This document shows positions 1-35,102 of a stretch of DNA of 35,102 nt, one piece after another; positions within the stretch are counted from its first letter, which is position 1; each line of letters starts with the position of its first letter. Below the pieces are notes generated by a model. That model made no database searches and was not told where the DNA came from. It saw only the letters and a program-made list of their open reading frames with translations. The DNA is from Macrostomum lignano. Lineage: Eukaryota. The stretch covers positions 1 through 35,102 of the forward strand of contig NIVC01004781.1 of the NCBI GenBank assembly GCA_002269645.1, read 5' to 3'. The position numbers and the translations under genes were made by a program.

Positions 1-66
1 CAGTTTAAAGTTTTTTGTCAGCAGTCCGACTGAGCCCTCTTGATGCAGAAACCGATGGCTGCTGGC
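1..66 (-). CDS. ARHGAP19: Probable next exon of the ARHGAP19-like gene (runs off window; apparent stop at 7..5)
   Basis: Acceptor gtgatAG at 68-67 is phase-compatible with the preceding exon and reads GQQPSVSASRGLSRTADKK. An in-frame TAA follows an A6 run; one extra A would give DKKTLN and stay open. Confidence 0.4.
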
Positions 67-89
67 CTATCACAGTATGGGGAATTGGA

Positions 90-600
90 GCTCAACTCCA
101 TTGACTGTCCCTCTCCTCTCTATCCCTCTTCCTCTCCCTCTCTCTCTCCCTCTCCCTCTCCTCTCACTCTCTCTTCTCCCTCTCCATTTCCTACCCTCTC
201 CTCTCTTTCTAACTCCACTACCCTCTCTCTTTCCCCCCTCTTCGCCTCTCTCTCCTTCCTCTCACTCTCCCCCTCTCTCCCTCTCTCCCTCTCACTCTCC
301 CTCTCCTTCTACCTCTACTACCTTCTATCACTCATCTTCTTCTCTCCCTCTCCCTCTTCGAGTTCCACTCTACTCTACCTCTCACTCACTACCTCTCTAC
401 CTCTCACTCTCCCTCCCCTTCTACCTCTACTACCTTCTATCACTCATCTTCTTCTCTCCCCTCTCCCTCTTCGAGTTCCACTCTACTCTACCTCTCACTC
501 ACTCCCTCTCTACCTCTCACTCTCCCTCCCTTCTACCTCTACTACCATCTATCACTCTCCTCTCTCTCTCTGCCCCTCTCTCCCCCTCTCCTTCTCTGTC
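90..600. repeat. CT-rich low-complexity intronic repeat with ~113 bp internal duplication
   Basis: Pyrimidine tracts; block containing CGAGTTCCAC at 359 and 472. Confidence 0.9.
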
Positions 601-632
601 TCGCACAGCCAAAAGCCACCATCGAGACTCAC

Positions 633-866
633 CCGCAATGGCCACGAGGATTTCCAGCTGACTGGACTCGGCTATTAACGGCTCGTCCAGACTCCTCAAT
701 ACGTGCTTCATCACACTGGCCACGTCGTGAACAGTGAAGGCGCTGAGCTGCTGGTGCTCAGCTGAGCCGGCACCGGCGGGCCACCTGCTGTTCGTCAGAG
801 ACTGCAGCAGCTCTTTCTGACGGCCGCAGCTGCCGGTCTTGCGAAAAATTCCCTCAGTTTTGTAGC
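633..866 (-). CDS. ARHGAP19: RhoGAP domain exon (ARHGAP19-like exon 4)
   Basis: aacAG acceptor, GTGAGT donor at 632. Reads (R)YKTEGIFRKTGSCGRQKELLQSL...AFTVHDVASVMKHVLRSLDEPL, containing the RhoGAP arginine-finger (GIFR) and DVAS.LK..L..L.EPL motifs. Confidence 0.92.
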
Positions 867-1959
867 CTGTTTTGTTAAAAAGGAACGAAAAATGCCAGTT
901 GAACTACTAGTAAACAGTAGCCAGAAAAATGCAGTTTCCCTACAGCAAACTAATTGGCGCCACTTTGCCAACTTCAGTTAGAAATTGGTGGCCGATTTCA
1001 CCAGCTTAGTTGAAATCATAATGCAATTTTTCCTGCTCGTGGGGGGTCGCATCTCCGGCACTCCCCCCCCCGCGGAGGTCTTAGTTCTCTCGGTGCGCAA
1101 TCAAGCGATGACGTCATCTAGACCCGACAGACCAATTTGTGCCATGACTATCTACTATACTTGTAGGTATGGGAAAGAACAAAAGCTGTGCAAGCAGTGT
1201 TGGCAGGGCATTCATTCATCAACGGCCGCTGTTTGTTTCAAACAGAATGGATAGAGGAGAAAGTTATAGGCAGCAATTCTAGACAATCCTTCATTCTACA
1301 GGTGTGTCACTCACAGGTGCGTCTCTGCAGCCAACCGAAATTAAAGGGTAAAAAATTGCCTGTGGGTTTTTTATTTTTTTCCAAGAAAGCGAGATTTCTG
1401 TCAGACAATGCAACGCTAACGCTATGGCCCACCCTGTCTTTACCTTGAGGGTTTCAAAAAGGGCTCGTCCGAATCAGCTTTTAAAACCTTCTCAGACGAC
1501 AAAGACTAAAACATCCTGAGGCGGTTTTGCTTAGCTAATCTCTAGTCTTTGTTTCAGTTTAGACGCATCGACGCTATTACTATAATACTATATGGCGGCT
1601 TACCGCAGTGAGTCTTTGTTTGATGGGGCAGGGGCAGCCACGCCCCAATGCGATTAATCATTGCTGCTCAAGACCGGGTCACACGCGGGGGGTGGGGTTG
1701 AGGACTCACTCTACCAGGTCCCCTCCGAGCCAATTTGCTCTGAAATTAACTCCTGTTTAATCCACTCTTCATTTGGCAGCTTTGCAATTAGTAGAGCTAT
1801 TATTACGAGTATTCGTTTAAATGGTAAACGGTCAGGTTTAAAATTAATTGGGGCTTCTTTTAACAGGTTCATTGATTCCTTTCTGTTTTATTTACTCAAC
1901 TTCCTCAGCTGTCTCTTCTTCTTGCGCCTACTAGACACTTTCCTGTACTCTTCAGTTTT

Positions 1960-2630
1960 ATTCTCTCACTCTCACTCTCCCTCTCACTCTCACTCTCCCT
2001 CTCACTCTCCCTCTCACTCTCCCTCTCACTCTCACTCTCACTCTCACTCTCCTCTCACTCTCCCTCTCACTCCGCCTTAACTCCCTCTCACTCCCTCTCA
2101 CTCCCTCTCACTCTTTCTCTCTCTCTCACACACTCTCACTCACTCTCCTCTCACTCTCACTCTCCCTCTCACTCTCACTCTCCCTCTCACTCTCACTCTC
2201 CCTCTCACTCTCACTCTCCCTCTCACTCTCACTCTCCCTCTCACTCTCACTCCCCCTCTCACTCTCACTCTCCTCTCACTCTCACTCTCCCTCTCACTCT
2301 CACTCTCCCTCTCACTCTCCCTCTCACTCTCACTCTCCCTCTCACTCTCCCTCTCACTCTCACTCCCCCTCTCCCTCTTACTCTCCCTCTCACTTTCACT
2401 CTCCCTCTCACTCTCCCTCTCACTCTCACTCTCACTCTCCCTCTCACTCTCTCTCACACACTCTCTCACTCACTCTCCCTCTCACTCTCACTCTCCCTCT
2501 CACTCTCACTCTCACTCTCCCTCTCTCTCACTCTCTCTCTTTCTCAATCTCACTCTCACTCTCCCTCTCTCTCCCCCTCCACCTCTCCCTCTCCCTCTAC
2601 CTCTCCCTCTCTCTCTCTCTCTCTCTCTCA
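1960..2630. repeat. (CTCACT/CTCCCT)n hexamer simple repeat, intronic
   Basis: Directly visible hexamer array. Confidence 0.95.
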
Positions 2631-2660
2631 AACCCCAGCACCCAGGCCCCAGGTACTCAC

Positions 2661-2789
2661 GGTCGGACTCCAGCAGGTAGTCAATCAGCCGCAGCAGCAG
2701 TCTCCGCTGCCTCTCAGCTGGAGTCGCAGCCTCTAGACCAGCAGTCTCTGCGGCAGTACTGACAACAGCCTTTCTGCGCGACATCACGG
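2661..2789 (-). CDS. ARHGAP19: ARHGAP19-like exon 3
   Basis: tttgcAG acceptor, GTGAGT donor at 2660, phase 1 at both ends. Reads VMSRRKAVVST...RLLLRLIDYLLESD and joins exon 4 as ESDRYKTEGIFRK. Confidence 0.88.
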
Positions 2790-3397
2790 CTGCAAACAGA
2801 AGATGAAGCGAATGGGTGTTCAATTGATAAAAAATCATTAAATCGAGCCCGGCAACTGAACATGAAACCCCATGAGTTCGGGTCTATATACTTGAGAACG
2901 CGCTGTGATTCATTTTTTTCGTTCCATTTTCTACTCTCATTTCAACGGATACGAAGCTGACTTGATGACGCAAACCGAGAGAGAAAAAAATCGATTAAAT
3001 TTTAAATTATAGTCGCGACAAGAAGAAGGTTTTTATTAAAGTCTAAGTAGAGAGAAAGTCCGGCCAAGGTGGGAGAATCTTGTCTCACTTAAGCCTCGCC
3101 ATTCTAATATTAAAGCACTAGATGCATACTGAAGTGCCCGCTTCGCCGATTGTATCAAAGCCTGTAATTTTTGGATTCGGCTCTGACCTCGAGAAATTTG
3201 ACTGCCTAGCAACTAATCCAGGGAAGTCCCCGGCAATTTTTTCGGTTGTACAGTTTAACTGTCTTATCGACTTTCCAATTGGTTTGGCTTATACTAAGGA
3301 TTAAGGATTAACAGAATGTCGCTAACTGTGTTCCAGGGGTCATCGACCTCCCTTATCCTTCTATAGCAGAGGTCATTGACCCTCGCCAGCAACTCAC

Positions 3398-3730
3398 AGT
3401 TCCTGATGGGCCCGATGACCAGGCGCGGCAGGTGCAGTCGCCGACTTCGCTGCCGGGCGACGCTAATCTGCATCGCCCCCGTCTGGAGCCGCAGGCGGAG
3501 GCTGCACTACTCGTCGACTCTGCCGGCGCCTCGAAGTGCGGCATCTCCACCAGGAAGGCCAGGTGCAGCCGGACCAGCTCGGCAAACTTGGCTGGATGCT
3601 GACAGCGAAACTGACCGGCCAAATCCGCCAGCTGACGGTCTCTGGCGCCAGGGACGGCGCCTGGGTCCAGCGCGTTTGTCAGGCGCCCACAGTAGTCCAT
3701 GACACCGAGCTCGTCAGCTGCAGCTGTGGG
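3398..3730 (-). CDS. ARHGAP19: ARHGAP19-like exon 2 (one base short for frame continuity)
   Basis: Phase-0 ttgcAG acceptor, GTGAGT donor at 3397. LAGQFRCQHPAKFAELVRLHLAFLVEMP resembles the ARHGAP19 N-terminal segment (recalled as KLRHEKPEIFTELV...LIDLP). Confidence 0.78.
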
Positions 3731-3810
3731 CTGCAAATGCCGAGTGTGTTGGGGGGACATCAAGGGTGTGCTTTTAATACTTCTGGGATCGTTCTTAATA
3801 TCTTATTCTG

Positions 3811-4040
3811 ATGGGATCTTGACCCACTAGGATTGGGATCTTGACCCTCTTTGATTGGAATCTTGACCCACTAGGATTGGGATTTTGACCCACTAGGATT
3901 GGGATTTTGACCTACTAGGATTGGGATCTTGACCCACTAGGATTGGGATCTTGACTCACTTTGATTGGGATCTTGACCTACTAGGATTGGGATCTTGACC
4001 CACTAGGATTGGGATCTTGACATACTAGAATCGGGATTTT
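3811..4040. repeat. 22-bp minisatellite GGGATCTTGACCCACTAGGATT, ~10 copies, intron 1
   Basis: Tandem copies visible. Confidence 0.95.
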
Positions 4041-4885
4041 TATTTGACTCATTGAGTCCATTTTTCAAGACCTGCAAATAGAACGGAGCCTCTTGAACCT
4101 CGTGAATATAAAAGGCCTACCCGTGAAAGCCTACAATATTCTTAATGTTGGCCTATCCATTTTGTTTACACTTTTACAGCTCTTTTAATGTCTTTTAATA
4201 GAGTCTTGCTAATTTCCTAATGATATTTCAAGTCTACTAGAGATCTCGCTTGAAGTGGAGCTCAAAGACCAGTTAGAGTTGACTATCTTCTTTTATACTA
4301 TATTTAACTTTTCACTTTTACGTTCTAACCACACTAATAGTTTAGGTGCTAAAAGCCGCCGAAAGTTGAAGTTAAAATTGGCCCGAAATTCTGGAGTTCA
4401 ACTCCCATTCAAGCGATGAGTTCGTCTTTGTCCCGGCAGCAGACCGAGGGGCATGGGTTTTCGGGAGGGGCGCTGGGCTTAAAAAGGCTTTGAAATTTAT
4501 TGACAACAGATGAGATGGGAACCAGGCATTCGTCCGGGGGGGATTGCGCTAGATTCTGAAGTGGACTGCCTGTTGTCTAAGAACAAAGACTACATATTGG
4601 CGCGGCGCTATATGCAGAGGCTTAGTACAAAGACTATAGCGCAATGCCGAGGACAGGAAGATGTTTTTCTGCTGATAACGGCTGGTCCTTATGCGGAGCT
4701 GCAGCAACCCAGCAGCTGTCTGTCTTTCATCAAAGTCAGCGAATCCTCTGCCCCCCTGCCGGGGGAGGGGTTTCCTGTCCGCCTGTCTGTCTTTTAGAAG
4801 ATTCGTGTTCCCCACCCTTACCACCTACATGCATCTATCATATATATCCATAGGTTTTTATTACCCAGCAGCCATTGTCACTTAC

Positions 4886-4969
4886 CGGTATCAGCTGATT
4901 AAGTGGGCCCAGCTGCTGCCGCTGCTGCTGCTGCTGCCGCGAACCCAGGTCTTTCGCAGCAATTGTCAT
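4886..4969 (-). CDS. ARHGAP19: ARHGAP19-like exon 1 (MTIAAKDLGSRQQQQQRQQLGPLNQLIP)
   Basis: ATG at 4969, GTAAGT donor at 4885 in phase 0 matching the exon 2 acceptor. Confidence 0.72.
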
Positions 4970-5003
4970 TTCAAGTTGGACTTTCTGCCGAATCGACCGA
5001 ATC

Positions 5004-5035
<32 letters not shown>

Positions 5036-5048
5036 GACTGTCTGACTG
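5004..5048. repeat. (TCTG)n microsatellite in the putative 5' UTR/TSS region
   Basis: Visible tetranucleotide repeat. Confidence 0.9.
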
Positions 5049-5070
5049 TCGATTTTCGGACCGAAATAAC

Positions 5071-5175
5071 CCTTTATAAATGCCTGGCCTGTTGGGTGGG
5101 CCCCCACCCAATCTCGTCTATTTTTAGCTATTCTGCTATTGGTTGAATTGGAACCCCGAGCTGAGCTCTCATTGG
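5071..5175 (-). promoter_or_regulatory. Putative ARHGAP19 promoter: TATA-like element plus four CCAAT boxes
   Basis: TATAAAG on the minus strand in 5071-5080, ~105 nt upstream of the ATG. CCAAT at 5108; ATTGG at 5138, 5147 and 5171. Confidence 0.5.
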
Positions 5176-5394
5176 CTGAGGGGTGATGCTAGCTGTGCTA
5201 GCAATTTAGAACTGCCTTCGCATCTATTTTTACTGTACTAAATTTACTACAATCACACTGATGTCTGTTAGATTATCATTAGACATTAAATTAGATTAGA
5301 AATAAAAAACGATGAGATCAGAGCGAGAGAGAAAGCTTCTTTGATAGCAAAATCATTTCGTAAATTATGGCAGTGAAATTAGAGAGAATTCGGG

Positions 5395-5870
5395 AATGAG
5401 ATTAGAGATAAGTTAGGAGAGATATTGGAAAGAATATAAGAGTGAGATTAGAGAGATATCGGGAGTGAGATTAGAGAGATATCGGGAGTGGGATTAAAGA
5501 GATATCGGGAGTGAGATTAGAGAGATATCGGGAGTGAGATTAGAGAGATATCGGGAGTGAGATTAGAGAGATATCGGGAGTGAGATTAGAGAGATATCGG
5601 GAGTGAGATTAGAGAGATATCGGGAGTGAGATTAAAGAGATATCGGGAGTGAGATTAGAGAGATATCGGGAGTGAGATTAGAGCGAATTTAGGAGTGAGA
5701 TTAGAGAGAATCTCGGATTGAGATTAGAGAGAAGCTCGGAGTGAGATTAGAGAGAATCTAGCAGTGAGATTAGAGCGAATTTAGGGGTGAGATTAGAGAG
5801 AATCTCGAAGTGAGATTAGAGAGATATCGGGAATGAGATTAGAGAGAATTCGAGAGTGAGATAAGAGAGA
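5395..5870. repeat. 23-bp minisatellite GGGAGTGAGATTAGAGAGATATC
   Basis: Homogeneous core 5460-5680 with degenerate edges. Confidence 0.95.
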
Positions 5871-6897
5871 AACTAAGAGGAGAAGTTGGAGAAGAATGGG
5901 TTAAGATTAGAAATACTATGGCAGAAATGAGAAATCTCTAGGTGAGATTAGCGAACACATATGATTAGTCTATAAATTAGGGCCACAGCCCAGACCAAGT
6001 GCTCATAATTATATTTCACTTAGCAACGCAAAACGGACTCTTAATTACAGACGCACATGTCATTAAGGTCCGAATCAGCCGTAATGATTGGCAGTATATT
6101 AAACATCCATTGGTGATTAGAGCACAGACCAGACACACATTAATGATGCTCATTTCTCAATACAGCTCACCGATGGCAACAGTGTAAGGCCATGAAGTCT
6201 ATGCCAGTATACCTGCATGCTTGTGGGAGCCACCATAGAATTATTAATTAACTAATAATTATAGTAACAAGATGCACAAGTTGGAGAGCCGCCCTGTGCA
6301 CGCCTCAATGACAACTTCAATATGCTGGTATGAAAGCAGAGGCACAGAGAGGAATACACAGTGTATTATACGAGTTAATGGCCATTATTAGCCATAGAAA
6401 CAAGATGAAAGATCATACAGATCTGTAATTTCAAACAGTGGTCAGTTTTTAGCAGTCATACAATGGCGTGTTTTATGTCACATTTTCTGTGCCTGGGGTA
6501 GGTCGAGGCACAAATGATGAAGATGTGGTGTCCAGTTATAGTTGCCATGGTCCGGAAGATACAGATTTATATCTTTAAGCCACAGCCTCTCCTTTAAGTG
6601 TGCGATCCGAGATCTGATTCTGCTGTGATGACGTCATCACTTTTTAAAAACAAAAATTAGCAGCTGATACGGTTTATGCCTGATCTGTAATCAAATTAAT
6701 TAAAAACACAGTGTCTGCCAAAATGCCTGCTGAAACGCATCCAAAAAAACTCTAGCAGCTGTGAATTAAATCAATTCACCAATGTGCTTATCATGCTGGA
6801 TTGAGCAAATACAACGCTTGACTGCTTGGAAAATAGTCTAGCCTACGATGAAGGTGAAGTTTAAAATTGGGGAAACTGAAGGCGAAATTGACGCGAA

Positions 6898-6942
<45 letters not shown>
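6898..6942. repeat. (GA)n microsatellite
   Basis: Perfect dinucleotide run. Confidence 0.98.
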
Positions 6943-6944
<2 letters not shown>

Positions 6945-7059
6945 CTGCGAGGGTTTTAAGAGGTGCGTGCATAGCATAGCCTCAGGTAAATTGTGGAATA
7001 CGATGTTCAAAAATCAAAATTGAATACAGGGAACTTTTGTGAGGGGACTTAAGAGGGAT

Positions 7060-7645
7060 TTAAGAAAGGGAAGGAGAGGGAGAGGAAGAGGGAATAGGGA
7101 AGAGAGAGAGGCGGAGAGGAAGAGGAGAAAGAGATGGATAGGGGAAAGAGATGGAGACAAAGAGAGGGAGAGGGGAAAGAGAGGGAGACAAAGAGAGGGA
7201 GAGGGGAAAGAGAGGGAGAGGGGAAAGAGAGGGAGACAAAGAGAGGGAGAGGGGAAAGAGAGGGAGAGGAGAAAGAGAGGGAGAGGGGAAAGAGAGGGAG
7301 AGGGGAAAGAGAGGGAGAGGAGAAAGAGAGGGAGAGGGGAAAGAGAGGGAGAGGAGAAAGAGAGGGAGAGGAGAAAGAGAGGGAGAGGAGAAAGAGAGGG
7401 AGAGGAGAAAGAGAGGGAGAGGGGAAAGAGAGGGAGAGGGGAAAGAGAGGGAGAGGGGAAAGAGAGGGAGAGGAGAAAGAGAGGGAGAGGGGAAAGAGAG
7501 GGAGAGGAGAAAGAGAGGGAGAGGAGAAAGAGAGGGAGAGGGGAAAGAGAGGGAGAGGAGAAAGAGAGGGAGAGGGGAAAGAGAGGGAGAGGGGAAAGAG
7601 AGGGAGAGGAGAAAGAGAGGGAGAGGGGAAAGAGAGGGAGAGAGT
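7060..7645. repeat. Polypurine 17-bp minisatellite GAGAGGGAGAGG(G/A)GAAA
   Basis: Tandem purine-only units. Confidence 0.95.
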
Positions 7646-8157
7646 GACCAGGGATTTGTTTGCACAGGATATTATCAAAAGTGAATGTTTACCAAAAGCA
7701 CAGTAAGCAGAATGCTATGAAGACTGAGGCTCTACAGACAGAGAAAACGGACCCTCCACAGGTCAATCAATCTGATCGCTCATATCAGTGAGAATCCCAA
7801 TTCAACAATACAGATCTGACAGGACTACTCCGTTTGATGCACCACCTGTATTAGATTTCAAGCAATAAGCAAACCTAATATGTGACGACAACCTGTTATC
7901 CTTGCACGCCAGCTAGAGCCTATATGAAGTAATGTAAATGCCCGCGAGGTCTGAGGGCAAACATCATCGCAAATTTCATGGGTCAGTGCAGCGTGTTGGT
8001 CGAAGTATTATTAAAAGATCTTTGACTTGCCTCTGAACAAATTATAGACGATTAACTCACAGGTAACACACACCTTTTTTGGGGTTTTCGATGCAAAAAA
8101 GCAAGGTCTGATATGTCTGTGACAGCACACCCACGAGAGCCCTTGAGGGCTCATTTT

Positions 8158-8180
8158 ACACACACACACACACACACACC
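8158..8180. repeat. (CA)n microsatellite
   Basis: Visible dinucleotide run. Confidence 0.95.
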
Positions 8181-8499
8181 TCGAGTCTGCTTATACGTGG
8201 CAAATTAAAGGTAGAAAGCTGATTGCCTCATCTCATTCCTGTGCCAGATCGATTTGTACCCGGTAATCAGCTCAGAGGAAAAGATCTGGAATTAAAAAAA
8301 CCAAATCAAAAACCCATCAGGGCTGATGATATAACCATTCGATTGAGCAAGTTTAATATGAATGTTTTGTTATATTTTAGTCCTTCCTTGCTTAGCAGAT
8401 AAAACCATCAGCTTTTTGTGCTTGATAGAAGCTTCAGTTTTAAAAGAAAAATACCTGAGGTAGCTAAGATACGAGAGAGCTACTAGAGACTTCTGACCG

Positions 8500-9035
8500 A
8501 TCAATCCCTGAAGGACCAGAGGTAGGGTTAGCGATAATCCCTGACGGACCAAAAGTAGTGTAGGGTTAGCGATAATCCCTGAAGTACCAGAAGTAGGGTA
8601 GGGTTCGATAATCCCTGAAGGACCACAGGTAGTGTTAGCGGTAATCCCTGAAGGACCAGAGGTACAGGTATGGTTAGCGATAATCCCTGAAGGACTAAAG
8701 GTACAGGTAGGGTTAGCGATAATCCCTGAAGGACCACAGGTAGGGTTAGCGATAATCCATGAAGGACCACAGGTAGGGTTACCGATAATCCCTGAAGGAC
8801 CACAAGCAGGGTTAGCGATAATCCCTGAAGGACCACAGGTAGGGTTAGCGATAATCCCTGAAGGACCAGAGTTAGCGATAATCCATGAAGGACCACAGGT
8901 AGTGTTAGCGATAATCCCTGAAGGACCAGAGGTACAGGTAGGGTTAGCGATAATCCCTGAAGGACCAGAGGTACAGGTAGGGTTAGCGATAATCCCTGAA
9001 GGACCACAGGCAGGGTTAGCGATAATCCATGAAAG
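8500..9035. repeat. 33/39-bp minisatellite GGGTTAGCGATAATCCCTGAAGGACCACAGGTA
   Basis: Tandem units with 27, 33 and 39 nt variants. Confidence 0.95.
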
Positions 9036-9944
9036 ACCAGACAAAAATGATTGTCAAGGGTCCCAGAGTCTTAGCAGATTATAATCTACCTACATGTAAT
9101 ATTGGACACAGGCACTGAATTTTGCAATGTACAAAATTCGTTTAGTTATTCTCAGCAACATGGAAAAGTCGCCACTCTATGCGCCAGTGAGCAATTTCTC
9201 TTATTCTGAAATAAAAGATGCGAGAAAACTGATTGGGGTAGCTTTAATCCGTCCAACCCTCGCACACCGCTCCCCCACTCCATTCCTCAACTCAAGTCTG
9301 CCGTGGCGTAGCTAAATTGCGTCACTCGCAAAGATTGAGAGAGACTTTACCTGCACTCTCAAAAGTGGCGATCACAGGCGGAATATTCTGTGATGGCGAC
9401 TTTTCGATGTTGATGAGTATATGTAAGAATCACATGCATGTCCAATGGCAATTCCGATGACACCAACATTTCACAATAAGCCCCAAGGAAGGTGATTAGC
9501 ATTATAATTGAACATTATTTACCTGTAAGTCGTGAACTGAAAATGATTCATTAAACAACAACAGCTTGCAATATTGAAGCAACGCGCGGCGGCATCATCA
9601 AAGGATGATGATATAGATAATTACGCGCGCCGCGTGTTTGAAGTCATAAAACATTTTTCACCAGCATACAAATGTACAGAGAGACAATATTTAAAAGTAG
9701 CCCACAGCCACAATGTATAAGAATAGCGAGAATGTGAGATAATAAACAATTTACTGATAGGAATTATTGAATTGAATATGAAACCCCCAGTCACACCCAG
9801 CATGTCTTGTAAGACCGATTAGCGGGTTTACCATGTGAGCCACTGTATTCTATTCTCTATGATCACATCTGTGTATATGAATTTGCATTTTGTATCATAA
9901 TTTAACTCAGACCAACATCAGATCAACTATTATGGTTAGAATTA

Positions 9945-10345
9945 AGTCAGGGGCGCTGTACAACCCAAGTAAGCGTGTGTATGTTTAGTGTGTGCACCCT
10001 GGTGCACTTTAATAAGCGACATAACAAGTAACACAACCGGCGAGAGGCATTGCTGCCCATTCTGCCGACTCCCCTGAGCAGGCACACAAGCGCGCGGATA
10101 CGTACGCAGCCATACGCACAGGCACACACTCACACAGGAGTGTACAGCGGCCCTAACTTTTTTTATCGTTAGGCATGTACACCTCACTGTGCCTTGGAAG
10201 GTTGGCCCTCCAGGCCGCTAATTGCACGAGCAGAGCTGCAGCCGAGATTCCAATTCAGCCCCAAATTAATGTGACTGCACTTGGAATCGAGCCTGGGCCG
10301 CTGGCATATCAGAGCGCCGCGATAGACCATTATGCTCAGGACAGG
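9945..10345 (-). mobile_element. tRNA-derived SINE-like dispersed repeat, copy 1
   Basis: Minus-strand head AGCATAATGG...CGGCGCTCTGATATGCCAGCGGCCCAGGCTCGATTCC has A/B-box-like motifs and resembles tRNA-Glu. The body is shared with copies at 17.2 kb and 19.8 kb. Confidence 0.75.
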
Positions 10346-11274
10346 AGTCCGTGGAATGAGCAGAATTACCTCAGCGCTGGTTTTTTGACTTAATTAAAGC
10401 ATTTTACTGTTAAATATCCTCTCGACTTAATGCGTCGCCCTCTGGTCTACAACGTTAACTTCGAAAATTGTCGCAACTTGTTCAGAGAGTCCAGTTGCAA
10501 GAATTGGCATTTATGAAAGAAATGAGATTAACTGACGGGACATTTAATGGGCTTTTAATCCCCTTTTGATCATGGGAGGAGGCAAGGAGGCGGGATCCCT
10601 TTGAGTAGGGGGTGGGATTTTCACAGCGGGTTGGCTGGCAATGCCCTGTCTCATCTAATGAGCTCTAAGTGGAGTATTAATTAACTACATATATATAAGT
10701 ATCTCTCTAGAGGTTAGGCTCGTAATAGCGGACTTAACGGCCTTCCACTCCTATATGCTACGTGTAATCACCAAAGTTTAAGCGAGGTCAAGCGTGTACA
10801 AATGAATGTCAGACACACGCCTCATTAGATTCTCTACAGCGAATTGTCGACTCAAGAGTTCCCTCAATAGCTGGTCTCCATGCCGAACATTGAAACGGAC
10901 TCAAAGTTTCTCAAGCCTACTACTAAATCACAAGAAATGAGCAAAAAAGCTCAACAGGCCACTTACTTATGCTGTACAAAATCTTCAACCTAAATTTTAG
11001 TTACTAAGCAATTTACTAATAAATGCTCAATTAGATCATCTAAATAAAATAACAACTCAACGAGTTCAAATTAGGACAGTTAGGATTTGAAAATACTCTA
11101 CAGAGCAAAACAAATTCACTTTCAATTGAAATTCTATATTTTTAACTGATTGACACATATTATACATATAAATGCACTCTCAAGATGAAATACTAAGCTG
11201 TAAACAGGAGATCCGTTTATTACAATAATAACTCAGACATTAAGCAACCAATTAGAAAATCAACAAAAAGACAA

Positions 11275-12037
11275 ATCACCTGTATTTACAGACAGAAATC
11301 TGTATTTACAGACACAAACAGTCTGTATTTACAGACACAAACAGTCTGTATTTACAGAAACAAACAGCCTGTATTTACAGACACAAACAGTCTGTATTTA
11401 CAGAAACAAACAGCCTGTATTTACAGACACAAACAGCCTGTATTTACAGACACAAACAGCCTGTATTTACAGACACAAACAGCCTGTATTTACAGAAACA
11501 AACAGCCTGTATTTACAGACACAAACAGCTTGTATTTACAGACACAGACAGCCTGTATTTACAGACACAGCCTGTATTTACAGACACAAACAGCCCGTAT
11601 TTACAGACACAGACAGCCTGTATTTACAGACACAGACAGCCTGTATTTACAGACACAAACAGCCTGTATTTACAGACACAGACAGCTTGTATTTACAGAC
11701 ACAAACAGCCTGTATTTACAGACACAGACAGCCTGTATTTACAGACACAGACAGCCTGTATTTACAGACTCAAACAGCCTGTATTTACAGACACAGTCTG
11801 TATTTACAGACACAGTCTGTATTTACAGACACAGACAGCCTGTATTTACAGACACAAACAGTCTGTATTTACAGACACAAACAGCCTGTATTTACAGACA
11901 CAAACAGCCTGTATTTACAGACACAAACAGCCTGTATTTACAGACACAAACAGCCTGTATTTACAGACTCAAACAGCCTGTATTTACAGACTCAAACAGC
12001 CTGTATTTACAGACACAGACAGCCTGTATTTACAGAC
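11275..12037. repeat. 23-bp minisatellite TGTATTTACAGACACAAACAGCC directly 3' of the FAM20B stop
   Basis: About 30 tandem units. Confidence 0.97.
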
Positions 12038-12053
12038 CCCAATACCCACAGCG

Positions 12054-12257
12054 TCACAGTGTTAGCCTGGCATCGTCAGACACCAGCACAGCGGCAGGCC
12101 CCAGTCTCCTGTTGCATTTGTCCAGCTCGCGCAGCACCCGATCCAGCCGCCTGTCCAGAGCCGCGGAGTGCTCGAGCGTCAGGAGCGGCCCGCTCGACGG
12201 CAGGCTGGAGGCGCCAGACCGGCACAGGGCGGCCTGGGTGGCGGCGCCGAGCAGACC
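12054..12257 (-). CDS. FAM20B: FAM20B-like terminal exon 5
   Basis: Phase-0 cccAG acceptor. Reads GLLGAATQAALC...LLTLEHSAALDRRLDRVLRELDKCNRRLGPAAVLVSDDARLTL*, matching the FAM20 C-terminal pattern H..A.D.RL..V...C. Not in the ORF track. Confidence 0.9.
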   Translation of the reverse strand, partial: GLLGAATQAALCRSGASSLPSSGPLLTLEHSAALDRRLDRVLRELDKCNRRLGPAAVLVSDDARLTL

Positions 12258-12297
12258 CTGGGATTGGATGGTGGGGGAGTTAGAGTGGACACATTAG

Positions 12298-13035
12298 TAG
12301 TCTACCTGTCCATTAGACTGGATAATCTACCTGTCCATTAGACTGGATAATCTACCTGTCCGTTAGACTGGATAATCTTCCTGTCCATTAGACTGGATAA
12401 TTTACCTGTCCACTACTAGACTGGATAATCTACCTGTCCATTAGACTGGATAATCTACCTGTCCATTAGACTGGATAATCTACCTGTCCATTAGACTGGA
12501 TAATCTACCTGTCCATTAGACTGGATAATCTACCTGTCCGTTAGACTGGATAATCTTCCTGTCCATTAGACTGGATAATTTACCTGTCCACTACTAGACT
12601 GGATAATCTACGTGTCCACTACTAGACTGGATAATCTACCTGTCCATTAGACTGGATAATCTACGTGTCCACTACTAGACTGGATAATCTACGTGTCCAC
12701 TACTAGACTGGATAATCTACGTGTCCACTAGAGACTGGATAATCTACCTGTCCACTACTAGACTGGATAATCTACCTGTCCATTAGACTGGATAATCTAC
12801 CTGTCCATTAGACTGGATAATCTACCTGTCCATTAGACTGGATAATCTACCTGTCCACTACAGAATGGATAATCTACCTGTCCACTACTAGACTGGATAA
12901 TGTACCTGTCCACTACAGACTGGATAATCTACCTGTCAACTACTAGACTGCCAGACTGAATAATCTACCTGTCCACTACAGACTGGATAATCTACCTGAC
13001 CACTAGACTGGATGGATAATCCACCTGTCCATCAG
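12298..13035. repeat. 25-28-bp minisatellite CTGGATAATCTACCTGTCCA(TT/CTACT)AGA, FAM20B intron 4
   Basis: Tandem units fill nearly the whole intron. Confidence 0.97.
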
Positions 13036-13112
13036 TCAATGCAGTTCCAAATCAAGCACTCATCTCACACCCAAGCCCACGTGGATTAAATTCCTCATTT
13101 CCCAAGTCTCAC

Positions 13113-13449
13113 CTGCAGCGCCAGCAACCTGCTATTGGTGCTGGTCCGCAGCCTACAGCACTGCTGCAGAGGCGCCAGAATGCTGAGCTCATCGTGATAC
13201 GGATTCCCCAAGCCTTTGCCATTGTCCAGCGTGACAACCAGCTGCTGTCCACCAATACCGGCCGCTGTCTCAAACTCGTGCCTATCAGCGTTGCCCAATA
13301 GAAAGTCTAATATCGAGGTGTCAATCAGATCAAGCAGAACGCCAGGACCCAACCGACTTAATAGCTGTGAATTGCAGGGATTCTCGCCCAGTTGCCAAGC
13401 CGCCTTGGCATCGTTCGAGGCGTAGTTCCTGGCCCAGGGGTGCCTGTGC
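13113..13449 (-). CDS. FAM20B: FAM20B-like exon 4 (catalytic segment)
   Basis: HRHPWARNY...LLDLIDTSILDFLLGNADRHEFE...LDNGKGLGNPYHDELSILAPLQQCC keeps the DRH catalytic Asp and the DN metal-binding Asp. tttccAG and GTGAGA boundaries are phase-consistent. Confidence 0.96.
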
Positions 13450-13539
13450 CTGGAAATCACGTGTTCGGGTCGGGATTGTTTGTACTTTTTTTAGTACCGT
13501 ACTTTAAAGTTGCGACAGTTAAAGTTCGCGTCATCTCCC

Positions 13540-14470
13540 TACGGACATTTGGCGCCATCGCCCTCCACAGACATTTGGCGCCATTGCCCTCCCCCCAGAT
13601 ATTTGGCGCCATAGCCTCCCTCCAGATATTTGGCGCCATAGCCTCCCTCCAGATATTTTGCGCCATAGCCTCCCTCCAGATATTTTGCGCCATCGCCCAT
13701 CCCAAGACATTTGGCGCCATTTCCCCCTCAAGACATTTGCCGCCAACTCCCCCAAAGATTTGGCGCCATAGCCCCCTCCAGATATTTGGCGCCATCGCCC
13801 ATCCCAAGACATTTGGCGCCATTTCCCCCTCAAGACATTTGCCGCCAACTCCCCCAAAGATTTGGCGCCATAGCCCCCTCCAGATATTTGGCGCCATCGC
13901 CCATCCCAAGACATTTGGCGCCATTTCCCCCTCAAGACATTTGCCGCCAACTCCAAAGATTTGGCGCCATAGCCTCCCTCCAGATATTTGGCGCCATTTT
14001 CCCCCTCAAGACATTGCCGCCAATTCCCCCAAAGATTTGGCGCCATCGCCCATCCCAAGACATTTGGCGCCATTTCCCCTCAAGACATTTGCCGCCAACT
14101 CCCCCTAAGATTTGGCGCCATCGCCCCCTCCAGATATTTGGCGCCATCGCCCATCCCAAGACATTTGGCGCCATTTCCCCCTCAAGACATTTGCCGCCAA
14201 CTCCCCCAGATATTTGGCGCCATCGCCCCCCTCCAGATATTTGGCGCCATCGCCCATCCCAAGACATTTGGCGCCATTTCCCCTCAAGACATTTGCCGCC
14301 AACTCCCCCTAAGATTTGGCGCCATCGCCCCCCTCCAGATATTTGGCGCCATTTCCCCCTCAAGACATTTGCCGCCAACTCCCCAAAGATCGTCGATTTG
14401 GCGTCATTGCCCCACCCCAAAAGTTTGGCGCCATCACCCCCAGACCAGATTCAAGAAATTTGGCGCCACC
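13540..14470. repeat. Composite TTTGGCGCCA-core minisatellite (23-27 bp subunits, ~100 bp higher-order unit), intron 3
   Basis: Recurring subunits such as ATTTGGCGCCATCGCCCATCCCAAGAC and ATTTGCCGCCAACTCCCCCAAAG. Confidence 0.95.
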
Positions 14471-14473
14471 AAC

Positions 14474-14752
14474 CTTTTCAGAGCCAGTCGATGCGGCAGC
14501 ATCAGAACGGCGACGCCTTCAAGAACTTCGTCAGGGCCGGCGCAGACCCCGGTGCGTCGGCCAGTGCAGTAGCGACAGACGCCCCACAGACAGAGCCGGT
14601 TGTCGCTCAGGCGACGATAGAAAGTCTCTCTGAGGCGAGGCGTGGCCGCCAGCGACGCTGCGGTCAGGTTTAGCAGCCGAGGCGACGCCACGGGACCGCG
14701 GTGGAAGCCCAGAAGGCGGCCAAGGTGGTAGCCAACGACCTCGGCATTGTCT
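14474..14752 (-). CDS. FAM20B: FAM20B-like exon 3
   Basis: (R)DNAEVVGYHLGRLLGF...CLWGVCRYC...VCAGPDEVLEGVAVLMLP matches FAM20B HNAEVAAFHLDRILGF...CFYGKCYYC. Phase 2 at both ends; GTTGGT donor. Confidence 0.93.
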
Positions 14753-14779
14753 CTGCAGGGGGGCGGGCGGGCTTTGAGG

Positions 14780-15490
14780 GTGACCTGACGATCCTGAACG
14801 TAACCTGACAATCCTGAGGGCAACCTGAAGATTCTGAGGGTAAACTGAAGATCCTGAGGGCAACCTGAAGATCCTGAGGGTAAACTGAAGATCCTGAGGG
14901 CAACCTGAAGATCCTGAGGGTAAACTGAAGATCCTGAGGGTAAACTGAAGATCCTGAGGGTAACCTGACGATCCTGAAGGGTAACCTGACAATATTGAGG
15001 GTAACCTGACAATTCTGAGGGTAATCTGACAGTTCTGAGGGTAACCTGAAAATTATGGGGTAACCTGACAATATTGAGGGTAACCTGACAATTCTGAGGG
15101 TAATCTGACAGTTCTGAGGGTAACCTGACAATTCTGAGGGTAACCTGACAATTCTGAGGGTAATCTGACAGTTCTGAGGGTAACCTGACAATTCTGAGGT
15201 AACCTGACAATTCTGAGGGTAACCTGACAATTCTGAGGGTAACCTGACAATTCTGAGGGTAACCTGACAATTCTGAGGGTAACCTGACAATTCTGAGGGT
15301 AACCTGACAGTTCTGAGGGTAACCTGACAATTCTGAGGGTAACCTGACAATTCTGAGGTAACCTGACAATTCTGAGGTAACCTGACAATTCTGAGGGTAA
15401 CCTGACAATTCTGAGAGTAACCTGACAATTCTGAGGGTAACCTGACAATTCTGAGGGTAACCTGACAGTTCTGAGGGTAACCTGACGATT
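14780..15490. repeat. 20-bp minisatellite GAGGGTAACCTGACAATTCT, intron 2
   Basis: About 35 tandem units. Confidence 0.97.
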
Positions 15491-15679
15491 TTAATGGAAT
15501 CTGAGTGTCATATGTGAGTCTAAGAAGTCAGCAGGGTGTCTAGACCTCAAAAACAACTAAGAATCCAAAGACTTTTAGGACACAAACATTGCTTAGAATT
15601 CAATAAGGTGTCAGATCTCAACCCAAGCTCAAGACAATGATGATGCCAGCTCTAGAAAAAGCACCCCTTTATCACGCAC

Positions 15680-15930
15680 CTGTCCCTGCCGGCCACAACG
15701 CTCCCAGTCATCACCCGATCGCGGTCGTAGACGCGTGGCTTAAAAACCACAGATGCGCCACCGGTTCCAGCATCCAGTTGGAGTAGCAGCTTCATCTGAC
15801 TGCCAGCTGGAAACTCTGAGACCAACGAGACGGCAGCTTGGCCTGTCAGCCGTTCCAGCTGAGATAGAATTCGCTGACTGGCGTTGCTAGGCAACAAGCG
15901 ACGCTCTTTGTTGTTAGCGGCGAACGAACT
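15680..15930 (-). CDS. FAM20B: FAM20B-like exon 2
   Basis: Phase-0 ttttcccAG acceptor. AGSQMKLLLQLD...VVFKPRVYDRDRVMTGSVVAGRDR matches GTQLK...VVFKPKRYSRDHVVEG..YAGYDR, the FAM20B-specific pattern. Confidence 0.93.
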
Positions 15931-15979
15931 CTGGGAAAATTGGGGTGTTCCAGTTTATGGGTGAGACTACTGTAGCTTA

Positions 15980-17110
15980 ATTAAGTGGCGCCAAGGAGAG
16001 TCTTCTAGTGGCGCCAATTTGAGTCTTCTAGTGGCGCCAAGTTGAGTCCTCTAGTGGCGCCAAGGTGAGTCCTATAGTGGCGCTAAGTTGGGTCTTATAG
16101 TGACGCCAAAGTTTCTTAAAGTGGCGTCAAGTTGAGTCTTATAGTGGCGCCAAAGTTTCTTATAGTGGCGCCAAGTTGAGTCATCTAATGGCGCCAAAGT
16201 TTCTTAAAGTGGCGCTAAGTTGAGTATTCTAGTGGCGCCAAGGTGAGTCCTATAGTGGCGATAAGGTAGGTCTTACAGTGGCGCCAAGTTGTGTCTTATA
16301 TTGGCGCCAAAGTTTCTTTAAGTGGCGCTAAGGTGAGCCTTATAGTGACGCCAAGTTGAGTCTTCTAGTCGCGCTAAGGTGGGTCTTATAGTGGCGCCAA
16401 GTTGTGTCTTATAGTGGCGCCAAAGTTTCTTAAAGTGGCGCCAATGTGAGTCTTATAGTGGCGCCAAGGTGGGTCTTATAGTGGCGCCAAGTTGAGTCAT
16501 CTAGTGGCGCCAAAGTTTCCTAAAGTGGCGCTAAGTTGAGTCTTCTAGTGGCGCCAAGGTGAGTCCTATAGTGGCGCTAAGGTAGGTCTTACAGTGGCGC
16601 CAAGTTGTGTCTTATAGTGACGCCAAAGTTTCCTAAAGTGGCGCCAAGTTGAGTCATCAAATGGCGCCAAAGTTTCTTAAAGTGGCGCTAAGTTGAGTAT
16701 TCTAGTGGCGCCAAGGTGAGTCCTATAGTGGCGATAAGGTAGGTCTTACAGTGGCGCCAAGTTGTGTCTTATATTGGCGCCAAAGTTTCTTTAAGTGGCG
16801 CTAAGGTGAGCCTTATAGTGACGCCAAGTTGAGTCTTCTAGTGGCGCCAAGGTGGGTCTTATAGTGGCGCCAAAGTTTCTTAGTGGCGCCAAGGTGAGTC
16901 TTATAGTGGCGCCAAGGTGGGTCTTATAGTGGCGCCAAAGTTTCTTAAAGTGGCGCTAAGTTGAGTCTTCTAGTGGCGCCAAGGTGAGTCCTATAGTGGC
17001 GCTAAGGTAGGTCTTACAGTGGCGCCAAGTTGTGTCTTATAGTGGCGCCAAAGTTTCTTTAAGTGGCGCCAAGGTGGGTCTTCAAGTGGCACTAAAGTGT
17101 CTTATAGTGG
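15980..17110. repeat. ~23-bp minisatellite TAGTGGCGCCAAG(T/G)TGAGTCTT(C/A) with ~473 bp higher-order duplication, intron 1
   Basis: Variant block starting GCGATAAGG at 16258 recurs at 16731. Confidence 0.95.
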
Positions 17111-17224
17111 CGTCCAGGTGAGACTTACGGAGGGTTGAATTATGATAGGAACCATTTCTTTGAAAAATCCTTGAAGGCCGACCAATTAGGCGTCCTAATT
17201 TAGTCGTCATTGCAGTCAATATAG

Positions 17225-17600
17225 ATAGGCGCTCTGATGTGCCAGCGGCCCAGGCTCGATTCCAATTTGCAGTCACATTAATTTGGGTCTAAATTGGAAT
17301 CTCGGCTTGGCTCTGCTCGTGCAATTAACGACTAGTTTGAGGGCCAACCCCCAAGACACAGTGAAGTGTACATGCCTAACGATAAATAAAGTTAAAGCCT
17401 CTGTACACTTCTGTGTGAGTGTGTGCCTGTGCGTATGACTGCGTACGTATCTGCGCGCTTGTGTGCCTGCTCAGGGGAGTCGGCGGAATGGGCAGTAATG
17501 CCTCTCGCTGGTTGTGTGACAATGTCGCTTATTAAAGTGCACCAGGGTGCGCTCATACACACGCTCATACAGCATGTACAGCAGCCCAAACTTTCTAATC
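17225..17600 (+). mobile_element. tRNA-derived SINE-like repeat, copy 2 (inverted relative to copies 1 and 3)
   Basis: GGCGCTCTGATGTGCCAGCGGCCCAGGCTCGATTCC head, with a body collinear with the reverse complement of copy 1. Confidence 0.78.
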
Positions 17601-17646
17601 GTCAGGCAAGAGTCAGACTCATTTACCATGCAAAGTGAGACCTCAC

Positions 17647-18099
17647 CATAGCAACATAGCTATCGTGCAGTCCAGCCTCCAGAGCAAATCCTTTATTAAA
17701 GTTACTACTATTAGTAGTAGTAGCGTAGAGCTCCGCAGGCGGCCAGCCGGCATCCAGCAGATCCCGGATGCGCAGCTCCTGGTCGCTGTTAGCCGGCCGG
17801 AAATCCGGCAGCCCCTCGTGGCCCCGGTGCTCATACAACCGATTGGACTGCAGTCGCCAAGCAATATGAGCAGACTGGCCTAGACTATGCGATTCGCGAT
17901 CGTGCTTAGCAACTAAACTGGCGTCGTTAGCAACCGAGGCGGGCAGTTGACTCAAGTTGAGCACAGTCAGACAGGCGAAGACCAATAGCGCGGCCAATGC
18001 GTAAGCCAATAAGCGGCGATTGAAGCCGGAGATGCGGCGTCTCGGAGGCTGGAGATGTCGAAGATGACAGATAACTGTTTGAGGAAACCGAGCTCCAAG
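17647..18099 (-). CDS. FAM20B: FAM20B-like exon 1: basic tail, signal anchor and stem; no in-frame ATG upstream of the anchor
   Basis: Open frame from phase-0 acceptors at 18099 (ttttacAG) or 18048 (catctccAG): PPRRRISGFNRRLLAYALAALLVFACLTVLNL... Phase-0 GTGAGG donor at 17646 fits exon 2. Confidence 0.8.
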
Positions 18100-18216
18100 C
18101 TGTAAAATCTAAGAGCTACTTTAACCTAGAAAAGTAAACTAGAGTAGTTTTTTACGAGCGTAATTAATTTATCAGGTGGCTACAATGGACACAATGGATG
18201 GTAAGACTTAACCACC

Positions 18217-19038
18217 AATTTGGTGCCTCAGACAGGATTGAAGCGTCAATTTGGCGCCTCAGACAGGATTGAAGCGTCAATTTGGTGCATCAGACAGAAT
18301 TTAAGCGTCAATTTGGCGCCTCAGACAGGATTGAAGCGTCAATTTGGCGCCTCAGACAGGATTGAAGCGTCAATTTGGTGCATCAGACAGAATTTAAGCG
18401 TCAATTTGGCGCCTCAGACAGGATTGAAGCGTCAATTTGGCGCCTCAGACAGGATTAAAGCGTCAATTTGGTGCATCAGACAGAATTTAAGCGTCAATTT
18501 GGCGCCTCAGACAGGATTGAAGCGTCAATTTGGCGCCTCAGACAGGATTGAAGCGTCAATTTGGTGCATCAGACAGAATTTAAGCGTCAATTTGGCGCCT
18601 CAGACAGGATTGAAGCGTCAATTTGGCGCCTCAGACAGGATTGAAGCGTCAATTTGGTGCATCAGACAGAATTTAAGCGTCAATTTGGCGCCTCAGACAG
18701 GATTTAAGCGCCTATGTGGCGCCTCAGACAGGATTGAAGCGCCTATTTGGTGCCTCAGACAGGACTTTAGGCGCCGATTTGGCGCCTCAGACAGGATTTA
18801 AGCGCCTATTTGGTGCCTGAGACAGAATTTAAGCGCCTATTTGGTGCCTGAGACAGGATTTAAGCGCTAATTTGGCGCCTCAGACAGGACTTTAAGCGCC
18901 AATTTGGCGCCTCAGACAGGATTTAAGCGCCTATTTGGTGCCTGAGACAGAATTGAAGCGCCTATTTGGTGCCTGAGACAGAATTGAAGCGCCTATTTGG
19001 TGCCTGAGACAGGATTTAAGCGCCTATTTGGCGCCTCA
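18217..19038. repeat. 31-bp minisatellite TTTGGCGCCTCAGACAGGATTGAAGCGTCAA with 93-bp trimeric higher-order unit
   Basis: Every third unit is the variant GGTGCATCAGACAGAATTTAAG over 18220-18700. Confidence 0.97.
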
Positions 19039-19784
19039 TGTGAGATTTTAAGTGCCAAATCATTTTTCTCTGAGAACATGATCTTTCATTTTTAATAAAC
19101 AGCTACGAGGGGGCCAGAAGACCTTATTGACCTCCTCTGGATAGCTCCCTTTTGCCATTACAAAGAATGGCACAAAGATTTCGAGATAGGAAAAAAGCTT
19201 GACTTAGTCATTTGAAGGTCAACTACTTGCTTAAAGTTTGACATAACTAACCGATGCCAATTTAGCTTAACTTGCAGGTGCTAAGGGGGCGGCTAATACG
19301 CTTCTGACCCACTAAACAATAACCATTCTTTAGTGTTACATAGTTCAGAGCTAAGTATAAACAATTCAATTTTAGAAGTTATTAAAACTACCAACAAATT
19401 GGCGGCTAGTGGGCTGGTGATGATAACAGAAAAACAAACAAGGAAATCTTTCGACAAGCACTCGACATTCCCAATGTCATCGCCCACGGTTGCTAACCCG
19501 GTTGTGCTTGGATATTATCGGAATAGAAATCTAAACAAATCACTTGATTATAGAAACTGCCACTTTGCCTAATAACATTTGACACTCCAACCTGCACCTT
19601 CCCTATATTCTAGACCTAGACAGAGAGTGAATGGGAGGGGTGTAGGATTCAGGGTATATCTGATGGTTAATCAGACATTGCATCTGTCATCATAGCCTAT
19701 AGCCTACATCAAGACATCCGGGAAGTTCTTGCGCTTACGAATTATAATTCAGACATAGGCCTATCTGTAATATCTGCTTATGTT

Positions 19785-20085
19785 CAAGCGACATTGTCAC
19801 ACAACCGGCGAGAGGCATTCCTCCCCACTCTGCCGACTCCCCTGAGCAGGCACACAAGCGCGCGGATACGTACGCAGTCATAGGCACAGGCACACACTCA
19901 CACAGGAGTGTACAGCGGTCCTAACTTTAATTATCGTTAGGCATGTACACTTCACTGCGCCTTGGGGGTTGGCCCTCAAGACTGTTAATTGCACGAGAAG
20001 AGCCAAGCCGAGATTCCAATTCAGCCCCAGATTAATGTGACTGCACTTGGAATCGAGCCTGGGATGCTGGCACATCAGAGACTAC
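19785..20085 (-). mobile_element. tRNA-derived SINE-like repeat, copy 3 (truncated)
   Basis: ACAACCGGCGAGAGGCATT...GGAATCGAGCCTGGG is nearly identical to 10033-10300. Confidence 0.8.
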
Positions 20086-20504
20086 GCCCCCATCGACATG
20101 TCTACCCTAACCTAGACACACACTATTGATACAAACAACCCAGCTGAAATTTCATGCTCTGAATGTTCAACTAGAAATCAGATACTTACAATAAATACAT
20201 CTAAATAAGGAGCTGTTGCGAAGCCTAAAAATGACTAATAATTAAAATTGTAAAACAAAGACAAGAAAAAAGTCAGACTGCTATGCAATAATTAGTTTTT
20301 TTGTTTCCAAAATTTTGCTTAACACACGAGCCAGAGCCATTGAGTTGTTGGTTTTCTTTTATTTGGAGTTGTTGGAGAACAACGAACCAGAAAAAAAGGA
20401 TTTATGGAATTGTTATTTAGAATGGGCTCCTTCAGACTTATTGCACAAGGTCAGATCACGTAGCTCTTGTCCTCCATAGTTAGCTGATCCGGTTAGCCCA
20501 GCCT

Positions 20505-21056
20505 TCAGAACACCATAGCATGCGGCCGCTGCCCAGACTTGATGCTGAACAAAGATCGCAGATAAGAGCGCAGCATCGGGCCATCACCGCTGGCCTTGAT
20601 CGCGCCCATCAGCGCCTTGTCAACGGCTGCCTGATCTTCCCGACGCTCAGCCGACACAGCGTAGGCGGCGTCCGACTTTGCGAAGATGTCGGCGCTGCCG
20701 CCAGCCGAGGCGGCCGACTTCTTAGCCGAACGCTGGCGACGGAAATAGGCGTCGTTAAGTCGCTCGGGCAGAGCGACCTTGCTGATGTCGATGCGAGTTT
20801 TAGTGCCGATTACGTAGCGTTGACTGACGCGGCGGAGAGGGCAGCCGTTAAGCTTGCGGGGTCCCGTGACCAGCAGCAGGCCGCTCTCGAGCTGCTTGAG
20901 CAGCACAACGCGCTTGCCCTTGTGCCGGCCAGCTAGCAGGATTAGGACGGCGCCAGGCGCCAGGTTGGAGCGAATACGGCGCACGTGTTTCTTGAAGGTC
21001 TTCTTCGGGCGTAGCTGAACCTTGCGGCTGGCCACCTGAGTGGGCAGCGACTTCGG
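20505..21056 (-). CDS. RPL6: 60S ribosomal protein L6 (eL6), last exon
   Basis: PGAVLILLAGRHKGKRVVLLKQLESGLLLVTGP..LNGCPLRRVSQRYVIGTKTRIDIS is the L6e KOW-domain signature. Phase-0 tttgcAG acceptor. Confidence 0.98.
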   Translation of the reverse strand, partial: PKSLPTQVASRKVQLRPKKTFKKHVRRIRSNLAPGAVLILLAGRHKGKRVVLLKQLESGLLLVTGPRKLNGCPLRRVSQRYVIGTKTRIDISKVALPERLNDAYFRRQRSAKKSAASAGGSADIFAKSDAAYAVSAERREDQAAVDKALMGAIKASGDGPMLRSYLRSLFSIKSGQRPHAMVF

Positions 21057-21069
21057 CTGCAAATCAGTG

Positions 21070-21755
21070 GGGACGACAGGATTAGTGTTTGGGGTGAGAG
21101 GATTAGTGTTTGGGGTGAGAGGATTAGTGTTTGGGGTGAGAGGATTAGTCTTTGGGGTGAGAGGATTAGTGTTTGGGGTAACAGGATTAGTGCTTGGGTT
21201 AGAGGATTACTGTTTGGGGTGAGAGGATTAGTCTTTGGTGTAACAGGATTAGTGTTTAAATGACAGGATTAGTTTTTGGGGTGAGAGGATTAGTGTTTGG
21301 GGTGAGAGGATTAGTGTTTGGGGTGGCAGGATTAGTCTTTGGGGTAACAGGATTAGTGTTTAAATGACAGGATTAGTTTTTGGGGTGAGAGGATTAGTGT
21401 TTGAGGTGAGAGGATTACTGTTTGGGGTGAGAGGATTAGTCTTTGGTGTAACAGGATTAGTGTTTAAATGACAGGATTAGTTTTTGGGGTGAGAGGATTA
21501 GTGTTTGGGGTGAGAGGATTAGTCTTTGGTGTAACAGGATTAGTGTTTAAATGACAGGATTAGTTTTTGGGGTGAGAGGATTAGTGTTTGAGGTGAGAGG
21601 ATTACTGTTTGGGGTGAGAGGATTAGTCTTTGGGGTAACAGGATTAGTGTTTAAATGACAGGATTAGTTTTTGGGGTGAGAGGATTAGAGTCTGGGGCGA
21701 GAGGATTAGTGTTTGGGGTGAGAGGATTAGAGTCTGGGGTGACAGAATTAGTCTT
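21070..21755. repeat. 21-bp minisatellite TTTGGGGTGAGAGGATTAGTG filling the RPL6 intron
   Basis: About 30 tandem units. Confidence 0.96.
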
Positions 21756-21861
21756 TAAGGGGACAAGCAGGGTGCCTGGCTTACGAGTAGAGGGCTTAGG
21801 GTTGCTAAAAACTCTCATACTTCCCACTGCAGCCTGCAGTTCACACATACAAAGCACTCAC

Positions 21862-22089
21862 CGTCTTCTTGTACACCTTCCTCTCTCCGCCATTCTTATC
21901 GCCGCCAATTTTCTTAACAACAAAAGCGGCGGCGGCGGCTTTCTCGGCCGATTTCTTGGCCGGAGTCTTAACCTTCTTAACCTTGTACGCGGCCTTGCGT
22001 TGGAAAATTCTGGCCCGAGAATATTTCATCAGCCTACTGGCGTTAATAGCCGAGTTCTTGGGCTTGTGGGGAGCGCTGCTCTTGGCCAT
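21862..22089 (-). CDS. RPL6: RPL6 first coding exon
   Basis: tgcAG|CAA ATG GCC. MAKSSAPHKPKNS...KYSRARIFQRKAAYK...VVKKIGGDKNGGERKV is the L6e N-terminus. Phase-0 GTGAGT donor at 21861. Confidence 0.96.
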
Positions 22090-23039
22090 TTGCTGCAATG
22101 TAGCATGGGTTAAACAGGTTTAGAAAATTCATTTTCGAATGAGTTACAGAGAGAAACTAAGATTTATAGCCAAATATATAAGCGGAGGAAAATTAAAAAA
22201 AGGATATAAACCTTAATCGGGCAGTTTCAAAGGACCGAGGGCCGGTTACGGTTAGAGAGGCTTATGCCCGCGGGCCGACCCCTGCTCTAGGTGACAAAAT
22301 ATCACGGCACAAGTCGCCGAAAAGTCGTCGAAGACTCAATTCAAGATGGTTTACTGTTTGCGACTCTTGGGGCTGTAGAGCCACTGAGTTGCATCTAAAG
22401 CGCAATTGCGTCACTTTATAAATCAGAATCGCATTCTGTGTTTATAAAACAACGATATTTTGTCTACTCAAGTTCTCGTATTACGAGTAGAAAGTTAAGC
22501 GCTAAAACATCGACTCTTGGGACGACTTCTTTTTGCGACTCTTTAAGATTCTACAGCTCGCGTGATGCGCTTTGTGACTTTGAGTTTACAGTAAACACCA
22601 GCAAGTTTAAGGACAGCTGTTATCCATTAATAAATAAACATTTGCTTAGACAAACAGTTTTTTCGTGCAAGGAAGAGAATGAATAGTTAATAGGTGTGTA
22701 AGCGTAAGGGAATTTATATTAGGTTAGCAATCCAAATAGCCAAGGAAGAACAACGTGAACTATAAAATGGATTGTGCAAGGAAGATGAGGAAAATAATTT
22801 TATCTAGATCAAATTCACGTACTTTGCCTTGCGGCTTTTTCTGCGCTTTAGGAGCCATTGGCGTATTTTACTAAACTGTATGTCTCAAACTTTACTCAAT
22901 ATAATATTATTAGGGAAAATTATTGCAAGCTACTGCAAGTAGCAAGATGAGGGCACTAGCAGAAATACAAAAAATGCACCGGGTTTTTATCAATCATTTG
23001 AAAGCCAGCATAAAATGCTGATTAAACTGATTAAATTGA

Positions 23040-23520
23040 CACTCTGGGAGGCTGGCCGAGCAACTGAGGACCTGGAAGGCTGCCCCAGCCACTAAGGATC
23101 TGTGAGGCTGGCCGAGCAACTGAGGATCTGGGAGGCTGCCCCAGCCACTGAGGATCTGGGAGGCTGGCCGAGCAACTGAGGATCTGGGAGGCTGCCCCAG
23201 CCACTGAGGATCTGTGAGGCTGGCCGAGCAACTGAGGACCTGGAAGGCTGGCCCAGCAACTGAGGATCTGGGAGGCTGGCCCAGCAACTGAGGATCTGGG
23301 AGGCTGGCTCAGCAACTGAGTATCTGGGAGGCTGGCCCAGCAACTGAGGATCTGGGAGGCTGCCCCAGCAACTGAGGATCTGGGAGGCTGGCCCAGCAAC
23401 TGTGGATCTGGGAGGCTGGACCAGCAACTGTGGATCTGGGAGGCTGGCCCAGCAACTGGGGATTTGGGAGACTGGCCCAGCAAATGAGGATCTGGGAGGC
23501 TGGACCAGCAACTGAGGATT
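23040..23520. repeat. 28-bp minisatellite GGAGGCTGGCCCAGCAACTGAGGATCTG, 3' of MRPL45
   Basis: About 17 tandem units. Confidence 0.96.
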
Positions 23521-23787
23521 TGAGAGTTATTTACAATAAACTTACGATAAAAAATGAAATTATAAATAAAAACGAATACGGAAAAACATTTTATTAACAA
23601 ATATTAATAGCAAGGCAAATTTCGGTTTACTTTCTGAAAATTTAAGCTACGCCAATAACATTACTTCAATACTAATTGAAATCATATTCGATATAGATAC
23701 TAAAAGCATTAAATTGAAATAGAATTTTCAGATTTAAGTCGAATATTTTAAACAAACAAAAAACAACTGCACCAAATCGATTGCATA

Positions 23788-24132
23788 TCAAGCAGCCTGA
23801 TCGTAGTAGCGAAATGTGGGCAACAGGGGCAGCCGGTTATCCTTAGACTGGTAGCGCCCGTGCAGCAGCCACTGGTGAAACTCGGCAGTTGCGTTACATT
23901 CGTACACGGGGAATTCCACCAGCTCGCGCGGAGTCTCCCACGAGCCGAGGATCAGCCGGCCGAACCTGTCAAATATTGCCCGGCGCTGTCTGAGGTGAAC
24001 GCGCACAGTGGCTTGAACAAATTGCAGATCTCGACCGATTTCTTGTTTAGCAAATTTCATTATCTTCGGCTCGCTGACTACTGACAGTAGTTCGAAGCGG
24101 TACGACCGGTTTAGAATGTCGTCCGTCATGCA
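23788..24132 (-). CDS. MRPL45: MRPL45 (mL45, Tim44-like) last exon
   Basis: VQATVRVHLRQRRAIFDRFGRLILGSWETPRELVEFPVYE matches [25 protein letters not shown]...PKDVLEYVVFE. Phase-0 ttttccAG acceptor; AATAAA at 23595-23590. Confidence 0.93.
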   Translation of the reverse strand, partial: CMTDDILNRSYRFELLSVVSEPKIMKFAKQEIGRDLQFVQATVRVHLRQRRAIFDRFGRLILGSWETPRELVEFPVYECNATAEFHQWLLHGRYQSKDNRLPLLPTFRYYDQAA

Positions 24133-24169
24133 CTGGAAAAATTGATAGGAGAAAATGGTGGGAAGCTGG

Positions 24170-24660
24170 GATCAACTGAGGATCTGGGAGGCTGAGTGGC
24201 AAAGCAACTGAGGATTTGGGAGGCTGGTCCTGCCCAGCAACTGAGAATCTGTGAGGCTGGCCCAGAAACTGAGGATCTGTGAGGTTGACCCAGAAACTGA
24301 GGATCTGAGGCTGGCCCAGCAACTGAGGATATGTGAGGCTGGTGGCCTAGCAACTGAGGATATGGGAGGCTGGTGGCCTAGCAACTGAGGATATGGGAGG
24401 CTGGTGGCCCAGCAACTGAGGATATGGGAGGCTGGCCCAGCAACTGAGGATCTGTGAGGCTGGTGGCCTAGCAACTGAGGATATGGGAGGCTGGCCCAGC
24501 AACTGAGGATCTGGGAGGCTGGCCCAGCAACTGAGGATCTGGGAGGCTGGCCCAGCAACTGAGGATCTGGGAAGCTGGTGTCCCAGCAACTGAGGATCTG
24601 GGAGGCTGGCCCAGCAACTGTGGATCTGGGAGGCTGGCCCGGCAAATAAGGATTTGGGAG
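24170..24660. repeat. Same 28-bp minisatellite family (plus 31-bp GGCTGGTGG variants) in MRPL45 intron 2
   Basis: Unit shared with 23040-23520, same orientation. Confidence 0.95.
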
Positions 24661-24718
24661 GTTTAGCAAAGCTCTTAAGCAAAAATTAACAAGAAAGCAT
24701 TCAATTATCGATTTATAC

Positions 24719-24776
24719 CTTGAATCCTCGCGGTGTCAAATGATTTTCAAGTAGATTTTCGGCATTCTTATTAAGA
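24719..24776 (-). CDS. MRPL45: MRPL45 58-nt internal exon (not in ORF track)
   Basis: atttcAG and GTATAA boundaries; phase 2 in, phase 0 out, exactly bridging the neighbouring exons. Reads (D)LNKNAENLLENHLTPRGFK. Confidence 0.82.
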
Positions 24777-24872
24777 CTGAAATGTGTTGAGATTGATATC
24801 AGTTCAAGATGAATAACACAGAAGTTTTAGCAAAAAAAGGAAACAATACGGCAGCAGAGCCGATATACTCAC

Positions 24873-25375
24873 TCCTGCAGCTGCTCATTAACAGACACAT
24901 AGTCATCCTGCAACAGGCGGGCCAGCTCCTCCTTGCCACCGCTAGGAATCAGATCATTATTCTTCAATAGATTCTCCGCCTCTCTATGCGAACTTTTCGG
25001 CTTCTTCTGGTCCCAGAGTCTGGCGGTTTTATTCACCAGACTGCGCAGGCCGCTGCCCTCTACAGCGTCAGCTTCTTCCATTGGTTCGAAGATCCGATCG
25101 GATGACCGATGGAACAGGCTGCCGTGCAGGAATGGCAGAGTCTGTATCTGACTGTGCGACTGCATCAGTTTAATTCGATCTGGCATACTGCGCTGCCGGC
25201 CGAATTCATCTTCAAACCAAACGCTGGGCCGATTGCGCAGCTCCGGCCCGAATTCGTGCACTCTTAATTGGCGAATTATTTTAAAGCGCGGATGCCACGG
25301 CTTGTGGCGAGCGTAGCGGACTGGCTGGAAGCCTAGCAGGATTCGGCCGCAGCCAATACAGGAGGAGGCTGAGGC
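24873..25375 (-). CDS. MRPL45: MRPL45 first coding exon; begins at a phase-0 acceptor with no ATG
   Basis: ctaac branch site and aacttgcAG|GCC TCA GCC. Reads ASASSCIGCGRILLGFQPVRYARHKPWHPRFK...; GTGAGT donor at 24872. Confidence 0.88.
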
Positions 25376-27840
25376 CTGCAAGTTAAACGAACAGGTAGTT
25401 AGGTCAGGTATCAAAAAGGGTATTTATTACAATAGGTGTATATTTAGAGATTTCATTTAGTTGCTATCTTGGCAATTTTACATCTCAAGGTTTTTAATTC
25501 ATTGAATTCCAATAATTCAGAACAAAAACTTAATTGTAACAAACCTAGATTGACTAGAGGCCAATTAAACTAAAAACTATTGGACTACAGTCTTGAAATT
25601 GCATTTGAAAAAAGTAATAGGTTTTTACCTCAGAATTATATGTTGCACTAACTTTATTTTGTAAAGTATTTTATAAGCCAAGTTATTAATGCATATACTT
25701 TCAATGCTTTTGTTTTCAATAAATGTATGCAATTTATTGTATAAATATACTATTACATTAGACTTTCTGGCACTAAAATGCAAAATTGCATCTAAGGTCT
25801 AATTTCAAGATGCGATTTGAAGTCACATTGTTATATAACTCCCCTATTCATGAATGCATAACACCCAGCTAAGCTAGCCAATCTGACTTAGCCAAGGTAA
25901 ATTGCAAAAATGCCCACCCAAAAATTACTACTATTAAACAAAACAATGAAAATTTTTGTTTAAATTATTTAAATCATTGTTATAAATTATTTAAATCATT
26001 GTTTAAATTATTAAACAATGAAATGTGGAAGCAGATGGATATTACCAATTTTTGTCCAATTTTTATATTGGATAAAGCTGCTCACCAAATATTGGGTACA
26101 TTGTCTAATTAAATAAAGGTCAATATCAGCAGTAAGTATTAGATATTTATTTGATTTGCCTATGCATTTTGTCACATCTTAGATATCTTCAAGGTCAAAA
26201 TTTATTTGAACCAAACAAAATGTATCAGCAACTCAAATAATTAACTAATACTTAATGTTGATATTGACCTTTATTTATCTACTCTTCATTAAGCGAGCCA
26301 CTTTACCTGATTTCTACATTGTCTAATTATTTTAGTTTTTTTGTCCAAATCTCAATCAATTTCTTGTCCATTTCCAATCTAGATAAGAAATGATAAGAAA
26401 AATGTATAATCTTTCATCTAGTCTATCTAAATTGCAGTAAAAAATTGAATGCAAGGCATTTGAAACAAACAAAAAATGGCTTGCAAGGTAAAATGCACAA
26501 ATTTAAGCTATACAAATGCTTTCCCTTTTATTTGCTCTTGTTTGAGGAAGATGTGCTATAGCAGCTTTGGCAAATGTAAGATGACATTAAAATCAGCAGT
26601 TATCTTAGCACTTATCTATTCTATTGAGGGTTTATTGTGATCTAGATTATAATAGAAGGCAACATTAGATGTCAAAATCAATAGACAAATGAGATAGAAG
26701 TGCATGATATTCCTATTTACTTTCTTACATCTGCAAATGTTTCAAATATTACTAAGCTTAAAAGTGAGAATGAGTTGTAACATATGTTGTACAACCTACT
26801 TTACTCAAGATGATCAGCATATAGACTTATATCCTAGTAAACTATAGTCTCCTAGAGGCCATTCCATGGAAAATTCCAGCATGCAAGAGCCTTTGGTATC
26901 CAGTGTATGGCATGTATTGCATATAAGACAAGAAGACTAAGCAAATTTAGACTAAACAAAGTGTAAATACATAATTTTTTTGCAATGATTTAACAAATTT
27001 TAAAGAAGTGGCAAACCTATTTTTGCAAAATTTTGAAGCTTAACATTTTATTTTTTTATAAATATAATACAAAGATATAAGTATGAATTTAAGTCAGTAA
27101 ATTAAAAGTTCATATTCTAATAGACTTTTTGTTTTGATTGATGTTTCATAAAATCATCACTCAGTTTCAAAATATACTCTTTCTTGCTGTTTAGAGGTTA
27201 ACCCATAGCCTGGATCATGCTGGGTGCTCACCCAAAGAAAAATTGAATATAGAAAAATGCATGCCAAAAATGTAGTATATGCCTATTCTAAAAAATATAC
27301 TGGTCATGCATTTTTGCAGCTTACCTTGGCTGGGCCCTTGCCAGCCAGCTGGATCGACTTGGTGTTACATCTGGATGATCAATATAAGGACAAAACAAGC
27401 TTAATTATGGTGTAAGGATTAAAATTCTATATGTGGCATATTTTTATTTTGAGAATAAAAGAAAAACTATAATTAGTTATATTTTTTAAAGGACTAATGC
27501 AAAATAATCTACAAGAAAAATGCTAAAAATGACATATAAAGAATGAAAATCCATTGAATAGTTCAAAAGTTATGTTAATTATAACTTGGAAAATCAGACC
27601 TTTTGAGCAAAAAATGATCACATTGCTTTATGGGAAAATTGCATTATGAAAGTATAAAAAAATATGACACTAAAAGTACTTTTTTATTACTTGACCAAAA
27701 TTCAAAAGTGAGGTGTCTTTTTACTCATACAAATAAGATCTATTATACTACATAGTTAAAAATAAGAAATTTAGAAGTTTATAAAAATCTCACTGGACCT
27801 CCTACTACCATGTGACTCTGGTCTCTGGGTCATTTGCAAA

Positions 27841-28436
27841 AGGCAGTGCTTATCCCCACGGTACCATAGGAATAATTTCTGTCTTATCCCAACGGTACCG
27901 TGCGAATAATTTTCTGCTTATCCGCATGGCACACTGAGGAGATAGCTGCCCTATCTTCTACATATGCCGTGCAAATAATTTTCTGCTTATCCGCACGGCA
28001 CACTGACGAGATAGCTGCCCTACATGTCCTCTGTTTTATTCCCTCTGCTTTACTAGCTGCCCTATCTGCTACATATATATGCTGTGCTGTGCGTGAATAG
28101 TTTATAGCTTATTGAAAGGGAATTTGAACTGAGGATACTAAGAAGCTGTTGATCTTGATGTAAAAACTCGAATAAGTTCTAGACTAGTATATGCATGTGT
28201 AAATGCGTGTTATTCTGCTTTACTGATACCCTTCTGTATACTTATTCAACAATAATTCCACAAAGTTGTTCTATTGCACTCAAATCGTATGTACTAAACT
28301 TCCCACACGGCATATATAGAAGATAGGGCAGCTATCTCGTCAGTGTGCCATGCGGATAAGCAGAAAATTATTCGCACGGTACCGTTGGAATAAGACAGAA
28401 ATTATTCCTACGGTACCGTGGGGATAAGCACTGCCT
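27841..28436. mobile_element. Non-autonomous foldback/MITE-like element with ~130 bp terminal inverted repeats
   Basis: AGGCAGTGCTTATCCCCACGGTACC...TATCTTCTA.ATATGCCGTG at left and its near-perfect reverse complement at 28306-28436. Internal ~57 bp subterminal duplication; no ORF. Confidence 0.85.
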
Positions 28437-29891
28437 ATGCAAAAAGCTTTATTTAGGGTAGTCTAGTCTTAAAAAGCTAGTCTAGACTTGGATTTTGTAT
28501 GCAGAAACACAAAGTTGAACTGGTCTGCTATAGACAGAACTAAGGTAGCTAGACCATAGACTATAGACTGAACTACCCAAGTCCGGACTAACTAGTCTGG
28601 ACTAACCTTTCTGCATACAGCTGTCTGTCAGCACTTTTATACCTTGGTATATCCTCCCTATAGAAAATTTACCTTGGTGTATCCCCCAATAGGAAATGTC
28701 TGGCTATGCCCCTGCAACTTATTCCAATAAGGCAATTTCATTAATTTAAAATATATATGGCCACTAATATAAGCTAAGTAAAATTTATAGTCTAACTACT
28801 TAAATAGTAGCAACAAAGTAAAAAAGCATTTTATAGTACTTTTATAATGATTAGATGCACTTGACTATAGTCTTTGAGAACCATTTAAAAGCAATTCTTG
28901 TTTAATTATTTTTTACTTAAAAACAGCTTTTATTTTTCAACAAGGGTTGACAAAAAGAGCAACTAAGTTGCAATGCAAAACAAAAGGATCAGGAAAGTTG
29001 CAACAAAAGCAACAAAGTCGCAAAAGGAGCAAACTAAGATACGAAAGAAATTTCTGCTTTAACGCAAACCAGTTACAGCCAAGAAGCCACGTTGGAACTT
29101 GCACATTAAAGGCAAATTGAGACGAAGACTACATATTTGATTGGCGAATACAACCAATCTACATCCTAAATTTTGCGAGTGTAAAACAACATATTTTAAT
29201 GTTTAAATTTTATCATTTTTAACAAAACTTTTTTTTATTAAACATTTTGTTTAAGAAGAAGGTAAGCAAACTGTTTATAAAGCAGAAAACTATTTAAAAA
29301 ACATTATAATAAGATTTTACACTTAAATACTATAATGGCTTTGCTTAAACGAATAACTAAATATATACATTGTAAATAAGCAACGTAAATAATTATAATA
29401 GCAATCGAATGATCCAGGAATATTCTACCGCCGGACTATTCGTCTGCCCTGATTAAATGCAGTGGACTATTCGTCTGCCGGTGCTAAATAGTGAAGACGC
29501 TTTGGTGTTGCAGATTTGCAGACTGATTCCTGCTCTCGGAACTCAACTCGATCGGTTTTCATCTACGGTGTGGACGCACTCAATCGTCTTCTGCTTGAGA
29601 CTGACCAGGAGTCCCCCGTTTCCCTCCCTAGCGTCAACTGCTATTACAGTATCCATGCATCGAGATCTTTTTACTTGCCAATTCCTCTGAATGTGCAGGT
29701 TGGACATGCAGCTCCGAGTTATAATAGATTTATCGTAAAACGATCCAAATGCAACCCAAAAAATCGTTTTTGTCCTATTTGCATGTACATGTATAATTAA
29801 AGTCGTACTTCATGTATACGAGCTAACAAAATTTAACTATAAATGCGACTTCAGGGCTTATATAAGAGCGTAGAGCTGATTATAGCTACTA

Positions 29892-30887
29892 AAAATGCGC
29901 AAATTACACTTACATGTAGTAAACAACATTTTATTAGAATTTTTAAGGTTATTTTTGCATGCTACACACAGTACACACACATGTGCATATTTATGCGCAG
30001 TTATATATGTAATGCAGACCGTCATATTTTCAAAGAAAATTTTCTGTGCCAAACAATTTCCCATGAGTGCAAAATTCACATGAACACAACAATGACATAC
30101 AGTGTAATTGTCAACTTAAAATCATTGTTAGGAAGACTGTGGTTGTCTTCAGTTGAGGTGGACCCGACAAGGGCCGTTTTAGCGAAAGCAAGTGCCATTT
30201 CTATAATATTGTTAATTTGATGGTCTCGTACTCTAACGTCTGCTTATAGTAATGCCCAAGGAATTTTAACAACATTGCGTGTCGACGTTCGTAAAGCCTA
30301 TGTACAATGCGATCGATAATTCCTGTTTTTCAAGTTGGTTTTTCGCGCCGGCCAATAGGAAAGCCGCGCATAATTATGCTAGCCTGAAATTAAGCTTTGT
30401 CGTGCACCCACCCCCAGCCCGCTCGTTATTATAGTCCTGTCTGGCTTGGGGCGCCCCGGGGTTAGTCCTTGTTTTCCGGCCGGCGATCTCTCGCTCTCCC
30501 TCTCCGCTGCGAATAAATATCTGCGTTTCGTTTGAGCGTAGCGCTGGTCGGATGCTTTTTATATCTGGCTCTCGATCGGCCAGTATACCGGGTATGCAGT
30601 AATCTGATATAGCTAGCTGCTAAATGCGCAAAATAACACTTACAGAGTAAACAATTTACATTTTATTTAGAATTTTCTAGGAAAATTTGGCATGTAGCTA
30701 CGCAGTACACACACATGCATATATGTATGATAAATGGTTCATATATGTTTATATGCAGACCGCCATATTTTAAAAGAAACTTTCTGTGCTAATATACAAT
30801 TGGAATTCCTAATGAGTGCTAAATTCCCTGCATGAACACAACAATACTAAGGCGTATATTTTCAACTTAAATCATTGGTAGGATGAC
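29892..30887. repeat. Diverged direct repeat pair (~29892-30137 and ~30622-30887)
   Basis: Collinear shared motifs AAATGCGCAAA, CAGTACACACACATG, ATGCAGACCG, CATGAACACAACAAT and TCAACTTAAA.TCATTG. Confidence 0.8.
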
Positions 30888-31718
30888 ATCTCATTACGAA
30901 CCCCTTAAATGCAATGTACACAAAAAACTCATAGAAAGAGGTGATATATAATTAAAGCTGACGATAGCAATTCAGCTGTTACAATTTCTGATATATTATA
31001 ATATATTGATTGTGTAGCTGAATGAGCTATTGCGGATATCGACCTTTGAAAAATATCGACTGAATATATTTGTAAAAGTTAAATATTAAATCGAGGTAAA
31101 CGGCCTTTATTAAAGAAAAAAAGTTTTTTTGCACTTGTTATAATAGTGTTGCTAGAACTTTTGAAAGCAAGCGAATGAAAATTATATTCACTATAAAAAA
31201 TAAAATTAGTAAATAGGCTCATGCTGGCCGAAAGAATGGGAAAAAGTATGCAATGGATTTGCCCTTATACAATTGTAAATAATTCCAAAAAATATTGCGA
31301 TTCTATTGCAATAATCGAATTTAATGCACTTAAAAAGATAATAAGATTAATAGAAAAATACTGCCGTTATTGATTCTTTTTATGAGTTAAAAATCGAAAA
31401 CTCCTCCGAAAAGCCAGAAATTCGGAAAAAATCAACGTTCAGTTTGAGCAAATAGCTTTGTTACAACAAACTAGTAAAGTACACTTCCTAGGTTAATTTT
31501 GGTTCAATTATTATTTTCTCTTTTTTCATAACGATATAGATAATCTAAAAAATTTTTTCGTGCAATTCCTTTCGTAGCATAAGGCAACTTCATGTTACAC
31601 TGTAACTTCAAAATAGATTTCCCAGATACTAAAGATTTATATACTATAATTAGATGTAGATCGAGTGTTACAGAACAGCTTAAGCATGCATTCAACTGCA
31701 TCAGCAGGTTGCAGTAAT

Positions 31719-33346
31719 TCACCGCCTTCGTAAGATGTTGAATAAATGAACAGAAAACGACACAATACAAAGTAAATTCTTGCAAAAACTCAGAAAACGG
31801 AATTCATCAGCGAGATGCCAAAGCTGCACCAGCGTGTTCATGGCGTGGTGCGGCGAATTCACCACGGGCGACACAAACATTCTTATTGTGTCGAGATGGA
31901 AACAAAAATAAAAGCAGACTGAAACAGCCAGCAGAATCCAGACAATATGGTCGAAAATCGGCATTTTTTGTTGCGCTCCGACTTGTAAGTGTGGGCTGCT
32001 CTGCCTCTGCATCATCCGTGTAAAATGAACATCGTCTGTTGTCTGCAATCGCTTTTCGTCCTTAAGTTTCCTGGCTCTCTCCAGACAGAAATTCACGTGG
32101 TTCTGACTGTCGCTGAACTCAGTCAGTGTGCGCAGCTCCTCAAAATCCTCGCTGCCAGGACTGTCCTGAAGCTCCTGGAACCAGCTGTCAGTTTGTGACT
32201 TCCTGGAGTCGGCAAGAAGCTCAGCTCCGAGACTCCACCAGAGGCAGCGGAAGTTCACGTACAGGTGGGTCGGTCCTCGCTCCGGTCTCTTGACGCAGAT
32301 CAGGGATCTGGAGAACTCGGGCAGAAACTCCATCTCCGGCAGGTTGTGGTGAATGAAGCAGAACCGCCACAGCCAGTCCGATGTGATTTCGTCAAGGTGG
32401 CGCACATTTTCAGGCGACAGAGATCTGAGAACCTTGAGCTGAATTTGTCGCTGCAGAAGCTGTTTGGCTGTGCTCTCATCTTTGGATTTCAAGTGAGCCA
32501 TGGCCATGAGACACAGCTTGGCCATCATACAGCAGTCTGGCAGTCGCTCTGCTTGACTCAGCAAGGCTTCTTTGTCCCAAATTTCAGAGCGCAGCTCACC
32601 GAGAATTTCGAACACGATGCAGTAGATGTGAGCGAACTTGTCTTGCTTAACTTCCTCCTCATCTGGAGGCACTGTCAGAGGCAGCAGGGCGAACGGGTGG
32701 AAGTGGAAGACGTCAGATTCCAACGGACTCACGGTCTCGAGAAGGTGCCGTTCTACAATCTCGATGTTGTTCTTAATCTCAATCAGTTTTTCAAGGATTT
32801 CAACTTTTGATTTCAAAAAGGGGCCGCCGATTCCAGCATTTTTGACATATAAAAATGCGCCAGGAATGAAGAAGTGCGGCATACAAATGTCAGTACAGCC
32901 TTTGGCTTCCATCAGTTCAATCATCGTGTTTAAAGCCTTTGCTAGCAGGCTCCTGAGGTTCTCCCGACTCCAAGCGTCGCTAGGAAAAGTATGCAGAATG
33001 AAGAACATCAAAGTTCTAGCATGGTATGTCTTAAGCCCGGAGAGATGATACACTCTTGGTAAAAGCCTCTTAAAGATGAACTTGATGAGCACGAATAGCT
33101 GACCCTGGGTCTCGCTCAGGCCTCTCATGGTCTCCTTCTCATGAAAGCTGAAACTCACTCTCATCTCGTTGTCTGAGTTAGGTCTGGTAGCAGTCACCAG
33201 GTGCACCTTCATCGCTGATGCACCTGCTGGAAGCAGCTTCTGAACTCTCTTTGGGTGAGTGAGACTGCCACAGCACTGGTACGCATGGCATGTGTCTTCA
33301 GCAGGTCGAACTCCGCAAGCGTCCGCTGCCACCGCCGGCTGGCTTC
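31719..33346 (-). CDS. Mab-21/cGAS-like receptor (cGLR-type) gene, last exon: C-terminal NTase lobe, helical region and hydrophobic tail
   Basis: Phase-1 gttccAG acceptor after a 77-nt intron. Motifs EDTCHAYQC, VHLVTA, EMRVSFSFHEK, LIKFIFK, LKTYHARTLMF and MPHFFIPG follow the Mab-21 pattern (D.V.A..C, HLVP, WRLSFS..EK, L.SYHLKT, LPHYFIP). Confidence 0.85.
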
Positions 33347-33423
33347 CTGGAACAGGAATTCCGGAGCGGTTTGCGAATCCAATTTTGTTATATTATTAGT
33401 TTATTAGCTGATTAGCTACTTAC

Positions 33424-33803
33424 CTGCAGGGGACTGTATCTGTGCGTGACCATCAATGATGCTTAGCGTTTTAGCCTCACCACATCGGCAACTGCCCTCA
33501 AGATGAAACACCAGCTGCATATTTTTGTCTTCATCTTCCTCTTGTAAGCCAACGATGACTGTCCAGTCAATGTCGGAGTCGGCAGCGGTCAGTCCATTCA
33601 CCTGCTTCAGACTGTTGCCCCATCCGTCTGCGTAGCTGCCAGTCATGCTCCTGCCGTCTTTGGTGATGATGCCAGCCAGGGTCTCCAAAAAGTCAGCCAA
33701 TCTCTGCTGCTGCTTGGCCCGCTCGCGAGTGAAGCCTGCGCTGCTGAGAATTCTGCTCAGACTTTCACCGCGCGTCAGGTTTCCGGGACTCTGTAGGATT
33801 TCG
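33424..33803 (-). CDS. cGLR-type gene exon with nucleotidyltransferase catalytic motifs
   Basis: tctacAG phase 2 in, GTAAGT phase 1 out. MTGSYADG...ADSDIDWTVIV is the GS-x-D-x-D pol-beta-superfamily motif. Confidence 0.88.
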
Positions 33804-34368
33804 CTGTAGATAGCCAGCAGTTTAAGGAAGAATTTTATGAGAGGTATTCAATACAAGCATGCTCAGAGAACGGACTCATCAATGAGCTCAATGTAAATTA
33901 ATCCCATGAGCCTAATCATAAAATATCATTAATAGTCATCGAATAGGAAAGACGTCGAAGAGCACTTCATCAAGACTAAGGCAAGTCAAAGACAATGATA
34001 AGCCTCACTCACTAAAATCCACAGGAAAAGAACAAAGTTTCACTCAAAGTCCCATGAAGTTCATCAAGACTATGTTGCTTTGATACTTTGGTGCTGTGAG
34101 AGAAAAGTAAGACGCTACTTTGGATTAAAGACAGAAAAGTTGAGTACAGTGGTTTAGAAGTTTTAGCAAAATATTTTTAATGAACCGTTTGATCTCTTGG
34201 GGTTGTAAATTTTGCCAAATTGAATCTGGCAGTAAAGTGCCTATTATTGCCTATTGCCTATTCAGGTCTAAAGAAATAAAAGTGACTTCACAGAAAAAGA
34301 GGGACTCATTGAAAAATATGGACTCCTCCACCCTTAATATCAAGAAATCGTCAAATCGAAATACTTAC

Positions 34369-34802
34369 GGCTGTTCTGGTGTGCTTTTTAACTTGAGTCG
34401 GTGTTGAAGCAGTCTCAATAGGTCTCTCTGCTTGTAAAGCTGTGCCAGTTTGAGGCAGTCGCGTCCTCCACGATCTCTAAGCTGCAAATTTGCCTCTGAA
34501 CCCAACAGAGTCATCGCGACTCTCAGGTGGCCTCTGACGCACGCCTTGGCCAGTGCTGATTGGCCAGTTTCATCCACCGCATCGATGTCGGTGCCCGGTG
34601 AGCCGAGAATTTGTTTCACCAGCTCGTGATGTCCGGCCAGCGCTGCCACCATCAGACAGGTAAGTCTGCCTTTATACAAGTAGCTCATGTTTGCGTATTT
34701 GATAACCGCACTGGCAAGGGACACGAATCCCTCTGACATGCTTTTGTAAAGCACGGCAGCGATTATCCCTGCACATTCTCTTCTTAGATCAGCATCAGAT
34801 AT
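34369..34802 (-). CDS. Ankyrin-repeat part of the same gene (3' half of a large exon)
   Basis: TCLMVAALAGHHELVKQIL..PGTDIDAVDETGQSALAKACVRGHLRVAMTLL..EANLQLRDRGGRDCL are ankyrin repeats. The phase-2 GTAAGT donor at 34368 joins the NTase exon. Confidence 0.88.
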
Positions 34803-35102
34803 TCCTTGAGGCTCTTGGATTCTTCAACGCAGCTTAACTCGTGAAAAATAAAGTCGATAAGCTCAAAGTCGCCGTGAAGAGCCTCGTTTGCCAAATAATG
34901 CAGGATGTCAGGGTCAGTGAAATCCGGCTTGAATTTAGACTGCACAATGTAGCACACGATTTCTTTGTTTCTACCTTTGAGAGCTCCAACAAAGGCCTTG
35001 TGATGGCACTGCTTCAGAATCCTAGCATGTCGCTCATTAACTAAACCGAGCAGCCTCAGTAGCAGGTCTAGTGGTCCACACTTTCCAAAGAGGCACGCAG
35101 CT
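34802..35102 (-). CDS. Upstream helical/ankyrin-like part, one base out of frame with the ankyrin segment; continues beyond window
   Basis: Open frame from 35101: AACLFGKCGPLDLLLRLL...KAFVGALKGRNKEIVCYIV...LANEALHGDFELIDFIF...KSLKE, stopping at 34786-34784. Confidence 0.7.

What the first reader, a model, noticed from the sequence alone, without database searches (positions are those of the whole stretch)
12054..25375. Operon-like tandem cluster MRPL45 - RPL6 - FAM20B
Seen: all genes lie on one strand, and each first coding exon starts at a phase-0 3' splice site (RPL6: AG|CAA ATG). AATAAA signals follow MRPL45 (23595) and RPL6 (20363), with ~1.5 kb and ~2.3 kb from these signals to the next acceptor. 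Inference: a polycistronic unit resolved by trans-splicing, coupling a mitoribosomal protein, a cytosolic ribosomal protein and a proteoglycan kinase. The cGLR gene 6.3 kb upstream is also co-oriented.
Basis: inference. Interest (0 to 1): 0.7.

Follow-up and report, generated by a model that had tools for sequence, protein, structure and literature searches.

The report
Flatworm trans-spliced three-gene cluster, probable operon
The window is a contig of the flatworm Macrostomum lignano, where spliced-leader trans-splicing and operons are already documented; this MRPL45–RPL6–FAM20B cluster is an ordinary, plausible example in which two genes take their start codon from the spliced leader.

Summary
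The window is the whole contig NIVC01004781.1 of the Macrostomum lignano assembly Mlig_3_7. Published work reports that about 30% of genes in this species are SL trans-spliced and about 15% lie in operons.

Gene identities, the shared minus strand, both AATAAA positions and the stated distances are confirmed.

Two corrections:
- The RPL6 site "AG|CAA ATG" is the acceptor of exon 2. The annotated CDS starts 766 nt upstream, in a small ATG exon (22858-22823).
- The "phase-0 acceptor" pattern has a specific, known cause. MRPL45 and FAM20B have no genomic ATG. Their ORFs begin exactly at consensus trans-splice acceptors, in frame with the 3'-terminal AUG of the SL.

Polycistrony is plausible but not shown:
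- MRPL45→RPL6: the spacer is about 170 nt once a 484-bp minisatellite is removed, and the two genes share a transcriptional-unit name prefix in the public annotation.
- RPL6→FAM20B: about 1.15 kb of non-repeat spacer remains, just over the published 1-kb cutoff, and FAM20B has a different prefix. Older chimeric RPL6–FAM20B models join the two genes at the FAM20B acceptor.

No RNA data were available to me. Verdict: interpretation partly supported; a new member of a known kind; low interest.

The parts
23788..25375 (-). mL45/MRPL45 gene, with coding exons 25375-24873, 24776-24719 and 24132-23788. It encodes 301 aa and has no genomic start codon.
   Evidence: My model is. It is 100% identical to GenBank PAA46601.1, which is labelled 'partial'. 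It matches mL45 chains in the PDB at E=6e-13, with query residues 169-281 aligned to mL45 residues 152-265.
25376..25382 (-). Putative SL trans-splice acceptor of MRPL45: CTTGCAG|GCC. The exon starts at 25375, in phase 0, so the SL AUG would give M-ASASSCIGCGR...
   Evidence: The sequence is. It matches the published trans-splice motif [T/C]TNCAG. An in-frame TGA lies 10 codons upstream with no ATG between. Models PAA69320.1 (P0244) and UniProt P0002/P0245 begin exactly at this base.
23590..23595 (-). AATAAA 193 nt after the MRPL45 stop codon.
   Evidence: It reads AACAAA in paralogous loci L002 and L003.
23043..23526 (-). 28-bp minisatellite (17 copies) that fills most of the MRPL45–RPL6 spacer. 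The same family occurs in MRPL45 intron 2 (24173-24661).
   Evidence: The array is about 0.85-0.9 kb longer in L002 and L003.
22933..22939 (-). Candidate 3' splice site CTTGCAG|TAGC upstream of RPL6 exon 1. The exon would start at 22932, giving a 74-nt 5'UTR. This is a possible SL acceptor for RPL6.
   Evidence: It matches the motif and is preceded by a pyrimidine-rich tract. Its use is not shown.
20505..22858 (-). eL6/RPL6 gene, with coding exons 22858-22823 (own ATG), 22092-21862 and 21056-20505. It encodes 272 aa.
   Evidence: My model is. It matches the GenBank CDS coordinates and the sequence of P0246. Pfam hits are L6e_N plus L6e.
22093..22099 (-). It is also in frame with an SL AUG, so it may serve both cis- and trans-splicing.
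   Evidence: UniProt ML2-assembly models P0250-P0252 start 'LQQMAKS', which translates TTG CAG|CAA ATG.
20358..20363 (-). AATAAA 142 nt after the RPL6 stop codon.
   Evidence: It is conserved in all three loci.
19786..20080 (-). Interspersed repeat of about 295 bp (SINE-like) inside the RPL6–FAM20B spacer.
   Evidence: Further copies lie at 17232-17530 and 10014-10314.
18216..19038 (-). 31-bp minisatellite (26.5 copies) in the RPL6–FAM20B spacer.
   Evidence: L002 has about 6 copies and L003 has none.
18049..18054 (-). Putative SL trans-splice acceptor of FAM20B: CTCCAG|CCT. The exon starts at 18048, in phase 0, so the SL AUG would give M-PPRRRISGFNRR followed by a transmembrane helix. A second in-frame candidate is TTTACAG|CTT (exon start 18099).
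   Evidence: UniProt P0123 begins exactly at 18048, and the chimeric models splice into this site. The in-frame stop at 18111-18109, with no ATG after it, is read.
12054..18048 (-). FAM20B-like kinase gene, with coding exons 18048-17647, 15930-15680, 14752-14474, 13449-13113 and 12257-12054. It encodes 490 aa and has no genomic start codon.
   Evidence: My model is 100% identical to P0123 over its full length. GenBank PAA46599.1 is labelled 'partial'.
31719..34739 (-). Upstream co-oriented gene encoding an ankyrin-repeat plus Mab21-like protein (792 aa). It starts at its own ATG. No evidence places it in the unit.
   Evidence: Mab-21_C scores 23.5 bits, just below Pfam's cutoff of 24.1.

Best explanation
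This is a cluster of three same-strand genes in Macrostomum lignano whose mRNAs mature by spliced-leader (SL) trans-splicing.

MRPL45 and FAM20B have no start codon in the genome. The 35-nt SL, which ends in ...UUGCAUG, is joined to acceptors at 25375 and 18048 (or 18099). Its terminal AUG then becomes the initiator Met, in frame with each ORF. This restores an arginine-rich, acid-free presequence on mL45 and a short basic tail plus signal-anchor helix on FAM20B.

RPL6 has its own ATG in a small upstream exon. Both its exon-1 upstream site and its exon-2 acceptor are also usable SL sites.

The most likely transcription arrangement is a polycistronic unit starting upstream of MRPL45. Cleavage/polyadenylation after each cistron and SL addition at the next acceptor would release the mRNAs. 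The intercistronic spacers are inflated by minisatellites.

What is shown: gene models, the absence of ATGs, acceptor phase and motif, and repeat content.
What is inferred: actual SL use, and co-transcription. Co-transcription is fairly likely for MRPL45–RPL6 and less so for RPL6–FAM20B.
For: Organism and contig:
- Searches identify GCA_002269645.1, NIVC01004781.1.

Published background for this species:
- The SL is CGGTCTCTTACTGCGAAGACTCAATTTATTGCATG and the trans-splice motif is [T/C]TNCAG.
- About 30% of genes are SL-spliced and about 15% lie in operons.
- The operon criterion is a repeat-adjusted spacer below 1 kb, with a mode near 100 bp (PMC8629364).
- About 7% of assembled transcripts are multi-gene precursor RNAs (PMC5730564).

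SL-donated AUG:
- It is established in flatworms (Cheng et al. 2006, cited in PMC9851317 and PMC12582326).
- It has been noted for Macrostomum (PMC10468722).

ATG-less ORFs:
- All five GenBank MRPL45 and FAM20B entries at the paralogous loci are labelled 'partial'.
- Independent models start exactly at the acceptors.
- Both acceptors fit the motif and are in phase 0.
- mL45 collinearity shows that essentially only the Met is missing.
- Only one in-phase ATG...GTRAG mini-exon candidate exists upstream of each gene. One is 2.4 kb away and the other lies inside a repeat.

Co-transcription:
- The MRPL45 AATAAA to candidate RPL6 acceptor distance is about 655 nt, of which 484 is minisatellite, leaving about 170 nt.
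- MRPL45 and RPL6 carry the same transcriptional-unit prefix at two loci: Mlig023218.g1/.g3 and Mlig004575.g1/.g2 (naming rule).
- The ML2 chimeric proteins P0250 and P0252 join RPL6 ...HAM to PPRRR... exactly at the FAM20B acceptor.
- No opposite-strand or intervening annotated genes are present, and gene order is identical at three loci.
Against: - I could examine no SL-containing reads, poly(A) reads, 5'-end data or long reads, so no junction is directly observed.
- RPL6→FAM20B keeps about 1.15 kb after removing the tandem array and the one interspersed repeat I could recognise. L003 has no array and still has 1583 nt from stop to acceptor. That is just over the published 1-kb criterion.
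- FAM20B has a different TU prefix (Mlig004525).
- The shared prefix for MRPL45 and RPL6 could come from multi-mapping reads on the 28-mer array, which also sits in an MRPL45 intron.
- The chimeric models use a weak donor (ATG|GTGTTC) and may be annotation artefacts.
- GenBank CDS starts lie 9-15 nt downstream of the acceptors in some copies, so their 5' ends are imprecise.
- In locus L002 the FAM20B acceptor reads CTG instead of CAG.
- RPL6 has its own ATG exon, and TATA-like sequences lie upstream of both exon 1 and exon 2, so an internal promoter is possible.
Confidence: 0.6

Rival explanations
1. The three genes are separate transcription units that are merely adjacent. MRPL45 and FAM20B are monocistronic, SL-trans-spliced genes, each with its own promoter and outron, and still use the SL AUG. 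RPL6 is transcribed from its own compact promoter, either in the about 185 nt between the minisatellite and exon 1 or inside intron 1.
For: - In M. lignano most SL-spliced genes are not in operons; only about 40% are.
- The RPL6→FAM20B non-repeat spacer is about 1.15 kb, and FAM20B has its own TU prefix.
- Regions up to 2 kb upstream suffice as promoters in this species.
- RPL6 has its own ATG exon.
- TATA-like motifs lie upstream of exon 1 and about 70 nt upstream of the exon-2 acceptor.
Against: - MRPL45 and RPL6 share a TU prefix at two loci.
- The repeat-adjusted MRPL45→RPL6 spacer is about 170 nt, close to the operon mode.
- Chimeric RPL6–FAM20B models exist.
Confidence: 0.32
2. There is no trans-splicing at these sites. 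MRPL45 and FAM20B have unannotated upstream cis exons that supply the ATG, and the 'partial' labels reflect incomplete transcript assembly.
For: One in-phase ATG...GTGAG mini-exon candidate exists 2.4 kb upstream of MRPL45 (27811-27794). Another lies upstream of FAM20B (20075-19902).
Against: - The FAM20B candidate lies inside an interspersed repeat.
- Two independent annotations at three loci found no upstream exon.
- Both proteins are full length apart from the Met.
- The acceptors fit the SL motif and phase.
Confidence: 0.05
3. This contig is a redundant or degenerating duplicate, and its gene copies are not the expressed ones. M. lignano DV1 carries a duplicated chromosome and a hidden polyploidy. 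The features seen here would then say little about function.
For: - Three near-identical loci exist.
- The published deduplication removed 46% of scaffolds.
- Locus L002 has a mutated FAM20B acceptor.
Against: - All ORFs in the window are intact and identical or nearly identical to the paralogous copies.
- The splice sites in the window are canonical.
Confidence: 0.03

Closest known systems
Macrostomum lignano SL trans-spliced operons (Wudarski et al. 2017, PMC5730564; Ustyantsev & Berezikov 2021, PMC8629364)
   Same: - Same species and the same assembly.
- Co-oriented adjacent genes.
- Acceptors fit the [T/C]TNCAG motif.
- Spacers are inflated by repeats, as those authors describe.
- Three genes is a normal operon size; 18% of their operons have three genes.
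   Different: - The RPL6→FAM20B spacer is slightly above their 1-kb repeat-adjusted cutoff as far as I can measure it.
- I could not check whether this cluster is in their operon list. The gene IDs were not found in the supplements held for PMC5816591 and PMC5730564, and no supplements are held for PMC8629364.
Flatworm SL 3'-terminal AUG used as initiator methionine (Cheng, Cohen, Ndegwa & Davis 2006, J Biol Chem 281:733; cited in PMC9851317)
   Same: - The SL ends in AUG.
- The acceptor is in frame with an ORF that has no start codon of its own.
- In Schistosoma mansoni more than 40 cDNAs need the SL AUG.
   Different: That work was experimental and done in S. mansoni. Here the dependence is inferred from sequence and annotation, in a free-living macrostomid.
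Chimeric gene models over flatworm operons, and acceptor sites shared between cis- and trans-splicing (Calvelo et al. 2025, PMC12582326)
   Same: - The ML2 models fuse RPL6 and FAM20B at the downstream gene's acceptor.
- The RPL6 exon-2 acceptor could serve both cis- and trans-splicing.
   Different: That study covers parasitic flatworms and defines its chimeras with SL reads. Here no reads were available.
Caenorhabditis elegans operons (SL2-type)
   Same: A polycistronic pre-mRNA is resolved by 3'-end formation coupled to SL addition. Such operons are rich in housekeeping, ribosomal and mitochondrial genes (my general knowledge).
   Different: - M. lignano has a single SL and no SL2 specialisation.
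- The spacers here are hundreds to thousands of nt, against about 100 nt in C. elegans.
- The C. elegans SL does not donate an AUG.

Membership tests
M. lignano SL-resolved operon (criteria of PMC8629364) | Adjacent genes lie on the same strand and are not interrupted by an opposite-strand gene. | tested here: met
   The GenBank gene calls on the contig and on two paralogous loci show only MRPL45, RPL6 and FAM20B, in this order and on one strand.
M. lignano SL-resolved operon (criteria of PMC8629364) | The downstream gene is SL trans-spliced, shown by SL-containing reads at its 5' acceptor. | not testable with these tools
   No RNA reads were available. Indirect evidence is strong for FAM20B: an ATG-less ORF starts at a motif-matching, in-phase acceptor, and independent models start there. 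For RPL6 it is ambiguous: there are candidate sites at 22932 and 22092, but the gene also has its own ATG exon.
M. lignano SL-resolved operon (criteria of PMC8629364) | The repeat-adjusted intergenic distance is below 1 kb (MRPL45→RPL6). | tested here: met
   AATAAA at 23590 to the candidate acceptor at 22932 is about 655 nt. Subtracting the 484-bp array leaves about 170 nt. Even measured to the ATG at 22858 it is about 250 nt.
M. lignano SL-resolved operon (criteria of PMC8629364) | The repeat-adjusted intergenic distance is below 1 kb (RPL6→FAM20B). | tested here: inconclusive
   About 2.3 kb raw, minus the 823-bp array and the roughly 295-bp interspersed repeat, leaves about 1.15 kb. L003 has no array and measures 1583 nt from stop to acceptor. 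I had no genome-wide repeat library, so more of it may be repeat.
M. lignano SL-resolved operon (criteria of PMC8629364) | A single promoter drives a polycistronic precursor RNA. | not testable with these tools
   Only indirect evidence exists: a shared transcriptional-unit prefix for MRPL45 and RPL6 at two loci (naming rule), and chimeric RPL6–FAM20B models.
SL-donated initiator AUG (flatworm type) | The species' SL ends in AUG. | tested here: met
   The published SL sequence ends ...TTGCATG. PMC10468722 notes the final ATG as a translation start. There is no SL gene in the window itself.
SL-donated initiator AUG (flatworm type) | The acceptor is in phase 0 with the ORF, and no genomic in-frame ATG lies between the upstream stop and the conserved protein body. 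| tested here: met
   MRPL45: an in-frame TGA lies 10 codons upstream of 25375, and the first in-frame ATG is at about residue 64. FAM20B: an in-frame TAG lies at 18111-18109, and the first in-frame ATG comes after the transmembrane helix, at about residue 133.
SL-donated initiator AUG (flatworm type) | The SL–exon junction is observed in mRNA, and the protein starts at the SL Met. | not testable with these tools
   This needs RNA-seq junction reads, ribosome profiling or N-terminal proteomics.
mL45 (MRPL45) | Sequence homology to mitoribosomal mL45 that is collinear over the Tim44-like C-terminal domain. | tested here: met
   PDB mL45 chains match at E=6e-13, with query residues 169-281 aligned to residues 152-265 of 306. 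Pfam gives only a sub-threshold MBA1 hit.
eL6 (RPL6) | Ribosomal_L6e_N and Ribosomal_L6e domains are present. | tested here: met
   L6e scores 2.5e-35. L6e_N scores 23.2 bits, slightly under its cutoff of 25. Identity to animal RPL6 proteins is about 50%.
FAM20B (glycosaminoglycan xylosylkinase) | A Fam20C-type kinase domain is present, and the protein is closest to the FAM20B subfamily rather than FAM20A or FAM20C. | tested here: inconclusive
   The Fam20C domain scores 2.4e-50. The top named hit is xylosylkinase-like from Lineus (39% identity), but many FAM20C-named proteins follow closely. No phylogeny was made.

The most novel reading that the evidence does not exclude
All three genes really are one polycistron whose intercistronic spacers reach 0.7-2.3 kb. 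Those spacers are made largely of hypervariable minisatellites, with 0 to 26 copies between paralogous loci, and two of the three cistrons depend entirely on the SL for their start codon. That would make the locus a natural test case for how far poly(A) and trans-splice sites can be separated, and how much repeat expansion an operon tolerates.
Probability: 0.35. Interest if true: 0.3.

Novelty: new member of a known kind. Interest (0 to 1): 0.17.

Why it matters
Mostly as a correct, instructive annotation. The locus shows why M. lignano proteins are deposited as 'partial': the start codon comes from the spliced leader. It shows how chimeric models arise across neighbouring genes. It also shows why raw intergenic distance underestimates operon membership in this repeat-rich genome.

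It adds no new principle. SL trans-splicing, operons and SL-donated AUGs are all described for flatworms, and this contig is already publicly annotated.

Tried and rejected
- Rfam gathering-threshold scan of the window found no RNA family.
- ARAGORN found no tRNA, so the SINE-like repeat is not called as a tRNA.
- The SL 35-mer with up to 3 mismatches gave no hit in the window, so there is no SL RNA gene here.
- The RPL6 homologue search did not return the window's own protein. The 90% clustering puts RPL6 in the FAM20B cluster, probably through the chimeric models.
- None of these clusters has a member from RNA-seq (Logan) assemblies, so I could not read an SL on a transcript contig.
- The gene IDs Mlig023218, Mlig004575, Mlig004525 and Mlig012452 were not found in the searchable literature or in the supplements held for two papers. 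No supplements are held for PMC8629364.
- A scan for upstream in-phase ATG mini-exons gave one weak candidate per gene. I rejected them as unsupported.
- Conservation between the three loci cannot serve as a test of function. They are recent duplicates, 93-99% identical even in spacers.
- The bacterial promoter/terminator scanner was not used, because it does not apply to this organism.

Full report
**Origin of the window.** A conceptual MRPL45 protein built from three minus-strand exons is 100% identical to GenBank PAA46601.1, 'hypothetical protein BOX15_Mlig023218g1, partial [Macrostomum lignano]'. That protein sits on a contig of exactly 35,102 bp. The contig is NIVC01004781.1 of assembly GCA_002269645.1, Mlig_3_7. 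The window is therefore a whole scaffold of a free-living flatworm. This matters because SL trans-splicing and operons are documented in this species:
- The single 35-nt spliced leader is CGGTCTCTTACTGCGAAGACTCAATTTATTGCATG.
- About 30% of genes are SL-spliced and about 15% lie in operons.
- The trans-splice acceptor motif is [T/C]TNCAG.
- Operon spacers are inflated by repeats. After repeat subtraction they peak near 100 bp, and the published cutoff is 1 kb (PMC8629364).
- About 7% of assembled transcripts are multi-gene precursors, which the authors cut into genes using SL and poly(A) read peaks (PMC5730564).

**Checking the observation.**
- mL45: matches PDB mL45 chains at E=6e-13, collinear, with query 169-281 aligned to 152-265 of 306 residues.
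- eL6: Pfam Ribosomal_L6e at 2.5e-35.
- FAM20 kinase: Pfam Fam20C at 2.4e-50. The best named hit is xylosylkinase-like.
- All three lie on the minus strand, with no other annotated gene between them or within 10 kb downstream.
- AATAAA is at 23595-23590 and 20363-20358. Each is the first minus-strand AATAAA after the stop codon, at 193 and 142 nt.
- The Ank+Mab21-like gene ends 6.3 kb upstream.

One element is wrong. The RPL6 site 'AG|CAA ATG' (22092) is not the start of the first coding exon. A 36-nt exon at 22858-22823 (ATG GCT CCT AAA ... GGC AAA|GTACGT) splices in frame to it. This gives MAPKAQKKPQGK-QMAKSS... and a 272-aa protein. The GenBank CDS on this contig and on two paralogous loci has exactly these limits and this sequence.

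**What the 'phase-0 acceptor' pattern is.** MRPL45 and FAM20B have no start codon in the genome.
- MRPL45: the ORF opens at CTTGCAG|GCC TCA GCC (exon start 25375). An in-frame TGA lies ten codons upstream with no ATG between. The first in-frame ATG is about 64 codons in.
- FAM20B: the ORF is closed by TAG at 18111-18109 and has no in-frame ATG until after the transmembrane helix. Two acceptors are in frame: CTCCAG|CCT (exon start 18048) and TTTACAG|CTT (exon start 18099).
- All these acceptors fit [T/C]TNCAG.

Joining the SL's terminal AUG at 25375 gives M-ASASSCIGCGRILLGFQPVRYARHKPWHPRFK.... This stretch is basic, with no acidic residue for about 40 positions, as expected of a mitochondrial presequence. 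Joining it at 18048 gives M-PPRRRISGFNRR-LLAYALAALLVFACLTVLNL, a short basic tail plus signal anchor. The Lineus FAM20B-like protein has the same layout.

Independent annotations agree:
- All five GenBank entries for these two genes at the paralogous loci are flagged 'partial'.
- PAA69320.1 and UniProt A0A1I8G4R5/A0A1I8J845 begin at the first base after the MRPL45 acceptor.
- UniProt A0A1I8HKK1 is identical to my 490-aa FAM20B model and begins exactly at 18048.

Use of the flatworm SL's 3'-terminal AUG as initiator Met is established (Cheng et al. 2006, as cited in PMC9851317 and PMC12582326). It has been noted for Macrostomum (PMC10468722). A scan for alternative in-phase ATG...GTRAG mini-exons found one candidate per gene. 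One is 2.4 kb away and the other lies inside an interspersed repeat. I therefore consider SL trans-splicing with a donated AUG very likely for MRPL45 and FAM20B, although no SL junction read was seen.

**Is it one polycistron?**

MRPL45→RPL6:
- Of the 929 nt from stop to the RPL6 ATG, 484 are a 28-bp minisatellite. This array is about 0.85-0.9 kb longer at the two paralogous loci.
- A good 3' splice site, CCCTCATCTTGCTACTTGCAG|TAGC (exon start 22932), lies 74 nt before the ATG.
- The repeat-adjusted gap from the AATAAA to this site is about 170 nt, inside the published operon range.
- MRPL45 and RPL6 carry the same transcriptional-unit prefix at two loci: Mlig023218.g1/.g3 here and Mlig004575.g1/.g2 on NIVC01001332.1.
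- Prefixes were given to clusters of assembled transcriptional units, which were then cut into genes. Two unrelated genes sharing a prefix implies an assembled unit spanning both. This is my inference from the naming rule.
- A caveat applies. The same 28-mer array sits in MRPL45 intron 2, and multi-mapping reads were allowed, so a spurious bridge is possible.

RPL6→FAM20B:
- The distance is 2.3 kb raw. Subtracting the 823-bp 31-mer array and a roughly 295-bp interspersed repeat leaves about 1.15 kb.
- Locus L003 lacks the array altogether and still has 1583 nt from stop to acceptor. That is just above the 1-kb cutoff.
- FAM20B has another prefix (Mlig004525).
- On the other side, two ML2-assembly UniProt models (771 and 745 aa) fuse RPL6 to FAM20B as ...SGQRPHAM|PPRRRISG.... 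They run from a weak donor ATG|GTGTTC at the RPL6 stop into exactly the 18048 acceptor.
- In parasitic flatworms such chimeras are treated as signs of polycistronic precursors, including across spacers of several kb (PMC12582326). Here they could equally be annotation artefacts.

RPL6 itself may have two 5' forms. The ML2 models start 'LQQMAKS' (TTG CAG|CAA ATG), and an SL AUG at the exon-2 acceptor would also be in frame. Shared cis/trans acceptors are common in flatworms.

**Other qualifications.**
- The MRPL45 AATAAA reads AACAAA in both paralogues.
- Locus L002 has CTG instead of CAG at the FAM20B acceptor, though the upstream in-frame acceptor at the position of 18099 is intact there.
- The three loci are recent duplicates. 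This fits the duplicated chromosome of the DV1 line and the redundancy of this assembly. Their shared gene order is therefore not evolutionary evidence.
- The Ank+Mab21-like gene starts at its own ATG, lies 6.3 kb upstream, and has no link to the cluster.

**Verdict.** The clearest result is that two of the genes depend on the SL for their start codon.

My estimates:
| Claim | Probability |
|---|---|
| SL use with a donated AUG at MRPL45 and FAM20B | about 0.8 |
| MRPL45–RPL6 co-transcription | about 0.6 |
| One three-gene polycistron | about 0.35-0.4 |

It is a further instance of a known kind of system on an already annotated public contig, so interest is low.

Noticed in passing
Not in the window: P0009 (GenBank PAA72884.1, Mlig004334g1) and Logan transcript proteins P0003, P0004, P0006, P0008: M. 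lignano has a second, old RPL6 paralogue that carries an N-terminal EF-hand pair fused to a complete eL6 (419 aa). It is only 54% identical to the window's RPL6. Both are about 45-52% identical to other animals' RPL6. The same EF-hand–eL6 architecture appears as continuous ORFs on transcript contigs of unidentified origin.
   Followed up: partly
window 13537-14377, 15984-17127, 18216-19038; also 23043-23526 and 24173-24661: Three different minisatellites, in FAM20B introns and in the RPL6–FAM20B spacer, share a TTGGCGCC core. A 28-mer family occurs both in MRPL45 intron 2 and in the MRPL45–RPL6 spacer. Copy number differs greatly between paralogous loci: the spacer array has 26 copies here, about 6 in L002 and 0 in L003.
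   Followed up: partly
window 19786-20080 (-), 17232-17530, 10014-10314: An interspersed repeat of about 300 bp, about 90% identical between copies, contains a B-box-like GGCTCGATTCC. It is possibly a tRNA-derived SINE. ARAGORN and Rfam call nothing there.
   Followed up: partly
window 27841-28436: A MITE-like element of about 600 bp has 131-nt terminal inverted repeats that are 97% complementary. It is present here and in L003 but absent from L002.
   Followed up: partly
L002 about 18172-18180 (equivalent to window 18049-18054): The paralogous copy on NIVC01001332.1 reads CTCCTG instead of CTCCAG at the FAM20B acceptor. Yet the ML2 chimeric model P0250 carries L002-type substitutions and still splices there. 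The difference may be a polymorphism or an assembly error.
   Followed up: no
window 15930-15939 / GenBank PAA46599.1: The GenBank FAM20B model has three extra residues (AM-FSQ-SSF) at the exon 1/2 junction compared with the UniProt model and mine. The implied acceptor is not preceded by AG.
   Followed up: no
window 31719-34739 (-): The 'cGLR' is annotated as a 792-aa protein with N-terminal ankyrin repeats. Mab-21_C scores 23.5 bits, just under the cutoff of 24.1. A GS...DSDID nucleotidyltransferase-like motif is visible in the ORF at 33416-33700. L003 carries a longer paralogue of at least 1083 aa.
   Followed up: partly
window 11271-12037 and 11216-11221 (-): The first AATAAA after the FAM20B stop codon lies about 830 nt downstream, beyond a 767-bp 23-mer array. 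The 3'UTR probably contains a minisatellite.
   Followed up: no
window 1-3000 and 7001-8000: GC and AT skew are very strong here: GC skew is -0.5 to -0.7 in the first region and +0.64 in the second. This suggests further strand-biased tandem arrays. No genes are annotated downstream of FAM20B within the 10 kb covered (window 2054-12053).
   Followed up: no

What the first reader, a model, noticed from the sequence alone, without database searches (positions are those of the whole stretch)
17647..18110. FAM20B signal anchor has no ATG; two phase-0 acceptors fit SL-donated AUG
Seen: no ATG in any frame on the minus strand from 18120 to the hydrophobic anchor, and the first in-frame ATG (17649) would delete the Golgi anchor. 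Both candidate acceptors (18099, 18048) are in phase 0. The second gives MPPRRRISGFNRRLLAYALAALLVF, a textbook type II membrane N-terminus. This is a second independent case in the window, and alternative acceptor use could change cytoplasmic tail length.
Basis: partly seen in the sequence, partly recalled or inferred. Interest (0 to 1): 0.8.

Follow-up and report, generated by a model that had tools for sequence, protein, structure and literature searches.

The report
Flatworm FAM20B start codon from spliced leader
This flatworm (Macrostomum lignano) Golgi kinase gene has no start codon of its own and almost certainly borrows the AUG at the end of the trans-spliced leader RNA, a mechanism already known in flatworms, so it is a correct but fairly ordinary example.

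Summary
The window is the whole 35,102-bp scaffold NIVC01004781.1 of Macrostomum lignano. On the minus strand the FAM20B-like first exon (18048-17647) is open from the stop TAG at 18111-18109. No ATG occurs in any frame from 18289 to 17835. The first in-frame ATG (17649) is the last codon of exon 1, after the signal anchor. Only two AGs nearby fit the published trans-splice acceptor motif, and both are in phase 0 (first exon bases 18099 and 18048). The M. lignano spliced leader (SL) is 35 nt and ends in ATG. Use of that AUG as initiator is documented in schistosomes and noted for Macrostomum. GenBank lists the protein as "partial". An independent UniProt model starts exactly at 18048 (PPRRR...). 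In a paralogous copy the AG of both putative trans-acceptors reads TG, as in the SL, while all 8 cis-acceptors are intact. That assembly was polished with RNA-seq, so I read this as an imprint of SL-bearing reads. No read-level evidence was reachable. I conclude that SL trans-splicing at 18048 most likely gives MPPRRRISGF... Use of 18099 is possible but has no support. This is a new member of a known kind, of low to moderate interest.

The parts
18049..18054 (-). Proximal trans-splice acceptor CTCCAG (AG = 18050-18049). The first exon base, 18048, is in phase 0.
   Evidence: it matches [T/C]TNCAG. UniProt A0A1I8HKK1 starts exactly here. In paralog L001 the A is replaced by T, as in the SL ...ATG.
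18100..18105 (-). Distal candidate acceptor TTACAG (AG = 18101-18100). The first exon base, 18099, is in phase 0. Use of this site would add LGARFPQTVICHLRHLQ to the cytoplasmic tail.
   Evidence: it matches the motif and is conserved in all three copies. No annotation or other evidence shows that it is used.
18109..18111 (-). In-frame stop TAG that closes the reading frame upstream of both acceptors.
17647..18048 (-). FAM20B-like exon 1: 402 nt, 134 codons, with no ATG until its last codon.
   Evidence: Exact spliced mapping of P0001. ATG positions.
17956..18012 (-). Signal anchor LLAYALAALLVFACLTVLN (residues 14-32 of the SL-initiated protein), preceded by the Arg-rich tail PPRRRISGFNRR.
   Evidence: Hydropathy scan.
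17647..17649 (-). First genomic in-frame ATG. It is the last codon of exon 1, and the GT donor follows at 17646-17645. Initiation here would drop the anchor.
12054..15930 (-). Remaining FAM20B-like exons: 15930-15680, 14752-14474, 13449-13113 and 12257-12054 (stop TGA at 12056-12054). All have CAG acceptors and GT donors.
   Evidence: Pfam Fam20C 2.4e-50. Best solved-structure match is the FAM20B xylosylkinase 5xom, 1.9e-62.
18040..18042 (-). Downstream GAG at 18043-18041 (the AG is 18042-18041). The first base after it, 18040, is in phase 1. The GenBank partial CDS starts at 18039.
   Evidence: It is a poor acceptor (G at -3, no motif). The SL AUG would be out of frame here and give a 38-codon ORF.
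18216..19038 (.). Array of a 31-nt tandem repeat (26.5 copies) in the upstream region (outron or intergenic).
   Evidence: There are about 6 copies in L001 and none in L003.
20505..22858 (-). Upstream same-strand gene for ribosomal protein eL6 (RPL6). It has its own ATG (22858-22856) and stop TGA (20507-20505). AATAAA lies at 20363. A weak cryptic donor ATG|GTGTTC sits at 20514/20513.
23788..25375 (-). Second Met-less gene (mitochondrial ribosomal protein-like). Acceptor CTTGCAG| with first exon base 25375 in phase 0, giving M+ASASSCIGCG...
   Evidence: Three GenBank copies are all 'partial'. The UniProt models start at the acceptor.

Best explanation
The FAM20B-like gene of Macrostomum lignano (GenBank BOX15_Mlig004525g2) encodes no initiator codon for its full-length product. 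Its pre-mRNA is trans-spliced to the 35-nt spliced leader CGGTCTCTTACTGCGAAGACTCAATTTATTGCATG, most probably at the acceptor CTCCAG| so that base 18048 follows the SL. The SL's only ATG is its last three bases. It then lies in frame, and translation starts there. The product is MPPRRRISGFNRR-LLAYALAALLVFACLTVLN..., a type II Golgi signal-anchor protein with a FAM20 kinase domain. Shown here: the sequence anatomy, the species, the SL sequence, the family assignment, and the fact that two independent annotations find no upstream coding exon. Inferred: that the SL is joined at 18048, and that the SL AUG is the codon used.
For: Species and scaffold: the window is NIVC01004781.1 of M. lignano.

SL: it ends in ATG and carries no other ATG. 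The published acceptor motif [T/C]TNCAG is matched only by 18099 and 18048, both in phase 0.

No genomic start: there is no ATG in any frame for 456 nt, and the first in-frame ATG comes after the anchor.

Annotations: GenBank proteins PAA46599.1 and PAA69322.1 are flagged 'partial'. UniProt A0A1I8HKK1, from the independent ML2 annotation, begins PPRRR at 18048 and maps exactly onto 5 canonical exons.

Parallel case: the neighbouring gene shows the same pattern. Its UniProt models begin exactly at its CAG| acceptor, and three GenBank copies are partial.

SL-like bases in a paralog: in copy L001 both putative trans-acceptors are changed towards the SL 3' end (CCAG->CCTG and TTGCAG->TGCATG). All 8 cis-acceptor AGs are intact (2/2 versus 0/8, Fisher 1/45). 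The third copy, L003, keeps CAG at both. The assembly was polished with Pilon using RNA-seq as well as DNA reads (PMC5730564). SL-bearing reads crossing these exact junctions are therefore a natural source of the change.

Precedent: the flatworm SL AUG serves as initiator methionine (Cheng et al. 2006). Wiberg et al. 2023 call the Macrostomum SL ATG the likely start codon.
Against: No SL-containing read or cDNA for this gene could be inspected.

The GenBank CDS starts at 18039, 9 nt after the acceptor and 1 nt after a GAG| site. A junction at 18040 would put the SL AUG out of frame. I read this start as a coverage-limited 5' end, because the neighbouring gene's three copies start at +0, +9 and +15 from their acceptor.

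Two ML2 models (A0A1I8J7E8, A0A1I8G4B0) join the last RPL6 exon in frame to 18048.

The change in L001 could be a real mutation rather than a polishing artefact.
Confidence: 0.8

Rival explanations
1. The SL-donated AUG is used, but the main or an alternative junction is the distal acceptor at 18099. The tail would then be 17 residues longer (MLGARFPQTVICHLRHLQPPRRR...). In the paralog that has lost the proximal AG, this would be the only in-frame option.
For: 18099 matches the motif (TTACAG), is in phase 0, is conserved in all three copies, and the 51 nt between the two sites is open. L001 reads CTG at the proximal site. Multiple trans-splice sites per transcript are reported for M. lignano.
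Against: No annotation starts at 18099. The ML2 model starts at 18048. The ML2 model of the L001-type copy (P0020, which carries the N and I variants) also splices at the proximal site, which suggests the AG is intact in that assembly. The open 17 codons are expected by chance 44% of the time.
Confidence: 0.12
2. A cis-spliced upstream exon supplies the ATG. It would be either the last RPL6 exon, through the donor ATG|GTGTTC at 20514/20513, or an unannotated 5' exon such as 20075-19902.
For: ML2 models A0A1I8J7E8 and A0A1I8G4B0 encode ...GQRPHAM|PPRRRISGF. One candidate exon in phase 0 with an ATG and a GTGAGT donor lies at 20075-19902 and is conserved in L001.
Against: The donor GTGTTC is weak compared with the GT[G/A]AG consensus. 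The fused models start mid-gene (LQQMAKSS), and one of them translates intronic minisatellite sequence, as ab initio artefacts do. An ab initio predictor cannot start a gene that has no ATG, so fusing it to the upstream gene is the expected error. A 260-residue cytosolic ribosomal protein placed ahead of a signal anchor makes little biological sense. The 20075-19902 candidate lies inside an interspersed repeat that is also present at 10031-10314 and 17232-17530. The RNA-seq-based GenBank annotation has no such exon.
Confidence: 0.06
3. The mRNA is not trans-spliced in frame and starts at a non-AUG codon. Alternatively, the locus is a 5'-truncated, non-functional copy.
For: In-frame near-cognate codons exist (ATT 18108, ATC 18072 and 18033, TTG 18009). 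The GenBank start at 18039 follows a GAG.
Against: All three genomic copies keep an intact five-exon ORF with an identical or nearly identical protein. The anchor-encoding region is preserved. A ready in-frame AUG is available from the SL. Nothing in the sequence specifically favours non-AUG initiation.
Confidence: 0.03

Closest known systems
Flatworm SL 3'-terminal AUG used as translation initiator methionine (Schistosoma mansoni; Cheng, Cohen, Ndegwa & Davis 2006, J Biol Chem 281:733)
   Same: The SL ends in AUG. The acceptor is in phase 0. The recipient ORF has no AUG of its own that could give the full-length protein. The N-terminal targeting signal depends on the donated Met.
   Different: The species is different (the free-living macrostomorph M. 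lignano, with a single 35-nt SL). For this gene, neither the SL junction nor initiation at the SL AUG has been shown experimentally.
M. lignano SL trans-splicing as annotated by Wudarski et al. 2017 and Ustyantsev & Berezikov 2021
   Same: It has the same acceptor motif [T/C]TNCAG. It is a conserved (human-homologous) gene, the class reported to be enriched among trans-spliced genes. It lies on the same strand downstream of another gene.
   Different: The distance to the upstream gene is 2,456 nt, or about 1.3 kb after subtracting repeats. This exceeds their 1-kb operon threshold. The GenBank 5' end is 9 nt inside the exon, so this gene's SL site is not visibly annotated in the data I could reach.
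FAM20B glycosaminoglycan xylosylkinase (e.g. Hydra FAM20B, PDB 5xom/5xoo)
   Same: It has a Fam20C-type kinase domain and its best solved-structure match is FAM20B. It has a short basic cytoplasmic tail followed by a single N-terminal hydrophobic anchor.
   Different: At 491 residues it has a longer stem region than the roughly 400-residue vertebrate FAM20B. Its activity is untested.
slORFs (SL-created ORFs; slORFfinder, Song et al. 2023)
   Same: The ORF is defined only after the SL is added.
   Different: That work concerns mostly near-cognate or alternative ORFs in nematodes, tunicates and trypanosomes. Here the SL AUG starts the canonical, conserved protein.

Membership tests
SL-AUG-initiated flatworm mRNA | The organism has an SL RNA whose exon ends in AUG. 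| tested here: met
   The window is M. lignano scaffold NIVC01004781.1. The published SL CGGTCTCTTACTGCGAAGACTCAATTTATTGCATG has its single ATG at positions 33-35.
SL-AUG-initiated flatworm mRNA | The first coding exon begins at a 3' splice acceptor that fits the trans-splice motif. | tested here: met
   CTCCAG|18048 and TTACAG|18099 both fit [T/C]TNCAG. They are the only 2 of 11 AGs nearby that do.
SL-AUG-initiated flatworm mRNA | The acceptor is in phase 0, so the SL AUG is in frame with the conserved ORF. | tested here: met
SL-AUG-initiated flatworm mRNA | No genomic in-frame AUG can give the full-length protein. | tested here: met
   The stop at 18111-18109 is followed by no in-frame ATG until 17649, which lies after the anchor.
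SL-AUG-initiated flatworm mRNA | No upstream cis-spliced coding exon exists. | tested here: inconclusive
   GenBank and one ML2 model have none. Two ML2 models fuse RPL6 to this exon through a weak donor. One repeat-borne candidate exon exists.
SL-AUG-initiated flatworm mRNA | The SL sequence is physically present on the mRNA at this junction. | not testable with these tools
   The evidence is only indirect. The ML2 model's 5' end lies at the acceptor. SL-like bases occur at both trans-junctions of paralog L001, in an assembly polished with RNA-seq.
SL-AUG-initiated flatworm mRNA | Translation initiates at the SL AUG. | not testable with these tools
   This needs Ribo-seq, N-terminal proteomics or reporter assays.
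FAM20B (glycosaminoglycan xylosylkinase) | A Fam20 kinase domain is present. | tested here: met
   Pfam PF06702, E = 2.4e-50, covering positions 6-214 of 218.
FAM20B (glycosaminoglycan xylosylkinase) | The protein is closer to FAM20B than to FAM20C or FAM20A. | tested here: met
   PDB phmmer gives FAM20B 5xom 214.6 bits, FAM20C 169.7 and 165.3 bits, and FAM20A 137.7 bits. No phylogeny was made.
FAM20B (glycosaminoglycan xylosylkinase) | Type II N-terminal signal anchor. | tested here: met
   Hydrophobic residues 14-32 follow an Arg-rich tail. This is a hydropathy scan only, not a dedicated topology predictor.
FAM20B (glycosaminoglycan xylosylkinase) | Xylose 2-O-kinase activity. | not testable with these tools
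   This needs a biochemical assay.
Downstream gene of an M. lignano operon | Same-strand upstream gene within 1 kb after subtracting repeats (Ustyantsev & Berezikov 2021). | tested here: not met
   The RPL6 stop at 20505 is 2,456 nt from the acceptor at 18048. Subtracting the 823-nt array and a repeat of about 295 nt leaves about 1.3 kb. The distance is 1,826 nt in L001 and 1,583 nt in L003.

The most novel reading that the evidence does not exclude
The AG-to-TG changes in the paralog on NIVC01001332.1 are real and not polishing artefacts. That FAM20B copy would then have lost the proximal acceptor and would have to use the distal phase-0 acceptor. The paralogs would make Golgi kinases with cytoplasmic tails of 13 and 30 residues, both started by the SL AUG. 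The neighbouring gene's paralog would have converted its SL-donated AUG into a genomically encoded ATG at the identical position (TTGCAG->TGCATG). That would be a snapshot of how SL-AUG-dependent genes gain or lose a genomic start codon.
Probability: 0.1. Interest if true: 0.55.

Novelty: new member of a known kind. Interest (0 to 1): 0.3.

Why it matters
The practical value is for annotation. GenBank lists this protein and its neighbour as 'partial', and an older annotation fuses it to ribosomal protein eL6. Both errors follow from ignoring the SL-donated AUG. Recognising the mechanism gives the complete protein with its Golgi anchor. It also shows that genome-only gene finding will systematically mis-model such genes in flatworms. 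The biology itself was described in 2006 for schistosomes and is acknowledged for Macrostomum, so the mechanism is no surprise to a specialist. The side observation could interest users of the Mlig_3_7 assembly: RNA-seq polishing may have written SL bases over trans-splice acceptors.

Tried and rejected
1. Rfam (gathering thresholds) and a tRNA scan of the window found nothing.
2. No SL RNA gene or SL-like sequence beyond chance is present in the window. The motif TTGCATG|GTAAA in intron 1 (17633-17622) resembles the SL exon/intron boundary but scores within the shuffle range.
3. A protein search with exon 1 alone returned nothing, not even the identical UniProt entry, so it says nothing about transcript-derived N-termini.
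5. Gene identifiers were not found in the literature or in supplements.
6. I first thought the GenBank partial CDS starts were offset by a systematic +9 nt from the trans-acceptors. The third copy of the neighbouring gene starts at +15 and the second at +0, so I rejected this. The starts look like coverage-limited 5' ends, because reads were mapped end-to-end.
7. I rejected operon membership with RPL6 using the published 1-kb criterion.
8. The 456-nt ATG-free stretch is not significant on its own against the window-wide distribution of such gaps.

Full report
**What the window is**

The window is eukaryotic. It has many intronic minisatellite arrays, no tRNA genes and no Rfam matches. A protein search with the concatenated conserved ORF pieces found Macrostomum lignano Fam20C-domain proteins. 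Cluster members include GenBank PAA46599.1, "BOX15_Mlig004525g2, partial", on a contig of exactly 35,102 bp. The encoding-contig look-up then identified the window as scaffold NIVC01004781.1 of assembly GCA_002269645.1 (Mlig_3_7).

Three genes are annotated, all on the minus strand:
- a mitochondrial-ribosomal-protein-like gene (CDS 25366-23788)
- ribosomal protein eL6/RPL6 (22858-20505)
- the FAM20 gene (18039-12054)

**Checking the observation**

Every element of the finding is correct.
- No ATG occurs in any frame on the minus strand between 18289 and 17835.
- The frame is closed by TAG at 18111-18109 and then stays open.
- The first in-frame ATG is 17649-17647, the last codon before the GT donor at 17646.
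- AGs at 18101-18100 and 18050-18049 give first exon bases 18099 and 18048. They are 51 nt apart and both are in phase 0.
- I listed all 11 AGs between 18200 and 18000. Only these two match the published M. lignano trans-splice acceptor motif [T/C]TNCAG (motif from PMC8629364).
- With a Met in front, the 18048 product has an Arg-rich 13-residue tail. A 19-residue hydrophobic segment follows (residues 14-32, mean hydropathy 2.3).

The statistics alone are modest. Two motif sites both falling in phase 0 has a chance of 1/9. An open 17-codon interval has a chance of 0.44. ATG-free gaps of this size occur elsewhere in this repeat-rich window.

**Gene identity and structure**

UniProt A0A1I8HKK1 (P0001) maps exactly onto five exons with canonical GT/CAG sites: 18048-17647, 15930-15680, 14752-14474, 13449-13113 and 12257-12054. 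Pfam gives Fam20C at 2.4e-50. Against solved structures, the best match is FAM20B glycosaminoglycan xylosylkinase (5xom, 1.9e-62, 214.6 bits). FAM20C follows at 169.7 bits and FAM20A at 137.7 bits. The name "FAM20B" is reasonable, although I made no phylogeny.

**Why an SL-donated AUG is the best explanation**

- The SL. M. lignano has one SL, CGGTCTCTTACTGCGAAGACTCAATTTATTGCATG. About 30% of its genes are trans-spliced to it, with conserved genes enriched among them. Its only ATG is its last three bases.
- The precedent. All flatworm SLs end in AUG. Cheng et al. 2006 showed its use as initiator methionine in S. mansoni, where more than 40 cDNAs require it (as summarised). Wiberg et al. 2023 state that the Macrostomum SL's final ATG is the likely translation start.
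- Two independent annotations found no upstream coding exon. The GenBank proteins of two copies are "partial". The ML2-based UniProt model starts with PPRRR, exactly at 18048.
- The neighbouring gene behaves the same way. Its first exon begins at CTTGCAG|GCC (25375, phase 0) without an ATG. Its first internal Met is 64 residues in. All three GenBank copies are partial. Both UniProt models start at ASASSC, exactly at the acceptor.

**An unexpected indirect line of evidence**

The genome holds at least three collinear copies of this locus: the window, L001 (NIVC01001332.1) and L003 (NIVC01000890.1). They are 93-97% identical.

In L001 the proximal FAM20 acceptor reads CCTG|CCT instead of CCAG|CCT. 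The neighbouring gene's acceptor reads TGCATG|GCC instead of TTGCAG|GCC. Both changes destroy the AG and copy the SL's terminal ...(GC)ATG. L003 keeps CAG at both sites.

As a control, I checked the cis-acceptors of the three genes. All 8 cis-acceptor AGs are intact in L001. The contrast is 2/2 against 0/8, a Fisher probability of 1/45.

The Mlig_3_7 methods state that the assembly was polished with Pilon using Illumina DNA reads and RNA-seq reads mapped by STAR. The simplest reading is that SL-bearing RNA reads overlapping these exact junctions were written into the consensus. That would be indirect evidence for SL junctions at the positions equivalent to 18048 and 25375.

Two further points fit this reading:
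- The ML2 models of the L001-type copies (P0020 and P0027, recognised by their variant residues) behave as if the AG were intact there and no genomic ATG were present.
- L001 has an AG that explains the +FSQ acceptor variant seen in the GenBank proteins, while the window has AA at that site. This suggests that the assembled transcripts derive mainly from the L001 copy.

This whole line is inference. A real mutation is not excluded.

**Evidence that cuts the other way**

The GenBank CDS starts at 18039, 9 nt inside the exon and 1 nt after a GAG. An SL junction at 18040 would put the SL AUG out of frame and give a 38-codon ORF. I do not think this is a junction, for three reasons:
- GAG is a poor acceptor.
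- RNA-seq was mapped end-to-end, so SL-bearing reads are lost and 5' ends of weakly expressed genes are set by coverage.
- The three copies of the neighbouring gene start at +0, +9 and +15 from their acceptor.

Two ML2 models (A0A1I8J7E8, A0A1I8G4B0) read ...GQRPHAM|PPRRR. They splice from ATG|GTGTTC, two codons before the RPL6 stop (20514/20513), to 18048. However, the donor is weak. The models begin mid-gene, and one of them translates intronic repeat sequence. Fusion to the upstream gene is also the expected failure of an ab initio predictor faced with a gene that has no ATG. RPL6 has its own AATAAA at 20363.

A scan of the 2.4-kb upstream region found one other candidate exon in phase 0 with an ATG (20075-19902, donor GTGAGT). 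It lies inside an interspersed repeat that occurs three times in the window.

**Which acceptor**

The evidence (ML2 model start, L001 change) points to 18048. The site at 18099 is a good motif match and is conserved in all copies, but nothing shows that it is used. The suggested regulation of tail length remains speculation.

**Operon question**

The distance from the RPL6 stop to 18048 is 2,456 nt, or about 1.3 kb after removing the 823-nt array and a repeat of about 295 nt. It is 1,826 nt in L001 and 1,583 nt in L003. All of these exceed the published 1-kb criterion, so I do not class the gene as an operon member. Read-through from RPL6 is not excluded.

**Comparison with what is known, and verdict**

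This works like the SL-AUG-initiated mRNAs described for schistosomes. The sequence-level membership criteria are met. The two experimental criteria, SL on the mRNA and initiation at the SL AUG, could not be tested here.

It is a new, well-characterised example of a known mechanism in a species where that mechanism is already assumed. Its interest is mainly for annotation. My confidence that the initiator Met comes from the SL is about 0.8. My confidence that the junction is at 18048 is about 0.65-0.7.

Noticed in passing
window 25375 (minus strand); gene 25375-23788: The upstream gene is named a mitochondrial 39S ribosomal protein (L39 or L50) in UniProt. Its only Pfam hit is a weak, sub-threshold match to MBA1 (E = 0.0021). 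It also lacks a start codon. Its exon 1 begins at CTTGCAG|GCC in phase 0, giving M+ASASSCIGCGRILLGFQPVRYARHK..., which looks like a presequence. The first internal Met is residue 64. All three GenBank copies are 'partial', and the UniProt models start exactly at the acceptor.
   Followed up: yes
L001 9990-9991 and 1805-1811 (about NIVC01001332.1:115,475-115,476 and 107,290-107,296): In this paralogous copy both putative trans-splice acceptors have AG replaced by TG, matching the SL 3' end. All 8 cis acceptors are intact. The assembly was Pilon-polished with RNA-seq, so this is probably an imprint of SL-bearing reads. If it is systematic, it would corrupt trans-acceptors across Mlig_3_7.
   Followed up: partly
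window 20512-20516 to 18048: UniProt models A0A1I8J7E8 (771 aa) and A0A1I8G4B0 (745 aa) fuse ribosomal protein eL6 to FAM20B through the weak donor ATG|GTGTTC. This is probably an ab initio artefact caused by the missing start codon.
   Followed up: partly
window 15931-15939: GenBank PAA46599.1 contains three extra residues (FSQ). In this scaffold that needs a non-canonical AA acceptor. The paralog L001 has AG there (G instead of A at -10 of the main acceptor), which makes a tandem acceptor 9 nt apart. The window's model appears to have been transferred from the other copy's transcript.
   Followed up: partly
window 22093-22098 (RPL6 exon 2 acceptor ATTGCAG|CAAATGG, first exon base 22092): The ML2 RPL6 models start with LQQMAKSS, 6 nt upstream of the exon 2 acceptor, and lack exon 1. 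The acceptor is in phase 0, and its ATTGCAG resembles the SL end ATTGCATG. An alternative SL-trans-spliced RPL6 isoform (MQMAKSS...) with a partly aligned SL would explain these models.
   Followed up: no
window 18216-19038; also 15984-17127, 14775-15490, 13537-14377, 12301-13013, 11271-12037: Nearly every intron and the upstream region of the FAM20B gene hold long minisatellite arrays (units of 20-31 nt). The 31-nt upstream array has 26.5 copies here, about 6 in L001 and none in L003, so its copy number changes rapidly between paralogs.
   Followed up: partly
window 10031-10314, 17232-17530, 19786-20080: An interspersed repeat of about 300 bp is present three times, in both orientations. It lies within and around the FAM20B gene and also occurs in L001. 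The copy at 19786-20080 contains the only candidate upstream ATG exon.
   Followed up: no
window 25000-32000: A long AT-rich block (GC 30-39%, against about 45-55% elsewhere) with short 34-nt repeats near 27847 and 28356. I did not examine it. It may be a transposon or another insertion.
   Followed up: no

What the first reader, a model, noticed from the sequence alone, without database searches (positions are those of the whole stretch)
24873..25395. MRPL45 appears to borrow its start codon from the spliced leader
Seen: the first exon begins at a strong acceptor in phase 0 and has no ATG near its start. Adding a single Met gives MASASSCIGCGRILLGFQPVRY..., a plausible mitochondrial presequence, and a 302-aa protein close to full mL45 length, so no upstream coding exon is needed. 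Established: flatworm spliced leaders end in AUG that can initiate translation. Inference: trans-splicing is obligatory for producing this protein.
Basis: partly seen in the sequence, partly recalled or inferred. Interest (0 to 1): 0.85.

Follow-up and report, generated by a model that had tools for sequence, protein, structure and literature searches.

The report
Start codon supplied by spliced leader
A mitochondrial ribosomal protein gene (mL45) of the flatworm Macrostomum lignano has no start codon of its own and most likely takes the AUG at the end of the trans-spliced leader; this mechanism has been documented in flatworms since 2006, so it is a clean example, not a discovery.

Summary
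On the minus strand, exon 1 (25375-24873) starts directly after TTGCAG. It is open in phase 0 and has no in-frame ATG until its codon 64 (25186). An in-frame TAA lies 17 codons upstream with no ATG in between. The three-exon gene encodes a divergent mL45. The window is Macrostomum lignano contig NIVC01004781.1. That species has a 35-nt spliced leader ending in ...TTGCATG (PMC8629364). The conserved mL45 N-terminal motif (RYARHKPWHPRFKIIRQLR) lies upstream of the first genomic ATG, so an initiator at or before the exon boundary is required. Both public annotations call the protein 5'-partial, and two begin it exactly at this boundary. One of the three genomic copies (L001) reads TGCATG|GCC instead of TTGCAG|GCC, which puts an ATG exactly where the leader would. 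That is either a real homeolog difference or a trace of RNA-seq polishing. No junction read could be inspected, so trans-splicing at 25375 remains inferred (confidence about 0.8). Initiation from the leader AUG is already known in flatworms (Cheng et al. 2006). A second gene in this window (Fam20C-like) shows the same pattern. This is a new member of a known kind, of low to moderate interest.

The parts
25376..25426 (-). 3' end of the outron. It runs from the in-frame TAA (25426-25424) through a pyrimidine-rich stretch to the TTGCAG acceptor (AG at 25377-25376). There is no ATG in frame.
   Evidence: The acceptor matches the M. lignano trans-splice motif [T/C]TNCAG (PMC8629364). GC is 0.19-0.30 upstream.
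24873..25375 (-). mL45 exon 1 (503 nt). It begins in phase 0 with GCC (Ala) and encodes ASASSC...NEQLQ plus two bases of the next codon.
   Evidence: The NCBI and UniRef protein models begin at or within 15 nt of 25375.
25259..25318 (-). Codons 20-39 of exon 1, RYARHKPWHPRFKIIRQLRV. This is the conserved N-terminal basic motif of mL45 (consensus R...KHWxPKFKxLR), and it lies upstream of the first genomic ATG.
   Evidence: Alignment A2. The first 63 aa alone, compared by hhalign with a profile of 13 other mL45 proteins, give E = 5e-05 over residues 16-41.
25184..25186 (-). First in-frame genomic ATG (exon codon 64, MPDRIK...). It is the only plausible internal start, and using it would delete the presequence and the conserved motif.
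   Evidence: The N-terminus from this Met has 6 acidic and 4 basic residues in its first 40 aa, whereas the SL-Met N-terminus has none acidic and 8 basic.
25369..25372 (-). Alternative TCAG inside the exon, 7 nt downstream of the acceptor. A leader joined here would put its ATG out of frame, with a stop after 12 codons.
   Evidence: Read directly from the sequence. CCTCAG does not fit [T/C]TNCAG.
24719..24776 (-). mL45 exon 2 (58 nt). It contains alignment columns conserved across mL45 and is skipped in the 273-aa UniRef models.
23788..24132 (-). mL45 exon 3, including the TGA stop at 23790-23788. It encodes the core of the Tim44-like domain (FDRFGRL...).
29077..29106 (-). GCT|gtaact). I considered it and judged it to be at chance level.
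   Evidence: There are 63 phase-0 ATG..GT candidates in the 6.3-kb upstream region. This donor, GTAAC, does not fit the species motif GT[G/A]AG. The segment is conserved in the paralogs no better than its flanks.

Best explanation
The gene is the Macrostomum lignano nuclear gene for mitoribosomal protein mL45. Its pre-mRNA begins somewhere in the AT-rich region upstream of 25375. That upstream part (the outron) is removed, and the 35-nt spliced leader CGGTCTCTTACTGCGAAGACTCAATTTATTGCATG is trans-spliced onto the TTGCAG| acceptor, giving a mature mRNA that reads ...UUGCAUG|GCCUCAGCC.... The last three bases of the leader then act as the initiation codon, in frame with exon 1. The product is a 302-aa precursor, M-ASASSCIGCGRILLGFQPVRYARHKPWHPRF..., whose first 41 residues are basic and free of acidic residues, as in a mitochondrial presequence. 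Shown here: the gene structure, the reading frame, the absence of a genomic ATG, the position of the conserved motif, and the species' SL sequence (the last from the literature). Inferred: that the SL is joined at 25375 and that ribosomes start at its AUG.
For: 1. The organism is M. lignano. Protein P0001 is PAA46601.1, and the window is the whole contig NIVC01004781.1. Its SL ends in ATG (PMC8629364), and Wiberg et al. describe that ATG as a likely start codon (PMC10468722).
2. The frame is closed by TAA 17 codons upstream of the acceptor with no ATG in between, and the first exon ATG is codon 64.
3. Eleven of the 91 HMMER hits align from query residues 12-26 onward. The motif R..KHWxPKFKxLR aligns to exon codons 20-39. 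The first 63 aa alone hit that motif in an independent profile at E = 5e-05. A start at codon 64 would therefore remove conserved protein.
4. With one added Met, 20 residues precede the motif. Orthologs have about 13-60, so no extra coding exon is needed.
5. The acceptor TTGCAG fits the trans-splice motif [T/C]TNCAG.
6. The Mlig_3_7 annotation cuts transcripts where SL-trimmed reads pile up (PMC5730564). All three copies are annotated as 5'-partial. In L001 the CDS starts at the base immediately after a genomic ATG, which is what a boundary set by SL-trimmed reads would give. The independent ML2/UniRef models also start at ASASS.
7. Copy L001 reads AACTGCATG|GCC where the window and L002 read AACTTGCAG|GCC. 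The four changed bases make its last six bases identical to the SL 3' end (TGCATG).
8. All four CDS differences between the window and L002 are synonymous, so the copy looks functional.
9. SL-AUG initiation is established in flatworms. [quoted passage not shown] 2006, as reported in PMC9851317).
Against: No RNA read or cDNA carrying the SL-exon junction could be inspected. The annotated 5' ends are ragged, at 0, 9 and 15 nt into the exon in the three copies, so they do not pin the junction to the base. An in-frame SL AUG is expected by chance in one of every three trans-spliced genes. The presequence call rests only on residue composition. The leader AUG has a T at -3, which is a weak Kozak context, although +4 is G. 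If the L001 ATG is real, the organism can make the protein from that copy without using the SL's ATG.
Confidence: 0.8

Rival explanations
1. The acceptor at 25375 is a cis-splice acceptor. A short upstream exon carrying a genomic ATG (for example 29106-29077, MCKFQRGFLA) supplies the start codon.
For: The 29106-29077 candidate is in phase 0, adds a basic and plausible presequence, and is intact in all three copies. Nothing in the DNA forbids such an exon.
Against: The 6.3-kb upstream region holds 63 such phase-0 ATG..GT candidates, so their presence is expected by chance. The candidate donor GCT|GTAACT does not match the species motif GT[G/A]AG. Its conservation equals that of its non-coding flanks. 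Neither the genome-guided NCBI annotation nor the ML2/UniRef models found any upstream exon in any of the three copies; all are 5'-partial. The N-terminus already has ortholog-like length without an extra exon.
Confidence: 0.1
2. Translation starts at the first genomic ATG (25186, exon codon 64). The upstream part of exon 1 is then 5' UTR, whether or not a leader is attached.
For: This ATG has a purine at -3 (cagtATGc). If the SL were joined at the alternative TCAG (25369), its AUG would be out of frame and would open only a 12-codon uORF.
Against: The 63 codons upstream are open in frame and contain the conserved mL45 N-terminal motif. The N-terminus from this Met has 6 acidic residues in its first 40 and does not look like a presequence. 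All four window-versus-L002 substitutions are synonymous, and two of them lie in this upstream stretch.
Confidence: 0.04
3. The window copy lacks a start codon because it is a redundant or decaying duplicate. The working gene is the L001 homeolog, which has a genomic ATG.
For: L001 reads TGCATG|GCC. M. lignano carries large duplications, and three copies of this gene exist.
Against: The window and L002 copies keep an intact 301-codon frame and canonical splice sites, and they differ only synonymously. Two of the three copies share the acceptor form. The L001 bases may be an artefact of polishing the assembly with RNA-seq (PMC5730564). The ML2 model that corresponds to the L001-type allele (P0005, with the RGLQF variant) also lacks an initial Met.
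Confidence: 0.04
4. Non-AUG initiation occurs on an untrimmed transcript, for example at the in-frame TTG at 25414 or at a CTG within exon 1.
For: An in-frame TTG lies 13 codons upstream of the acceptor.
Against: Near-cognate initiation is inefficient in eukaryotes (general knowledge). The region is an AT-rich sequence flanking an acceptor and shows no coding character. There is no positive evidence for this reading.
Confidence: 0.02

Closest known systems
[quoted passage not shown]
   Same: A flatworm SL ending in AUG is joined in frame to an exon that has no AUG of its own before conserved coding sequence, so the leader supplies the Met.
   Different: The species (a free-living macrostomid) and the gene (mL45) differ. 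In Schistosoma the junctions were seen in cDNAs and translation was tested; here both steps are inferred from genomic sequence and annotation.
slORFs: open reading frames created by SL addition (slORFfinder, PMC9851317)
   Same: This is the same class: an ORF whose start codon lies in the leader.
   Different: slORFfinder calls such ORFs from SL-containing RNA-seq reads and ribosome footprints, and neither was available here. In this case the slORF is the main conserved protein, not an alternative ORF.
Mammalian mitoribosomal protein mL45 (PDB 3j7y chain d, 4ce4 chain i, 6gaw chain Bi)
   Same: They share a homologous C-terminal Tim44-like domain (E = 6e-13 directly, 2e-94 through the family profile), the N-terminal basic motif, and a similar length (302 versus 306 aa).
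   Different: The flatworm protein is only about 25-30% identical and scores below the Pfam Tim44 and MBA1 thresholds on its own. The conserved PPEGDGK stretch is degenerate (EEADAVEGSG). Mammalian genes encode their own ATG.
SL sequence found at the 5' end of a protein-coding gene in M. lignano assemblies (Mlig013257.g1, noted in PMC8629364)
   Same: Leader-derived bases lie in genomic sequence directly in front of a first exon, as in the TGCATG|GCC of copy L001.
   Different: In that case the whole SL is present. In L001 only the last 5-6 bases match, and the rest is ordinary outron.

Membership tests
SL-AUG-initiated flatworm mRNAs (Cheng et al. 2006 type) | The organism has a spliced leader whose 3' end is AUG | tested here: met
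   The window is M. lignano. Its SL is CGGTCTCTTACTGCGAAGACTCAATTTATTGCATG (PMC8629364).
SL-AUG-initiated flatworm mRNAs (Cheng et al. 2006 type) | The mRNA is trans-spliced to the SL at the acceptor in question | not testable with these tools
   Only indirect evidence exists: the acceptor fits [T/C]TNCAG, SL-read-based annotation boundaries fall at the junction, and L001 carries TGCATG there. No reads or cDNAs were accessible.
SL-AUG-initiated flatworm mRNAs (Cheng et al. 2006 type) | The SL AUG is in frame with the main ORF, with no intervening stop | tested here: met
   The exon starts in phase 0 at 25375, and ATG + GCC TCA... reads through 301 codons.
SL-AUG-initiated flatworm mRNAs (Cheng et al. 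2006 type) | No genomic AUG can give the conserved N-terminus | tested here: met
   There is a TAA 17 codons upstream with no ATG in between. The first exon ATG is codon 64, downstream of the conserved motif at codons 20-39. An upstream cis exon cannot be formally excluded.
SL-AUG-initiated flatworm mRNAs (Cheng et al. 2006 type) | Translation actually begins at the SL AUG | not testable with these tools
   This needs ribosome profiling, N-terminal proteomics or a reporter assay.
Mitoribosomal protein mL45 (MRPL45) | Sequence homology to mL45 chains of solved mitoribosomes, with mL45 as the best and only significant PDB family | tested here: met
   phmmer gives E = 6e-13 to 6gaw_Bi and 4ce4_i, and all nine significant hits are mL45. 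The homolog profile gives E = 2e-94.
Mitoribosomal protein mL45 (MRPL45) | C-terminal Tim44-like domain (Pfam PF04280) | tested here: inconclusive
   The protein alone scores 13.4 bits against Tim44 and 16.6 bits against MBA1, both below the gathering cut-offs. However, 13 of the 14 members of its homolog alignment match PF04280, with a best E of 1e-26.
Mitoribosomal protein mL45 (MRPL45) | N-terminal mitochondrial presequence followed by the basic KHWxPKFKxLR motif | tested here: met
   The motif aligns. The first 41 residues have 8 basic and no acidic residues. This is a composition check only; no targeting predictor was run.

The most novel reading that the evidence does not exclude
The TGCATG|GCC of the homeologous copy L001 is real. 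In that case copies of one gene within a single polyploid genome differ in where the start codon comes from: two take it from the spliced leader (TTGCAG|GCC) and one encodes it (TGCATG GCC). Because the leader ends in GCAUG and acceptors end in GCAG, a single-base indel (CAG|G <-> CATG G) switches between the two states without changing the protein. That would be a caught-in-the-act example of how genes become dependent on, or escape from, trans-splicing.
Probability: 0.3. Interest if true: 0.55.

Novelty: new member of a known kind. Interest (0 to 1): 0.25.

Why it matters
For the biology, this adds a conserved housekeeping gene (mitoribosomal mL45) from a free-living, early-branching flatworm to the set of mRNAs that need the leader's AUG. 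That fits the idea that the conserved 3' AUG of flatworm leaders is functional. The practical value is larger. In the public M. lignano annotation (GCA_002269645.1), this protein and its two paralogs are labelled 'partial' only because the leader, including its ATG, was trimmed before mapping. A second gene in the same 35-kb window (Fam20C-like) shows the same pattern. Many 'partial' M. lignano proteins are therefore probably complete once the SL Met is added. The L001 variant also warns that polishing an assembly with RNA-seq may write leader bases into it. If the variant is real, it offers a test case for how start codons move between leader and genome.

Tried and rejected
- The protein collections hold only genome-derived models of this gene. 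There were two clusters with five members and no transcript-derived entry. No close ortholog from other Macrostomum species appeared; the next hit has 25% identity. Conservation of the SL dependence across species therefore could not be tested.
- A scan of metagenome contigs for the 27-nt SL-exon junction found nothing.
- The window contains no SL-like sequence or SL RNA gene: the 18-mer with up to 3 mismatches gave 0 hits.
- I enumerated upstream ATG mini-exons. There are 63 phase-0 candidates, so this class cannot be told apart from chance on sequence alone.
- I looked for a second clear case of SL bases written into the genome. The Fam20C acceptor in L001 differs by a single base (CAG to CTG) and does not carry the further SL bases. 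The ankyrin ATG context (AGCATG) is identical in all three copies. Neither settles whether the L001 TGCATG is an artefact or real.
- The literature on the M. lignano transcriptome assemblies (PMC5730564, PMC5816591) does not discuss use of the SL ATG.

Full report
**What is in the sequence.** The feature lies on the minus strand. The sequence reads ...cctgttcgtttaacttgcag|GCCTCAGCCTCCTCCTGTATTGGC..., with the AG at 25377-25376 and the exon starting at 25375. From 25375 the frame is open and translates as ASASSCIGCGRILLGFQPVRYARHKPWHPRFKIIRQLRV... down to a GT donor at 24872. Two further exons, 24776-24719 and 24132-23788, have canonical borders. Together the three exons give 906 nt, which is 301 codons plus a stop, or 302 aa with one added Met. 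Exon 1 has in-frame ATGs only at 25186, 25165 and 25081, so the first is its 64th codon. Upstream of the acceptor the same frame meets TAA at 25426-25424 with no ATG in between. GC content falls from 0.55-0.59 inside the exon to 0.19-0.30 just upstream.

**Identity of the gene and the organism.** The protein matches only mL45 among solved structures, at E = 6e-13 over residues 170-282 against residues 152-265 of the 306-aa mammalian protein. A full HMMER scan of 1.84 billion representative proteins found 91 relatives. A profile of 14 of them hits mammalian mL45 at E = 2e-94, and 13 of the 14 carry the Pfam Tim44-like domain. On its own the flatworm protein scores below the Pfam thresholds, so it is a divergent member of the family. 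The word-indexed search returned the protein itself as PAA46601.1, 'hypothetical protein BOX15_Mlig023218g1, partial [Macrostomum lignano]'. The window is the whole contig NIVC01004781.1 of assembly GCA_002269645.1. On the minus strand the gene order is ankyrin-repeat gene, a 6.3-kb gap, mL45, RPL6e, then a Fam20C-like gene.

**The leader.** M. lignano has a single 35-nt spliced leader, CGGTCTCTTACTGCGAAGACTCAATTTATTGCATG. It is attached to about 30% of genes, and the motif enriched at trans-splice acceptors is [T/C]TNCAG (PMC8629364). The acceptor here, TTGCAG, fits that motif. The nearby TCAG at 25372-25369 (CCTCAG) does not fit, and a leader joined there would be out of frame. [quoted passage not shown]

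**Why an initiator at the exon boundary is needed.** Eleven of the HMMER hits align from query residues 12-26 onward. In the multiple alignment, a motif conserved across mL45 proteins (consensus R...KHWxPKFKxLRxxKV) aligns with RYARHKPWHPRFKIIRQLRV, which is exon codons 20-39 (window 25318-25259). The first 63 residues alone find that motif in a profile built without the query, with hhalign E = 5e-05. Initiation at 25186 would therefore delete conserved protein. It would also leave an N-terminus with 6 acidic and 4 basic residues in its first 40 positions. The N-terminus starting from the leader Met has 8 basic and no acidic residues there, and its first acidic residue is at position 42. With a single added Met, 20 residues precede the motif. 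Orthologs have roughly 13 to 60, so no missing coding exon is required.

**Indirect evidence for the junction.** The Mlig_3_7 annotation was built by trimming the leader from SL-containing reads, mapping them, and cutting transcript models at the resulting peaks (TBONE; PMC5730564). The genome holds three copies of this gene, and all three are annotated as 5'-partial. I fetched the other two copies with 10 kb of flank as L001 and L002. The annotated CDS starts 0, 9 and 15 nt into the exon in L001, the window and L002 respectively. The independent ML2-based UniRef models also begin at ASASS. In L001 the annotated CDS begins at the base immediately after a genomic ATG. That is hard to explain unless the boundary came from reads whose leader, ATG included, had been trimmed off.

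**The L001 variant.** In the alignment of the three upstream regions, the window and L002 read GTTTAACTTGCAG|GCC, while L001 reads GTTTAACTGCATG|GCC. Four adjacent positions differ. As a result, the six bases before the exon in L001 are identical to the leader's 3' end (TGCATG), the AG acceptor is gone, and an in-frame ATG sits exactly where the leader would place one. There are two possible readings.

- *Artefact.* The assembly was polished with Pilon using RNA-seq as well as DNA reads (PMC5730564). Reads carrying a short leader overhang could have overwritten the genomic bases. In that case the variant is a fossil of the SL-exon junction. The ML2 model of the L001-type allele (P0005) also lacks an initial Met, which leans weakly towards this reading.
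- *Real difference.* L001 is the more diverged copy, at 94-97% identity in its flanks against 98.6% for L002, so the difference could be genuine. A single-base indel interconverts CAG|G and CATG G.

Either way, the variant supports M-ASASS as the N-terminus. I could not decide between the two readings.

**Rivals.**

- *Upstream cis exon carrying an ATG.* This cannot be excluded from DNA alone. However, the 6.3-kb upstream region offers 63 phase-0 ATG..GT candidates by chance. Its conservation in the paralogs matches that of its flanks. No annotation found an upstream exon.
- *Initiation at 25186.* The conserved motif and the N-terminal composition both argue against it.
- *Decaying duplicate.* This is unlikely. 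The window and L002 differ at four CDS positions, all synonymous, and L001 adds only two replacements.
- *Near-cognate initiation in the unspliced RNA.* Nothing supports it.

**Comparison with what is known.** The 3'-terminal AUG is conserved across flatworm leaders. Cheng et al. (2006) showed that it serves as initiator methionine. [quoted passage not shown] The present case has the same anatomy in another flatworm lineage and another gene. It is a new member of a known kind. What I did not find in the M. lignano papers I read is an explicit statement that 5'-partial models in the public annotation are often complete proteins lacking only the leader's Met.

**Generality within the window.** The Fam20C-like gene is also annotated as 5'-partial, with its CDS starting at window 18039 on the minus strand. 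Its frame is open for 23 codons upstream to a stop with no ATG. There is no Met in its first 100 residues, yet a signal-anchor (RRLLAYALAALLVFACLTVL) lies near the start. Two acceptors that fit the motif, with exon starts at 18099 and 18048, are both in phase with the leader's ATG. Two of the four genes in this contig therefore show the pattern.

**Verdict.** The mechanism is already established, so interest is low to moderate (0.25). The most novel reading left open is a real difference between homeologs in where the start codon comes from (probability about 0.3).

Noticed in passing
window 18039-18111, minus strand (L003 16992-17064): The Fam20C-like gene is also annotated as 5'-partial. There is no in-frame ATG between an upstream stop and its signal-anchor. 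Two [T/C]TNCAG acceptors (exon starts at 18099 and 18048) are both in phase with the leader ATG, so this is probably a second SL-AUG-dependent gene. In L001 the second acceptor reads CTCCTG instead of CTCCAG.
   Followed up: partly
L001:9995-10000 (NIVC01001332.1), homologous to window 25381-25376: This copy reads TGCATG where the window and L002 read TTGCAG. That gives a genomic in-frame ATG, removes the AG acceptor, and matches the last 6 nt of the spliced leader. The assembly was polished with RNA-seq, so this may be an artefact, or it may be a real homeolog difference.
   Followed up: partly
window 22858-23788, minus strand: The mL45 stop lies about 930 nt from the RPL6e ATG on the same strand, and 484 nt of that gap is a 28-nt minisatellite. 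The repeat-adjusted distance falls below the 1-kb operon criterion used for M. lignano (PMC8629364), so mL45 and RPL6e may form an operon.
   Followed up: no
window 23043-23526 and 24173-24661: The same 28-nt minisatellite (CAACTGAGGATCTGGGAGGCTGGCCCAG) occupies both mL45 intron 2 and the region just past its 3' end. It produces long spurious ORFs in several frames. The window holds at least 15 such arrays, with units of 6-33 nt.
   Followed up: partly
window 23788-25375 compared with L001 and L002: The three mL45 coding sequences differ at only 4-6 of 906 nt, while their flanks differ by 1.4-6%. The L002 CDS shares all four of its differences with L001, yet its upstream region is nearly identical to the window. 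This mosaic suggests gene conversion, recombination, or homogenisation by RNA-seq polishing.
   Followed up: partly
UniRef A0A1I8G4R5 and A0A1I8J845 (P0002, P0005): The ML2-based models are named 'L39' and 'L50' although the family is mL45. They also skip exon 2 and the end of exon 1 (28 aa), which removes conserved alignment columns.
   Followed up: yes
window about 28436-31127 (L003 3976-6667): This 2.7-kb stretch of the mL45 upstream region is 97.6% identical to L001, while the neighbouring segments are about 94.5% identical. The cause is unknown; it could be a regulatory region, a transposable element or a conversion tract.
   Followed up: no

Follow-up and report, generated by a model that had tools for sequence, protein, structure and literature searches.

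The analysed window comprises the entire Macrostomum lignano contig NIVC01004781.1 (35,102 nt) and is closed by a gene on the minus strand at 31719-35102. The spliced ORF of this gene was distributed over three exons, from which a protein with ankyrin repeats, a nucleotidyltransferase (NTase) of the cGAS-like (Mab-21/cGLR) group and a helical C-terminal domain of ~245 aa is read (Table 1). The spliced product was identical, junctions included, to GenBank PAA46602.1 (BOX15_Mlig015886g1; annotated CDS 34739..31719), whose annotation is RNA-seq/transcript based. At intron 1, for instance, both read STPEQ/PEILQ (the slash marks the junction). The phase-consistent splicing from the ankyrin repeats to the Mab-21 domain that the sequence-only reading had proposed was thus borne out by canonical GT..AG introns and by junctions that are the same as in the transcript-based protein. 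In a paralogous locus (L001, 48% identical), the ankyrin and NTase exons were likewise separated by an intron, and the position of intron 2 (GAG/SQPAV) was kept in L001 and in an environmental relative (L005). The gene model and the splice junctions of this ankyrin-cGLR gene were therefore confirmed.

Table 1. Coordinates of the features of the ankyrin-cGLR gene, in positions of the window.
Feature	Position	Strand	Remarks
Upstream coding segment	34819..35101	-	Frame differs from exon A; runs off contig end
Frameshift site	34817..34818	-	CC run, one base short vs near-identical copies
Exon A	34369..34817	-	Ankyrin repeats; Pfam Ank_2 at about 34655-34404; annotated ATG 34739-34737
Intron 1 (565 nt)	34368-33804	-	GTAAGT...CAG; codon split 2+1
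Exon B	33803-33424	-	N-terminal spine helices and first part of NTase N-lobe
Exon B motifs	GS 33640-33635; D-I-D 33574-33566	-	Also start of Cys/His-rich insert (FHLEGSCRC...GH)
Intron 2 (77 nt)	33423-33347	-	GTAAGT...CAG; codon split 1+2
Exon C, first part	32730..33346	-	Remainder of NTase core and Mab-21 C-lobe
Exon C motifs	Third Asp 33296-33294; RVSFS 33161-33147; YHART 33026-33012; PHFF 32879-32868	-	
Pfam Mab-21_C match	about 33050-32859	-	In exon C
Conserved C-terminal domain (~245 aa)	31995..32729	-	Mostly helical, small beta element
ORF tail and stop codon	31719..31994	-	AT-rich sequence; exon C ends at the stop, 31719

The gene was cut by the contig end, and its true N-terminus is missing. 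The upstream segment is an open frame of 105 aa with degenerate ankyrin-like helical repeats, which were read by eye and from the paralogues; a Pfam scan of this upstream ORF alone (35101-34787) gave no match. Compared with the near-identical copies P0002 and P0029, the C-run at 34818-34817 lacks 1 nt, and because of the resulting frameshift the deposited model begins at Met 34739. At the shift, the window reads GAA TCC AAG AGC in frame 1 and ATC CAA GAG CCT in frame 0, and the same site encodes VEESQEPQG in P0029 and VEELQEPQG in P0002. P0029/P0031 and P0002 continue uninterrupted into exon A (...FHELSCVEES/QEPQGISD...). A mini-intron at the frame change (34823-34787) was ruled out, since the frames join without a missing residue in comparison with P0029 and P0002, which indicated a 1-nt indel. 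The assembly was built from PacBio reads with Canu and polished with Pilon, so that an assembly indel at this site is plausible.

At the other end of the ORF, the AT-rich sequence of the final ~90 codons (31994-31722) is without homology to the paralogues, which stop about where this tail starts; the GC content falls to 0.33 in 31001-32000. The tail contains a hydrophobic stretch (31946-31899, Kyte-Doolittle maximum 2.06), which was set aside as a tail anchor, a convincing one being found in P0016 only.

A rival explanation is that the copy encoding PAA46602.1 is a non-functional duplicate or allele (pseudogene or assembly haplotig) of a family that is functional as a whole. The frameshift with respect to near-identical copies, the truncation at the contig end and the ~90 codons of non-homologous tail all fit this explanation. 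However, the 2.4 kb of coding sequence in three exons is open downstream of the shift, the splice sites are canonical and the conserved motifs are all intact. Moreover, a difference of one base in a short homopolymer is typical of PacBio indel error, and the deposited model is transcript-derived. We therefore regarded a non-functional copy as rather improbable.

The ankyrin array in exon A was recognized by Pfam as Ank_2 (E 1.3e-10), Ank (9.2e-7) and Ank_4 (6.3e-6). Ankyrin repeats and the cGLR NTase were thus found in one spliced ORF, with Ank_2 upstream of the NTase. The same layout of ankyrin repeats and NTase was repeated in >20 paralogue models.

The three NTase motifs pointed out in the sequence-only reading (TGSYADG, DSDID and EDTCHAY) were all present, the catalytic pair being D-I-D and the Asp of EDTCHAY the third acidic residue. 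In PAA46602.1 numbering, the catalytic set comprises G179-S180, D201-I-D203 and D268. The Pfam profile Mab-21_C (PF20266) was matched in 29 of 30 family members; the protein of the window was barely over the cut-off (24.5-25.2 bits vs 24.1). No match to the Pfam N-lobe profile Mab-21 (PF03281) was found at E<=0.01 in any of the 30. When the family profile was searched against the PDB, Sp-cGLR1 (E 1.4e-8) and cGAS (E 8e-7) were retrieved, and the alignment paired the family with the RLSFS..EK, SYHVKT and HYFIP segments of cGAS. A comparison by hhalign with seven cnidarian and mollusc cGLRs from the screen of Li et al. covered the whole domain (286 columns; probability 99.15%, E 3.7e-19), and the GS, D.D and third D of the family paired with the GS, DEFD and VDLVPA of the known cGLRs. 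The cGAS-like nucleotide-contact motifs RxSFS..EK and YHxKT were invariant. The N-lobe holds a Cys/His-rich insert of ~60 aa, and the conserved Cys/His positions (H224, C229, H243, C275 and C276) were mainly in this lobe.

The enzyme domain (332 aa) was modelled by AlphaFold with an alignment of 30 diverse family members, giving a pLDDT of 90.0 and a pTM of 0.91. This model replaced a first one (577 aa, 11-sequence alignment), in which the catalytic core had a pLDDT of <50 and the Foldseek scores were weak. In the final model, strand E51-54 runs into the GS at 55-56, and D77 and D79 open strand E77-84 (model numbering); overall, the catalytic residues lie on strands and at the strand-helix junction. 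Foldseek returned 79 PDB matches at E<=1e-3, and the best 50 of them were all cGAS, MAB21L1, MB21D2 or Sp-cGLR1 (TM 0.5-0.6). The structural comparison with cGAS and cGLRs that had been suggested from the sequence thus recovered a bilobal Pol-beta nucleotidyltransferase fold of the cGAS type (best E 6.7e-9). In both the hhalign alignment and the model, GS, Asp-x-Asp and the third Asp appear to occupy the canonical catalytic positions, so that the earlier assignment to the cGAS-like (Mab-21/cGLR) NTases with an intact catalytic set was upheld. The Ank_2, family-profile, hhalign and Foldseek scores lie well outside what chance would give.

The stretch of ~250 aa of helical sequence described after the NTase proved to be real and conserved among the paralogues (~245 aa), with identities of 34-43% and 39 invariant columns. 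Its block-mean pLDDT was mostly about 62-94 in the 577-aa model. The C-terminal family profile retrieved nothing from the PDB at E<=10, a comparison with Pfam gave scattered sub-threshold matches only, and Foldseek gave weak TPR-like matches only. The C-terminal domain has no detectable relatives beyond the ankyrin-cGLR family.

The family was large, with 89 cluster representatives at E<=1e-30. Ten representatives were looked up; eight were strong matches (E down to 1e-38), and all eight came from M. lignano. Among 58 non-redundant NTase domains of the family (median identity to the window domain 32%), 51 kept the G-S/D/D/D set and seven had lost catalytic residues. In an alignment of 30 members with 27-54% identity, which were picked from those retaining the motifs, G-S, D-x-D and the third Asp were invariant. 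PAA46602.1 falls in a sub-branch with P0002 and P0029-31, which is set apart by its C-terminal tail and by a short acidic insert that follows the DxD strand. Around its gene and those of two paralogues, no partner gene (STING, TIR or death domain) was found; apart from a retroelement and a gene for a ribosomal protein, the neighbours were all unannotated genes.

The sequence-only reading did not recognize this architecture as characterized in flatworms, which was true only in part. ANK-cGLR fusions have been named as a class, the corresponding domain table includes M. lignano proteins that carry Ank_2, and five M. lignano cGLRs have been cloned, two of which belong to the family of PAA46602.1 (construct #93, PAA68676.1, BOX15_Mlig016402g1, which is P0009; and construct #92, PAA93208.1, BOX15_Mlig001946g3; Li et al., 2023, PMC9980059). 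Thus, the gene of PAA46602.1 is not new in kind, but one copy of a large, already catalogued family. The part that stood is functional, as no activity, ligand or product of a flatworm cGLR has been reported. The 15 active enzymes came from insects, anemones, molluscs, hydras and corals, with none from flatworms, and the text does not state if the constructs from M. lignano lacked activity or were just not taken further (Li et al., 2023). PAA46602.1 was not found in the accessible part of the supplementary text of that study, and our literature search on flatworm cGLR function returned nothing beyond it.

PAA68676.1 and PAA93208.1 share the species and the family with PAA46602.1 (45-47% identity), as well as the layout of ankyrin, NTase and C-terminal domain and the GS, SDIDW and RPAxD motifs. 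However, they are other paralogues, outside the sub-branch with P0002 and P0029-31. The ANK-cGLRs of Stylophora pistillata likewise combine a cGLR NTase core with ankyrin repeats in one polypeptide, but they belong to another phylum, and the flatworm family adds the C-terminal domain of ~245 aa and the Cys/His-rich N-lobe insert. Human and mouse cGAS and Sp-cGLR1 (PDB 5vdw, 6ct9 and 8gjy) share the bilobal fold (Foldseek E 6.7e-9 to 4.5e-7, TM 0.5-0.6), and the catalytic and nucleotide-contact motifs are common to cGAS, Sp-cGLR1 and Drosophila cGLR1, although the identity is only 12-20%. PAA46602.1 differs from these three in its extra ankyrin and C-terminal domains and in its pI, which is near neutral instead of >8.5. 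The zinc thumb in the C-lobe of cGAS has the form H(X5)CC(X6)C. The C-lobe of the family aligned to cGAS without a His/Cys insert, and no insert of the zinc-thumb type was seen in that of PAA46602.1. In addition, the GS-to-DxD spacing is 20 residues in PAA46602.1, longer than the 11 residues of cGAS. The computed pI of 7.3 together with the lack of a zinc-thumb insert in the C-lobe indicated a cGLR and not a cGAS orthologue.

MAB21L1 and MB21D2 (PDB 5eom and 7lt1) also share the fold, with comparable structural scores, and it may be asked whether PAA46602.1 is a non-enzymatic scaffold or adaptor that works via its ankyrin and C-terminal domains, as was proposed for MAB21L1/2. The presence of these two proteins among the nearest structures is in line with such a role, as are the seven members without catalytic residues, in which the fold has outlasted them, and the absence of flatworm enzymes from the reported active cGLRs despite five cloned constructs. 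However, the catalytic residues were kept in 51 of the 58 domains as well as throughout the motif-selected alignment, and such conservation across divergent members would be difficult to account for unless catalysis were under selection. The invariant RxSFS and YHxKT nucleotide-contact motifs argue in the same direction. MAB21L1/2/3 have no predicted functional active site (PMC9980059), whereas PAA46602.1 retains GS and all three acidic residues; judged by its sequence, it would not belong to the MAB21L1/2 type, in which the fold persists without a functional active site. A scaffold was thus considered unlikely.

The Pol-beta NTase triad is common to OAS, terminal uridylyl/adenylyl transferases and CD-NTases. 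An active NTase with another chemistry, e.g., one that makes linear 2'-5' oligonucleotides as OAS does or transfers nucleotides to RNA or protein, is very unlikely, for although this triad is not cGLR-specific, the N-lobe has diverged and holds an insert specific to the family, and GLD-2, URT1, DncV and OASL were weaker Foldseek matches of the lower-confidence 577-aa model, the best 50 of the 79 structural matches of the confident model were all in the cGAS/cGLR/Mab-21 group and the sequence profiles matched that family only.

On balance, we favoured the reading that PAA46602.1 is an incomplete copy from an M. lignano lineage-specific family of proteins with ankyrin repeats, a cGLR NTase and a helical C-terminal domain, which probably takes part in cGAS-like signalling. 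Several points tell against this reading: the N-lobe of the 30 members without a PF03281 match, its ~60-aa insert and its GS-to-DxD spacing, the absence of a known activity for any flatworm cGLR, the flatworm loss of cGAS and STING reported from Schistosoma, and the frameshift, cut 5' end and non-homologous tail of this copy. By analogy with cGAS and the characterized cGLRs, the cytosolic protein would be inactive at rest. A ligand bound at the enzyme domain's back face and/or on the ankyrin and C-terminal modules would order the GS activation loop, after which two NTPs would be condensed at the two-metal site to a second messenger, a cyclic di- or oligonucleotide, and this cyclic messenger would switch on a downstream receptor.

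The nature of the ligand may be approached through charge. The cGLRs that sense nucleic acids (dsDNA or dsRNA) have a pI of >8.5 (PMC9980059), and the computed pI was 7.3 for the enzyme domain and 6.1 for the enzyme plus C-terminal domain. This near-neutral charge, together with the appended protein-interaction modules, favoured the view that the ligand or partner is not a long double-stranded nucleic acid; the pI itself would be weakly consistent with a non-nucleic-acid ligand. Ankyrin repeats in such fusions have been proposed to serve protein or ligand interactions (Fig. 1C/S2A in PMC9980059). That the ankyrin array of PAA46602.1 could act as a protein sensor, as the sequence-only reading had it, is speculation, to which the near-neutral pI and the lack of flatworm enzymes among the 15 actives, found with nucleic-acid ligands, lend some support.

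cGLRs are a major family of innate-immune sensors in animals. Their ligands are known for the nucleic-acid sensors only, and ~13% of cGLRs bear extra domains. A more far-reaching and rather doubtful proposal is that M. lignano harbours a very large lineage-specific radiation of ankyrin-cGLR-CTD proteins (~90 clusters at 50% identity; 51 of 58 sampled members predicted active), in which proteins or other non-nucleic-acid ligands might act via the ankyrin and C-terminal modules to turn on the enzyme core. Loss of the cGLR-STING pathway is commonly stated for flatworms. The reported loss of cGAS and STING in flatworms was based on Schistosoma only (PMC4117786), and M. lignano is absent from the count table of cGLRs and STING in Li et al. 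(PMC9980059). If the proposal were true, such a radiation in a phylum from which cGAS-STING is otherwise reported as lost would imply either that STING was retained or that another receptor takes up the nucleotide signal.

The gene of PAA46602.1 alone adds little to this, because the family was already catalogued and the copy is incomplete in the assembly. M. lignano itself is a laboratory flatworm that is transgenic and amenable to RNAi. These properties and the dozens of predicted-active ankyrin-cGLRs make the species a practical one in which to look for non-nucleic-acid cGLR ligands and receptors.

The gene on the minus strand at 31719–35102 was modeled by three-frame translation of 35102–31700 and inspection of splice sites. 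After the three exons were joined, the reading frame was open throughout, so the phase-consistent splicing of ankyrin and Mab-21 exons claimed in the sequence-only reading was correct. The window was identified by database search as the complete 35,102-bp contig NIVC01004781.1 of assembly GCA_002269645.1, and the deposited product, PAA46602.1 (BOX15_Mlig015886g1, 792 aa), was identical, junction for junction, to the spliced product derived here. The annotation of M. lignano rests on RNA-seq data and assembled transcripts, processed with StringTie/TACO/TBONE and then TransDecoder (PMC5730564); thus, there is indirect transcript support for the joint splicing of the ankyrin exon with the enzyme exons. 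The introns at the paralogue locus L001 were found at the same places.

Coordinates of the features of the gene and of its neighbors in the contig
Feature	Position	Strand	Details
Upstream open frame	35101-34787	minus	105 codons; overlaps exon A in another frame
Exon A	end at 34369	minus	
Intron 1	34368-33804	minus	565 nt, GTAAGT...CAG; split codon, two bases in exon A and one in exon B
Exon B	33803-33424	minus	
Intron 2	33423-33347	minus	77 nt, GTAAGT...CAG; split codon, one base + two
Exon C	33346 to stop at 31719	minus	
298-aa gene	about 23788-25366	minus	deposited annotation
Ribosomal protein L6e gene, last exon	20505-21062	minus	Pfam Ribosomal_L6e, E 6.1e-35
Fam20C-like (Golgi casein kinase) gene, two exons	13095-13460, 14434-14700	minus	E 7.1e-34 and 1.2e-4

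The HMMER/Pfam check proposed earlier recovered ankyrin repeats through Ank_2 (E 1.3e-10) and, barely above its cut-off (24.5 against 24.1 bits), the C-terminal domain Mab-21_C, but not the N-terminal NTase half: 29 of 30 family members reached Mab-21_C and none of the 30 matched PF03281. Against the PDB, the single sequence matched cGAS, MB21D2 and cGLR1 weakly (E about 0.02), an 11-sequence family profile matched cGAS at 1.6e-4, and a 30-sequence profile of the enzyme domain matched Sp-cGLR1 (8gjy) at 1.4e-8, cGAS at 8e-7 and MAB21L1 at 1.2e-4. The profile-aligned blocks of the family and cGAS included RVSFS..EK/RLSFS..EK, YHAKT/YHVKT and PHFF/HYFI. The N-lobe was tested by hhalign of the family alignment against an alignment of seven cGLRs from cnidarians and molluscs (Li et al., 2023; PMC9980059; Table S3). 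The comparison gave a probability of 99.15% and an E of 3.7e-19 over 286 columns, nearly the whole domain. The GS, DxD and candidate third acidic residue previously read from the sequence all aligned with known cGLR motifs (GS with GS, SD-ID with DEFD, and RPAxD with the aspartate of VDLVPA). The sequence-only observation is confirmed by these results, and the cGLR assignment of the protein is well supported.

The first AlphaFold run (577 residues, 11 sequences) gave a model with a pLDDT of 71 and a catalytic core below 50, whose best PDB matches by Foldseek were MB21D2, MAB21L1, cGAS and Sp-cGLR1. The second run covered the enzyme domain with a 30-sequence alignment including distant members from the exhaustive profile search, and reached a pLDDT of 90.0 and a pTM of 0.91. 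This model had 79 PDB matches at E ≤ 1e-3, and the best 50 of the 79 were all cGAS, MAB21L1, MB21D2 or Sp-cGLR1 (best E 6.7e-9, TM 0.5–0.6, about 385 columns aligned); the cGAS-like fold was recovered. In the numbering of the enzyme-domain model, GS followed strand 51–54, D77 and D79 opened strand 77–84, and D144 lay within strand 142–151, a predicted placement that is the Pol-beta NTase arrangement.

The window copy itself had defects as assembled. Two near-identical proteins of a different M. lignano data set, P0029 and P0031, have ...FHELSCVEESQEPQGISD... across a change of frame in the window, and P0002, a third near-identical protein of that data set, has ...VEELQEPQG...; at this site, the window can be read as either GAA TCC AAG or ATC CAA GAG, depending on the frame. 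The two frames joined without a missing residue, which ruled out an intron and indicated a one-base deletion in the C-run at 34818–34817 (minus) relative to these copies. Because of this deletion, the deposited model starts at the internal Met at 34739, and it is without the upstream ankyrin-like repeats. The coding region ran off the contig end (35102), so the true N-terminus is missing. The assembly is a Canu/PacBio, Pilon-polished one with ~180 Mb of near-identical duplicated blocks (PMC5730564). Two explanations are possible for the deletion: an assembly indel or a decayed duplicate; a dead window copy is one rival to a working enzyme. At the other end, homology to the paralogues ended near ...TRMMQRQSS (31995), past which the ORF extended for ~90 codons through 33% GC sequence (31719–31994, minus). 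A hydrophobic stretch, IVWILLAVSVCFYFCF, was located in this AT-rich non-homologous tail (31946–31899, minus). The C-terminus of the paralogue P0016 resembled a tail anchor: a strongly hydrophobic segment, ILALHFLIVVVLIVIVIFV, lay 6 residues from the end of the protein. Membrane anchoring of some family members is one possible reading of such tails; annotation read-through is another.

At E ≤ 1e-3 the exhaustive profile search returned 700 cluster representatives, of which 89 passed E ≤ 1e-30. Among ten representatives looked up, eight were strong matches, all from M. lignano. The other two matched weakly (about 1e-13) and in the C-lobe only; one was a Mab-21 protein of a bivalve and the other an unnamed ENA protein. 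G-S, D, D and D were kept in 51 of 58 non-redundant enzyme domains, at a median identity of 32% to the window protein. Retention across such divergence argues for selection on catalysis in the family. A rival reading takes the protein as a non-catalytic scaffold. The other seven domains (P0037, P0038, P0040, P0064, P0091, P0108, and P0162) had lost at least one catalytic residue, so the radiation includes probable pseudo-enzymes beside predicted active members. G55, S56, D77, D79, D144, R189, S191, K215, K219, and Y234 were invariant in the 30-member alignment, from which several degenerate members had been dropped when shortening; 51 of 58 is the unbiased count.

A relative with 46–51% identity, intact GS/SDID/RPAQD and the same intron position was found on a 3.2-kb contig of JGI metagenome 3300040801 (L005, 603–2495). 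The family therefore exists outside M. lignano data sets, and this contig is presumably from another macrostomid-like animal. P0036 (M. lignano, 1346 aa) had two NTase domains in tandem (residues 16–317 and 763–1057), a multi-cGLR fusion reminiscent of OAS2/OAS3.

The C-terminal 245 residues showed 34–43% identity among paralogues, with 39 invariant columns. They were mostly helical by prediction, as the earlier description of ~250 aa of helical sequence had it, with a block-mean pLDDT mostly of about 62–94 in the 577-residue model. The stretch had neither a PDB match at E ≤ 10 nor a Pfam family and is a family-specific domain. Between its DxD strand and the strand of the third Asp, the N-lobe contained an insert specific to the family (about 33505–33270, minus), with conserved H224, C229, H243, C275, and C276 (PAA46602.1; consensus HLxGxCxC ... 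GH ... CC). It could be a metal-binding element, located differently from the zinc thumb of cGAS.

The fold of the enzyme, its motifs and their conservation were shown directly, whereas its mechanism is drawn by analogy with cGAS and characterized cGLRs. On this analogy, ligand binding would order the GS loop and so release the enzyme from an inactive state, and the active enzyme would then signal to a receptor downstream through a cyclic nucleotide. Such ligand-gated signaling is most likely how the window protein works; a different NTase chemistry is the remaining rival. The computed pI was 7.3 for the enzyme domain (family median 7.4) and 6.1 with the C-terminal domain. The cGLRs sensing dsDNA or dsRNA have a pI >8.5, and other ligands were suggested for acidic ones (Li et al., 2023; PMC9980059). 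These values, taken with the presence of two added interaction modules, mildly favor a ligand other than nucleic acid, the idea put forward in the sequence-only reading.

Novelty of the architecture, which the sequence-only reading did not recognize as characterized in flatworms, was not supported. Li et al. (2023; PMC9980059) surveyed >3,000 cGLRs, 87% of which were stand-alone enzymes and some of which had TPR or ankyrin modules (Fig. 1C/S2A). Their domain table includes M. lignano proteins with Ank_2, and five M. lignano constructs appear in their Table S3, among them PAA68676.1 (P0009), 45% identical to the window protein, and PAA93208.1, of the same family. Their 15 active enzymes came from insects, anemones, molluscs, hydras, and corals. 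An older study reported loss of cGAS and STING in flatworms, based on Schistosoma only (PMC4117786), and our literature search returned no functional study of a flatworm cGLR. The window gene is thus a further member of a known, catalogued kind, in an incomplete copy, and the worthwhile target is the family as a whole, not this gene alone.

The neighbors of the gene gave no sign of a functional partner. Downstream of it were about 6 kb of AT-rich sequence (GC 0.30–0.39 from 25.5 to 31.7 kb). The 298-aa gene had no Pfam family, and its largest exon ORF (24869–25414) was also without a match. A 21-bp tandem array (21078–21756) directly adjoined the L6e exon. The introns of the Fam20C-like gene were filled by 20–33-bp tandem arrays, and the one between its two exons was almost entirely 27-bp/102-bp repeats (13537–14377). 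At least 15 separate arrays of 0.2–1.1 kb each, with units of 6 to about 190 bp (mostly 17–33 bp), were present at 142–24661; they occupied much of the first 25 kb and produced long spurious ORFs in several frames.
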